Part shown: positions 1-64,000 of the stretch, piece by piece
How positions within the stretch are numbered: position 1 is the first letter of the stretch
Layout of the letters: each line of letters opens with the position of its first letter
Source: Psammoneis japonica
Lineage: Eukaryota
DNA length: 64,000 nt
Direction of reading: 5' to 3'
NCBI GenBank assembly: GCA_008632985.1
Contig: QPGO01000259.1
Location: 1-64,000 of the forward strand
Notes under the pieces: generated by a model
The model's input: only the letters and a program-made list of their open reading frames with translations
Told to the model about the DNA's origin: nothing
The model's database searches: none
Translations under genes and position numbers: made by a program

Positions 1-58
1 AAAATTGTTGTTGTCACATGTCAGCACCGCCAGCTCCCACCTGGGGCTGGAACGCGTC
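1..58 (+). mobile_element. Right end of ~396-bp MITE family A (truncated by window edge)
   Basis: Ends in CTGGAACGCGTC and aligns to the 3' ends of the copies at 6970-7365 and 18436-18832. Confidence 0.85.
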
Positions 59-413
59 TTTGTGCCCTTTGCCATTTTGTGCCTTTTTTGGCTTTCGGCC
101 CTCAGCCGCATTTGGCGCCCCTCATGATTTTGCGCCTTCAGCAATTTTTGGCCATTGTGGTTTTGTGCCTTTTGCCATTTTGGACCCTTTCTGATTTTTT
201 GCCCTTGGCAGCTTTGTGCCCTCAGCCACCATTTTGCACCCTCAGCCATTTTGTGACCTCAGCAATTTTGTGCCCCTGCCTGGTTTGTGCCCTTTGTGGT
301 TTGGCGCCCTCAACAGACTTTTTTGTCCTTTTTGATTTTGTGCCCTTGGCCATTTTGCTGGTCGGAGCCTGGATGCTCTCAACGGAGTTTGGCGAGTCAC
401 ATCATCTTGTGCA

Positions 414-640
414 ATTTTCACATTTTCGCATTTTCGCATTTTCGCATTTTTGCATTTTCGCATTTTCACATTTTCGCATTTTCGCATTTTCGCATTTTCG
501 CATTTTCGCATTTTCGCATTTTCGCATTTTCGCATTTTCGCATTTTCGCATTTTCGCATTTTCGCATTTTCGCATTTTCGCATTTTCGCATTTTCGCATT
601 TTCGCATTTTCGCATTTTCGCATTTTCGCATTTTCGCATT
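414..640. repeat. (TTTTCGCA)n 8-bp tandem array
   Basis: Directly visible; produces the FSHFRIFA / KCENAKMR pseudo-ORFs. Confidence 0.98.
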
Positions 641-1529
641 TGGCGCTGGGGGCACCTTTGAGATTTTGTGCCCTCAGCCATGTTGCGCAATTCTTGGTTT
701 TGCGCCCTTGACCTTTTTGTGCCCTTGGCTGCTTTGTGCCCTTTCCTTTTTTTGTGCCCTTGAGCGCTTTGCCCTGTCTCGTGGTTTTGTGCCCTTGGCC
801 ATTTTGCGCCCTTTGTGGCTTTGTGCCCTTTGCCATTTTGTGCCTGTTTTGGCTTTGGGCCCTCAGCCGCATTTGGTGCCCCTCATGATTTTGTGCCTTC
901 AGCAATTTTTGGCCATTGTGGTTTTGTGCCTTTTGCCGTTTTGGGCCCTTTCTGATTTTTTGCCCTTGGCAGCTTTGTGCCCTCAGCCGCCATTTTGCGC
1001 CCTCAGTCATTTTGTGACCTCAGCAATTTTGTGCCCCTGCCTGGTTTGTGCCCTTTGTGATTTGGCGCCCTCAACAGACATTTTTTGTCCTTTTTGATTT
1101 TGTGCCCTTGGCCATTTTGCTGGTCACGACAGAGCTGCAGAACAACAGCGGGGCAAAGAAGAGAAAGTGCGCGAGGTGCCTGAAGCACTTCGGGGCAGGG
1201 AACTCCAAGAATGGAGATGCGGAAGAGAGCGCACCCAGGAAACGCAAGAAGGAGGATTTTTGCAGGAAGACTGTGGCAGAGCGTGGCAGGAAAGTGGGGG
1301 AGGGGGGCAGCAGGTTGGGGAGCGAGGAAAGCCACGTGACGGGTTGCACTGAGATGCATGAGCTGGAGCCAGCACCTGTTTGGCAGACAATGTGTGAAAA
1401 GCGGCAGTCACGTTTGTCGCAAATGATGTTGCAGGCACAATTCAAACTGAGCGGCTGCGCTCCACGGCACCAGCCGGAGAGCAGCTGGAGAAGGGCACAA
1501 CACAAGCGGTGCTTTGGGAAGCCAGTCAA

Positions 1530-2826
1530 GATGTGTTTTCATCCCAGGTGAGAAACTTTTGGACACATCACGAGGTTTTCTGCGTGTTTCTGCGTCAAAC
1601 GTGCATTTGGCACCAAAAATCTTTGTAAAAAAATCAAGCTCCATGACAGCAAAAATGTGTTTTTCCATGTCTCGAACCACAAACCACAATTCGCGCAAAC
1701 CGAAAATGGCGCCATGCCGTCGCCATGAACTCGTCCATTCTTGCACCAATGGATGTTGTGACTGAGAAGGTGAGAATGCCGAGGCAGGTCAACAAGACAA
1801 CGCTCAACGCGATGATGTGGTTGAAAATTTGATCTTTGTTTTTTGTTGTGCCTTGTGGATGGCCTTTTGACTCATGACATTTTTTGTGCCTCTTTCTCTC
1901 TTCCTCAGCTTGTGAAGTGGGGCTCTCATCAACGCGCTGATCCATCAACTTGACACTGGATGCAGACAACGAAGAACGTTTTTGTGACACGTTGCTGTGA
2001 TTCTTGTGATGTGTCGTCCGCACTTTGAGTCGTCATGGACGACGCTTTTGGGTCGCGCGACAACATCAGATTTCAGCGCCGACAAGAGAATCATCATGTG
2101 CTCGGTTTTGAGGGTGTTTGAGGACAAAGAATCTCAGATGCAAGTGTGACAGCTTCATTGTTGCAAAGTGGAACAATGCCGTTGGCGATGTCCAAGTGTT
2201 GCAGCCATTTTGTTTTGTTCCAAGATGGAGCTGGTCATTTTGAGCGGTGAAATTTTGTCAATGTCTCATCTTCAACTCTGCTTGGGCGTGTCAAATCACA
2301 CAACAACTGGGCTTTTTCAATCCTGTTGTTTTGTTCACTCAAGCATCCCACACAGGTCGACAAATCAGCCGATCTCTGAAATGGCCGATCGCGCAAAAAA
2401 ATCACGTGCGAAGTCAGTTCCCCCGATTTTTCTTGTGCAAACAACAGAGTTGGAACGCCGTTCTTTTTTGGCATGAGCTCTTCACACAATGAACAATGCA
2501 CACATTCTTTCAAAGCAGCCAGGTTCGGTGAAAGAAACAGTGGAGCAGTCTCTCCAATGCGCCAGAACAACAACAACGAGCAGTTGGCTGTCAGCTTCAC
2601 TCCAAAAAGTGCCGCTTTCGAGACAGCGCTTTTCTTGCGTGCACCCTTCAACCAATGAGAACAACGGCTGGCTTTTCAAAACAAACGTGTCTGTGGAAAG
2701 AAGAAACGAAAAATCGGGGGAAAGTCCAGCCAGATTTGCTCGCACAAAAAGCATGGCGACGGAAAAGGGACAGACGAAACGCCTCACCTCCGCACGCGCG
2801 CTTCTCACCTGGGATGAAAACACGTC
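1530..2826. mobile_element. Non-autonomous TIR DNA transposon, 1297 bp, 25-bp TIR, 4-bp TSD TCAA
   Basis: GATGTGTTTTCATCCCAGGTGAGAA ... TTCTCACCTGGGATGAAAACACGTC, flanked by TCAA on both sides; empty site CCAGTCAACCGATC present at ~4281. Confidence 0.93.
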
Positions 2827-3111
2827 TCAACCGATCTGTTGTCAGCCAGTTGTCGAATGTGTTTGAGTGGGTGCGCCGGAGTTTTTGGCCCGTTTGCTTT
2901 CTGCGCGGCCTGGAACAACCCAAGTCTGTGCAGGCTCAGTGCACCTCGCCCTGCAGAACAGTTTTTGGGGGTGTTTTCTGGCTCACGGCTCAAAGTGGCG
3001 CGCAAAATGACACGGACAATGGCGTTTTGCCAAACTGAAAAATGCGGTCGTCTCTGAGGTTGGAGCCTGGATGCTCTCAACGGAATTTGGTGAGCCACAT
3101 CATCTTGTGCG

Positions 3112-3378
3112 ATTTTCGCATTTTCGCATTTTCGCATTTTCGCATTTTCGCATTTTCGCATTTTCGCATTTTCGCATTTTCGCATTTTCGCATTTTCGCA
3201 TTTTCGCATTTTCGCATTTTTGCATTTTCGCATTTTCGCATTTTCGCATTTTCGCATTTTTGCATTTTCGCATTTTCGCATTTTTGCATTTTCGCATTTT
3301 CGCATTTTTGCATTTTCGCATTTTCGCATTTTCGCATTTTCGCATTTTCGCATTTTCGCATTTTTGCATTTTCGCATT
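3112..3378. repeat. (TTTTCGCA)n 8-bp tandem array
   Basis: Directly visible, with several CG>TG variant units. Confidence 0.98.
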
Positions 3379-4569
3379 TGGCGCTGGGGGCACCTTTGAG
3401 ATTTTGTGCCCTCAGCCATGTTGCGCAATTCTTGATTTTGCGCCCTTGACCTTTTTGTGCCCTTGGCTGCTTTGTGCCCTTTCCTTTTTTTGTGCCCTTG
3501 AGCGCTTTGCCCTGTCTCGTGGTTTTGTGCCCTTGGCCATTTTGCGCCCTTTGTGACTTTGTGCCCTTTGCCATTTTGTGCCTTTTTTGGCTTTGGGCCC
3601 TCAGCCGCATTTGGTGCCCCTCATGATTTTGTGCCTTCAGCAATTTTTGGCTGTTGTGGTTTTGTGCCTTTTGCCGTTTTGGGCCCTTTCTGATTTTTTG
3701 CCCTTGGCAGCTTTGTGCCCTCAGCCGCCATTTTGCGCCCTCAGTCATTTTGTGACCTCAGCAATTTTGTGCCCCTGCCTGGTTTGTGCCCTTTGTGATT
3801 TGGCGCCCTCAACAGACATTTTTTGTCCTTTTTGATTTTGTGCCCTTGGCCATTTTGCTGGTCACGACAGAGCTGCAGAACAACAAGAACCTGCCCGACG
3901 AAGAACGCGGGGCAAAGAAGAGAAAGTGCGTGAGGTGCCTGAAGCACTTCACGGCAGGGAACTCCAAGAATGGAGACGCGGAAGGGAGTGAACCCAGGAA
4001 ACGCAAGAGGGAGGATTTTTGCAGGAAGATTGTGGCAGAGCATGGCAGGAAAGTGGAGGAGGGGGGCAACGGGTTGGGGAGTGAGGAAAGCCACGTGGCG
4101 GGTTGCGCTGAGACACGTGAGCTGGAGCCAACACCTGTTTGGCAGACAATGTGTGAAAAGTGGCAGTCACGTTTGTTGCAAATGACGTTGCAGACACAAT
4201 CTAAATTGAGCGACTGCACTCCACGGCGCCAGCCGGAGAGCAGCTGGAGAAGGGCACAACACAAGCGGCGCTTTGGGAAGCCAGTCAACCGATCTGTTGT
4301 CAGCCAGCTGTCGAATGTGTTTGAGTGGGTGCACCAGAGTTTTTGGCCCGTTTGCTTTCTGCGCGGCCTGGAGCAACCCAAATCTGTGTGGACTCAGTGC
4401 ACCTCGCCCTGCAGAGCAGTTTTTGGGGGTGTTTTCTGGCTCACAGCTCAAAGTGGCGCGCAAATGACACGGACAATGGCGTTTCGCCAAACTGAAAAAT
4501 GCGATCGTCTCTGAGGTTGGAGCCTGGATGCTCTCAACGGAATTTGGTGTGTCACATCATCTTGTGCGA

Positions 4570-4651
4570 TTTTCGCATTTTCGCGTTTTTGCATTTTCGC
4601 ATTTTCGCATTTTCGCATTTTTGCATTTTTGCATTTTCGCATTTTCGCATT
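4570..4651. repeat. (TTTTCGCA)n 8-bp tandem array (short)
   Basis: Directly visible. Confidence 0.95.
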
Positions 4652-5448
4652 TGGCGCTGGGGGCACCTTTGAGATTTTGTGCCCTCAGCCGTGTTGCGCA
4701 ATTCTCGATTTTGTGCCCTTGACCTTTTTGTGCCCTTGGCTGCTTTGCGCCCTTTCTTTTTTTTGTGCCCTTGAGCACTTTGCCCTGTCTCGTGGTTTTG
4801 TGCCCTTGGCCATTTTGCGCCCTTTGTGACTTTGTGCCCTTTGCCATTTTGTGCCTTTTTCAGTTTTGGGCCCTCAGCCGCATTTGGTGCCCCTCATGAT
4901 TTTGTGACTTCAGCAATTTTTGGCCATTTTGGTTTTGTGCCCTTTGCCACTTTGGACCCTTTCTGTTTTTTTGCCCTTGGCAGCTTTGTGCCCTCAGCCA
5001 CCATTTTGCACCCTCAGTCATTTTGTGACCTCAGCAACTTTGTGCCCCTGCCTGGTTTGTGCCCTTTGTGATTTGGTGCCCTCAACAGACATTTTTTGTC
5101 CTTTTTGATTTTGTGCCCTTGGCCATTTTGCTGGTCATGACAGAGCTGCAGAACAACAAGAACCTGCCCGATGAAGAACGCGGGGCAAAAAAGAGAAAGT
5201 GCGCGAGATGCCTGGAGCACTTCACAGCAGGGAACTCCAAGAATGGAGATGCGGAAGGGAGTGCACCCAGGAAACGCAAGAGGGAGGATTTTTGCAGGAA
5301 GATTGTGGCAGAGCGTGACAGGAAAGTGGAGGAGGGGGGGCAATGGGTTGTGGGATGAGGAAAGCCACATGGTGGGTTGCACTGAGCACATGACTGGAGC
5401 CAACGCCTGTTTGGCAGACAATGTGTGAAAAGTGGCAGTCACGTTTGT

Positions 5449-6134
5449 GATGTGTTCCAGCTGCGCGTGACCCAAATCGTGCACAAAAACAACATTTGCG
5501 CAATTTTTCACCAAAAGCATGGATTTGTTCAAATTCCACTGTTTTGCAACACTGACAAGACTCGTGTGAGTGTTGCAAAATCATGTTGTTGTGCCATCAA
5601 TTTTTTTCATTGCACCAAACGAGTCGCAACACAGCTGATGATTTTTGGCAAAATCATTGCATCATTTGGATGTCAACCAATGTGTCTTTCTGCGATGCTT
5701 CTTGGCATTGTTTCCACCTGCAAAGAAATCTCAGCACAAAGACCAGCGACGTGCAATCAGCATTGAGTCTGCTGAGGAAGTTTGTGACACATGTCCCATG
5801 AGGACCTCAACACCCCACAAAAAACTGTTCAATTCTTCATGGTTGTTCATGCTCTGGATGCCAGCAAAAGCCAATCCGCTTGAGTGTTTTGTGTGAAAAT
5901 GCTCAACACACTGACAGACACACAATTTGTGTTCAGCGTCACCTGCGGGTGATGCCGATCCTGGCTGATTGTCATGTGCTCCTGCCGCACTGTTGGTGCA
6001 CTGGGGGTGTGGGTTAGCTTGTTGCTGGAGTTGCGGGGTGGAAGCGCAGCAGCACTTTAAATGTTGAAAGTTGGTTTTGTTTTGTGCTCAAAATTGATTG
6101 TCGTTTTGTGTGTCACCTGGGACTGGAACACATC
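5449..6134. mobile_element. Non-autonomous TIR element, 686 bp, 4-bp TSD TTGT
   Basis: GATGTGTTCCAGCTGCGCGTGAC ... GTCACCTGGGACTGGAACACATC with TTGT on both sides; empty site CACGTTTGTTGCAAATG at ~4168. Confidence 0.92.
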
Positions 6135-6179
6135 TTGTTGCAAATGACGTTGCAGACACAATCCAAGTTGAGTGCTGCA

Positions 6180-6684
6180 TGGGCCATGTGCACTGGTGCA
6201 ACAATCACGCAGAATTTTTGCATGGAAAAAATTACAAAAATCAGGGTTTGGGCCGATTTTTTTCTCGTGCTTCTGCCGTGCTTCTTGGCTCCACCGATGC
6301 CTCAAGGAGTCGTTTTCCCCTGAAACTGTTGACACTTTGCATGGCGGCTTTTGCCTGGGCAACACAATTCTGTGCATGAACACTTCAAAGTTCCATTTTC
6401 AGAAATTCAACCAACACTTCGCTGCGGTCCCACCACGGTGAACATTTTCCAATGATGGAATTTTGCCGAACGGCGGACATCGTCGTGTTTGTCAGCAAAA
6501 AGCAACCGCGCAAAGTGCCAGCCATTGTGACTGAAATCAATTCCTTGGGGTGTGGCCTGTTTTTCGCAAAGCACAGGAAAAGCACAATGAACAAGATCTT
6601 CCACGTGAATTTTCCACATGAGCTTTGCACCAGAAATTGGCCCAAACCCTGTTTTTTGGACTCATGACCCCTGCACATGGCTTG
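6180..6684. mobile_element. Probable ~500-bp MITE with short TIR (GCCATGTGCA)
   Basis: Insertion relative to the macrosatellite unit at ~4215; inverted 10-mer at 6183-6192 and 6672-6681; TSD not resolvable. Confidence 0.6.
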
Positions 6685-6969
6685 TTCCATGGTGACAACC
6701 GGAGAGCAACTGGGGAAGGGCACAACACAAGTGGCATTTTGGGAAACCAGCCAACCGATCTGTTGTCAGTCAGTTGTTGAATGTGGTGTTCAAGTGGGTG
6801 CACCGGAGTTTTTGGCCCGCTCACTTTCTACGTCGCCTGGCACAACCCAAATCTGTGTAGATTCAGTGCATTTTGCCCTGCAGAACAGTTTTTGGGAGTG
6901 TTTTCTGGCTCATGGCTCAAAACAACACGCAAAATGACACGGCAATGGCATTTCGCCAAATTGAAAAAT

Positions 6970-7365
6970 GACGCGTTCCAGACACAGGTGGGAATCCGTG
7001 TGACATTGGGCCCGCAGAATTCTGCGTGCGAGCTCCACAGCAAAATCACACAGCAATTAAAAGCTCAATGATCGCCAACAGAAAATGAGGCAATTTTGCG
7101 AGTGCACAAACTCGCCTGTGATTGAAGCACACAATTTTTTACTTGGCCAGTTACACTCTTTACACAGTGAAGAATGCAGCTGGTGCACTGCATTGTTTCT
7201 ACAAATTTGTGTGCAAAACGTCTGGGGCTTCGCAAAACAGCCAGTCTGGACATTTTTTTTAAATGTCACACGTGGAAATGCACGTGCGAAACATGCGACG
7301 GATGACAAAAATTGTTTGTGTCACATGTCAGTGCTGCGAGCTCCCACCAAGGGCTGGAACGCGTC
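6970..7365 (+). mobile_element. MITE family A, 396 bp, TSD AAAT (TpA-converted copy)
   Basis: GACGCGTTCCAG ... CTGGAACGCGTC with AAAT on both sides; empty site GAAAAATGCGATCG at ~4494. Confidence 0.95.
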
Positions 7366-8479
7366 AAATGCGATCGTCTCTGAGGTTGGAACCTGGATGC
7401 TCTCAACGGAATTTGGTGCGTCACATCATCTTGTGCGAGACAAGCTCAAGAATGTCCAGGTTCACATGGGCAGATTGTGGTGAAAATTCTTGCTGAAGGT
7501 TCGCATTGACAATGTTGCTTCTGTTGTGTCATGACCAACCTCATGCATTGCCATTCATGCTGTGTGTTTTGTTGAGGCTTCACATGTTTACAACCGTGTG
7601 ATTTACATGTGATTTCTCTTTCTACATTGTTCTTTTGTTCTGCAGGGTCTCCGTTGTTGTGAGGTGTCCCAGAGACACTTTTTCTTGTCAAGAATGTCAT
7701 TTCTGAAGTGCGATGGCCACGGCAATTCAACGACGAAGCCAAGTCACAGACACAGCATCAGGAAGAGTTCACAACAAATGTGGTCACTTGGAGCTGTGAT
7801 GTCTTAAGCTGGACAAGCTCTCAAGAGCTCAAACACATCATCATGCAGTTTTGACTGTCCATGGTGATGCAGAGTTTGATTTGACAGACCAGTGCATCAT
7901 TGTGGTTCTAAAGGCAAAGATTGCTTCTTTGGGCTGTGAGGCAGTTTACAACCTAGAAACATGTGACTTGTTTGCACCATTTGTCAGCCAATGCAACAAA
8001 TGCAGAGGGTGAAGGATGGGACAAATGGATCAAAGAGCAGCATCATTGACAGGATTGCTGGTGCAGCGGCAATGAGTGCAACCGCGTCATCATGAGCAGG
8101 TGCTGCCATCATTGCCGGTGTGTGCCGGGAACATGTGCGTGCAACCGCATTGCCATGAGTGCAAAACCATTGGCACTTTTTGTGGATTGGCATGATGCAA
8201 ACAAGCTTGCAAAGGAGACAGGTCAGCACTGGGTGAGCAAGCGCATGGGAGACGGATTCATCTCGTGCATTGCTGTGAAAGCAAAGACATGAGATTAAGT
8301 CATGCTTGCAGATTAGAGTGCAAGCAAGCGCACAGCAGCTTGTGTCACTTTGAAACTGAAGAATGGCAAGTTTGTGCAGACCCACCAATCAAAAGAAACG
8401 GCAAGTTCTGCTGCAATGTTGACCTCCTCTTGGCATTCGTCATGCTTGAGGAGGCAATCCAAAATGTGCTTGTGCCCCG

Positions 8480-11400
8480 TGTGACCCAAATCCTTTGTTG
8501 ACATGTCAGGAGCATGCTTCACAGATGTGCCGCTCACTCTTTCTGTCACATCTTTTCTTGCTCCAACAGATTCTTTGTGTGTTGGCCCTTGGAGCTTCAG
8601 AGTTCTCGTGCAAGCCGCCGCCACGCAACACATCCACATGCCGCAATCATTGGCACACCTTGCTTGTCCAGGCATTTGAGCCCTTGTCCACTTGGTTTGG
8701 GTGTTGCTGAGAGGCGTGGAGGTGAACATGTTCTGCAGGTCAAGTGGCAACCGTTTGTAGAAATTTGGTGCCAAGTCGAAAAATGCAAACAGATCCTGTC
8801 CGGCTCTGGTTTGGTCAATGACCAACAAAGCCCAACAGCCAGCTTTGTGCGGTCCACGGAAGACTTGTGTGAAGATTAATTTGTCTTTCTCAAAATCTGT
8901 TTCCACTTTTCCTTGTTCCTGCAGTTTGATCAAGAGAGCATGCCATGCCTTGCCAGTTCATCATGGAGAGAGCAAACAAAGTCATCCGCGCTGCACTGCA
9001 CCCCACTGTCACGATGCTTGTTTGCAAATGAGTTCAAGCATGTGGTTGCACAAAAGCCATTGATCATCGCTCCTTGGTTGTCCATGGCACTGAGCTTTTC
9101 TGGACCAAGTTGCGCTGTGCCGAACTCAAGCTCCGATGCCAGAATTGTTCCCTTGACCATGATGCAGCCTCCACTTTTGTTTGATGATGAGAGTGGGTTC
9201 TGCTTGCGTGTTTCTTTTTTCACCATTTCTGTGGTGGAGCTGGCTGCAGAGAGATCATTCATTTTGCGTTTCTTTGGTTTCTTGATGCCGCTCTCAGAAG
9301 TTTTAAGTTTTTGAAGCAAACGGGCTGTTGTTTGCCAATGAATTTGATCAATGCGCCTTTTTCTCCCGGTTGCTGTCATTTCAACCAATTGAAGAATGCT
9401 CTGAATTGTCGGAGATGAACAGAGCGCAGCAACTGCAGATGTGGAATCTTTCTTCTTCATCATCGTAGCCTCATCAAATTTGTTGCACACAAATCGGAGA
9501 TTGCACAATGTGGCTTTGCGGCCCTTCATTTTTCCAGGTCCCTGTCTGCAAGGCTTTTCCATGGCGGTGTCAGGAAGAGCTCACCTTTAGAACCAACGTG
9601 CTGCTCGCCAAAATGCCAACAAATCTGTGCGTCCAATGGCAAAAGCTTTGCACTCAGTTTGCAGTCTTTTGGAGTGCCTCGCCAACCACCATCTCCCCAA
9701 TCAAAAGCAGCTTTCTTGATTCTTGCACCTTTTCTGTCCTCACCTTCTGCAGCAACGGCATTGCTGTTGTCATCATGACGTGGCCCTGCATCACATTTCA
9801 TGGACACTTCATCAACATCTTTGAGATGGGGTCCAGAAGGACTTCTCGGATCATGTCCATGGTCAATTCCCCGCCACCAATCTGACGTTGGTCCAACACA
9901 GAGACAAAAAGCTTTTCAATTTGGGAAGGGACCGACAGAACAATTTTTAGAAGAAACGACTGACATCCAAACATCTTAGCGTCTGGAGTCATTCCAGTGA
10001 AATTGACTTTCCAAAGCAACTGGCCAGGATTTGACCATGGACAGCAGCACTTGCAGCACAAGCCAAGGTTCCGAATGACCTCTTTGCGGCAAACAACTGA
10101 GGTGCAAAGTGGATTTGTCCGGTGGAGCCTGTTTCTTAGAAAACTCCGATGAAACACCAGCAAAGCAAGCAAGTGTCGACAAAGCATGAGATGCCTGGTC
10201 AACACGTCCCCAAACAGGCTTTGGACACCATCCAATGCATTGTTTTCTGAGGGGGTGTTGTCGGAATTGTCTTCCATGCTGGAGCCGGTGGTGCTGCAAA
10301 GAAAATCATTCACAGGTTGCTTGTTTTCAAAAAATGCAGACATGTCTCCAACACCCGTCTCTTCTGGGTTGGCCGGTGACACATCAAAGCATGGCATTGA
10401 AATCATAAAGTTGGACAAGTTCACATCAAGGCCAGCAACCGTGCATCCACAAACTTGGTCTCCAGCAGCCTCGTGTTGCAAGTGAAAATCTTTTGCCTGA
10501 CCCATGGTCTGTCCAGCTTGCACACATGCAGCAGCAAAGCTCACACCACCAGTGGTTCCATTGCAGCAGCATGTGGCGGCGCCTTTTCAAATCAAATGAA
10601 CCCCGACACTTTTTGGATCTACTCCAAGGCCCTGTGTCTCCTTGTTGTGTGCTCACACCACTCAACCCAGCAGTTTGCAAAATCAATCACACTGGCTCTC
10701 AAGCAAAGGCTTGGACTCTCATCCACGAACAAAAGCAGCACAGAAATGAGCAATGGATAGAACTGGACAAATCACAGGATTTGATGGGTCAGCGTGTGTG
10801 TGCCGTTTCCTTGCAGCTTGTTCTCCCAACATGTCAGTCTTGGAGTGAGCAAATTGCACAGTCATGGCATCGCCATCCCACCCAATGTGCTCCAGTCACA
10901 CAAGAACCGTGCTGCGTGAGCAACACATTAGATTCCAAGTGAGAGCAAGGAAGCAGTGCCCGAACATCGCTTCCATGCTTTTGTCTTCAAGCAGCCATTT
11001 ACACAAGGCGCAGTTCACCTGGAATGGAAGGGGAGCTTTTCCTTCTCCCAAAGCCTCCCCAGTTGCATTGCAGGCTGCAGCAGCTGCATTCTTTACACCG
11101 GTCATGGATTTTTTGAGTTTCTGTTTAAACTGCTTGGTCGGAACAAACTCACACTGCCCGAACAGGATGCGTGAGTGATGCCTGATGACCTCCGCACAAC
11201 TTGAGATGCCGGTTTGTTGCAGTGCTGTCCCTGAGCTTGCAAAGGTGAGCCACACACACTGCAACAGTTAACTTGTCCAATGCAATTGCGTGGTGCATTG
11301 GACCAGCACGAAGAATGTGCTTCATTGCCACTGCCCTTGCACGCTCCATGCAGCCCTTGCCTGATTCCACGCGGTCCAAATCGGCCTTCAAGTCTGCATG

Positions 11401-11677
11401 CAGAATTTTGTAATTTTCACTTGCTTTCTTTCCAGAGCTCTTAAAACAGAGAAACATGACAAATTGGGAAAGAGAAAGGTGGCATCCATGCTTTGTAACA
11501 AGATCGATGTTGGCATCCATGATCCGCTCCACACCATCCTCATCATCAGAAAGCTCGTCATCCCAATTCATCACCTTTGGACCCACCACCAGTTTGAGCA
11601 ATGTCGTCCCTGTCCACACAGGCAAGGAGGTCCTCAATCGTCTGGGGTTTGTTGTCGGCAATTGTCAACACTGCCAT
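8480..11677 (-). mobile_element. Degraded Crypton (CryptonS-like) tyrosine-recombinase transposon ORF with GCR1_C-like and Ulp1/C48 peptidase-like domains
   Basis: Fragments in successive frames: EGKAPLPF...FGHCFLALTWNLMC, HSI*KGAAT, AGQTMGQAKDFHLQHEAAGDQVCG (YR); WHFG...PPWKSLADRDL (GCR1_C-like); CWALLVID...FFD...Q...NDCGMW (C48-like). Many stops and frameshifts; ends approximate. Confidence 0.8.
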
Positions 11678-12015
11678 GGCATTGTTTTCTCTTTGCGACA
11701 AAAGCATCAACAAACAAACAAAAGCAAGACAAGAGACGTGTGGAAGCAAGTGGGCGGGCAATGGGAGATGGGCTGACATCAGTTTCTCTTGTGCAGACAA
11801 GAAGGAACCATGACAGACGGTGCCAACCGAGGGTTGGCAATTTTCCCTCTTGAAGGTTTTGCAAGCGTCGTAGATTGTGCGCAAAATGTGCTGATTCGAG
11901 TGAGTCAAAAAAAAGTTTTCAACGGAATGCAGCATTGCCAACTGCAACCAGGGGTTGGCAAAAATGTCTGTTTGCCACACCGGAACGCATCAGCTGTTGG
12001 CAGAATTCTGGACTT

Positions 12016-12119
12016 TCCACTTTCTCTCTGAGAGCCGCAATGATTCCTGCCGCATTGGCAGCTCCATGCATGTGTGTCATGTCTTTGCTCTGGCAAGCAG
12101 CGCAGTTTTCTTTTGCAGC
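12016..12119 (+). repeat. ~105-bp local duplication, TpA-converted copy
   Basis: Aligns to 12678-12783. Confidence 0.92.
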
Positions 12120-12130
12120 AGACATGGCAT

Positions 12131-12598
12131 CAGACATTCATGTCCCTGATGCGGGCACAAAGTCACACCTGCCCAAAACACCAGAACAGGTCCTGGCAAC
12201 CCACAAAGTTGAGAAAAATGTGAGCACCTCAAGCCCTGTCTTGAGCAATGCTGGCACTTTGCTCCTTTCATTGTGTCATGCGACAGACTCCTCGGCAAAG
12301 AAGAAGCCAAGGCAATGCTTCACAAGATCACATCAAAGCTGTCAGAAAAACAGCAGAAACCACACTCTGAAGCATGTGGCTGCATTAACGTGAGAATGAG
12401 CATCACAATGGCCAGGGCAACCCATCGTTGCCTCAGGAGACCCCGCATTCCCACATCCCAGATCAGCTCCAGACGACCCTTGTGGGAAGATGGACACTGA
12501 GGGACCCTGATTCAGTTGAACCCCACCCATCCTGACAGTTTGCCAACCCACCACCTGCAGAGACCATCAATTTTAAGCCTAGAAGACAACAACAACCT
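12131..12598 (+). mobile_element. 3' fragment of an RLE-type non-LTR retrotransposon (CRE/HERO-like)
   Basis: DIHVPDAGTKSH..PEQVLATH, SCDRLLGKEEAKAMLHKITSKLSEKQQKPHSE..RMSITMARATHRCLR..RIPTSQ resemble the C-terminal restriction-like endonuclease region; short (CAA)n tail near 12588. Confidence 0.7.
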
Positions 12599-12677
12599 GC
12601 CAACATGCTGAACATGGCGCCAGAATCCAATCGAATTTCGCCCGCACAACTTGCGAAAACTTGCGCGAGAAAACTTA

Positions 12678-12783
12678 TCCACTTTCTCTCTGAGAGCCGT
12701 AATGATGATTCCTACCGTATTGGTAGCTCTACGTTATGTGTCAGAACTTTGCTCTAGTAAGTAGCGCAGTTTTCTGTTGTAGC
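12678..12783 (+). repeat. ~105-bp local duplication, TpA-retaining copy
   Basis: Aligns to 12016-12119. Confidence 0.92.
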
Positions 12784-12843
12784 TAATTTTCATTTTTCGT
12801 TTGCGGCCATAATCAACCTTGGTAGCGAAACAAACAATGCGCC

Positions 12844-14332
12844 TCACACAGCCATTGTCAAAGTTTGGTTCGATCGTGATGTTGGAACATACACGTCTTT
12901 GCTCACACTTTCGATAAAGACGGCGTCTTCATTTTGCATCGGTTGGTCTTGCGCCTCTGCCAATTCGTCCATTTCCTCCTTGGTTTCCATGCTTGCACGT
13001 CTCACTTCAGCAGCAACTTTTGCCACTAGAGACGGGTTCATGGAAGCCGCCGTCAAGCAATCCACAGCTTCATCGTCCAAAAAGTAATTCTGTATCTCAG
13101 CCATTTCATCTAGATGCTTGCATTGATCGGCACCAACCAGGCACTGACATGATTGCCCTTGGCCAAACAATACAAGAGTGTGATTTGAGCCAAGGACAAT
13201 CCCGACTGCTTGGCTAGTTTCATGGCTATTCGTCGGCGGGCATAGTTTCCAGGAGTGCAGTACGCTCTTTGGATTCGTTGAAGACGCCATGTATCCGATC
13301 CCAAATCCGCAACCGGTCCATGAAAGTTGGAAAATCCACCTCGTGTTCTCGCCACAGAGTCGGAACAGCCATGAATCCCTTGGCCATGGACTCCCAGCCC
13401 ATGATTTCAATCCCGTTCTCTTTGTACCAATGAATCTCGCTTGCTTTGGACGGACACGACAGGGAATACGTTGTGGGCCAAACTTCGCTGGATGGGACGG
13501 CGAGCGACAACTGAGGCGAGGTGGCCGTGGGTGGTTCTTGGTTTGTTTGTTTGGCATGCTCACAAGCCTCACTAATACGGTGAAGACCCCAATTCGAAAC
13601 ACCCCAACGACGAATCAAACCGTCGCTCTTTAATTCATTCATCCAATCTACAAAATCGCTTGCCGGAATGCGCGGATCATCTCGATGTAGCATGTAAATA
13701 TCGGCATAATCCGTCTGAAGAGCCTCGAGTGAGGCTGTAATTTCGGATCGAAGTGTATCCATGGTACAGAGAGGTCGGTCTGTCATTTAGAAAGTTAACA
13801 AGGCAAAACAAGTTAGATATTGACAAATGATTGATCATTCAGAAGAATGCGCAAATCGAGCGGTATGCGTCGTAGTTTACAGGTACGTTACATGCTCGTT
13901 CTAGTCGCGAGCTCTTTCAATGTAGTCTACAACAAAACACACAAACACATGTGTAGCACATGGATACTCGCAAACATCGAACTTACTTGGATCTCCATAC
14001 TTGTCCGAACCCATACCGCCCTTTGTGACGAGGCATAGATCGCTGCGGTCGACGCCACTTTTTGTGAGCCACTCGCCAAAGAGTTTTTCGGATTTACCGC
14101 CACCATAACTCCGTGCCAAGTCAAATCGTGTAAATCCACGTTCATATGCGTCTTGAAGTAGCTGATAGGAACCTCCCTTGACGTTGGGCAAGGCGACGGT
14201 ACCGAGAACAAGTTTCTCCATGGAATGTTGACGTTCGTTGGTCTTGTGAGCTCCAAACGAAGATACCAACGCGAGAAAGGTGCTCAATAGTACAATTAAG
14301 CAATTCCATATACGATTCTGTTGTCGATTCAT
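12844..14332 (-). CDS. Aldo/keto reductase family protein with signal peptide, probably plastid-targeted; 2 exons (14332-13987, 13779-12844); two apparent 1-bp frameshifts (~13325, ~13142)
   Basis: LVLGT, FDLARSYGGGKSEKLFG, LVTKGG, SLEALQTDYADIYMLHRDD, GLIRRWGVSNW, SPQLSL motifs; GTAAGT...CAG intron joins GDP-N-RPL in frame; N-terminal hydrophobic stretch ending VSS-F. Confidence 0.88.
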
Positions 14333-17300
14333 GGTGTGGAACAATAAGGCGATACTGGTATAAAAGTCACACTCTGCAATGAGAATCTCTGCGTATGATC
14401 GGCTTTGCCCTTTTCGCTGTTGTTCGAGAATGTGTGAGTGGGGCATTGAGAAAAGGTGCGGCTCGACCTGAAATTTCGTGGCTTTGACACGCTTTCTGCG
14501 GATGACGCAAAAACGGTTGAAGCCAATTGTGTGGAATTCTACGCCATCATGGTGCATGTCAGACACGTCAGACAAGCGGTAGCCATCCAATCAAAATAGC
14601 CTCAAAATGATGACCGTTATGTTATTTTGTGCTGATTTGGCGAAAGCACGAGCCAATGTGGTCGTGCGACACGACCAAATAAATTAACTTCCTTCACCCT
14701 GACTGTTCGCCAACTCCTGTTGTGGACAACCCGTGGGCTCGGCATTGCACTTTTATGATTCCAGCCTGGAACTCTTTTGACAAAAAGGCTCATGGCATGC
14801 TCGTTGGCCCAACTCCTCCTGCCCTTTGTGGTGCTTCTCGATGCACCTGCGAGCTCCTTTTGTCTCACATTCGCTCCTTCCTTGGAAAAATCTCTAGCGC
14901 TGCCGCCAGCCCCGCCCTCCAGTCCTTCCGAAACTGCCCCACCTTTCTTGACCTTGTTGGCATTTGGCCATCTTGGCACCATGATCCTCCCAGCTCTTCT
15001 CAGCTGCGTCGCCGCTCCCTTCGAGTCTTCTGTGTCTCCGCTGTGCTTTCGATGCAGCTCTCCACTCTGCCTCCAATGCAGTTTGGAGCACTCTTCTTAA
15101 CATCTCCAACCTGCCCAACTCTCTGCCTGCCAAGTTTCCCATTCTGGGCACTTCTGCTGCTGTCATTCCTTTCCTGCCCCCACCAACTTCTCCACTGCCT
15201 GCAGCGCGGCGCCTTTCTGAGCTCATCTCCCGTCAAAGCAACATGGTCGTGGCCACCTCTGATCATCTCAAGCTTCCTTTGACCTGGCCTGGCATCAAGC
15301 ACTGGGAGCAATCCAGCCATGTGGGCACAACCTTTGGTCACAACTTTTGTTGCTTCTTTTGCTGTGCATCTAAAAAATGCCATGAACAAAAGCGCCAATC
15401 GCGAAACCCAGCAAACAGGAGCAAAAGTCAAAATTTCAACATGTCATTGTGCAGAGCATGGCCAGCACCCCCATCCACAGCAAGGGCGCTGTGGCATGTG
15501 GTTGCAGGGTTCAAATGAACAAATGGTGCTGGCATCACCAGGGGGAGAAAAGCGCACAAGCAAAAATGCTCTGCTGCATGTGCGCAAACCAGCTCCCATG
15601 GTGTGCCTCTGGCTTTCCCTGCTCTGATTGGTGCACTGTGTGAGGTTGTGACCCTCGACGCTTCCTGTGTTCCCCCCCTTGGGCTCTGCCCACATCTTTT
15701 GTCAAACTTTTAAATTCCATCATCCTGACAAAGATGGCCCTGTCTGCATGTGGGTTCTAACAAGAAAGCACCCTGTTGTGTGCATCCAGAGTCCCAAAAA
15801 TTGCTGAGGAACCTGCCTCTGGGCACAGAGCTCTGTGGAGGTGATTTAGAAAAATTCTGTGATGAACTCACCCTGAGGGTGAAGTGGATGTGAAGGCCCA
15901 GATTCTGACAGGATGCTGGGTGCTTTTGCATGGAATCCATGCAGTTGAGATCAGTTGGCTGGTGGGTGAGCAACAAGAGACAGCGGGGGTTGCTTTTGTT
16001 TTTCACAACTCTTGTGCATTTCAACAGAGAATTTTTTGCTGTTCAATTTGGCATTTTCTGTGACAAAGTGTGTCACTGAAATGCAGTGATTTTGTGGTGT
16101 AGAAAACTTAAATGCCATTGAGATCACAGGTCATTGCACGACATCACCATCTGACCTGCGATGGCACCACATTGGATTGCATGGAAAAAACCTGACATTG
16201 AGAACATCTTTGAACTCTGTGGGTTGTGCATGTCTTCATGAATGAAGAACTTCACATTGTTGTCATCATCCACTGCAAGACATCATTGTCCATCTTCTTG
16301 ACACCAATCAGCACTCAGGGAGTCACTTCCTGGCAACAAATGACTCAACCAATCAGTGTCCAGGAATCCAATCCCAGCATCACAAATCACAGCCAGCACC
16401 TGCGCGTGGTTCTGCAACAATTCTGCACTGAGAAATCTGGAAAACGCCGCCGATTTCTGCACAGATTCCACACAACAGAAATCAATTGTGGCTGTTTTCA
16501 CACTCACTTTTCCACAGGATTTCCACTCAAAACAAATGGCTGACCAACATTGCATGGATTCTTCCAAAAGGTTGCCTTCCACCTGGGCAGGGGCACACAT
16601 GCCCAATGCCAAGAAGAGCCAACTTCAACCAACCAACCATGTGAGGCAAGTTGAGATCAACTGAGAATTCTGCCAGTTGAAATGTTGCAGCTTTTCCTGT
16701 TTCTCCTCCTCACAATGAATTGTGCACGCAAAAATGTCCGCCTTGCAGCCCCAGACATTGCAGGTGCAGGGCAAGCCTGTGACAAGTGGGAGAGCAAGGG
16801 TGCCATGACGTCTGCTTGTGCAGGGTTTAAATGGACAAATGGTGCTGGGATCACCAGTGAGAGAAAAGCACATGCACGAACCCACTCTGCATGTGCACAC
16901 ACCAGCTCCCATGGCAAATCAGGGACACACGGCATTTTGTTGTGTTTCCGGACAAGCCTGTTTGCACAGACTCCTTTTGTGCACGGATTGAATCTCTGCA
17001 AGACATTGTCATTCATTGTGGACAATTCACAACAAATCAACATGTTTGATGAATGTGCAATCAATGCTTTAAAATTCAACACATGCACTGTTAATTTCAA
17101 AACATCTCAGCGACATGATTTCATTGTTTGGCGATTCTCTTTTTTTGTTGTGGAGACAAAATTGTTCAATTCACTGAACAACGACAAAAAAATTGCAGTC
17201 AACAACAAACGGAGACAAACGAAGACACAAGAGACAAACAAAGACAAGCGGCAACAGACGGAGACAAGCCAATGGGTGTGGATTGATCAATGACAGGATG

Positions 17301-18435
17301 GACAGACGTGTGATGTGCGATGACAACAGCACCTGCCAAGCTGTAAATTGAAGCTGCTGCTGCATGTCAATGCCATCTGCACTTGCCATTTCTCTCTGCT
17401 TCTTAAACCAATGGATGCAGGTTGTTTGACGACAGGACAGACAGATGTGCAATGTGCAATGACACCAGCACATTTGTCTCCGTCTGTCTCCATCTGTCAT
17501 TGTTTGTTGTCATTTGTTGTTGACAACAAAATTTTGTTGTCATTTGTCGTCGACGACAAAATTTTGTCTCCGCCACATGTCTCATGACAAAATGCTTCTG
17601 TTTCAAAACAGAGACAAATTGCCAAACAAAGACTTGCTCGCCAAACAAAGTGATGCACATGTGAGTTGGCAACATCAACATGCCAGCCTGCATGTGTGCA
17701 TGCACACACAATCAGCTTTTTGTCCTCAACGGTCCTTTTGCTGAAATTTTTTCACTCAAATGGGTCATCCTTGACAAGTGTGCAGGACCTTGGACAGTTT
17801 TGTCGGAAAGTGAGACAAGCTGCTGTGTGTCCCTGGTTTTCCCTGTTCTGGTCATCACACTGAGACCCACAGCCCCTGAGTGTGTTTTTGAGCATGCTTT
17901 CACACTGATGTTGCCCTTCTCAGATGGCACTTTGCTGGGTCTGGTTGCAAGTCAATGTTGCCAAAAGGGAGCCATGCACAAGGTTTCCCATTGTGCTGTC
18001 AACATTGCACCCCATGCAAGTGTTGTTCCTCTCATGAGAGTGCCGCTGGCACCACTGGAGTCCATGCCACAGGCAGGACAACAGCCAGTTGACAAGAATC
18101 TCAAGTTGTTGATGTCAACCTTGTCAAGAAGGAATCACAAACCATTGTCCCCAGATCCACCAAGTGGAAAAGGGGGTGGATGGTTGGTTTGATTCAGCAA
18201 AATCACCTGATTTTGGCAAATTGAGAGTCCAAACATCTGGGTTGCTTTGGGCGGGTTGGACAGCCACCACCTCCTGGTTGCTCAAAACCACACGTCATCA
18301 TGGCACATGATGTGGCACTTTGAAGTTGCGTCCCATGCCATGCTCACAACAACAAAAAAATGCATCTCCCACCATGGGACTTGATCGTTTGCACAGATTG
18401 ATGGCCACAACATTGATCAAGATGAGAGTGTGGTC

Positions 18436-18832
18436 AATGCGTTCCAGACGCAGGTGGGAATCCATGTGACATTGGGCCCGCAGACTTCTGCGTGTGAGCT
18501 CCGCACTGAAATTGTGCGGTGATTAAAATCTCAATGATCGCCAACAGAAAATGAGGCAATTTTGCGAACGCACAAACTCACCCATGATTGAAGTGCATCA
18601 TTTTTTACTTGGCCAGTTGCATTCTTCAGACATTGAAGAATGCAACTGGCACATTGTTGTTTCTATAAATTTGTCACATAAAACGTCTGGGGCTTCGCAA
18701 AACAGCGAGTCTGGACAATTTTTTTTTAAATGTCACACGTGGAAATCTGCGTGCGAAACATGCGACGGATGACAAAAATTGTTGATGTCACACGTCAGTG
18801 CTGCGAGCTCCCACCCAGGGCTGGAATGCGTC
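18436..18832 (+). mobile_element. MITE family A, 397 bp, TSD GGTC (TpA-converted copy)
   Basis: AATGCGTTCCAG ... CTGGAATGCGTC with GGTC on both sides; colinear with 6970-7365. Confidence 0.93.
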
Positions 18833-20410
18833 GGTCACACCAATTTAAACTGGTGCTCATTTTGTTGGTTGTGCTGGATTTCTTGGCACTGTTGACTGTT
18901 GTGCCACATTCAGACATGCCAACAAGCAGTGTGTTTGCTGACTTTTTTCTGCAGGGCTCTCACGACCGCTGTGCAAACAAGTCTGCAACCACTGGGTTTG
19001 GCTCCACTGCAGATGCAATTGTTGGCATCTGAGGAATGCACACACATGGATGGCGTCATTTTTGTTTCTGCCAGTTTCCCATGACAGAGATGCAGAAAAT
19101 GAAAATGCTCTGATTTCCAACATTGACGGTGCACCATGTGTGACACAGAAAAGGAACAATGGAATGTTGTTTTGTTCAAAGAGAAAAGGGGAGCCAATTC
19201 TTGCAGCAAGTGCAGTTGTTGGATGCTGAAAACAATTGTTGGTGCCTTGTTTGGAGTGTTTTTGGCTTCCCTGTCAAAGCAACAGCAGCAATCATGTGTC
19301 AAAGCAGAGCTTGGCTGCGTGGTGTGGCGTGCAGTGTGCTTTGTCACGGGACAGTGCATGAAACCAAAAGTGCAGTGGATGGGAGCTCCAAACCATTGGT
19401 GATCAGATCTCAAGGAACCAGCTCGTTGAGCTCACTCATTCCACATCTGTGCTCAAATGGATCGGAGCAGCTGTTGTTGCTTGGGCTGAGTTTAATTTCT
19501 TCTCACAACTTCTCAAACTTTGGCATTGGTGAATGTTCCATTTGGTTTGTTGAGAGCAAATTGTGCAACAAAACTCAATTTGTTGCTTGTTCAAGAGTTC
19601 AGTGACACACGCGAACATTTGCTTTGTGGTTTTGTTCACGCACGGTGTCTGTGATGATCACAAATTGCTCATCAGAAAACTGAGTTCTCATCTTGCAGCG
19701 CCATTTGGCCATCAACTTGACACTGGCCCACCATCATTTTCGAACACATGAGCAAACACACAAGACCTTTCTGCATGTGCCCACATCACTGCATTTGAAA
19801 ACTGTTGCCTTTTTGTTTTTGAAAATGGCGCCCACAAGTTTGGGTGCTGCTTTTCATGCAAAAAGGAGCATTCCATCACATGTTCCTTTGTGCACCCAGA
19901 TCTGGAGCAAGTGTTCTGAGTCTGGAACAAGCCCACACTCTGCATCTCTGAGCCCCAAACCAGCAGTGTGTTGGCCATTGCTGCACTGCAATGTCATCCT
20001 GTGGAATCACTGCTTGATTGATTTTGACAAAAACCTTGTGTCCAACAAACCGCTCATGGTCAATGGCTGCACTCTGGGAGAACAAATTCTGGAGGCGCGC
20101 GAGTTTGTGAACTGCCCAAATTGACAACAAACAACCCCCACTCTCTCAAATCATTCTGGCGGCTTGGGTGCATGCTCAAGGGCAGTGACAAGTGCCACAC
20201 AGCATGAACCATGACAGTGCACAGTGCACACAGTGCACCGCGAACCGCAAGCTGTGTTGAAAAAAGATGCCATTGAGGATGATGCACCTGCTGTTGTGGA
20301 TGACTCGTCTGGCAACAAGCGACTGCCACTGGTTTGAGGCTGCACCTCTTGCCTTGGCTCAGATGTCTTCTGGCAATGCTGGGCAGAGTTTTTTCTCTGC
20401 TGAGGAACTT

Positions 20411-20816
20411 GACGGGTTCCAGCCCTGGGTGGGACTCCGTGTGACATTGGGCCCGTAGAATTCTGCGTGCGAGCTCCGCAGTGAATTTGTGCTGCAATGA
20501 AAATGTGAATGATCGCCAACAGAAAAAGAGGCAATTTTACGAACGCATCTCCTCCTTCATGCTTGGAGCACATCAACAATGGTTTGCCCGGCCGGGCATG
20601 TTCTGCGGACATCAAAGAACACACCCAGCGCATTTTCATTCTCACAACTGTTGAAAATAGAAAGCCTGTGGCTTCGCAAAACAGGGAGCATGAAACAATT
20701 TCGTAGAATGTGACATGCAGAAATGTGCGTGCGCGACATGCGACGCGATCAAAAAAACTGTTGATGTCACAGTGCAGCAGTGCGAGGCCCCACCTGGCAG
20801 AGCTGGAGCGCGCGCC
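20411..20816 (+). mobile_element. MITE family A-related subfamily, 406 bp, TSD ACTT
   Basis: GACGGGTTCCAGCCCTGGGTGGGA start; shares GTGACATTGGGCCCG, GATCGCCAACAGAAAA and GCTTCGCAAAACAG blocks; ACTT on both sides. Confidence 0.88.
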
Positions 20817-21478
20817 ACTTGTTCAATGAGAATCAAGAGTTCTCTCGGACAAGATCATGCTCTCTCTCTCTCTCTCTCTGTGCTCTTTCTTGCATCCTCA
20901 AAGTAGTTTAACATGATTGAAACAGATGCATGATGATGCTCGACAGTTCGTGTGATGATTTTTTCCAAAAAACTGGGCCCCTGCTTTTTTGTTGGGGGGC
21001 TCCCCTTTTTGTTGCAAAGCGCTCCCCCCTCCCTGAACCCTCAAGCCTGCTTGGGTGCAGCTCAGAATCCTTTCTCTTGCATTGTGGTCACACTTGATTT
21101 GTGCCAAATGAACGAGGTTGTGCCAAGCAGAAAAGATCAGTGCTCAAGACGGGTTGCTGTCAAGTCTTTCGAGTCGGATCTTGGAGACGCCTGACCGGGA
21201 CACAACCCGGACGCATGTGCCCAATGTCCCAGTCATGACATACATAAGTAAGACATTGACAGGAGTCATTCAAAGGAAAACTTGTGCTGTACTGTACTGT
21301 AGGAAGGAACCTTCTGACTGGTCATGGATGAACTTAAATGATCTCTCAATAAATGTTCGTCAACATTTAACAATAAATGTTGTGTGCACTTTATTTCCGA
21401 GACGTCTGGTTTCGGAGTTGCGTTCCTCTGAAATAAAAAAAACAAGAACAGACCAAAGACCAACAGCACGCACGCAAC

Positions 21479-24400
21479 ATGAAAGCCAAATGGTTGACGC
21501 TTGCGCTCCTGCATCTGCAAGGTAAGAGGAGGAGATGCTCATGGCGTGACATTAATGGTGTGGACCGTTTGTTCTCACACTGTGTTGCGTATATTCTCAA
21601 ACGAGTTCCTGTTTAGGTGCCTGGAGCAGACTTGACGAAAAACGCGAACCCTTCTTTGAAACCAATGTAAGTGCGATTACAGGATTTCACCGGTAGTCGA
21701 CCTCGTCGAACCCTCCTTTCACAGACTTTTTTCATTGTCGTGGGCATTTCTTCCTCATGACATACATCATATACAACTCATTACATTTTTCACTCGGCGT
21801 CACGACCAGCAGCAAGAAGAAACTTCTGTTGAAATTCCTGAATCAGCGCCATTAGCGGTGAGATTGGTGTTTTTGTTTCTCGATGCGTCTTTGCTTGCCA
21901 TGACTATATTGACTAATGTTGTGCTTATTCTCTATTATATTCAAGCTTGATCCGAACCTGCTTGCATACAAAGGCAGATTGAAGTTGAACGAGACTGCAA
22001 AAGGAGTACTCAAGAAACATTCCACTGTTCCTGGAACTCCCGACTACTGGAAGATATGGCTGGAAAAAGAACTCTACATTACGATCGACTTTTTATCGGA
22101 GAACACAGATAACTTACAAACAGAAGATGAACCATGGATGTCGTTTTATTTTGGTACCACTACAACCCATGCTGGAGGAACGTGGGATGAGCCCTTGCCA
22201 AATCCCGACCTGCAGGTTGTAGAGCCTGACCTGGAAGACAGAGATTACTATCCATCGCATGGAATGCACCACACCTTTGCCTCGGTTCCCCGAAGTGGAT
22301 GGTATACATTAGTGATTGGGCAGCATTCTGACCGTAGAAAGTTTGGTGAATACACAGTCGCGGTCAATGAGGTACGATGATGACCAGCCCAGCAGATGCG
22401 CGTGTAAAGACACGGTACCATAAATGCGTTTGAGTCAAAAATTCACTGACCATTCCTGTGTATCTTGGTGCTTATACACTCACCAAGATTATTCTGAAAT
22501 CTGTAACATATAGAGGAGAATTGAAATTGAACGAGCCCGCTAAAGGAGCACTGAAGCGAAGTTCAACTCTTTCTGGAACTCCTGACTTCTGGAGGATATG
22601 GCTGAAGAAAGGGCTCTCCATTACAGTAAACTTCGCTCCGGAGGAAACAAACTCATATGTTCAAGGTGAGGTGATTTTGTATTACGGTACCACCAAGGCC
22701 CATGCTGGTGCACGAGAACACTATGATGCGACCCCTGCGCCGATTCCCGGCTTGCGACGTATTGACCCGAACGAGCGTGATTATCAGGGTTCTTTTAGTT
22801 TTCCATTGGTCCCCCAAGGTGGATGGCACACATTGCTAATATATCAAAATAGTAATTACGAGAATAAAAGAGTTGGTAATTACGAAGTGGTGGTTAATGA
22901 GGTGAGATGAGCAGATGGAGAAGTTGCATTCAAAATGAAATTGGAACTAACCACTGCCTTTATTGCTTTCAATGCTTGCACCCGCAACGTGGAATATGCA
23001 TTTCTCTCAAGATTGTTCCGAAGCCTGTAGTGTATAAAGGAAGGTTGGAATTGGGTAGTTCGAAACGAGGCAAGCTTCGGAAGCAGTCAACTCTTTCTGG
23101 AACTCCTGATTTCTGGAAGATTTGGCTAAAGAAAGGACTCTATGTGAGGATTGACGTGAATGAAACGAAGCGGGACATGGAAGCTGACATGGATTTTTTT
23201 TACGGGACCACCAAGATCCACCGCCCAAGCCCCTTTGAAACCAGGGAGGGTTTCTGGAATCCCGACCTGCAGCTTGTTGAAGTTCGTTATGACCGAATGC
23301 CTGGTCTCTATTATGGCCCTGACTCTGATGAGGAACACGACGTGAGCACCTACACATACCTACCCCACACTGGATGGTACACATTAATGGTTTGGCAACG
23401 TTTTGGTGGTCACGGTAGTAATGGCGAATACGATGTCATTGTTTACGAGCCCGATAGCGACAACGATGGTGTGGTAAATACCAAGGACGAATGTCCAATA
23501 ACCAACATGGATGCCAATGTAAAAGTACTGTCGTGTGATAGTGGCGTTCCTAATGTGATGGCTCAGAGCAATGGATGTTCTTTGAATGACATCATGTTTT
23601 CGCTTCTTCGAGAGTGCGACACTGGAATTGGCTCATCTAGAAAAAAGACGTTTCGGCGATGTGTGTTTACAAAACTGTCACGGTTTGTGACAGGTAAAGG
23701 CAGACTGGAAAAAATCATGGAGTGTGTGAGAAAGACCGATTTGGATGCTCTCAAATTGCTTTGTGGTGACAGTTTTCTTTTTGCCAGTCACACCGATTTG
23801 TACCACTTGGATCCTGCTACGGGCGCTTTCGCATTAGCCGGGCAGATTGACAGTGAACGGCGATTTCCGGCGTCGTTTTCAGACTGGACATACTGGGACG
23901 GCATGGGAATGATAAGTGCTTTCGACTATGATTCTGTGAATGGTGTACTCTGGAGTCTTAACGGCGGTTACATTGTGCAAATGGATCCATCCAACGCCAA
24001 CACGATAGAGGAGATTGAGTTGGCAAAGTCGAGCCATGCGACTTTCCACTGCATCAAGATCATTGACGGTGTGATGTACACAGTATACACGGATGACAGA
24101 ACCGACAGTATCAATAGCCAGCTCGCGACCATCAACACCACCACTGGTGAAATAACAACAATTGGCTATACCGGCAAGTCATGGATTGGAGCACTTGCCC
24201 ACGACGTGCGCACCTCAATCACTTGGGGGGTGTCCTGTCATGACGACTACGACGATGATGGTTATGGTGTGTGCGGTAATGATTATGGTTATCATTGGGA
24301 TGAAACTCAGTTAGTCAGACTAGATCTTACAACAGGCTGGGCGACAACGTGGGAGAGTGGACCTGGTGCCTGGAGCAACATCGAATTCGGGCCAGACGGA

Positions 24401-24568
24401 GAGCTCTATGGAGTTCGCATTGATTCTTCAGACAATGGAAACCAATTCTTTTACCAGATCAACACCTTAACAGGTGATACAACACCGGTTGATTGGAACT
24501 CCACATTACCCTGGTGGGAGAGAATTGTGCCTGGATACATTCTGACGTGCTATTATTACAAGGCCTAG
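21479..24568 (+). CDS. Secreted multidomain protein (~845 aa): signal peptide, three ~140-aa repeats, TSP3-like Ca-binding/Cys motif, C-terminal beta-propeller-like region. Predicted exons 21479-21521, 21617-21666, 21810-21857, 21946-22371, 22488-22901, 23012-24568
   Basis: All introns are GT-AG and in frame; MKAKWLTLALLHLQGAWS leader; repeated YKGxLxL...GTPD(Y/F)WxIWLxK...GTT...GW(Y/H)TL...GxYxVxVxE; DSDNDGVVNTKDECP; repeated (L/I)(D/N)xxTG turns. Confidence 0.85.
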
Positions 24569-24989
24569 CTGGTGGGGAGAATGTGTGCGTGAGGCACCGT
24601 TGTTGCAAAATGCGTTTGGCGGCATCCGAAGCAGAAGCATCCATGTTGCATTTTATGACTAGAAGTAGCATACACACAAAAGAAACACCAGCAGATGCGA
24701 TGCAAGTGGAAACGACTCTGACGATTTCGGAAATGACGGGTGAGAGGCGCACAAATGGGAAACTGCATAAAACTTTATAGAAACAATTTCCAAGCCAATG
24801 TTTTTCTTGTTGTTTTCATGCTAGTAGAGCAAGTGCGTTTGGTCTGGTGTCTGGTTTCATTCTTTTCTTTTTCAATCCCATCGTGGGCATTTGCAAGCTG
24901 TTTCTCGAGTGCCATTCTCATTGCTTCAGAGCACAGCACGGTTGCAATGAGCACTGCAGTGCAAATGAACAAATTACCATGCAGTCACG

Positions 24990-27900
24990 TGCACTGGGAC
25001 TAGACTAAAAGAAAGGCTTGTGACATTGTGCTGCTTTTCTAGAAGTGAGATCTAAACCTGAGGAACTGCTCGGCGCGCTGTCGCCAATGCCAAAGCACAC
25101 CAAACCAACTTGAATTGATCACATGGTAAATTCTTCAGCCCCCTCAAAGGATGAATTGAACAATGAGTCGGCTTCAGCAACCTTGAAATGACAAGGCAAC
25201 CCTGGCAACCTGTGCCAAACCCCCAACGGGGAAAGGGAACCGGGTGTGATGGACTGCTGGTCTTCACAGATGTTGCCAAGGATCATCCCCACAAGCCCCG
25301 TCGCTTCATGCCACCATGCAGGATCTCAGTTGTGAGATCTGCTGGATTGCATTCAAAGCAAATGGGTCCAGTGAGTGACTCACCCATTGCCACCAACTTC
25401 CCAACGGAATGGCAGCAAATGGAGCTCGACTTCTTCTTCAAAGCAGACTCTGGATTTTGCATGTTGTGCACAACCGACATGTTGTCCCCATGAATGCAGG
25501 ATGGGCCAGACAACGGCACACCCATCACCTGCAATTTATGATGTGGGCCATGCAATGACTCTTTACCTTGCTTCATGGCTGCAAACTCAGCCCCAAAGAC
25601 CAAGGTTTCAACCATGCTTTGGCGCTCAGAAAACCATGCGGCGCCAGAGCCATGTTCATGTGGGTGAAACAGCCGGCATGTGAGCGCCTCATCAACTTGT
25701 CATTTGCATGATCAGAGATGACAAACAAGTGCAGATCTGCCTCCAAGCCCAGAGGTCTGGTGCATTGGGTGGGATTGCTTCCTGCACGTCCCCGCAAAAA
25801 GACTTCCAGCCTCATTCCTTGAAGTCAGACATGTCCATGTCCGGACATGTTGGGTCGAACACCAACCCGGCATTGTGTTTTGCCTTGAGGCACCCACGCA
25901 CATGGAACACAGCCTCAAGGTGATTCTCCCTGGGCATGGCAAGCAACGAGGCAAGCTCGGAAACTTCTGTTGTCAGATTGACACGCCCAAGTTTCGCTGT
26001 CCATCACAGAACACCTGCCTGCAATGGGCAGAGCTGGGCTTCATCTGCTGCTGGCTCAGGCAACGCACCTGACTCAGGGCAACAATCCCATGGAAATGGA
26101 GCCGATGCCTGATGTGGCAATGTCTGCCCAGGGCAGTGTTCATCTGGGTGTGCCTTGACATTCTTGACAGCCTGCTGGATGCACTTGCTGGAGCTCATGC
26201 TCCATGCACAGATGCCATTTGGCTTCTGCACCTCTCGGATCTTGGCACCCAGGTGCATCTCAGGGTTGCCAATTGAACCGGGCTTCATCGCGGCGTGCCA
26301 TTGGTGCATCATCTGCGTGCAGCAGTGCACATGCACAGCACTGGAACCCATCCTTGGGCCGGACCATCTCCTTGAGCTGCACATCAGGTTCAGCCAAGCA
26401 AGGCTTCCACCTGAGGTGATGCACGCAGGATGCCAAGTGGTTCCTGAAGTGCTCGCCTGCACTCGTCAACACACAAAGTGCACACTTGACTGTCGCATGC
26501 CTTCCTGCATTGTGACCAAACTCTGGGCCCAGAGTCGCAGTGATCTTCTCACTGTTGGGGGCAGCAGCCAATGTGGACATTCTCTGTGTTTGATGCCTCA
26601 ACCTCCAAGTCATTCAGAGCTGCCAGTGTGAAGGCGATCCTCGCACTCTCGTGTGACACAATGCTTGCATGCATCAAGGTTGCAGGTGCATTGATTGTGT
26701 TTCCACCAGCTGCATGGCGTGCCTTGCACTTGAAGTCCTGCAGCTTCACATCAAAGACCAAGTGATGCTTGCCATGCTGGTGTCCCACCAGCTCCTTGTC
26801 ATCATCAATGATCTCAAATGCCTTGTCAACCACACCCATCTCCTTGTCTGTGGCAGGATGCCACAGACAATTGCCACTTGACTTGTCAATCTTGACAGCC
26901 TCATCGCACATCTTGGGGACATGCATCCTGCACTCATGCATCCATTTGTGACACCACTTGTTCACAGCAGCAATGATCTGCTGCCATTTCTTAAAGGCAC
27001 AATGAACCCACCATGCAAAAGCTGCTGGTTCATCCTTGACAGATCAGGCTCTGGCATGCTCAGCCAACTTGACAGGATTGGATTCCTTCAAGTCTGTGAG
27101 CCATTCCCAAGCAATGGTGCTGTCCTTCCATCAAATGCAAAGGTGCCATCTCCTTTGGTTGTTTTGCGCATTGTTTGGTGCCATCTGCAACCCTGTGGGA
27201 AGGTGTCATCCTTCTGGACTGCATGCCCATCAGTCTTGTGATCAACGACACCATCCTGTGGCAAGCACTGGTTGCCTTTGTTGTTGCATTGCACGAACAT
27301 GTTCTCGGCTGTGACATTCACCGTGAACTCCACTTCCTGCACATGAGGAAATTCAACCTTGCACACATGAGCATCCAAGATGGGATCAGCATTGGCTCTG
27401 CCCTTTGGTGTGTTCCATCCAAATTGAGCTTGTGCCATTTGACTGCCCCAGTTTGTTGGGTGTCCCCGTGAGGTGGCAATGCTTCTGAGTTTGTGCAAAC
27501 ATCAAAAGCAGCATCAGGGATGTTGTCCTCATCGGGTGCACTCGCAGGAGCATCCTGGACTTCATCATCCTCGTGTGGATCAAAGGCAGGAGTCACAGCC
27601 AGACCCAGCTTGGCCTCCGTCAGCCCATTGAATTTCTCAGGCAGTGCCAAATGCGTCTCGTGGCACTGTTCTTCTGGGCTCAAGGTCAGACAGGATGAAT
27701 GGTGGATGACTTGTCCATTGGCTGTCCTTTGGAATCTGACCAAGGCAGCGCCCTGAGACTTCCTTGTTGTCGGGGAATGTGGCTGCCGTGTCCCCAAACA
27801 TGACCCAGTCATGCCAGCCAAACTTGCACATGTGTGAAATGTCAGCTGTTTGTCTGGACACTGTGGTTTTGGGAACCTCTCCATCTGGCTCATAAATGTC

Positions 27901-29330
27901 GTGGACAGTGTTGGATCAGACAAGAGCTTCAAGCTCAAGACAATCATCCCAAAGAAATTTTGGGGCTTGGGTTTTCACCATCTTGCATCTGACATCTTGC
28001 TTGAGTTCACACATGGTGCCCTCAGCAAAGTTGGGCCATGGGGCATGGGGTTCAGTCAGCTCAATGTGACAGTCAGCCTCCCTGGTCTTCTTGCTGAAGT
28101 GGCCCAATGTCTGCTTCTGTTTGGCATGAACATGCACCAGGTGCTCAAAGCTCCAGCTCCGGTGCTTGCCGTAGTGGGAAAGACCTGCCAAGTGATGCTT
28201 TTCAGCTGTGTTGGCAATGTTGTCTGCATTGTTTGGACCCAAGAAGTGATTGCACAGGTTCAGGTGGGCCATCCTGCTGTCCCAATCATGCTGAGCCTTC
28301 TTGACACACGCCCAACATAAATGTTCCCATGTGACTCTGGACGCGTTCCAGCCCTGGGTGGGAGCTCGTAGTGCTGACGTGTGACAACAATAATTTTTAT
28401 CATCCGTCGTATGTTTCGTACGTAGATTTCTACGTGTGATATTTAAAAAAAATTGTCCAGACTCGCTGTTTTGCGAAGCCCCAGACGTTTTATATAACAA
28501 ATTTATAGAAACAATAATGCGCCAGTTACATTCTTCAATGTCTGAAGAATGTAACTGGCCAAGTAAAAAATGATGTACTTCAATCATGTGCGAGTTTGTG
28601 CGTTCGCAAAATTGCCTCATTTTCTGTTGGCGATCATTGACATTTTAATTACCGTATAATTTTACTACGGAGCTCGCACGTAGAAGTCTACGGGCCCAAT
28701 GTCACACGGATTCCCACCTACGTCTGGAACGCGTCTCTGGCAATGATCTCCCAAACCTTGATGTTGGCAGCAAATGTTTTGGTGGGTTGTGGGTTGGCCC
28801 CAGTGTTGAAGTGGGGGCACGGGCAATCATCTCAGTGCAGGCATCAGCACAGTTTTTGGTGGTGTCATCTGCCTCTGGTGTCACCACCTGATTTCTTAAA
28901 CCACACAGGCTGGGGGACGTTGGCCTCCCATGACAAGCTTGGAGGTGCTCTTTTGCAGCTTCCACTGTCTTTGGCCAGTCTTTTTTGATGACAGCAGGCA
29001 GGGCATCAGGGTTCTCATGGGTGGTTTCTGCTGTGCAAAGGTGGCGGTGCCTCCCAACAGCACAGTTGAGGGTGACCTTGGCAGCATGCAGCACACGTGA
29101 GATGCACTCACATGGTGCTGACGAGTGGCAAAAGCTGCAAGCTTGAGATTCCTCTCAGCCCACAGTGGTGCGGTCATCCCCAGGTTGGGTTGTGGATTTG
29201 CTCCGCTGCCTGCTGCACCTCCTAGGATGGAGAATTGGCAAACCAGAGATTGCATCAAAGAAACACATGTGGACATTTGGCGAGCATGTGCTGACCACAT
29301 GCTCTCATTGAGTGTGTGCATCTGTCACAA
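24990..29330 (-). mobile_element. Degraded Ty1/Copia LTR retrotransposon (diatom CoDi-like): gag, partial integrase, RT, RNase H, with an internal deletion near 28125
   Basis: TEPHAPWPNFAEG..ELK (IN); KARHAAGG, ALNDLEV, LGPEFG, LLHADD (RT); ETLVFGAEFAAMK, GDNMSVV, LKKKSSSIC, NPADL (RNase H). Purine tract TTTGAGGGG at 25139-25148 followed by TG suggests the 3' LTR starts at 25137; no matching 5' LTR found; ends approximate. Confidence 0.9.
28340..28735 (-). mobile_element. MITE family A, 396 bp, TSD TCTG; young TpA-retaining copy inserted in Copia gag
   Basis: Perfect 12-bp TIR GACGCGTTCCAG, TCTG on both sides, 28 TA dinucleotides. Confidence 0.96.
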
Positions 29331-29449
29331 ATTGTCTTCAACAAACAACTGCTGACATTTTGCAGACATTCAATCCTCACAACAGGAGCCTCGTGTGCAC
29401 AGGTTTGTCTGGAAACATGGTGTGCACTGTGGGAGCCAGCTGGAAACAA

Positions 29450-31620
29450 GAATCACAAAGAGAGCTTCCTGAGATGGGAGTGTCATGATTGCCACAAAAA
29501 CCAGCCACAAGTTCTCATGCCAGCAAAAGAGCTGAAATGCAGCCCAGACACTCAAGCTCACCTTCCTTTTCATGGTTTTGTGAAGACTTTCTTGATGAGG
29601 TCTTTTGCACGCACAGCCTCACAATTGTCAATGCAGGCAAATTCAAAGTTGACGCAAAAAGGTCTGATGCAGCACTGGTTTGTTCTGCAACAGGTCCATG
29701 TGATTTTGTGATTTGCTCATTTCAAAAAGGCCCAGCATGGGATTTGCTGCAGCAGTTGGTCATGCCATGTGGCATTCAAAACACTGTCTTTGGTGAAGAT
29801 GCGTGAAGAAGAGCCTTTGACAAGCACCATCTGTGGCCGTGTGACCTCCTGGGTGCAAACCACAGCAGAAAAAAACAGCACCTTTGTGCTGGCATGCTGG
29901 CTTCTTCTTTTGATAAAACTCAAAGAGCAAAAAGCAAAAATGTGAGACCTGGGTTGCAGTTTGTGGCTGGTTGGACATGAACCAGGTTTGCACACTGTCT
30001 GGTGCATTCTTTGTGCACACTCCTTTTGCATCAGGCTCATGGCTCCAATGACCCCTGGCTCATGCAGGGACTCATGCACCACAACACATCTTTGTCTCTC
30101 AGAGTGCACTGTCCTGAGCACCACCACTCTTGTCAAAGCAGGTGTGCGCTTCTTTTCTTGAAAGCCATTTTTTTTAAGCTGAGTGTGGGTTGGTGGCCAC
30201 CATCACTGGCTCAAACTCAAGAAAGCACCCTCTCAAAAACTGTCAGTTGGCAGATGCGTGTGGGTGCATCACTTGCACCAACTTGTCAGCCTCTGTCTCG
30301 GCATGATTGATGAAAAATTGTGTGCAGTGTTTCCCCCAAAACAGTGTCAGCATGTGTTGCAAATTAGCCTTGCAGTCAGGCCGACACATTTTTGTCTTCA
30401 AGATGATGAAGGTTTGCATGCACCAGAGTGTTGCCCAGCATTGTCATCTTCTGGATGACACAGCTCCAGTTCTTGTGTCATTGAGAGTCTCTGTGCCACA
30501 TGGGCAATCACCAAATGATGACAAGGCACCTTCCAAGGAGTTGAAACACAAAGTGTGGTGGTGCGTGAGACATTTTCTTTTGCTTTCAAGGGCCCTGTGC
30601 AGAGTGTCTGTGCTGTTTGCATTTTTTGCCTGCCACCCCCATTCCATTGCCACATGCAGCTCCAGAGCCAAGCTCTTTTTGAACACTGTCAGCAGGCACT
30701 CCAGCCAGCTGACTTGCCCTTCACCCATTCACAAAGGCACAATCAGGAAGATCACTTGAGCAGACACAACCGACATTGTTTGTTGCAGCACCATCACCAG
30801 CAATGAGCTCCTTTGTTGAGTGCAGCAACTTCCTCCAAACACCATCATGGCCAGTGACAAGAGCACAAAAACAGTTGTTGTCAGTGATGATTCCTCTTTC
30901 CAAATGCTGTCAAATGGTGTTGACCATGTCTGTGCTGATTTGTTTGTGTGCGCGCATGGGCAGGTGGCAACACAGAATTCTTTGTGGGCTGCACATCCTT
31001 GACAGGGCGTTTCTTGGGGGCCAAATGCTGCAGCAGCATTGCCTGGAAAATGTGCTGCCAACTGGTCCAACTTCATCAACAAATGAACAAACAAAGTTGT
31101 TGAAAAAAGATCTTGGCATGTGCGGGGTTGCCTGGTCTCTGGATCACATCCAAAGCCATGCCATTTGCATGGCATTTGACCTGTGGGTGGCAGATGTGGA
31201 GCGATTCTGTCTGGAGAAAAGAACATGATGCAACAGCAGTGCTCAACCAGCACATCCACCAAAGTTGCCGGTCCCCACTTCCATGGAAAATCATTGGCCC
31301 CAGTTGAATGCCAAACATGTTGGCTCTCAACAAGAGCTTCATTTTCCTTTTCAGCACGTCTTTGTCAGTGCAGAGCTGATGCACGACATCTGCAATTCTC
31401 CTGAACATGGGGCGAATCTGCTCCAGATCATGCAAGGCACAGCGGGTCTGCATCAGTTGGCTCTTTTGCAGTTGATGGCAACTGCAGTTGTGCCAACTCT
31501 GCCAAAGGGACAGCATCTTCTTGATTGAAGCTGTTGTCTTGGAGCATTTTTGCCGTTCTTTCGGGTTGCTCTTTCAGATTTTTGAGTGGTTGTCTCGCGC
31601 ACGTGTGCGCAGTCATTAGA
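29450..31620 (-). pseudogene. Unclassified degraded coding-like sequence, probably TE-derived
   Basis: Protein-like fragments in successive minus frames, TpA-depleted; no family recognised. Confidence 0.35.
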
Positions 31621-34010
31621 CTGTGCAGGTGTGTGTGCGTGTGTGAGGTGCAAGCAGGATGTCGTTTGGGCTTGGTGCACATAAAAACCTGGGTGTGGCA
31701 CCCGGGTTTTCACATTGGCGACAGCCATTAGACCAAAAAAACAAATGCACGTTGACAATGGGCTAAATCCCTTTAATCCCTCTCTTCATCACTGTTGATC
31801 CATGGCATGTGCAGCAGTGACCGCCACAAACTGATTGCCGACTGCTGTGCCAAAGATTGTGGGCGCCACACCCCGGTTTCTGGGGCGATTTTCCCGGGTT
31901 TTCTAGCGCGATCTGTGCGCCGTAGCCTGCCGGCAGGTCCGCACGAAAAGGTGAGCGATGGTGCAGTGCCAAGCTTGGACATGAAACAAAAGTCGCTGCG
32001 ACAACATCAAAAGACGAATTGAAGAAGAGTGTCATGGCGGCGCTCATCGACCAAGGTGCTGTTGATGCAGCGGTGGAAGCTGGACCAAGCTTGCCATCGT
32101 GTGTGACACAAAGCATCACTGAAGAACCACCCAAGGAGCTCAATCTAGAAGAAGTGCTGGAGGAGGCGAACGAAGAAGGTGATGGAGGTGACTCCGATGA
32201 AGAGCATGAAATGGCTGACATGCACGATGAAGCAAGGGCTGAAGCCTTTGATGATCGGCGAAGAGCCGTTGTCAATGAAGATTCTGATGAACAAACAGTT
32301 GAAGTCAGTGACGCCACTTCATTGTTGCTTCACCGCGGGAATGTCGAGCACCCCAACAATCTTCGCATTCCAGCACCGCCAACCGACTGGGCTCCTGCAG
32401 CTCGAAAGGTGCAACAAGGCGAGCCCAAATTTGTGGACGTGGACAACCCAGGCGGCTGGAGTCAGTTCACTTTCCGCCCTGAATTTAACACCAAGGGCAC
32501 CAAACAATGCTTGCACCATTCGCTCCCAACAGGTGCAACTCCTGTTCCCGCCGATGACGAAGGCAGACGCGTGGTCAACAATTGGGAATTTCACTGTGAT
32601 GGGTGGACACGTGCGCAATCAGCCCACTTTGTTCCTGATGATGCTGGAGCAACGCTGTCCCTGCCAAACAGGAGTGGAGCCACAAAAGAAGAGTTGTTCC
32701 CAGCCAGCAGGAAGGGCTCCTTGGATCCGGAAATTCTGAAAGCGCTTGACATGAAGAAGGAGCGAATCAGCAACCGCGATGCTCTCTTTTTTTGTCAGTT
32801 GATTTTACCATTTTGTGACATTTCAAAGTCGACTGTGGACAATGATCCGCGGAAGTCCTTTTACACCGAAGTTGAAAGGTTCTCTAACTTGCATGCTTTG
32901 AGAGACCTAAATCTGTTCAACTCGTGTGGGCATCGTGTCAGCATGGTCACTGCAACAGAGTTGGTGCATTTTGATGGTGTGGTGGTTCGTGATGGGGTGA
33001 GAGGTGGCAGTGATGGTGCCATTTGTCGATGGTGGCAGATCGGATCGGGCTGTGATTCGACAATGGCAACGTCAATGAATCACACTCGCTGGCTCCAAAT
33101 GAAGCGTCTGATCAAGCTTTGCGATGACCAGGAGGCACCACAACGTGGAGAGGATGGGCATGACCCAGCGTGCAAGCATTCTATGCTGCATGATGTCATC
33201 ATGCACAATGTGAATGCGATCACTGGAGTTGCTGAACTCAACACATGTGGCGATGAAACAACTTGGGGGCATGTGGGTTATGGAGAGGCTGGGAGCGGAT
33301 TGACTGGTAGAATCACTGGCAAGCCGGGCATCACGAAGGGGGGGCAAGTTGTCATTGTCAGTGACGTGCACCGTGTTCGACCACGAGCGTGTCCACATCG
33401 TCACAAGCTTCATCCGAAGCCTCAAGGTTGGGGAGCAATGGCCCCCCTTGAAGTGCAAATGATTGTGGAGAAACTGGCACCCATGGTGCAAATGGCCGGT
33501 GGTGACAATGATGAAGGAGGACCAAAGAAGATGTTTGTGGGTGAGCCTCATTCCACGTGGGACAACTGCTTCTCAGGCGACCAGATTGTGGGCTGGCTCG
33601 GCGAAAATGGTTTTTCTGCAACGATGACATGTCGTTGAGATCACCTCCCATCCGGAATCCCTGGCAAGCATTTTCACAAGAAGACAACACGGTCGGATGA
33701 CAGGTCAAAGGTGGCTCGTTTCCATGAGCCAGTCAATGCGGTAAAGACGGTTCCTGGATCGGATGTGAATGGGGAGCACCAACGGCTTCATTGTTCATTT
33801 CAATCTACCTCCTCCTGCAACATTTCAACAGTGAATGCTCTCAATTCTTGTTCAAAACATGTGAGACATCGTGAATGAGGCCAGGGAGCAAGCAAGCACC
33901 ATTGGGGCATTGAAATGAATGAAGCAAGAGCGATGTGCCTCAACACCCACGGACGGACGAATTGATTCCATTGATCACTTGATCAAGAACACACACATGT
34001 TTGTAGATCG

Positions 34011-35032
34011 TGGAAGCGCTGGCACTCGGCAATGCTGCACGGCAAGTTGCTTGCCGTTGCAGTCGCACGTGACATTTGCATTGAATGTTGTGAAGGAAAT
34101 CTGTGTCTGGAGTGGTGTGATGAGAGTCCGATGTCCTGCTGGTCATTTTGAGACAGAGTTTCTCAGCAAATGTCAGAGCACAAGCTGGAGTGTCATGTGC
34201 ATCCTGGAGACTCTGCAATGCGAGCATCAACACAACAAAGCCAGCAACGTCGTTTGGACGTAGCTGGCTTGACTGCCACCATGGGTGAGGACGTCACAAC
34301 CATTCAATGCCGGCAGGCAAAACGTGGTGGCCAGTCATCCCGCTTGTGTGGTGACCTGACACACTTGCGCAGACACATTGACGGATTGGAGACGGGTTTG
34401 AAGCACCCGCATCTTTGTGCTTGGTGTGGTGGAAATGCGCAGTCGCGATGCAACGTTTGTGGGAAATGCCTGCATTGTGCAAGGTCCCACTGTGGGGAAC
34501 ATGGCAGCAAGAATTGTTTTTTGGAAGCACTGGCACTCGGCAATGCTGCACGGTAAGTCGCTTGCCGTTGCAGTCGCACGTGACATTTGCATTGAATGTT
34601 GTGAAGGAAATCTGTGTCCGGAGTGGTGTGATGAGAATCCGATGTCCTGCTGGTCATTTTGAGACAGAGTTTCTGAGCAAATGTCAGAGCACAAGCCGGA
34701 GTGTCGTGTGCATCCTGGAGACTCTGCAATGCGAGCATCAACACAACAAAACCAGCAACGTCATTTGGACGTAGCTGGCTTGACTGCCACCACGGGTGAG
34801 GACATCACAACCATTCAATGCCGGCAGGCAAAACGTGGTGGCCAGTCATCCCGCTTGTGTGGTGACCTGACACACTTGCGCAGACACATTGACGGATTGG
34901 AGGCGGGTTTGAAGCACCCGCATCTTTGTGCTTGGTGTGGTGGAAATGCGCAGTCACGATGCAACATTTGTGGGAAATGCCTGCATTGTGCAAGGTCCCA
35001 CCGTGGGGAACATGGCAGCAAGAATTGTTTTT
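34011..35032 (+). repeat. 511-bp tandem duplication inside the transposase
   Basis: 34011-34521 is nearly identical to 34522-35032. Confidence 0.95.
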
Positions 35033-35326
35033 TTCTCTGCCATGATGAAGGATTGTTTGGTCTTGCACGAGATGACACCAAACTTTTTGTTCACAAACGC
35101 AAGTCAGATTGGAGAGAGCCGTCACAAGCAAAAAAGCGGTTGAGCGCGACTCACATTCAAGATCTTCGTCAAGGGCGCAACAACACTGCATCACAGTGTC
35201 TGTCCATCAGCTGTCGCTGCTTTGCATGACACATGAATCACATTTCTGTCAAATGAAATCACATTTCTGTCAAATGACCACCAGTGCTGGCGAAGAGCAT
35301 TGCTGGTGCACCGATGAAACCAATGA

Positions 35327-35469
35327 ACCCGCATGAAAAAACACGGGTGTGACACCCGGGTTTCAAATGCGTGCGCCACACCCGCATAAAAAAACCCGGG
35401 TGTGACACCCGGGTTTCAAATGCGTGCGCCACACCCGCATAAAAAAACCCGGGTGCCGCACCCGGGGTT
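35327..35469. repeat. 53-bp subterminal tandem repeats (2.7 units), each with palindrome AAACCCGGGTGTGACACCCGGGTTT or a close variant
   Basis: Units start at 35327, 35380 and 35433. Confidence 0.93.
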
Positions 35470-36351
35470 CTGGCGCCACGACTAAACGATACGTAGAATT
35501 ACTACTGAGTGATTGACATGCCGTGGATTTTCCGCCGGTACACAATCTACGTGGTCTACATGGAACATAAATTTATGTTGGTCTCTGAAGCTATTACATA
35601 TCATTGATTTTGCTGATGCCTCTAATATATGTATATACCAATTAAAAGTCTGACAGAACACCCCGAAAGAACTCTGGAATCTGTATAAAAAAAATTTCTA
35701 TTTAACGGTGCGAACAGAATTGTCGCGAAGCGCTTCTCAAAATAACTTCAGATTGTATATATAGTGAAACATCTACTATTACCAAAACACAGTGACTATC
35801 GGATAAATAGATCCCGTGGTCTTCGCGCGCAAACAACACGATAACGCACAACAACACCATGGCGAGAAACGCGAACGCCGTCCCCTCATCTACAAGCTGG
35901 GAATACGAGATACTATTGAAGTGGTTGGACAATATGTATGCGCTGTATTCATGGGTCAAGTTGGGTTTCTTCTCGCTGCTTGTTGTTGCGTCATTTTACA
36001 ACGTTTTGACCCACGCCGTTTTCTTTGCTTTGTTGCTTCTGCTCGCGCGCCACCAACAGCTCTTCCTGCAGGGTATGGCTAGTTGCACGGCTGCATCGAA
36101 CCCAAACGTGCGCGACCAACTAGCCCTACCCCGGCTAACTCATATTTGTGTGTTCAAGCATGAAGGAATTGCATATGTTATGTAAAAGCCTCAGGAACAG
36201 ACATAAATTTATCTTCCTGTAGAGCCCGTCATTGTGTACCGTTGAAAATCCACACCGCCTGTCAACTTGCTCACTCACTCACTCAGCTGCACTGTACAGT
36301 ACCGTACACACACCACATTCAACATACAGTGCACGCCTACACAGTCAAGAA

Positions 36352-37611
36352 ATGCAGGACTTTTTATCTGAGAAGAGAGGCAACAGCATGAACCTCTTTT
36401 CAAGAATCGTTGCCTTTTGCTGTCTATTCGCGCTTGTGGTGGGGGTATATCTGACCCGGTCCCAAGAAGACTTGCGACTGCGACTACACCTGCGATCGTT
36501 TCGAACCCAAAGTGATGAAAGGGAAGATGTTTCGGTTTCTATTGAGAATGTGACTTCCAGCCCGCTTTCTCCTCCCGGTGCTGCTCCCAGGTCGCGTACC
36601 AACGTATCACATTCAAACCCCAGTCCGACCATCTCGCCTACAAGTCTTAAACCCACGAATCTCATTGTCGTCGAAGAGACGCAGACAACAACAACAACAA
36701 CAACAACCCCATCCCCAATCAAAACACCTTCTCGACCAACACCAGAATGGCTCGAGCTGTGTATCGCAGAGGTGAAAAACGACAAGAATCTGTACAAACC
36801 CTTTGCCGGCGTTCTCAAGCGTGGTGCCAATGGGAGTCCCCGTGATCCTCCGTTCAAGGGGAAAAGCTTTCAGGGAAATATATATCGTCTGGGCGACTGT
36901 ATTAGACAGTGCTCCACCTGCAACAATACGCTATTGGACGAGAATGGTGGCTATTTGCCCAACTTGACGTCTTCGGACACCATAGCTGGCATGTACGGGG
37001 ACATGGCTGAATGCAGCAAGCCAAATCAATCGAGAATTGAAGAACAACAAAGCAAAGAAAATTTCGACGTCGTCGAGCAAATCTTTCATATCATCGAGGA
37101 AGAAAAACGACCCGGTTTCCACAAACCAGGGTCGGATGATTTGGTGATTCATTTACGGCTCGGGGATGTTATTGAATACTCCAAGCAACTCGACCAAAGC
37201 ACTAAAGCCAATGCTTCTTATTTGCTGATACATGGCGGCCACAGTAATCATCCGAATTATGGCCTAGTCAAGACTATTTTCAGTGTCTACGACTACATTG
37301 ACATGTTCGAAAATACCACGGATTCTGGCAACGACATCAAAACCATCCAGCTCATGGGGGGCTCCCACAGAGCAGAAATGTGGCAACAGAGTAAACTTTA
37401 TGCGCACTGTCTCTCCAGAGGACTCGCAGAGGCAGGATACCATGTGAAAATGCAAATCGAAGGAAAACACCCCGATCAAGACTTTTATTTCATGGCGCAT
37501 GCGGCGAGATTCGTACTCAGCACGGGCGGTTTTTCAGAAATGATTGGCAAGATGGTCATTCGTTTCGGAGGACAACTCTTGGGCGCCCAAAACCTGAAAA
37601 ATCCAGAGTGA
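36352..37611 (+). CDS. Type II membrane glycosyltransferase, fucosyltransferase (GT11/GT23)-like
   Basis: N-terminal TM helix, S/T/P stem, LVIHLRLGDV (HxRxGD) and PDQDFYFM..A..FV.STGGFS motifs; intact ORF with normal Tyr content. Confidence 0.8.
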   Translation: MQDFLSEKRGNSMNLFSRIVAFCCLFALVVGVYLTRSQEDLRLRLHLRSFRTQSDEREDVSVSIENVTSSPLSPPGAAPRSRTNVSHSNPSPTISPTSLKPTNLIVVEETQTTTTTTTTPSPIKTPSRPTPEWLELCIAEVKNDKNLYKPFAGVLKRGANGSPRDPPFKGKSFQGNIYRLGDCIRQCSTCNNTLLDENGGYLPNLTSSDTIAGMYGDMAECSKPNQSRIEEQQSKENFDVVEQIFHIIEEEKRPGFHKPGSDDLVIHLRLGDVIEYSKQLDQSTKANASYLLIHGGHSNHPNYGLVKTIFSVYDYIDMFENTTDSGNDIKTIQLMGGSHRAEMWQQSKLYAHCLSRGLAEAGYHVKMQIEGKHPDQDFYFMAHAARFVLSTGGFSEMIGKMVIRFGGQLLGAQNLKNPE

Positions 37612-37859
37612 GCGTGGCCCCACTAGCTGGACATTGATTGCCCAGAAGGTAGATTCGAAATCGGCAACTGGTGCTTTGTTCCTCGAACTCGATGTCTTGC
37701 CGAATGTTCAATCAAAATCGGCCCATCTAAATAAAGTCACAACAGTGTCAATCTTTTCATACAAAATGTTGTTCTGACATCATTCAAAGTTGCTTGTCTA
37801 TCCCGGCATTCTGCATTGCGAATTGCCCAAGGTTTGAACTGGCTGTCTTGCATTGAATT

Positions 37860-40750
37860 ATGGGGTCACTCAGCTTTGTCATGCTCCTTTTCCGTTTTCA
37901 TCATGCATCTCCACATGAAATCGCAGCCCGCAGTGTCGCACCTGGTTTGAATGGGAGAATGTGTGTGACTTGAATCATCTGCCGGCATGGTTCCAACTTC
38001 GCACTGAAAGACCCCATCATGCCAACACATGCAAAATTGGACGTTAAAAACAAACTTTGTGCCGACCGCACTCATCACCAATCACTCATCAACTCAAAAC
38101 AAGACTGCCAACAATGACAAGAAGCAGCAGATGAAGAGCAAATGGCACATGGTGCCACAGCCAATGTGGTGACATGGTGAGTCTGGGTAAAACAGAGGAT
38201 TGTGCGTTCTTCAGCACTCATCAAAATTGTCAGTTGGCAGTGATCACTAACTGAAAATGCAAAATTGCGCTCTTTTGTCTTGCAGGTGTGGGCTGAGGCA
38301 CAGAATGGGTCGAATTTGTCAAGTCATGCCTGACAAGAGAGCGGGTCTCATTTGACAAATGGTCCAAGAAAGTGAGTGTGCAAATGGCACCAGTGTGGAA
38401 GGCATGAAAACATCTTCTCTGGAAGCAATGTGTGTGCACCGCATGGACTGGTTCATTTGATGATTTGTTGTCACTCTTGCACTGCATTTGTGCGGGGACA
38501 CATTTTGCTTCACAATGTTTTTTGGAGGAATTCACAGTTGGGAGAAGGACAGAAAAAGCAAAAACAAAGCTTGCAGATTTTGAACACCTGGAGAGCCCCC
38601 CTTTGACAGGTCCCCTTTGGTGGCCAGTTCCAACAAAATGCTTGGAAGCAAACCAGAGTGCAATCACATCTCTTCCACTCTGATTTGTGAGTTTTTCAAC
38701 AACAAGCAATCCAGGAAAAAACACTGTCAAAGTTTGTCCCTGAACAAATGTTGAAGTCTGTTGTTGATTTCTGCACTGAACTCAGTCATGTGGAGCCACT
38801 CAAGCCAGAGGCAGGATGTGGATGTTGTCAACCAGGAACCACCAACAACTCATCCATCTGGTCTGTTTTGTCTCAGGCCCACATGGGTGTGCAACACAAC
38901 CTCTTTTGGTTTGACAAAGTGTGCGATGCAAGTCATTCTGTGTGAAAGGCCTGCCAGCATGAGTGCTGCAGGCTCTGCTTCGCCACAATGGAAAAACCAA
39001 AGTTGAGCAAGCACATTTGTGCCAACCATTTGCAGGTGGGGCCAGATGACCAAGTGCTTGCATGGGCACTGCAGACAAATGTTGCTGCATCAGAAACTGC
39101 TCTGTGAAAAAAACATGATGTGTGCTGAGTGCCTGCCAAAACAAGTCCATTGCCAATTGACCCAAAGGCCCTGATTGCACACCTGATGGGACAGCTGCAT
39201 CTTTTGCAAACACAATGGAGAGCTGGAAGTCACTCAATTTTGAAAGCAAAACCCTTGTGTTCTTTCCAACATCAGCTCCAAATTCAAGCATGCATTTGTT
39301 GAAAAAAGTTCATGTTTTGAGACATTGCACCACAAAACATCACCAATTTGCATGAGGACAGAGAGTTTCCAAGTCGAGCGTGAACTCAAATGTTTTGGAT
39401 CCAAGATTTGCATGCCTGCCATTGATCTTGCATGGCAACATCATTTGATGCATCAACAAAGAATTGCTGTAAATCGCAATTTCTTTGTCAACTCATTTTG
39501 GCAGCTCTGCAAATTGCTGTTTTCTGACATGTCTCAACATGTTTTTTCAATGATTTGTTGAACGGCTGAGACCTTCTTGTTGAGCAAGATGCAACAGAGT
39601 GCAGTTTTGTTGTTGTCGTGATGTGCAAACAACATGAAGAATCATGCATCAAAATTTTGCAAGACATCCAGAAACTTGGAGGTCTTTCTGCAAGAAGTTG
39701 GAGCCACAGAATCCTTGTGGCTGAGTTTTGCCACTCTCAGTGTGCTCAGTGAACAAGCCAAGGACATTGCCAGTTTTGTGTGCACTGCGTTGTTCAATGT
39801 TCTGCCATCCAAAGAGTCACGCCAGTCATTGACACATGTGAAGATGCTGGTTGACATGAGAGACCCTTTGCAGACAACCAAGACATGGGAAAGCTGACAA
39901 AATCTACTTGACACATCTTTTGCCATGGGCAAGACTGGACTGACACACAAGTGGCAGCATTGGCTTGAGAGTCCATTGGAGGCAAAGCACTTGCCAAATG
40001 AAATCTCAACTGGAGAGGACCTGTTGGCAGAGCTCAAGATTGTGGGCCAGCATCATGATTGGATTGTGATTAAAAAGGGTCAACACCAAAGGGAGCTGCA
40101 ACCACACAAAAAACAATTGCAGTCACAGGACACATGGGCCCACAAGAGTCACCAACCAATCTCTGCAAACTCACTCACAACATTCAGTGTTTGGAGCAGC
40201 ACTTGAAAAATGTGTTCATGAGCTTGAGCTTGACACTTTTTTGTTTGTTTGCACTCTGTGGTGTCTGTGGAACGTGGCTGGCACATTGTCTTTTCCACTC
40301 TCTTGTCCAAGGATGACAGCCATTGTCTCAGTTTTCAAAAGGAAGCAGAGGCTTTCAAGGCCCAACTTGATTTGGAAAAGTGGATTGGATTGCCTTTTGG
40401 AAACACATGATGCAAGGACAAGCCAGCATGGTTTTAGATGCTGCTGTTTGTGTGGTGTCAGTGTGCGGTGGTGGCGTGAGTGTGGCCTTCTTTCTGCCAA
40501 GAGGAGCTTCAGCAGCTCTGTGTGGAAGAGACAAGGAACAACTTGATTGGAAAACATGGAACAACTTTGCACAAGTTTGAATGCCTTGGCTTTCTTTGCC
40601 GGAAGGAGAGCAAGAGGTGAACTTGATCCATGATGAGCTCGAGTCGATCGGGAGTTTCCAGTGACAATCCACATGGGATTTTGCCACACTGTTGGCTCAG
40701 TCCAGGCACACAAACACCTGGCATGCAGTCAGTTTGTTCCTTTTGCCTCT
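37860..40750. other. TpA- and CpG-depleted block of old unclassified repeat-derived sequence
   Basis: Both TA and CG are rare; only fragmentary ORFs. Confidence 0.55.
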
Positions 40751-40996
40751 CTAGCAGGCCTAACACAGTAGAACATTGAGAAAGTGCTGTGCAAACAGGA
40801 TGATGATGGGAATCGGACCCGTCATGCTTTCACGCGTCTACGGTGCGGCATTGGCGTTCCACGAAAAAGTGCCAAGTCGCAGCTCCAGATTCTACATTGA
40901 GATTCTCTATTCGAAATGTGGGTAATCGCCGATGTCGACGAGAAACCTTCGAGTTGTACTCTAACGACGAAGCTTGCATCATACATTTTGTTCTCT

Positions 40997-42766
40997 TTAG
41001 AGTGTCTGTGCTGCTAGTATTTTTCGCCTTGCTCCCGAATCAAGCTCTTTTTGGATCATGTCTGCAGGTATTCCAGCCAACGTTTTGGCCTTTACCCATT
41101 CAAAGGCTCGGTCGTGTAGATCGCTCGAGCAGACACAGCCGACATTGCCGACAGCAAGCTCCTCATTGAGCGCATTCACTTGATCCAAACCATCATGACA
41201 TGTCAGTAGAGCACACACTCGATTATTCTCCTGCACAATTCCTCTTTCTAGATATTGTCGAATGGTGTTGACCGTGTCTGCACTCGATCTCTCATAAACA
41301 AGCATGGGTGGCATTGTTGTCTTATTGTTGAGATGAGATGTCTCGGATCGATCCATCACGTTATATCCGTGTTTTTTCAACTCTTGTTTTATGGATTGAA
41401 ACCAAATTTTTGAAGGAGTCTCCAGAATCACGGGACGCTCTTGTACTGTATTCTTTGTTTTTGGACTACCATCACCTGATTCTTCTTCGTCGTCGTCGTA
41501 TGCTTGTTCAAGCCAAGCCAAAATGGCATGCAAACACAACGTCCGTGCATCAATGATAATGTCCGCTAGCCCTAGCTCTTCTACTTGTTGACGAACACTT
41601 GTTTGTCGTCCTCCACCACTTTCGAGAAGGACGGTTGGATCGACCAGTACGATACGTTGTACTTGTATGGGGCGTTGTTCTTTGGTGCCTTGTTCTGCGA
41701 GTTGCTTTAAACAACGAAATCCCTGTGCCATTTCCTTGAGATCCAAATCTAAATCTTCTGCAATAATCGGAGTGTCCATAATGTCCATACCCAAAAATGC
41801 GGCTAGAGCATTCTTCTTCATTGTGCCCCTTTTGGAATATCGCAATCTATTCCACAGTTGCCGTGTATTTGTTTTGTGCTCGAAATCGCCTTCTTGCGAA
41901 AAAACGAGTGAACCATGGTGTTGTAAGGATAGAGCACTTTCATCTCCACTGGTGGCATCGGCTTCCAAATACAACAATTGTTGTCCATTAACAGAGTATA
42001 ACCAAGACTTTGGAATCTTCATGCCTTGCCATGAAGTATCCTTGCTATACTGACCATCATTGACCTGCCAGTACATTGGTACATTGTTACTTGTGGTAGC
42101 ATATTTGGCAATCATGCCTTGTACAAGAGACGCATCTTCGTAGATGGGCCAAAAGTGTCGTGGCCCTCGTCGATGCAATGATAATTCCGTCACGTCCGAT
42201 CGTGCTCCGGCTAATCGAATGGTACAACAACAACTTTCTGATGTTGCAAATGGGGGCTCACGTCCCAAGCGAATCCGTTCGGCATATTCCTTGTTGGCTC
42301 GGTGCCACACGGACGTTAGCACCACCACATTCGATAACACCATGGAGCCCGCTACCGCTCCTCGTAGAGCACACAGTATGCGGGCATAAAGAGCTCGATG
42401 AGGTGGTAAGGTTTCATATAACCAGGTATGATTTGTCGGATGATTCTTCATTTGTTTCGATAGATAGCGAGAAGATGCCACGATATTTTGTGGAGCCTGT
42501 GTTGCCCAAATGAGACTCGGAATGATGTTATAAACAGCATAACGTGCAATAAAACGAAATCTTGTAGTCAACGAATGCTGTGGCTGTGGTTGTAGATGCA
42601 AAGATCCTTCCAACGCGGCAATCATTCCAACGGTTGTGCTTCCAACACTGACGGCCGACAGAACAGGCAGCTCGTCTGTACTCCCTGTGAGTCGATCCAC
42701 AGCATATCCAGCAATGCGACATGCAATATGCAACTTGGATGGCTCATTCATATCATCTCGAGGCAT
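40997..42766 (-). CDS. Hypothetical protein, 589 aa
   Basis: Long uninterrupted ATG-TAA ORF with ordinary composition; no domain recognised. Confidence 0.85.
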   Translation of the reverse strand: MPRDDMNEPSKLHIACRIAGYAVDRLTGSTDELPVLSAVSVGSTTVGMIAALEGSLHLQPQPQHSLTTRFRFIARYAVYNIIPSLIWATQAPQNIVASSRYLSKQMKNHPTNHTWLYETLPPHRALYARILCALRGAVAGSMVLSNVVVLTSVWHRANKEYAERIRLGREPPFATSESCCCTIRLAGARSDVTELSLHRRGPRHFWPIYEDASLVQGMIAKYATTSNNVPMYWQVNDGQYSKDTSWQGMKIPKSWLYSVNGQQLLYLEADATSGDESALSLQHHGSLVFSQEGDFEHKTNTRQLWNRLRYSKRGTMKKNALAAFLGMDIMDTPIIAEDLDLDLKEMAQGFRCLKQLAEQGTKEQRPIQVQRIVLVDPTVLLESGGGRQTSVRQQVEELGLADIIIDARTLCLHAILAWLEQAYDDDEEESGDGSPKTKNTVQERPVILETPSKIWFQSIKQELKKHGYNVMDRSETSHLNNKTTMPPMLVYERSSADTVNTIRQYLERGIVQENNRVCALLTCHDGLDQVNALNEELAVGNVGCVCSSDLHDRAFEWVKAKTLAGIPADMIQKELDSGARRKILAAQTL

Positions 42767-44059
42767 TGTTTCTTTTTTTTAATCGTCATGGTGTGTACAG
42801 TACCGGCATCGGCATGTGCGTTGGCTATGTCATACTGGGCGGGTGCATTGCTGTGTCTGCCTGTCCGTCTGTCTCTCTCTCTCTCTGTCTCTCTCTGCGT
42901 TCATCATGTGAGTCTTCCAGAGTTTTTTCGCAAGCGCTCCAACAACAACACCTGCGAGGACTCCCACACTGCCAGCATCATTGTCATCAACTATGTCACA
43001 AATTGTGTCAATGCCAACACCACCTAATTCAATGTTTCCAACTCTAAGGCCAGTCACTGTGATGCCACCTGCGCCAACGATGACGCCATCAACAACGACG
43101 AGGCCGACACCCGCACCAAAACAAACGCCGCCAAGCCGAGTCCACATCTCACTCTGACCCAGGACATGCCAAGTCACACACAGACACCCACCCAGAACTG
43201 CCTGCTTAGACTGGAGTGCCACATGCTCCAACAAAAAATGCTGCCTGCTCTCCAATGCCACCAACTGAGTTGACGGCGCTGCTCACAACACCAAAGACTG
43301 TGATGCCGCCAGCGACATCGATGCCACTCATGATGCCAATCATGCTGCACCAAGTCTCCTGCACAATCACCCACCTGCTCCAACTGCAACACAGCACATG
43401 CCAACACAAATGCCACCTGCTCCATCCAACTGCGCCGTGCGTGACTGGATGTTGCCGGCTGCTCCGCCAGCGCCAAAACTGCATTGCCGCCTGCTTCAAC
43501 AACACCGTCAATGATCCACCTGTGTGCGCCACATCAAAGACCACAACAACAAAATGTTGCAAATGTTGCACAAATGATGCAGCTGCCCCTTGTGATCATT
43601 TTGCTGAAAGGGCCAGCTTTCATCAATGGGGAGGTGTGATGACAGCATTGAAAAGAAAAAAATGTGAGGCAAGCATGTGAGATTTGAAAAGATGAAAAGG
43701 TTGTGAGATGAGTCCACATGATGTCTTGTGGGATTTTCCTGCAGCTGGCTGACAAACAGGCAATGTGCCAGGCCTGTGGCTGCTGCGCTCCCTTTCACAT
43801 GGTGGCCCCACTCCCAACTGGGAGGTTCTCAAGTGGTGCGGAAGATGACAGGAAGCAACATCCCATGCATTGCCATTTGAGTGCAAAACAACATCATCCC
43901 CTGCAGGGAGAGAAAACACACTGTGCATGGCAAGAAGGCTCAAGCCAAAACAGATCTGCTGGAAATGACAACACATCCAAGCAGGGCAAGGGGGGGGGGG
44001 GGGCGGTGTCATGCACATGGGCCCATGTGTGTCTTTTTCACAACACAAAATGACGGAGG

Positions 44060-45950
44060 CAGCCAAGCTCTGGGTGGGAATTTTCAGGACACAAGTGTCC
44101 TGAAAGCCTGTGCTCGAGCTCTTTTTGGGCTGACATTGGAGCATCAATCACCGTCTTGGTGTGCTCAGACAAAGAGATTGTGTGGAGGCACAAGAGACCA
44201 GTCCTTTGCAAACTCACCAACGACATGTGCCTCATCTTTTGTGGCCAAGATGATGAGACTGGTGTGCCTGTTGGCCAGAAAGTCCCTGTGGCTGTGACGA
44301 CTCATCAGTCAATGTCAAATGTTTGGTCATTGTCCATGACCCATGTGACATTGACTCAGCACCCGATGACCCCAGAGGTGCAAGGAGCACCGCTGCACCA
44401 GCTGACACACTGGTTGTTGCGCCGATCATGGCTGGCGGTCGGAGAGCTCGGTGCATGATCCATCACCCACCAACTCAATGTCACTAAAAATGCTGGGGGC
44501 TCTCTTTTCAGTGGCGGGCCAAGTGGCAATGGCTGCGTTGCTGTCACAGTGCGCGATGTCACCCTGCACCCATCAACGGACCTTCATCATTCTGAGTGCC
44601 CACATGAACTTTTGAAGGATGATGCAAGGGCAGCTCATGTGCAACATCCAGTTGCTCACAAGAGTCAATGCATCACGGTCACAGTGGAGTGGTTCATTGC
44701 GCAACCATCAGGCAGAAGGCCAGGGGTTCGAAACCCTGAGTGGGAGTTGTCTGCAGCAACGTTGACCACTGTCGAACGCGCAAAACTCCACACAAGTTCT
44801 GCACGTTCCTTCGCACACACTGCACCCACACTGTTCGGCCAAACATGTTCAGTGTCACAAGAGTTGATGCATCACGGCAACGTGTTGCAGTTTAAATGTC
44901 ACAAAGGTCGTGACAAAAACAACCTTTTGTCTGCATGCATGCTGTGCATGGAGACGATGAGTCTGCCGAACAACCAACCAACACAAGCACTGGCTCCAGA
45001 GATGATGTCATGCTGGGTTCTTGCATTCTTGTTTTTGTTGAGTGTGGTGGTGGACTGGATCACAATCTGACTTTTGTGACAAACCAAGCTGCTCTCTTTG
45101 CATCATTTCTGGCGGGAAACATGGACAAGCTCATTGCAACAAGAGGTTGCCGGGGCCGCAGCTGAGTGAGCAACATCTGTCCTCAACCTCAGCCTTGCCA
45201 ATTGTGCAATCTGCGCTGAACCTGATGCACCCAAGCTTCAGCTGGAAGAAGTTTTGCCAGGGAATTCATCCATGAAAGCTGTGCAAGCCACTGTGAAACA
45301 ATGCAGTGTTGAGATCCCAAAGGCCGTTCAAGTGTGGGAGTGCAGACAAGGGCCAATTGAGCCCAATGAGTCAGATGCCAGATGTGACAATGATTTGTTG
45401 GATGGCAGTGACATGGACAATGATGCTTCAGAGGATGTTCCCAGCAACATCTGCAAGTTCTTTCCTCGGTGTAGTTGGTGCAGTGGCAAGGTCTCTGAGA
45501 GCAATCGAAGTGTCACATTTCAAGATGGTGAGTGCAAAAATTGGTCACCTCCAGAGAGATCACTGCCAATGCAAATGATGCCAGCATTCCTGCTGGAGAT
45601 GTTGGCTTCAGATTTGCAAGAAAGTTCCATGGTGGTGGAGTGTTCAGTGGCAAGGCAGTTGAGAGCATGTGGACAGACAAGAAGAAGTGTGCATTTGATG
45701 AAAATGACAATGCAAGGGAGCACACGTTGGCACAGCTTGAGCCATGCTCTGAGCTCTGCTTTGCACCAAGTGGCAGCAATGAACCAGACAGCAGCGGCAG
45801 CAGCAGCAGCAATGAGGAGAACACTGTCAAAGAACAGGCAGATGCTGCCAAGAAAGACGCGGTTGGCGATGATCTCATCAGTGATGAGGAGGGACCGGTG
45901 CCCACTGATGAGATGAGAAGAGCCGAGACATTGGAGGAAAGAATCCAATT
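44060..45950 (+). mobile_element. Degraded DDE transposase (Zator/TP36-like) followed by two Tudor-like segments
   Basis: GQDDETGVPVG (~44250), CADHGW (~44420), SLFSG..G.VAVTVRD..LHPS, GGGLDHNLTF..NQAALFASFL (~45045), AE*ATSVLNLSLAN (~45165); then KFFPRCSWCSGKV..VTFQDG and RKFHGGGVFSGKAV; family assignment from motif recall only. Confidence 0.5.
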
Positions 45951-47323
45951 TTGGTCTGCAGGGGATGCTTTGACCCCAACATAAAAAACCCAACCTCAGG
46001 GGGGGGGATGCCAATGAGTCTGAGAAGAAGAAGCAGAAAGAACAAAAAAAAGACAAAAACAGCTGGAGAATGCAGAGTGGCCCAAGGAAGGCAAAAAGCC
46101 CTCCAGACAAGGTGCTCAGAAAGGGTGGTGAAAATGGTTGGTGCATGTGTCATCTGATGAAGAAGTGCAGTGCCACATTCTACAGCAGCAGCACTTGAAG
46201 AACACCATCATGGCATTGTGCCATCATGCTTCATTCTCGCATGGTCTCACTTTGAGGAAAAGCAGTGCACTGCACTGCATTGTCTGTCATTTGCTCAGCT
46301 GCAGAGCCCTGCTCTCTGCACATCACAAGTTTTGGATTCTGATTGGGAAATAAAAAATGGGGCATCAGTGTGATGCTGGCATGCTTTGTCTGAGGATGGG
46401 AAAGCACCAAGACCATGTCAGATGATGCTGCCTGCCACTGCAGTTTCACAAAACGGGGTTGTTTTGCAGATTTTGTCGACAGGGGGTGAGAGTGGGGTGA
46501 GGGCATGCGCCCAACACTTGGAGTTAATTCAGTGTGCCCTCACTCATGGAGGCTCATGAGACTCAACCAAAACACATGAGGGAAAAGGAAAGGCAACAAG
46601 ATGACAACCAAGGTTGTCAGAAATGAGAAACAAAAACATTGATCTCGCCTCCTCCGAGATCTTGATTTGGCATGTGTTGTTGGATCCTCTCTGCGCCGTG
46701 TTGTTTTTGTCAACCCGGGCTTGTGACTGCACCCCATTGGTGTTGTTGTTTGTGAAAGAAGGTGCTTCAGGTGCTTCTAAATTGGCACTGCCATTTCCCT
46801 GACCCAGCGGCACAGACAGCTCCAGACAGTGGCAAGATTCCTCAATGGAAGCACGATGAGTCGTGGTGACTCCAGACTCTTTCCATCTTCAAAATGAGCC
46901 ATGTGTTGAGTCATCGGACCGGTTCTTCTTTTCATTTTGAACAAGTTCACAGAGGGCATTGTTCCTCTGCAACTTGCTCACTGTGACCAAGTTCCAAGTG
47001 AGACAGGTGATTTGTCATTGGCCTGAATCCAAGCTTCAATGGTTGGACGTTTGCACAAACATCCATCAGGATCAATCACTGGATCAGCAACAATTTCAAG
47101 TGCAGCGGGACAATGAAACAACTGGTGCAATGGCTCTTCCCCCCCATGAGGCGACGTCCCTGTTGCATTGATTTGCTTTTTTGAGCATGCATGCTTTCTG
47201 CTGTTTCATGCTCAAAGATGTCCTTGAGGGCTCGATTTGGGCAACAAATGGCAGTGCTTTTGCTCTCTTCTTGGTCAACCGCAGTCTGATCATGTGAATC
47301 TCTTGCTGCATTGACGACTGTTT

Positions 47324-47860
47324 GCACACCTCACACCCCTCGAGTTCCATGTCTCAATGTGTGGCTTTGGCTGCTGGTGTCTAAAAAAGCACAGTCATGA
47401 CCATGGCCTTGCTTGCATTTGGCTCATCACATGGTTGGCTGCACATGAGTCTTGGCCCCTCTGCCAATTTTCATGAGCACCACATCTTTTGAAGCTGAAG
47501 TGCTGCTTGGAGAACCTCACAAAAAAGAATTTTTTTGTGGCCACCCCACACAAGAGGCAGACATTGCAAGCACCAACATCAGATTTCTTCTCTCCTTTGT
47601 CAGCGAGCATCAAGAGCCCTTTGTCAAAAGCATCCTGTTGTTCGCACACCTCACACCCCTTGAGTTCCATGTCTCAATGTGTGTGGCCTTGGTTGCTGTC
47701 TAAAAAAAGAACAGTCACAACCATGGCCTTGCTTGCATTTGGTTCATCACTTGGTTGGTTGCACATGGGTCTTTTTCCCTCTGCCAATTTTCATGAGCAC
47801 CACATCTTTTGAAGCTGAAGTGCCGCTTGGAGAACCTGACGAGAGAGAACTGTTTGTGGC
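47324..47860. repeat. ~200-bp direct repeat, 320-bp offset
   Basis: 47324-47520 aligns to 47644-47840. Confidence 0.9.
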
Positions 47861-48334
47861 CACCAACACAAGAGGTGGATCTTGCAAGCAACAAGGCATT
47901 GTGAAGGACATTGAGAGACACAGACAACAACCAATGCTTTCTTCTTTTTCAAGGAAGCTGACACCTTTCTTTTGACATGTGGCAATGGAGAGACTCTGTC
48001 GGACGCAAGCCAAACAGACAAAGGCTTGCCCTGGAGATGCTGTGCTTTCGGAGCAGACATAGACGTCCACTTGTTGTCAGTTCTCACAACATGGGAAGAC
48101 GTCGCGTTCTCTCCCTGCGTGATTTCAATGATGTCAGCCGCATGAGCAACAAGAATCCGCATGGGTGGATTTTGAAGGCATGATTGAGGCAGCACGTCCC
48201 ACTCTAGTTTCGTCAAAGTCAAAGGGTTCATTATTACATCAGACTCCAAGAGTAAAACATAGTAATGACAAAATGCAAGTTCTCTCTATTATTATAGCTT
48301 CTTCTCGAATATGTGTCGTCTGTTTTTTTTTCTC

Positions 48335-50005
48335 TTAAACCTCAGGCATGACAAGTTCCCAGCTACTTCTGCAAAAAACAGCATCCGACAGTTTGGCACT
48401 TTGTTGGGTATAATGCTTTCGCAGGTATCGAAATGTCTTTTGATTGGGTAGTCGCAATATTTCCGCCGATTCTCCATTCACGGCCTCCATGACATCGTGA
48501 CTTAGAATGATTTCTTCTCCATAAACTTCCATGGCAATGTCGTCTCGTACTTTGTAGTGTGACTCTCCCTCGGCAATGGGCAATCCACTGAAAAAGCAAA
48601 ACTTGATAAAGAGTCTCCAACAATGCGGGGATCGTACTTGAATGGGGAGTGTTTCAAATTGTTGTGGATACAAGTCAGCCATTTCCTGTAACAAGTCCTC
48701 GTCGGGATCGGGCAAGTGTTGCAACAAGTAATCCCGATCCAATCCCCAATTGGGATCCAAATCTTCTTCGACAATGGACAAACTCATATCGTCCATGGAG
48801 GAAACGCGTGAACCGGCACGTGATGTCGTATTGAGCGATTGTGTCGTACGCAATCTCTTGATGATACCCAGCTTGGCAGCAATGTCTGCCTTGTTGTTGT
48901 TTCCAACCACTACACCAATCGAAGATTCCTTCGAGGTTGATCGTAACAAGGATGTTGGTGGACCATCACCATTACTCTTGGATGCGTTGCTAGAGTGCGA
49001 GTGTCTACGTTGCTGTTGCGGCGCAACACCACACGACTTTGGTAATCCGAGTGCACTGGGAAGACAAAACACCACCAGTGTTCGTAATCCCTGTTGTACA
49101 CTCCCGGCATAGAAGGGTGTACCACCCAAAATGAGTTTACCCGTAAAGTAACATCGTCGATTCCCACCACGTCCTGAATTACCACGATGATGTTTCCCAA
49201 CGGCATAGTAAGCCATGCGACGATTTTCGGCAACCTTTGTAGTGGCTTCGCCATAGGAAGACTTCATGGTGAGTTCCGATATACTGCGTTCAATATCCGT
49301 TGTATCCGAAGCAACTTCGAGAGTCGCAAGAGGCATGATTACTTCTGTCTTGGATGCTTCTTGTTTTAATTTCTTTTCCGGCGTGTCGTTGTCGTCTTCG
49401 TTCGGCTGGAGACGAAGAAGCAGAAGCTGCTGATTGAGTATGATTCAGCTCAGGATGATGATGCATGGAGGTGGTTGTGACGGACGACGATGACATTTTT
49501 CCGTCGGCTTGTTGTTTGTATTGGAAGCAAAGAAACAGGATTGTTCCAATGCACTTGCACACGGAGTGCAAAGCGTATCCGTAAATCCTCGTGTACTCAT
49601 CAGAGAATCTCGTTTGGTAAGAGCCTCGTCCTTTCCATCTGCTTCTGAAAAACCCATCATGGCAGCTGCATTCTCCAGAAACCGTCCCATGACACCCGGT
49701 GACGACGTTGTTGATGTTTTCGTTACAGTCTCTCCCGGTAGCATATCATCATCCGAATTATGTGTCGATGGAGTTTTGGTAGTAGTGTTTCCTTTTGTAG
49801 TAGTAGCCTGCTGCAAGAGCAGTTTTTTCCTTGAAGTATCGTCCGAGTCCATGCTATGAGAAGGACCCCAATCAATATTGCCTGATTTGCTTTTGCCTGC
49901 TTCTTGTAGTATAGCTTTTCGTTTTTTCGATTCGTCAATCGGTGTCACATGATTCGAACTTGGGGAAGATAGGGATTTGAACGCCTTGAGAGCTGCCGAG
50001 GCCAT
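48335..50005 (-). CDS. Hypothetical protein: low-complexity N-terminus and a C-terminal domain with two CxF(T/S)Gx(L/P)I repeats; junction at ~49400-49500 unresolved (intron or indels)
   Basis: ORFs 50005-49445 and 49336-48335 are in the same frame, separated by a single TGA; RRCYFTGKLI and KFCFFSGLPI motifs; normal TA content. Confidence 0.75.
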
Positions 50006-52214
50006 GGTGGAAGAGAGATTTAGGAGGAAAGCACTAAGAGTTGCGTGTTAGTGGTCGTGCAGTCTTTCGGAAAACCCGCGCATTTTTTTCTATCGGCTTT
50101 TCTTGATTAATCTAAAGCTTTGTACCTGAATAATTAATAATTCGAAAGTTCTTCATTTCATACACACAAAATCGAGGGAAAATTATATATCTCTCTGATC
50201 TTGAAGACTTTCATTTAGCCATACGTACCAGTTGAGACGTGCTGTCGGAGGGAGTTTTAAAAATTTCGCTTATTTATTCTAAGAGTGTTAGAATGAATAA
50301 CCTTTCTCCAACGCCCAAATTTTCAAAATCGTTCGTTGACACGAATAGCCCCCTTCTTCTCATTTTTTTCAATTTTCGTGAATTGTGACGGTACGCGTAC
50401 GGTATGGGTCGAAGCAGCGATGTGAGCATGACAATGTGTTTTGCTCCTTGCAGAGGACGCCATGAATAAAAAATCATGCATTGTTGGAAGAAACATTGTC
50501 GTGGCGATGAAATTCATCAAGATCGCCCCTTTCAACAGACTGAATTTTCGTGTCGTATCTTACAAGATCCATGATGTGTGACCCTGTCGAGAGAAAACTC
50601 CAACGATTCGGTCATGCCGAGGCAACGAAAGGAACGTGGCTTTGACGACATGCCAGGGCAATAAGAAGAGACCGCGAAGCACCTGATCGGGAAGCCATTG
50701 TGTGTTGTGCCATTCATGCTGATTTCGTTTGTTCGGACAGACAGACAGACTTGTTGCAGTCGCGTGCGCGATTGAAAACCAGCGAACGAACAAAAGAGGG
50801 CGTTCTGGTTTCTTGCTCACAATTTGAAAGCTAATCACAAACGCAGACACGCTGCAAGCCATATTCAAGTCCCTGGGTTGCTGTCTTGCTTCAACACTGT
50901 AAATGATACCGCAAAAATAGACAGCAAGAGGCAAGGGCATCGACGCAGCATGGCGCTGAACGCAGTGACTTGTGATTTGGCGTTTCTCAATGGCTGTGTG
51001 TTTTGGATCTGGAACCTAGAGTCGAGATTCCACGCTGAATGTCGTTTATGAGTGGCAGTAAGCTTGTCATTCGTACAGAAGATGCGATCCAAGGACAAGA
51101 AACCATTGTTGCTGTGGGGTATGTGTAGCTTCAGGAACATTCGTTTTGTTCTACAATGCGACGCATGAAACCGTGATCCTATCCCTGTCGCTCAATCCAA
51201 CCACGGTACTCGGGGCAGCGATTTTCGTATCCCTAAACCATTTGTGCCACCGGCGGACTTGCCATCGATTGGAACATACACCCTACAGTACGATGGCATG
51301 CTAATCGTTGGGCCGGATGATTGCATGCCAACAAGTTTCTTCTTTTATATTTGGTCCGCGAAAAAAAAAAAAAGACTGTCGATAGATTCGGTAAATCTTG
51401 GCTGTGGATTGTGCAGTCTATCTCGCCCAAAAGAGTCGTTAGCAAACGGACGCCGATTTAGCTATGTTCGGTCCCACCATTGTCACCGATAAGTATAAAT
51501 AGGTGGAGGTCTCCCGTCTACAGGCATTCCTTGTGTTGTAGTGAATGGAGCCACTGCGTGAAGGAGTCCCAGGTGCTCCGTAATGTTTACAAGGGAAAGG
51601 CAACTCGCAACACTTAAGTCGTGTCAAACAAGGATCGGTTGTTCGATTGAAGCTCTTTTAATCAGTGAAATATTCATAGGAATAAGTGATACTTGGATTC
51701 GTTTTATGAAGATCCAAAGCGGGTGAAACTCTAGTTTGTTGTGCTCATGCACCATAGTCTCTCAGAAACCCTTGTGTGTTCGGAAGGCGGCACTGATGGT
51801 AGCCGAAATTGTTGGTACGAGCACAGAAGACTTGTCACCTTTTGAAAAAGGGATATATCAGGTGTGTATCTCAAACTAACTCTCTAGTAGAGATCAAGTG
51901 AAGTTTCCTCCTCATAAAGCCACTCTACTAGAGTCATTCTTCAACAGAGTAGGGTGGCATAGATTCAGCAAGTGGATGAGCTACGCATTATAATTTTAGG
52001 CACCACTCAGACCTGGGAAACGAGATACATATATCAACCGAGGCTTCCTCTCGAATACCTTATTCCGTCAATCTTACACGGCATGCTACACTTCATTATT
52101 TTCCTCTCTTCTCAAAACAACAAAATCATTTGGCAATTAACGTTAACCAAAAGTGAGCCAAACGATGAATGTTCCAATAGTAACAACCCAATTGCCAAGC
52201 AGCCTCACATTACA

Positions 52215-53447
52215 TTAAACTATAACAAGGGCCACAGACATGACGCATCCAAGAATAAGCGTTTGCCAAAAGCGGTTACGAGACAGATATGAAGCTGTGG
52301 ACGGGACTTCCGTAGCTGGAGGTTCCGTCGTTGGCGGACCTGAAGTAGGAGGATCTGTAGTAGGAGGCTCGGTTGTTGGAGGTCCTGAAGTAGGAGGCTC
52401 AGTCGTTGGAGGGCCTGACGTCGGTGGGCCCGTCGTTGGAGGATTCGAGGAGTCACATGCAAGAGTTGTACAACTCGTATCGGCCTCATCGTTAAATTCA
52501 CAGAGTGCATAAGCTTGCTGCTCACTGGCGCACTCTTCTGGACATGTAAGACAGACTGAAAGAGCGGTACAGAGTCCATTGTCTTGACTGGAAAGGTCTT
52601 CGCAAGTCGCATTGGCCACAGAAGCAGCTGCAGCAGATCCCCGGATGCAAAGATCGCACGCTAGTTTTCCAGCATCGCCAGTGCCGGCGGTATCCATACA
52701 TGTGTCCATAGCTGAATCCTCAGCTTCGCATGAAGCACCAGTTGAAGGACACGAAAGAGTCGTGCAGGTCGTGTTGGCCTCATCGTTAAATGCACAGAGT
52801 GCATAAGCTTGCTGCTCACTAAAGCACTCTTCTGGACATGTAGGACATTCTGATAGAGAAGTACAAAGCATACTGTCTTGACTGGAAAGTTCTTCGCAAG
52901 TCGCACCGACCACAGAAGCCGCTGTAGCAGAAGCTTGGATGCAAAGATCGCACAGTGATTTTGCGGCATTGCTAGTGCCAGCGGTATCCATGCATGTATC
53001 CATCGCTGAATCCTCGTCTTCACATGGAGCACCAGTTGGAGGTCCTGTAGTCGGAGGGCCGGTTGTTGGCGGACTCGGCGTGTCGCATGAAAGAGTCGTG
53101 CAGGTCGTGTTGGCCTCATCGTTAAATTCACAAAGCGCATACGCTTGCTGCTCACTGGCGCATTCTTCTGGACATGTAAGACAGATTGAAAGAGCGGCAC
53201 ATAATCCACTGTCTTGACTAGAAAGGCCCTCGCAAGTCGCATTGGCCGCAGAAGCAGCTGCAGCAGAACCTTCGATGCAAAGATCGCACAGTGATTTCGC
53301 GGCATCACCAGTGCCAGCGTTGTCCATGCACGTGTCCATAGCTGAATTCTCAGCTTCGCATTGGGCATCAACGCGCTGATGGACAAGAAAAATAGAAAGA
53401 GAGACAACAACGAGATATGCTATCTTCATGGCAAGCTTTGTGTCCAA
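52215..53447 (-). CDS. Cys-rich cell-surface glycoprotein, 410 aa: signal peptide, three 12-Cys repeats, PPT(T/S)(G/E/D) stalk, C-terminal hydrophobic (GPI-like) tail
   Basis: Intact ORF; repeats start CE(A/D)E(N/D)SAMDTCMD; N-x-T sequons. Confidence 0.9.
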   Translation of the reverse strand: MDTKLAMKIAYLVVVSLSIFLVHQRVDAQCEAENSAMDTCMDNAGTGDAAKSLCDLCIEGSAAAASAANATCEGLSSQDSGLCAALSICLTCPEECASEQQAYALCEFNDEANTTCTTLSCDTPSPPTTGPPTTGPPTGAPCEDEDSAMDTCMDTAGTSNAAKSLCDLCIQASATAASVVGATCEELSSQDSMLCTSLSECPTCPEECFSEQQAYALCAFNDEANTTCTTLSCPSTGASCEAEDSAMDTCMDTAGTGDAGKLACDLCIRGSAAAASVANATCEDLSSQDNGLCTALSVCLTCPEECASEQQAYALCEFNDEADTSCTTLACDSSNPPTTGPPTSGPPTTEPPTSGPPTTEPPTTDPPTSGPPTTEPPATEVPSTASYLSRNRFWQTLILGCVMSVALVIV

Positions 53448-53639
53448 AGAAGTTATGCACGACTCTATCTCTGCAACAACAGTGGGCGCACAAGTAGTGT
53501 GATGGGGCGAACGAAAAGCACAAAACTTTCATCGGATGTTTTTCTGGCCGAATCTGAACGCGCGCGGGTGACTCGCGTGGGGAAGCAAGCGGCTCAACGA
53601 CGAGACGCTGACGACCAGCACAGCTGACAACAGCTCCGA

Positions 53640-56100
53640 CAGAATGAAACAAATGTTGAGGTTGATGGACAAGGTTGAATGACAAAATCTCCCCTCAAAC
53701 CCCACAATCAAAGCAAACCATTGCAGTGATTGCACCCCCTTTTTGCAAACTGGGAATTGGCCTGGGGCTTTGTGTGCTGACGAATCTGCTCTCGCGGGCT
53801 GACAGATGCGCAACAAGCAATGGAGCACATTGCCACTTCAGAGAAATGATGGAATCTTCATTGAAACATGTGGAAAACTCTTTTTTTGCCATTTCTCATG
53901 CTGGCACGCAACTCCCTTTCTCAGCAGCAACAGCAACAGCATCAGAGTTGCCACCCTGCTGACACAAAGTCCGAGCGGCCCTGTTTTGTCATCTCTCATG
54001 TGCCCTCTCCACCATGCTGCATTTGTTGCAGCATGTGGCAAAAGAAACAGTTGCTTGAGCCTTGCATTGTTTGACAGCAAGCAAGCAGCATGACAAGAGA
54101 GTTCTCCCCTTCCCAAGCTTCTGAGCTGGGTGGGGAGAAGAGGTCAAAAAGAAAAAAAGTTTTAAATGACATGCTGATGACAAGAGCAAGTCTGCTCCTC
54201 TTCAAGGAAACCTGTGTCACAGTCTGCACCAACAACAACTCTGCTGCTTCTCAAGCTGGAGCACACCAACAAAGAGCAAAGCCTGTGAAACAATGAGAGC
54301 AAGCTCTGCTCTTTCCATTTTCAAGAACCCCTGCTCTTGGACAGTGTGTCTCAAATCAAAGCATTTTCTTGATGCCAATGGCAGGAAGAACAAGCTTCTT
54401 GGGAAGGGCAAGCTCAGATGGCACAGCCATGCCCAGCAGGAGGGGTGGCAATGTGACACATGAAAAGGCTGGGGCAGCTGCTTGTCACATTTGTTGACAA
54501 ACAAGAACACAGTGTTGACATGCAAAGAACTGCTTGACAAATGCCAGCACACAACACCTGGAGCAAAAGCACAAGATGAGTGCTGACATTGACAGATCTG
54601 TTGTTGATGGATTGCACAACTCTTTTCCAAAAGGCACAAGCACCATGGCACAGCACCTGCTCCAACAGCCAATGCTGTTGACACTGTTTTAGCAGCCTCT
54701 TGCCACAGCTTGCCTGACCCAACAGATGAGCAATCCTCCATCAGCAGCAAAAATGTGCCAAAGCAAATCTTGGAAGCCAGATGGCACAATGTGAAAGCAC
54801 TTCCAGGAGAGCAAGGGTGTCTCTGTTTGAGCTTCAGAAAAGGAAGAAACATGGTGACTGTGTCCATGATAAAGTGCACAGCTTTGAGCTGCTGAAGTCT
54901 GCCCCCCTGGAAGAAGGGTCTCAAGTTGATGGTGGGTTGAGCAGAGTTTGCAAGCTCAAAGATCTGGCTGCACGATGGGAAATTGTTTCTCATTCAGCAA
55001 GAGTGCAGATGAGCTGGCACTGTGCACCATGTGCCCCAACAGCCTGACGTCTGCAAGTCCTTTTAAGTTGTCAGCAACAGCGTGCACAAAAAGGCAATGA
55101 GGTGTTCCAAGACTGTGCTTGCCAGCACACAAAGGATCCATCAAGGAACATTCTTGCATGAGCTCATCAAAACTTGGCTGAAAGAGCAGGAGAGTGCACC
55201 AAACAAAGGGCCAAGCAATCTCTGGCCATTTGTGAAAAAGCAAACAGCAGCACATGTGACTTGCATGCAAAGATTTCAGATCTGATGTGGGCAACACTTT
55301 TGGGAAAGAACTGCAAGTCCACAGCTCAAACTTCAAGCTGCCTGTGAAAAGAGGTGCAGCCAATGCTTTGCACCAGCTCCAACAACCCCCTGACAAAGCT
55401 GAAAAAACAAACCTGAAGCTGCAAGCATTTGCAGCACTGAACAAGTGTGGCATCACAGACAGCCGAGGCCAGCACAAAAAGAAACAACAGAGCATGCAGA
55501 CAGAGCTGAAAGACACTTGGCTTCCTGTGAAAACAGCAGCCTTGAAGAGATGCTGATGTTTGCTGACTTTTCCATGACATGTTGTCTTTCAGCACACCTC
55601 CTGACCAACAAGCAGCTGCTCTGCATCCTCTGCATCTTTGTTGTCAGAAAATTCTTGCCTGTGTGCAGCGAGGAGTGCCAGTGGGGTGAGTGATCTCCTG
55701 GTGACTGGATTTCATCTGTCATTGATGAAGAGCCAGGAGACATGGGCAGGGGTGGTGATCTCTCTTTGGAGGGGATCTGTGATTGCAAGAAGTCATGGTG
55801 ATCAGCTGTCTCATTTGACTCTGGAGGCATGGAGAGTGTTGATGAAGCTTGTGTCAATGAGCTCACAGATGGAGACAAAGATGGCATTTCAGCACTGGAG
55901 ACATGCTGCATCTGTGGAGGTGACACCCAGTCTTCTTCCATTGATGATGCGCTGGAATCATGGAGGCTTGTCATTTGCGGACACTGCCATGAAGGCTTCT
56001 TGCCAGAACCTGCGGATTCAACTCATGGAGCCATGGCTTTTTGGCCAGTGGGTGTCTTCGCTCCGAGAACTTTGTTGTTTGTTGGTTTTGCTTTGTTGTT
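53640..56100 (+). mobile_element. Degraded dispersed repeat with PHD-finger-like remnant, copy 1
   Basis: 54320-54560 matches 61920-62160 and 55065-55560 matches 63500-64000; CCICGG...LVICGHCHEGF at ~55905-56000. Confidence 0.6.
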
Positions 56101-56242
56101 TTAGGCGGTGATTTCGTTGTTTGTATCACCCAGGAGGCTCGAAAATATGTTTTTTTTTTACTGTTAAAAGGTTGGGTTGTTTTATATTTAGCGAGCTCAT
56201 GCAGTTGACAGTGCAGCGCACTGTATGTCGACTCGTCTCTGG

Positions 56243-57178
56243 TTAATCAATTGCGAGGGTTCCAATCACAACTGCGCCAAAAATCATCCAGATGTAGAAC
56301 AAAGGCAAGTTCGCGTCGGTATCCTCTTCGCTAGTCTTGACAAGATAAACCTCACGCGCCATATTCAAAACAACAGGAATCCAAGCATAACCCAAGAGTT
56401 TGGTCTTATCCACGTCTTGGCTAAAACTAAGCAGTAACATCCCGTACACGAACAGCGAGACGCCTAACCACTTGGCGGATCCAAGTATGTACTTATCCGC
56501 TCCTACCTCGAGGCCCCACTTCTTACCGGCATTCTCTGTGTCTAGAAAGTACCAGATGCCTTTCAGCACATTGTAAGCACCACAGATCAACATGACTGTA
56601 TTGGCGCTCTCCAGGTTTTGAAGACAGGCGTACGCTGTAACAACTTGAGGCGCCAAGACTACCAGTACCTGGGCCACGTTGGGGATTCCCAGTTTTTCTT
56701 CTTCATCATTCAGGATGCTACGAAGGACTTCTGCAATCACCGGGAACGTTCCATATCCGACGGCCGTGTTAATGCTCTTGTCGTGGACGAATATAAGGTA
56801 CGCAATGAGAGATGTTGCAACGAAAAATGTCCACTCCTTTCGGCAAATAAAGACATGTTCGGGGGTAGGCTGCTTGACACCATAAGCCTTCATGGCCTTC
56901 TCTGTTCCGAGTACAGAGAGAACATGAGCCGCTAGAAGGATTGTGCTGCTTGTCTTGGCTACTGTGCTCGAATCAAGAGGTCCAGCCCCTCCACGAGGGA
57001 TAGAGAGCGCAGCCGAACGCGGAACGGTGGTGGTAGAGTCAAGAGGTCCGCCGCCCCCGCGAGGGAGAGCAACCGAACGCGGAACGAAGGCCTTGTTTCG
57101 CGTGAGGGTGCTCTTTTCGGCTGTACACACCGATTTGACGAGCACAGTAAGGCCGATAAGGACAGAAGAGAGTTTCAT
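56243..57178 (-). CDS. Multi-pass membrane protein with signal peptide and duplicated PRGG motif, 311 aa
   Basis: Intact ORF; VPRSVALPRGGGGPLDS / VPRSAALSIPRGGAGPLDS; several hydrophobic helices. Confidence 0.88.
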   Translation of the reverse strand: MKLSSVLIGLTVLVKSVCTAEKSTLTRNKAFVPRSVALPRGGGGPLDSTTTVPRSAALSIPRGGAGPLDSSTVAKTSSTILLAAHVLSVLGTEKAMKAYGVKQPTPEHVFICRKEWTFFVATSLIAYLIFVHDKSINTAVGYGTFPVIAEVLRSILNDEEEKLGIPNVAQVLVVLAPQVVTAYACLQNLESANTVMLICGAYNVLKGIWYFLDTENAGKKWGLEVGADKYILGSAKWLGVSLFVYGMLLLSFSQDVDKTKLLGYAWIPVVLNMAREVYLVKTSEEDTDANLPLFYIWMIFGAVVIGTLAID

Positions 57179-58208
57179 GGTTGGTTCTTCGCAGTTGAAA
57201 GTATGTTTGGTTCATCGCAGTTGAAAGTGCAAAGGGAGATGATGACACGGTTCGCATCCTAAAAGATCTTTTGGGATCATCACACGGTGGGTGCGGTTGA
57301 TTGGCGCGCGAAATCACGACTCGTTCTCGCTGTTACCGGCACCGCATGGCACCGTAATTATGTCCGCCGGCAACAGCGCAGCTTCTGAACAAAGTTCACG
57401 ACTACGACAACGATGACGAAATGATTTTTTGTCGTACGCGTGGCTACCGTACAAACAGAAATCTACTCGATGACCAGAGGGTCACACTGGCAGATGATGC
57501 GAGGCAGCTGGAGCCTGTCTGCTGCTGGTGCCATCACCCGCCTTTGAATTTCGGGACGTTTGTTTTGGTTGGAGCAGTGAGCAGTCTTTTGTGATTGATT
57601 TTCCTGCATTTGGGCACTGGGCTTTCAGACTCAGGATGTTGCTGTTTTGTCTTTTGTTTTCATTTTTTGCGGCCGGCAGGGCTGTGGCTCATGACAAAAG
57701 CTGCGTCCTGCAGCAAAGACTCAGCCTGCAGCAAGGGCGTGGAAGACTCCCACACCAAGGCACACACCCGCAGACATGTCATCCACAGATGCAAGGTCAA
57801 CAAAAGACTGGGTTGAAGCAAGGGCTCATTTCTTGCACAGGAGGCAAGAGTGCCACAAAAACAGGAGCAGCGAGTCTCCAGAGATTGAAGTGGTGGGTGG
57901 TGAGAGCCCTGGTGCTCAAAGGAGCATCAAATGGAGGAAATGAGCTCTGCGTGCATTGTGATGCCAGAGCAAGTCAAAACAAGATGTGTGGCACAATGAC
58001 AGATCTTGGCAGCCAAGCACCATGTGGAACCTTGTGCTGCTGTGCTGCCTGTGACATGCATGTTTGCAATCATGTGATCCAATTGAAAACTTTTGACATC
58101 TGTTGTGTTTGCTCACTTGCCAACATCTGAAGAGTGTGCTGGCACATGCAGATGTCACAAAAAAATGATTGTGGGGAGGCATGGCTGTGATTCAAAATGG
58201 GTCCTTGT

Positions 58209-58260
58209 GACAGGTTCCAGCCCCGGGTGACGGGGTTCCATTTGACATTGGCCTGTGCAG
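58209..58260 (+). mobile_element. Solo TIR end of the 4-bp-TSD element family
   Basis: GACAGGTTCCAGCCCCGGGTG followed by TGACATTGGCC, as in family A left ends; partner end not found. Confidence 0.55.
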
Positions 58261-60666
58261 CTCCATGTGCTGCCAGCTCTGCAGCACAAGAATTTGTTTT
58301 TGACAGGTGTGTTTGTCTTCAACATCTGAGCACAAACAACCACCAAGCATGTGGCACAACTGTGCACCTCAATGCTTGGCACAGCAATGTTTTGGTTGGC
58401 CTTGAAGCACCTGACTGGGCTGCAATCCTTTGTCCAACAAGAAAGAACAAATGCCAAAAATGCAGCAAAATGATGAAGTCCAAAACAGAAACTCTGTGCT
58501 CCGCTGATGCTCAGACTTGCTTGTCATTGACATGATCTCTGCACCAGCAGCAGACGGTGCTCAGGGCATGCCCTCCTTTCAGCAGCTCAGCATGCTGCCA
58601 CTTGTTGTTCCACAGAAACAACAAAAAGGAGCTTCGCTTCTGAGGAGCTGTGTTGTCAAGCGTGGCACCCAATTTTTGTTGGCTTCAAGCTGCAAAGCTG
58701 CATTGTGGTGTGTGATGGAATGAACTTGCCCCCATCCAAGGGGACAGCTTCCACCTGCAAAGTGGCTCTTGTCAAAAGACAAAGGCTTCAGCCACCGGAT
58801 CAATCGGCAGACGAGTTTTGGGTCACAGCAAAGAGTTGTTTTGGTTGCTTTGAGAGAGTTGCTTCTGTGGCAATTCAGACCACAACAATTCTCCTGGTCA
58901 ACAACATTGCAAGAGCTCAAGCAAACAAACTGCTGGCACAAGTGGACAAGGCAAACTGAAAGCAGCTGCACCATTTTTGCAAATCCGCCTGCCCTGTGCT
59001 GTGGCCCAACAACTGTGCTGCAAAATGACACAAAATTCCATCAAAGGTGTGCAGAAATGCGCGTGCATGTGACATGCAGCACATGAAAAAAGGCTCAACA
59101 TTGCAGCCCAATGCTGCAAGGTTCCACCATTTGTCTGGAGCAGTGTTGAAGAAAAATGCACTCACTGCCTGGCACACAAAATGCAGAGCTCACAATGCAC
59201 AGAGTTGCACATGCCTGCCTGTGTGTCATCCCTCCTGTTTGGCTTTGATGAGCTCAAATTTGCACAGGTGCTCTGAGATGGTGGCTGTGCATTTTTGCAA
59301 GTTTGGGCCAAAAAACAAGGGTTGCAGCAGCATCATTGCTTGTTCACAGCCCTGGATGAACAAGCTTGCCATGGTTTGAACATTTTTCACATCTGCTGCT
59401 GGGCTTGTGAACAGGTTGTTGGGCAAAAGCACAGCTGCCTGCTGCAGGCACTTGCACACTTGAACTTGAGCAAGCCCCACTGTGGGCACTTGTGCAAGAG
59501 CAGGGTCATGCTGCTGGAAACCCACCCAGGGCTGAAGTGTGTGCCTGGAGCTGGCTTGTGTGCAATGGCCACACCCCACACACCACAAATCTTGTTCCCA
59601 TGTGTGGTTGCTTTTGACCGATGGTGACCAGCTGGCAAAATGGAGCTGTTGCTCTTTTCATTTCAAAAGATCATGCAGTGGCAGAGGTGCATTGTGTGAA
59701 TTTTTTTTGCAGAGCTGTGCCAAATTGTTTGCTTTTTTGTTGTTTCTTGTTTGGCGCTGATGCGCAAGCGGGAATCACTCCACTGCAGGTGCAGCAATGG
59801 TCAAATTTGTGGGCTGTCATCATGATCAAGGAGTTGATGAGTGGAGCCAAGAGGTCTGTCTTTCTGAATTTTTGCACTTTCCTTGCTTCAAAGGCTTGGA
59901 GACTTCATTTGTTTTTCCTGCATGCTCAAGCTTGCAAATGAAAAAACCTTCTCTGCAAAGTTCAGCCCTTTTGTTCCCAAGCTTGTTTTCCTCAATCAGC
60001 CTGTGGAAATGCACAAGCATGATGCAGCCCCTTTGTTCCCAAGCTTGTTTTCCCCTCAATCAGCCAGTGGAAATGCAGTGTGATGTCAGAAGGACAGCTT
60101 GTTTGGGCTGATTGTGAGCTGAGCAATGACAAGATTGACATCCTGTGTCACCAAAACAATGTGCAAAAATTTTGGGGAAGTGACCAAAAGACAATGACAA
60201 AAACCTTTCAACACATCATCAAGCCTGAGAATTTTGGGCAACAAAGAGCATGGGCTCAGTGCAAGAAGGAAGAAAGTCAGCACATTGCTTTTGTCAGCTT
60301 CTTTTGTTTGTGTCATGAGGAAGGATGGGTGGTTCTTTCAACAGCTGTTTTTTTTGTAAAAATGCAGCTCTCCCCCCCCCTCCAAAGCTGCTCACAGATT
60401 GTTGCTCATCGCAGCTGGGAAATGCGGTGCTGCTGGTTTTTCCACCCTGGCTGCATTGCACTCTCTCACACGATGACATGCTTTGTCACAGCAAAAATGT
60501 GCGCACACTTTGACTCTTTTGTGCTGTGCAAGCTCAACATCTTTTTCTTTGGCCAGCAGCTTGAAAGCGCAAAAACACTGCAAAATGAAGTGCAGAGAGG
60601 GAAAAAAAAAGAACACCCCCTTTGAGCAATCAGCAGAGAGAGCGGGGGGTGGCTGCTGGCACAGGG

Positions 60667-60926
60667 GGCCTGTTCCAGCTCCAGGTGCTCCGCGCGGGTT
60701 CGATTCCCATCATTTGGAAATTTGTGCATTTGGCGCAATTGGCTTTTTCCAAATCCGTTTTTTGCCAAATCGAAGGGCAAGTGTGCACTTTACATGTGTT
60801 TTCGGGTGTACACTCACCTTTCGATTTTCGAAACGATCAAAATTGAAGGAGCCAATTGCGCCAAACTGCACAGAAAATCGGCCTCTCGAGTGATGAAAAG
60901 CAGATCACCTGGAGCTGGAACAGGCC
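60667..60926. mobile_element. MITE, 260 bp, perfect 21-bp TIR, TSD AGGG
   Basis: GGCCTGTTCCAGCTCCAGGTG ... CACCTGGAGCTGGAACAGGCC with AGGG on both sides. Confidence 0.92.
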
Positions 60927-61899
60927 AGGGGGCTGCATTTCTCCTCCTCCCCAGTGCACCCCAGCCGCCCTCTCTGCACCCGCCCACTGCCACAAAGAGC
61001 CAAGGCACAATCATCAGACAGCATGAAAGCCAAAGCTGAGTGGATTCCTGGGACTGGACAGCCCGGCGCGCCGTCCCAGTTGCCGCCAATGCGCCAGTCG
61101 TGCGAAATTTTACAGCGATCATGATTGCGCAAGCATGGCATCAAGTGCGACTGCATCCCATGTCCTCACAGCTGCATCACAGATGCCATTTTGAGTCCTG
61201 GCCAAAAATTTTCCATTGAGTGGAACACACACATTTCTTTGAGCAATTGCGTTCTTGAACGGACAGGAAAAGGAAAGAAAATTTCATTCCAATCAAAATT
61301 GACACTGTTGGACAAACACATTGGCAATGATGCACGTGGATTTGCCTGCTTGTCAACAAACTGCCCGCACATGCACTCAATGGCCAAGTGACGTTCTTTG
61401 ATCATGCCATGCATCAGAGATGAAACACCTGCACTCAGTTGTCCAACCTTCACATGAAGATCTGAGATGCAAACCGGGAGCAACCCGCCAGCACAAAAAA
61501 CACGCCATGCTACACTGCAACAACACCACATTGGGTGCCAAGCAATCCAAGACCGGCAAGCACGTGAAAGTTGACCCAACGGCAATCGGGCAGTCGTGTG
61601 TTGTGTGTTTTTGTTTGTGGGCGAGGCATTGTGCCAACAACAACAACAGCGAGATTGTTTCATCGTTGATCACTCCACCACAAAGAAGTGCCAATTATTT
61701 TCGTTGGTTGGCAGCAGCACATTTACGTGTGGAACCAGTTCTGCATGGTTTCCACACCGCAATTGTTCTGGGGAGAGTTGAAACATGACGAAAAGTGATT
61801 CTTGAATCTGAAGTGTTTTGAACAAAGCACAACAACCATGATGACAATGAAAACAACAACAACCATGATGCTCAAGTGTCTGCCATCTCTCTTGCTGTT

Positions 61900-64000
61900 G
61901 AACGCTTGCTTTGCATCTGCACAAGAAGCCCCTGCTCTTGGATGGTGTCTCAAATCCAAGCATTTTCTTGATGCCAGTGGCAGGAAGAACAACTGCTTTG
62001 GGCAGCCAGGGCAAGCTCAGCTTGTGTGGCTGCACCCAACAGGAGGGGTGGCAGTGCAACACATGAAAAAGGAGGCTGGGGCAGCTGATTGTCACATTGG
62101 CCAACAAACAAGAAAACAAAGTGTTGACACACAAAGAGCTGCTTGACAAACACCACCAAACTCAAGCCAGCCACCAAGGCAGCACACAACAACTGGAACA
62201 AAAGCACAAGAAGAACACTCCCCTTGACCTGTTCGGGGAGAGAAGTCACAAGTTTTCACAGGTTTCTGAGGACGCATGACGAATCTAATCAGAAAGGTCC
62301 CAAAACTGCGATGCTTGAGTTTCAAAGAGCCACGCAAAATGAGAAACCCATGGAAACTTGCAACTTCTCTTCATGGGCAAGTCAAGGGGAGTGCAACCAA
62401 GCAGTTTGAACACTCTGTCAGGTGAAATGTTCAAGTTTCCATCATCTGGGAGAGGGCTCAAGTTGGTGAGCCGACTTTGGCAATTTGTGTAGAAAACACA
62501 CTGAGCTGTGCGTGCATGGAATCTGGCCCACTTTTGCACCCGCACCACCCCAAGGTGTGCGCACAATGAGCGCACAGCAGCGCAATGTCAGACAGAAGAC
62601 AGTCTTGCATTTTTTGCAATTTGCGTGACAAATTGCCGTCGACGCCGATGATGATGACAATTTTCAGATGCTGACAGAGGACAACTTTGCAACAGGCACT
62701 TGATGCACTGATCAACTGCACTGCGCAGAACACATGTGTGTGAAGAAAGTCCCCAGGGCAAACTCACAATCATTCGATGATCAAATGCGCAAAACGACGG
62801 TCAAAAAACAGAGCTCCTCATTGGTGTGACGTTTTGCGCTTTAATGGAGGTTGCTTGCAGGGACTTTCATGACTGAATGCATTCTCAAACACAACAAACT
62901 AAATGTCCACAAGGCGAGTCAGAATTGAAGCTGTGTCCCGCCTCAAGCTTCCGCATGCAATGGGGGGGGGGGGGGGGGTCAAAATTGTCCATTTGTCACA
63001 GCACGTAGAATCTACATGGGTTCTGGCATTGACCTCATTGCAGGCACAGTCAGCCAACAACCCGACAATCACAGCGCACGCAGGGCCTGCGCAGGTCATG
63101 GTGTTGAACTTGCCATTGAGTCTTTTCAGCGCACAACCTGCGTGATCACGACTGCAACTTGTGGCAGCGTTTCCATTCTTGAACTGACTGTCGCAGTGGG
63201 ATTTGCACCAGGTGCTGAGAAGCTGTGATTGGCAAGTGGGCTGTGATCCAAGAAGGAATCTGGAACCTTGAAGGGGGTGGGGTTTGGAGGCGGAACACAC
63301 AACCAACTCAGACTTGCCCAACAACAAAAGACTCTTGGACACGTCGCTGTCATCGCTGTCGTCACGACAATGCACCACCATCACATCGCCGATTGTTGGT
63401 GACAAGACGCGCAGTGTGCTGTGCGTTTCTCGTGCAGCAGAAAATCCTGAAAAATCAAATTGTCGTGCCTTTGCCCCTTCTTCTGCGATTGCCTTAAGAA
63501 GCTGTCAGCAGTGGCATGCACAAAAAAGCAATGAGCTGTTCCAAGACTGTGCTTGCCAGCGCACAAAGGATTCATCAGAGAACACTTTCTTGCACAAGCC
63601 AGTCGAAGACTGGGCTGAAAGAAGAGCAAAAGAGTGCGCCAAAAACAAAGGGCCAAGCAATCCAGCCATTTGTGAAAAAGCAAATGGCAGCATGTGTGAC
63701 TTGCACACAAAGATTTCAGATCTGATGTGGGCAACACTTTGGGAAAGAACTGCAAGTCCACAGCTCAAAACTTCAAGCTGGTTGTGGAAAGAGGTGCTGA
63801 GCCAATGCTTTGCACCCCCCCCCCCCCCCCCCCCAAAAAAAAGCTTAAAAAACAAACCTGAAGCTGCAAGCACCTGCAGCGCCAAACAAGGGTGGCACCA
63901 CAGACAGCTGAGGCCAGCACAAAAAAGAAATGGAGCATGCAGACAGAGCTGAAAGACACTTGGCTCCTGTGAAAACTGCAGCCTTAGAGAGATGCTGATC
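61900..64000 (+). mobile_element. Degraded dispersed repeat, copy 2 (related to 53640-56100), runs off the window
   Basis: Two alignable blocks shared with copy 1. Confidence 0.65.

Follow-up and report, generated by a model that had tools for sequence, protein, structure and literature searches.

To our knowledge, genome defence by dinucleotide-specific mutation has been essentially a matter of fungal RIP (C>T) alone, a process that makes TpA from CpA in repeated DNA. An A>G counterpart acting at TpA was first reported in 2026, in one chlorarachniophyte and mainly in viral inserts, by a mutation accumulation study of Bigelowiella natans that describes a hypermutation confined to TpA in integrated viral sequences (Mettrop et al., bioRxiv 10.64898/2026.01.13.699255). 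According to the main text of that preprint, de novo mutations in two regions of integrated viral DNA numbered 231; of these, 230 were A>G/T>C, all at TpA, and the rate was ~6e-7 per site per generation. The same source counts 124 clusters in 95 Mb, with an NCLDV region still at a Rho of 0.45, finds TpA-depleted sequences to be enriched for transposase and reverse-transcriptase domains, covers the RIP background in its Discussion, and proposes an ADAT2-type adenine deaminase as the agent. A full-text literature search for TpA>TpG/CpA hypermutation returned only this preprint.

The stretch of DNA analysed here, referred to as the window, is 64 kb long, and TA-poor tracts make up 46.8 kb (~73%) of it, with TA O/E values of 0.02-0.07 and CpG O/E values of 0.21-0.61. 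The remainder consists of six gene islands (TA O/E 0.58-0.71) and a single MITE copy at 28340-28735. Sharp borders lie at about 12.7, 14.7, 21.2, 25.1, 35.4, 37.8, 40.8, 42.8, 48.2, 53.5, 56.1 and 57.5 kb. One TA-poor tract possibly ends inside a transposon near a gene island. As in the main-text description of B. natans, the changes are nearly all A>G/T>C at TpA, appear as TpG or CpA depending on the strand, are local and spare the genes; in line with the mobile-domain enrichment reported there, one of the TA-poor tracts encodes a DDE transposase. Unlike in B. natans, the footprint is near-complete over that 73% of the window and is inferred from the sequence that remains rather than from mutations followed in real time, and the targets are a MITE, a DDE transposon and unassigned repeats instead of giant-virus and virophage inserts. 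The best matches of two window genes were 57% and 75-77% identical, with diatoms as the only named relatives and no near-identical protein. Judged by these two diatom-like genes, the window is eukaryotic DNA and its TpA hypermutation probably belongs to a second lineage besides B. natans, a point that concerns the lineage and leaves the mechanism untouched.

The MITE at 28340-28735 (396 bp, minus strand relative to the other copies) carries 28 TpA (O/E 0.84) and 26 CpG (O/E 1.49) at a GC content of 41.9%. It is bounded by the 4-bp TSD TCTG, read directly at 28336-28339 and found as the same four bases at 28736-28739. The TIR arms, recognised from the sequence and the alignment, lie at 28340-28363 (plus strand) and 28712-28735 (minus strand); their first 12 nt (GACGCGTTCCAG in the left arm) match perfectly and 20 of 24 positions are paired overall by a count made by eye, giving an imperfect TIR. 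Sequence, alignment and folding all located a perfect central palindrome at 28521-28559, with 17-nt arms and a 5-nt loop, and the TA of each arm is symmetrically converted in the copy at 18436. The predicted fold of the whole element is a long hairpin (-78.9 kcal/mol, z -9.2). In total, the window holds three copies of this MITE and one diverged, TA-poor relative, the others being at 18436-18832, 6970-7365 and, for the relative, 20411-20815, all on the plus strand. A TSD of 4 bp was present at four of four insertions: TCTG at the 28340 copy, GGTC at 18432-18435 and 18833-18836, AAAT at 6966-6969 and 7366-7369, and ACTT at the relative.

These properties (TIRs, a TSD of fixed length, small size, non-coding sequence and several copies) match those of a MITE, and a Pfam scan of the frames overlapping 28340-28735 gave no matches. 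With respect to superfamily, the 4-bp TSD is other than TTAA and the TIR does not resemble the termini of the adjoining DDE element; no autonomous partner was found for the MITE. A metagenome scan with a 19-nt invariant word of the MITE returned 10 loci, all of which matched by chance over 19-26 nt and showed no homology to it beyond that, and the literature on diatom MITEs and piggyBac held, among the matches listed, nothing relevant to this element.

The TA-rich MITE forms an island in nearly TA-free DNA, as a previous sequence-only reading of the stretch had reported, with a TA O/E of 0.84 against 0.03 in each flank (6 TA in 3,040 bp and 5 TA in 2,665 bp, at CpG O/E values of 0.28 and 0.17). 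Taken over its full extent, the TA-poor host DNA to the left (25055-28317) contains 6 TA in 3,263 bp (O/E 0.03) at a CpG O/E of 0.30 and gave no Pfam match, and the host DNA to the right (28721-31550), poor in both TA and CpG, contains a decayed DUF6739 gene fragment. The same reading had called the host a Copia element, an identity that found no support: of the 93 frames in the interval 25.0-31.7 kb that are 45 aa or longer, none matched reverse transcriptase, integrase or gag, nor was an LTR pair seen. This result was extended by a Pfam scan of 229 frames across the whole window, with no match to reverse transcriptase, integrase, gag or RVT_2, and by searches for an LTR pair around the host tract, which found none either as plain repeats or in purine/pyrimidine-collapsed sequence with 32-letter seeds. 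The host frame 27318-27974 (minus strand) returned no homologue in a search. BLAST was also run on the two-letter recoding, where its statistics are unfit for the alphabet; thousands of spurious matches were dropped and only the DUF6739 fragment was kept.

The four copies were aligned and counted by script, with the reverse complement of 28340-28735 serving as the reference for 28 TA sites. In the 18436 copy these sites read TG at 15 positions, CA at seven and TA at six, and in the 6970 copy TG at nine, CA at 13 and TA at six, so that all 44 changed sites in the two copies had become TG or CA. Outside the TA sites, 13 of 340 columns were changed in the 18436 copy and 28 of 338 in the 6970 copy; for the former, the excess of change at TA (22 of 28 sites) has a Fisher p of 3e-21, and its differences from the 28340 copy amount to 13 substitutions, six of them CpG transitions, and one indel. 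These counts bear out the sequence-only reading, in which 22 of 28 TA sites had been given as changed to TG or CA and to nothing else, with few other differences and about half of those at CpG. The run TATATA that it had cited as becoming CACATA in the 18436 copy and TGTGCA in the 6970 copy, as well as both of its example strings, was found as quoted in alignment columns 257-262 and 310-346. Its further claim of a separate conversion of each copy, affecting both strands, agrees with the 20 sites converted in both copies, eight of which are TG in one and CA in the other, and with TG:CA ratios of 15:7 and 9:13. The presence of both outcomes within a single copy implies that both strands were edited.

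Substitutions involving neither TA nor CpG number 19 in the 6970 copy and five in the 18436 copy, a roughly fourfold difference in background divergence, yet each copy retains six of 28 TA, four of them common to both and in resistant contexts. Since the more diverged copy has as much TA left as the other, TA loss saturates fast. The proposal that TA content dates insertions thus stands as a before/after mark and fails as a graded or linear clock. In the converted MITE copies, 79% of TA is gone compared with a change of 1.7-6.6% at other sites, and the loss of CpG (20 left in the 18436 copy and 19 in the 6970 copy, i.e., 6-7 of 26 lost) compares with a TA loss of 22 of 28. Estimated from these footprints, TA conversion is about 5-6 times as fast as CpG decay and tens of times faster than the background.

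The base before the edited A (-1) was always T. By the base at +1, the converted MITE copies were edited at 23 of 36 opportunities for C, 14 of 28 for T, three of 16 for G and four of 32 for A, that is, at 37 of 64 for pyrimidines versus seven of 48 for purines (p = 4.5e-6). The residual TAY/TAR counts across the window, 65/173 in TA-poor bins versus 809/563 in normal bins (p = 3e-19), also point to T-A-Y, which on these counts is the preferred edited context. In the main text of the B. natans preprint, the terms 'context' and 'trinucleotide' do not occur and the passages with 'motif' contain no extended motif. E. coli TadA recognises UACG, and TACG at the DNA level (PMC13170351). The window resembles TadA, ADAT2 and the TadA-derived adenine base editors (A to I, read as G) in having T before the edited A and mostly C or T after it, and 16 of the 22 TACG opportunities show editing. 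It differs from natural TadA/ADAT2, which act on tRNA and mRNA loops, in that DNA is affected and the loss of TAT is no less complete than that of TAC; the window-wide retention index is in fact lower for TAT (0.016) than for TAC (0.039), which leaves only a partial match to the UACG motif of TadA.

Additional evidence on the direction of change was provided by the decayed genes next to the MITE, with the homologues of a transposase serving as a protein outgroup. The TA-poor remnant of a DDE transposase gene occupies 32178-35220 (plus strand), and its homologues carry PF13843. Eleven columns of its frame 31926-33635 have Tyr in at least 60% of 32 homologues, and at these the remnant encodes Cys (TGY) seven times, His (CAY) three times and Tyr once; the Tyr content of the frame is 0.4% versus 3.7% in the homologues. 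The decayed DUF6739 fragment (30606-30963, minus strand) likewise shows TA > TG/CA relative to an intact gene copy. The segments 34011-34521 and 34522-35033, duplicated after conversion, are 96.9% identical and share the same converted states, with no TG/CA discordance. A 36-nt, 83% inverted repeat at 31555-31590 and 35637-35672 was considered for the ends of the DDE element and rejected, as it had no matching TSD and homology beyond it was weak.

The contigs of a public run matching the stretch were also compared with the window, bearing in mind that the run may be the window's own assembly sample and is then not independent of it. The summed word depth in the two bins over the 28340 copy was 29,099 and 13,634, compared with 52-66 in single-copy bins; summed contig word depth is not a copy number, and by this measure the TA-rich form of the MITE appears to be very abundant, at hundreds of times the single-copy depth. 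No alternative letter anywhere in 28340-28735 reached 10% of the depth amongst contigs at least 95% alike. Contigs of 552-4,212 nt at ~60x word depth matched the TA-poor tracts with 0-3 differences, and the run and the window differed at 36 positions, mostly by CpG transitions, with only one (28173) being TA/TG. One contig of the run joins 20406 to 20819 without the relative at 20411-20815. The filled site at 28340 was seen at full depth in a contig that extends 27 nt into the MITE, less than the 31-letter bridge rule demands, and no joint corresponding to an empty-site allele was found in this one run, whose contigs prove presence and not absence.

These observations set the locus apart from better-known mutational systems. 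Like fungal RIP, it combines dinucleotide-specific transitions with accompanying cytosine methylation, in mobile or repeated DNA lying beside intact genes. Unlike RIP, which changes C>T at CpA, makes TpA and leaves DNA AT-rich, the process here changes A>G at TpA, erases TpA and raises GC, so that in place of the C>T changes at CpA and the TpA excess of RIP the window shows the opposite direction. The abundance of a TA-intact MITE family suggests that repetition alone is insufficient here, which is a further difference from RIP. Retroelement editing by animal APOBEC and ADAR enzymes is comparable as a deaminase-driven restraint of mobile elements that leaves clustered genomic transitions (the deaminase being a putative one here), but it acts on cDNA or dsRNA intermediates with a bias to one strand, and the window shows DNA transposons changed on both strands within one copy. 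The decay of 5-methylcytosine at CpG also yields TG/CA, and does so in the same tracts; it cannot remove TpA, however, and it runs more slowly here.

We consider it likely that silenced mobile DNA in the window underwent TpA>TpG/CpA hypermutation in situ and that the MITE at 28340 was inserted later. Under this explanation, silenced, CpG-decaying mobile DNA would be hypermutated at the DNA level by A>G changes on either strand, with a preference for A before C or T, and the process would be near completion in the TA-poor 73% of the window, with the six gene islands spared. The older copies at 18436 and 6970 would each have been converted where they are located, and 28340-28735 would be a recent insertion of a very abundant MITE family, made with a 4-bp TSD; having landed in already converted DNA, this copy would have retained both its TpA and its CpG. 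Insertion into converted DNA had also been proposed in the sequence-only reading and is supported by the CpG O/E of 1.49 versus 0.17-0.28, the TA O/E of 0.84 versus 0.03 and the intact TSD. As the agent, an adenine deaminase of the TadA/ADAT2 type may have worked on single strands exposed in the silenced DNA.

The direction of change is central to this explanation, and any single pairwise comparison of copies is symmetric. With fungal RIP as a precedent, one could suppose that C>T changes turned CA/TG into TA and made the 28340 copy TA-rich, with the TA-poor state being ancestral, and the sequence-only reading had itself named a TA-rich state derived in and confined to this copy as the outcome opposed to its own direction of TA > TG/CA. 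We regard such a reversal as highly improbable. The eight discordant sites, TG in one TA-poor copy and CA in the other, require a TA ancestor, the TA-rich form is the abundant one, and the TA-poor transposase shows Tyr > Cys/His at 10 of 11 conserved columns; additionally, the functional gene islands have normal TA (0.58-0.71, versus 0.02-0.07 in the tracts) and CpG is intact in the TA-rich copy. On this evidence, the ancestral state of the MITE sites is TA. Some long-read chemistries are known to miscall modified bases systematically, and the library type of the run is unrecorded, so TpA in repeats might carry a base modification, such as a modified thymine, and have been misread as TG/CA. 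A strand-specific miscall would be expected to give two half-depth variants, unlike the single full-depth variant in which contigs built from exact 31-letter words at ~60x give the TA-poor tracts. The converted states shared by the two duplicated segments and the coherent coding changes of the transposase also argue against a misreading, which we consider very doubtful.

Editing of transposon transcripts from A to I by an ADAR-like enzyme, followed by reverse transcription and reinsertion, would account for the T before the edited A, given that ADARs favour U 5' of that base and that A>G hyper-editing of repeats is well known, as summarised in the Discussion of the B. natans preprint (10.64898/2026.01.13.699255). 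The affected MITE and DDE transposon are DNA elements that do not copy via RNA, though, and each converted copy combines TG with CA and keeps an intact TSD that differs from that of the other copy; in the main text of the preprint, moreover, the B. natans signature arises in situ in single-copy integrated DNA. It is thus hard to credit a route through RNA. A less improbable but still unlikely alternative is that the 28340 copy did not arrive after the conversion and was instead protected from it, for instance by being unmethylated, by forming a hairpin or by being too short for recognition on its own. Its predicted hairpin is very stable, the apparently very abundant family is mostly TA-intact and repetition alone would then be no trigger, and the tract edge that possibly lies within a transposon hints at the targeting of chromatin domains rather than elements. 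The sequence of the MITE is not immune, however, since its two other copies, which likewise lie within TA-poor DNA, have each been stripped of 22 of 28 TA (79%). The 28340 copy has also kept all of its CpG (O/E 1.49, versus 0.17-0.28 in the host) and has no variant at or above 10% of depth, both of which fit a recent arrival. We therefore infer that this copy arrived after the conversion, in preference to its having been shielded.

For the broader reading, we see about even chances that a TpA(Y)-specific, both-strand A>G hypermutation, a kind of 'adenine RIP', is at work in a diatom-like stramenopile and thus beyond the chlorarachniophytes. It would act in situ on MITEs and DNA transposons that have been silenced, would run several-fold faster than CpG decay and would have removed over 95% of the TpA in some three quarters of the region. 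By the codon table, TA>TG/CA abolishes the stops TAA and TAG and turns no sense codon into an in-frame stop, so that, if this is true, elements would be disabled by recoding (Tyr > Cys/His) and by loss of TA sites, not by truncation. The window adds to the B. natans report an internal control, in which one element in three exposure states fixes the direction of change, and shows that DNA transposons are hit one copy at a time; it also supplies the speed of the process relative to CpG decay and the background, as well as a third motif base, T-A-Y, that limits the range of candidate enzymes. Should the organism be diatom-like, the system would be older or more widespread than one lineage. If so, TA-free tracts could flag silenced mobile DNA, and separate old from new insertions, in algal genomes, which would be useful where the annotation of transposons by protein homology fails, as it did in this window. 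Altogether, if the reading is true, this hypermutation would amount to a defence on the scale of the genome, one that many SAR-clade algae may share.

The 396-bp non-coding element at 28340-28735 is a MITE, flanked by a 4-bp direct target-site duplication (TCTG, 28336-28339 and 28736-28739). Its terminal inverted repeat is imperfect, with perfect pairing over the first 12 nt and 20 of 24 positions paired in total. A perfect palindrome occupies its centre (28521-28559), and the single strand folds into one long hairpin of -78.9 kcal/mol (z -9.2; 100 shuffles gave -42.5 +/- 4.0 kcal/mol). Two other full copies, both in the orientation opposite to the 28340 copy, were found at 18436-18832 (duplication GGTC) and 6970-7365 (AAAT), together with a diverged relative at 20411-20815 (ACTT). 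Four sites with four different duplications indicate four independent insertions. The region 14001-34000 was also compared with contigs of one public DNA run, counting only those at least 95% alike; this run contains 0.89 of the window's sampled words and may be the window's own assembly sample. One run contig at full single-copy depth links 20406 to 20819 through two other letters and thus represents a site lacking the 20411 element. Since the site with the element is also at full depth, the contig more likely comes from a paralogous copy of the host repeat than from an allele.

The 28340 copy carries 28 TpA. At these sites the 18436 copy has TG at 15, CA at 7 and TA at 6, with no other outcome, exactly as counted by the sequence-only reading, whose example strings also occur as quoted in the copy alignment. 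The 6970 copy has TG at 9, CA at 13 and TA at 6, again with nothing else. Comparison of the 18436 and 28340 copies over the 340 columns beyond these sites gave 13 substitutions and one indel (22/28 TA sites versus 13/340 other columns changed, Fisher p = 3e-21). Six of these 13 are CpG transitions, and two others together make a CA/TG pair within a single dinucleotide, apparently one more converted TA.

Four independent lines of evidence establish TA as the ancestral state, and the opposite possibility, a derived TA-rich state confined to the 28340 copy, did not agree with the data. Among the 20 sites converted in both old copies, 12 show the same outcome and 8 show TG against CA, a disagreement that implies either a TA ancestor with one change per lineage or else a double change, and that also bears out the proposal that the copies were converted independently. 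Word depth in the run, 52-66 in single-copy bins, reached 29,099 and 13,634 in the two bins with the 28340 copy and 9,443 and 5,751 in those with the 18436 copy (about 1,200 versus 420 single-copy equivalents per base, summed depth not being copy number), and no alternative letters at or above the 10% listing threshold were present in run contigs over 28340-28735. The TA-rich form is thus the prevailing one in a very abundant MITE family and not peculiar to this copy. Additionally, at the 11 alignment columns with Tyr in at least 60% of 32 relatives, the TA-poor transposase frame at 31926-33638 has Cys (TGY) at 7, His (CAY) at 3 and Tyr at 1, and its Tyr share is 0.4% compared to 3.7% in the relatives. 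Finally, a decayed, TA-free DUF6739 fragment within the host tract (30606-30963, minus strand; 360 bp, 52% identical over 101 aa) corresponds to the 3' end of an intact 593-aa DUF6739 gene 10 kb away in a TA-normal island (40997-42778, minus strand) and has, by eye, TG or CA at most of the gene's TA positions. The gene and its fragment form a second before/after comparison.

Simple segmentation separated the window, whose overall observed/expected ratios (O/E) are 0.22 for TA, 1.60 for CA, 1.58 for TG and 0.56 for CG, into two sequence classes. Seven TA-normal islands sum to 17.2 kb. Six contain genes (an intron-containing aldo/keto reductase, the DUF6739 protein and a number of long frames with no assigned family) and show TA O/E of 0.58-0.71 and CpG O/E of 0.80-1.09; the seventh and smallest, 28318-28719, is the MITE itself. 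The TA-poor remainder, 46.8 kb or 73% of the window, holds only 153 TpA (O/E 0.02-0.07), with TG and CA O/E mostly 1.7-1.9 (TG 1.48 in the first tract, 1-12675) and CpG O/E of 0.21-0.61. Arrays with an 8-bp period, at 334-817 and from 3016 on, are embedded in a larger repeat unit with spacings of 2,738 and 1,273 bp and are markedly asymmetric between strands (AT skew -0.6; CA O/E 2.5-3.0 versus about 1.2 for TG). One gene-island frame (52215-53528, minus strand) contains internal repeats roughly 300 nt long; its extensin-like match is weak, at E 7e-7 and under the curated cut-off.

The tract hosting the 28340 copy had been called a Copia element, an assignment left unsupported: no reverse transcriptase, integrase or gag match was obtained among 93 open frames (45 aa or longer) between 25.0 and 31.7 kb or among 229 frames scanned across the window, repeat searches found no LTR pair bordering the tract, and a homologue search with one host frame returned none. 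The tract is old, by its CpG O/E of 0.17-0.30. The 28340 copy (TA O/E 0.84, CpG O/E 1.49) stands against immediate flanks with TA O/E of 0.03 and CpG O/E of 0.28 and 0.17; in agreement with the sequence-only reading, we read it as having arrived once its host was already converted. That the copy was protected from conversion, rather than being younger, seems improbable to us. Full depth was recorded at the insertion-filled site, where a 2,763-nt contig begins 27 nt into the element; the run contigs, which show presence and never absence, contained no empty allele. The converted copies lost 6 and 7 of 26 CpG, compared to 22 of 28 TA, so that TA loss ran at about 5-6 times the rate of CpG decay on a log scale. 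With TA and CpG changes set aside, the 18436 copy has 5 substitutions and the 6970 copy 19, yet both retain 6 TA, indicating fast, saturating conversion. The suggestion that TA content dates insertions therefore stands for separating before from after, but not as a graded clock.

A search of 1.84 billion representatives with the TA-poor transposase frame (31926-33638, plus strand, 570 aa) gave 1,595 relatives at E <= 1e-3, of which the best is 49% identical. PF13843 (DDE_Tnp_1_7), labelled 'Transposase IS4' in the database and presumably of piggyBac type, was matched by 5 of 12 relatives scanned, above the curated cut-off in 3. With 150 listed relatives, tblastn delineated a nearly full-length DDE transposase gene at 32178-35220 (plus strand). 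The element is TA-poor (O/E 0.06-0.13), with CpG O/E still at 0.64-0.73. Since conversion of TA to TG or CA cannot turn a sense codon into an in-frame stop, converted genes stay open, yet recoded. A tandem duplication within the gene (34011-34521 versus 34522-35033, 96.9% identical) differs by 11 CpG transitions and one TA/TG; the lack of any TG/CA discordance places it later than conversion. The repeat pair 58-1094/3296-4330 follows this pattern (98.7% identical over 537 aligned bases). A 36-nt inverted repeat (31555-31590/35637-35672, 83%), without a matching target-site duplication, may represent the ends of the DDE element. If so, the right-hand 230 bp of that element would fall within TA-normal DNA located upstream of gene frame 36223-37611, and conversion would halt at a chromatin border near 35440, not at the element end.

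A miscall of modified bases was rejected as the source of the TA-poor state. A strand-specific miscall should yield two half-depth variants, but in run contigs of 552 to 4,212 nt (exact 31-letter words, about 60x depth, possibly from the window's own assembly sample) the TA-poor tracts recur as a single variant with 0-3 differences; post-conversion duplications (34011-34521 versus 34522-35033) also share identical converted states. Run and window differ at 36 single letters scattered over 14225-31995, 35 of them transitions, mostly between CpG and TpG/CpA; the sole TA/TG difference is at 28173 (TA in the window, TG in the run). A cluster of differences at 15392-15584 has a depth of 26.6-29.6 against ~66, roughly one half, in line with a heterozygous diploid. 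Editing through an RNA copy was likewise rejected, since single copies bear edits on both strands and the elements are DNA transposons, which indicates a process acting on DNA in place. Its target would be silenced, methylated chromatin, because conversion coincides with CpG decay.

Knowing the ancestral state allowed every conversion to be assigned to a strand and the base 3' of the edited A to be tallied. Editing occurred at 23/36 opportunities before C, 14/28 before T, 3/16 before G and 4/32 before A (pyrimidine 37/64 versus purine 7/48, p = 4.5e-6), and at 16/22 TACG. Residual TpA agreed, with TAY/TAR of 65/173 in TA-poor bins versus 809/563 in normal bins (p = 3e-19). TTAA made up 30 of 118 residual versus 32 of 684 normal sites, and ATAT (0), GTAC (1) and ATAC (2) were nearly gone among the 118. 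This T-A-Y preference, not common ancestry, accounts for the agreement of the old copies at 12/20 sites and for 4 of 6 surviving TA being identical in the 18436 and 6970 copies. The motif, with TACG favoured, resembles the UACG of TadA described in PMC13170351, although the window loses TAT at least as fully as TAC. The likeness fits a TadA-family adenine deaminase, which may be the agent.

In April 2026, a TpA signature was described in Bigelowiella natans on the basis of mutation-accumulation lines. The preprint (10.64898/2026.01.13.699255) counts 231 de novo mutations in integrated giant-virus and virophage regions, 230 of them A>G or T>C and all on TpA, at a rate of ~6e-7 per site per generation, and proposes an ADAT2 homologue as the candidate enzyme. 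A term search of its main text returned neither 'context' nor 'trinucleotide', and no 'motif' passage that goes beyond TpA. The window's TpA>TpG/CpA signature matches, but here DNA transposons are targeted, conversion is almost complete, the footprint is far stronger and the motif is extended. Two window genes lack a near-identical protein (best matches 57% and 75-77% identical), their named relatives being diatoms only (Amphora, Skeletonema, Seminavis, Ditylum), and the window's genes have long uninterrupted frames; on sequence grounds, the window is probably not from B. natans. Altogether, the locus looks like a second lineage with a B. natans-type process: TpA hypermutation was already known from one 2026 preprint, and what is added here is apparently a new lineage, new targets and a longer motif.
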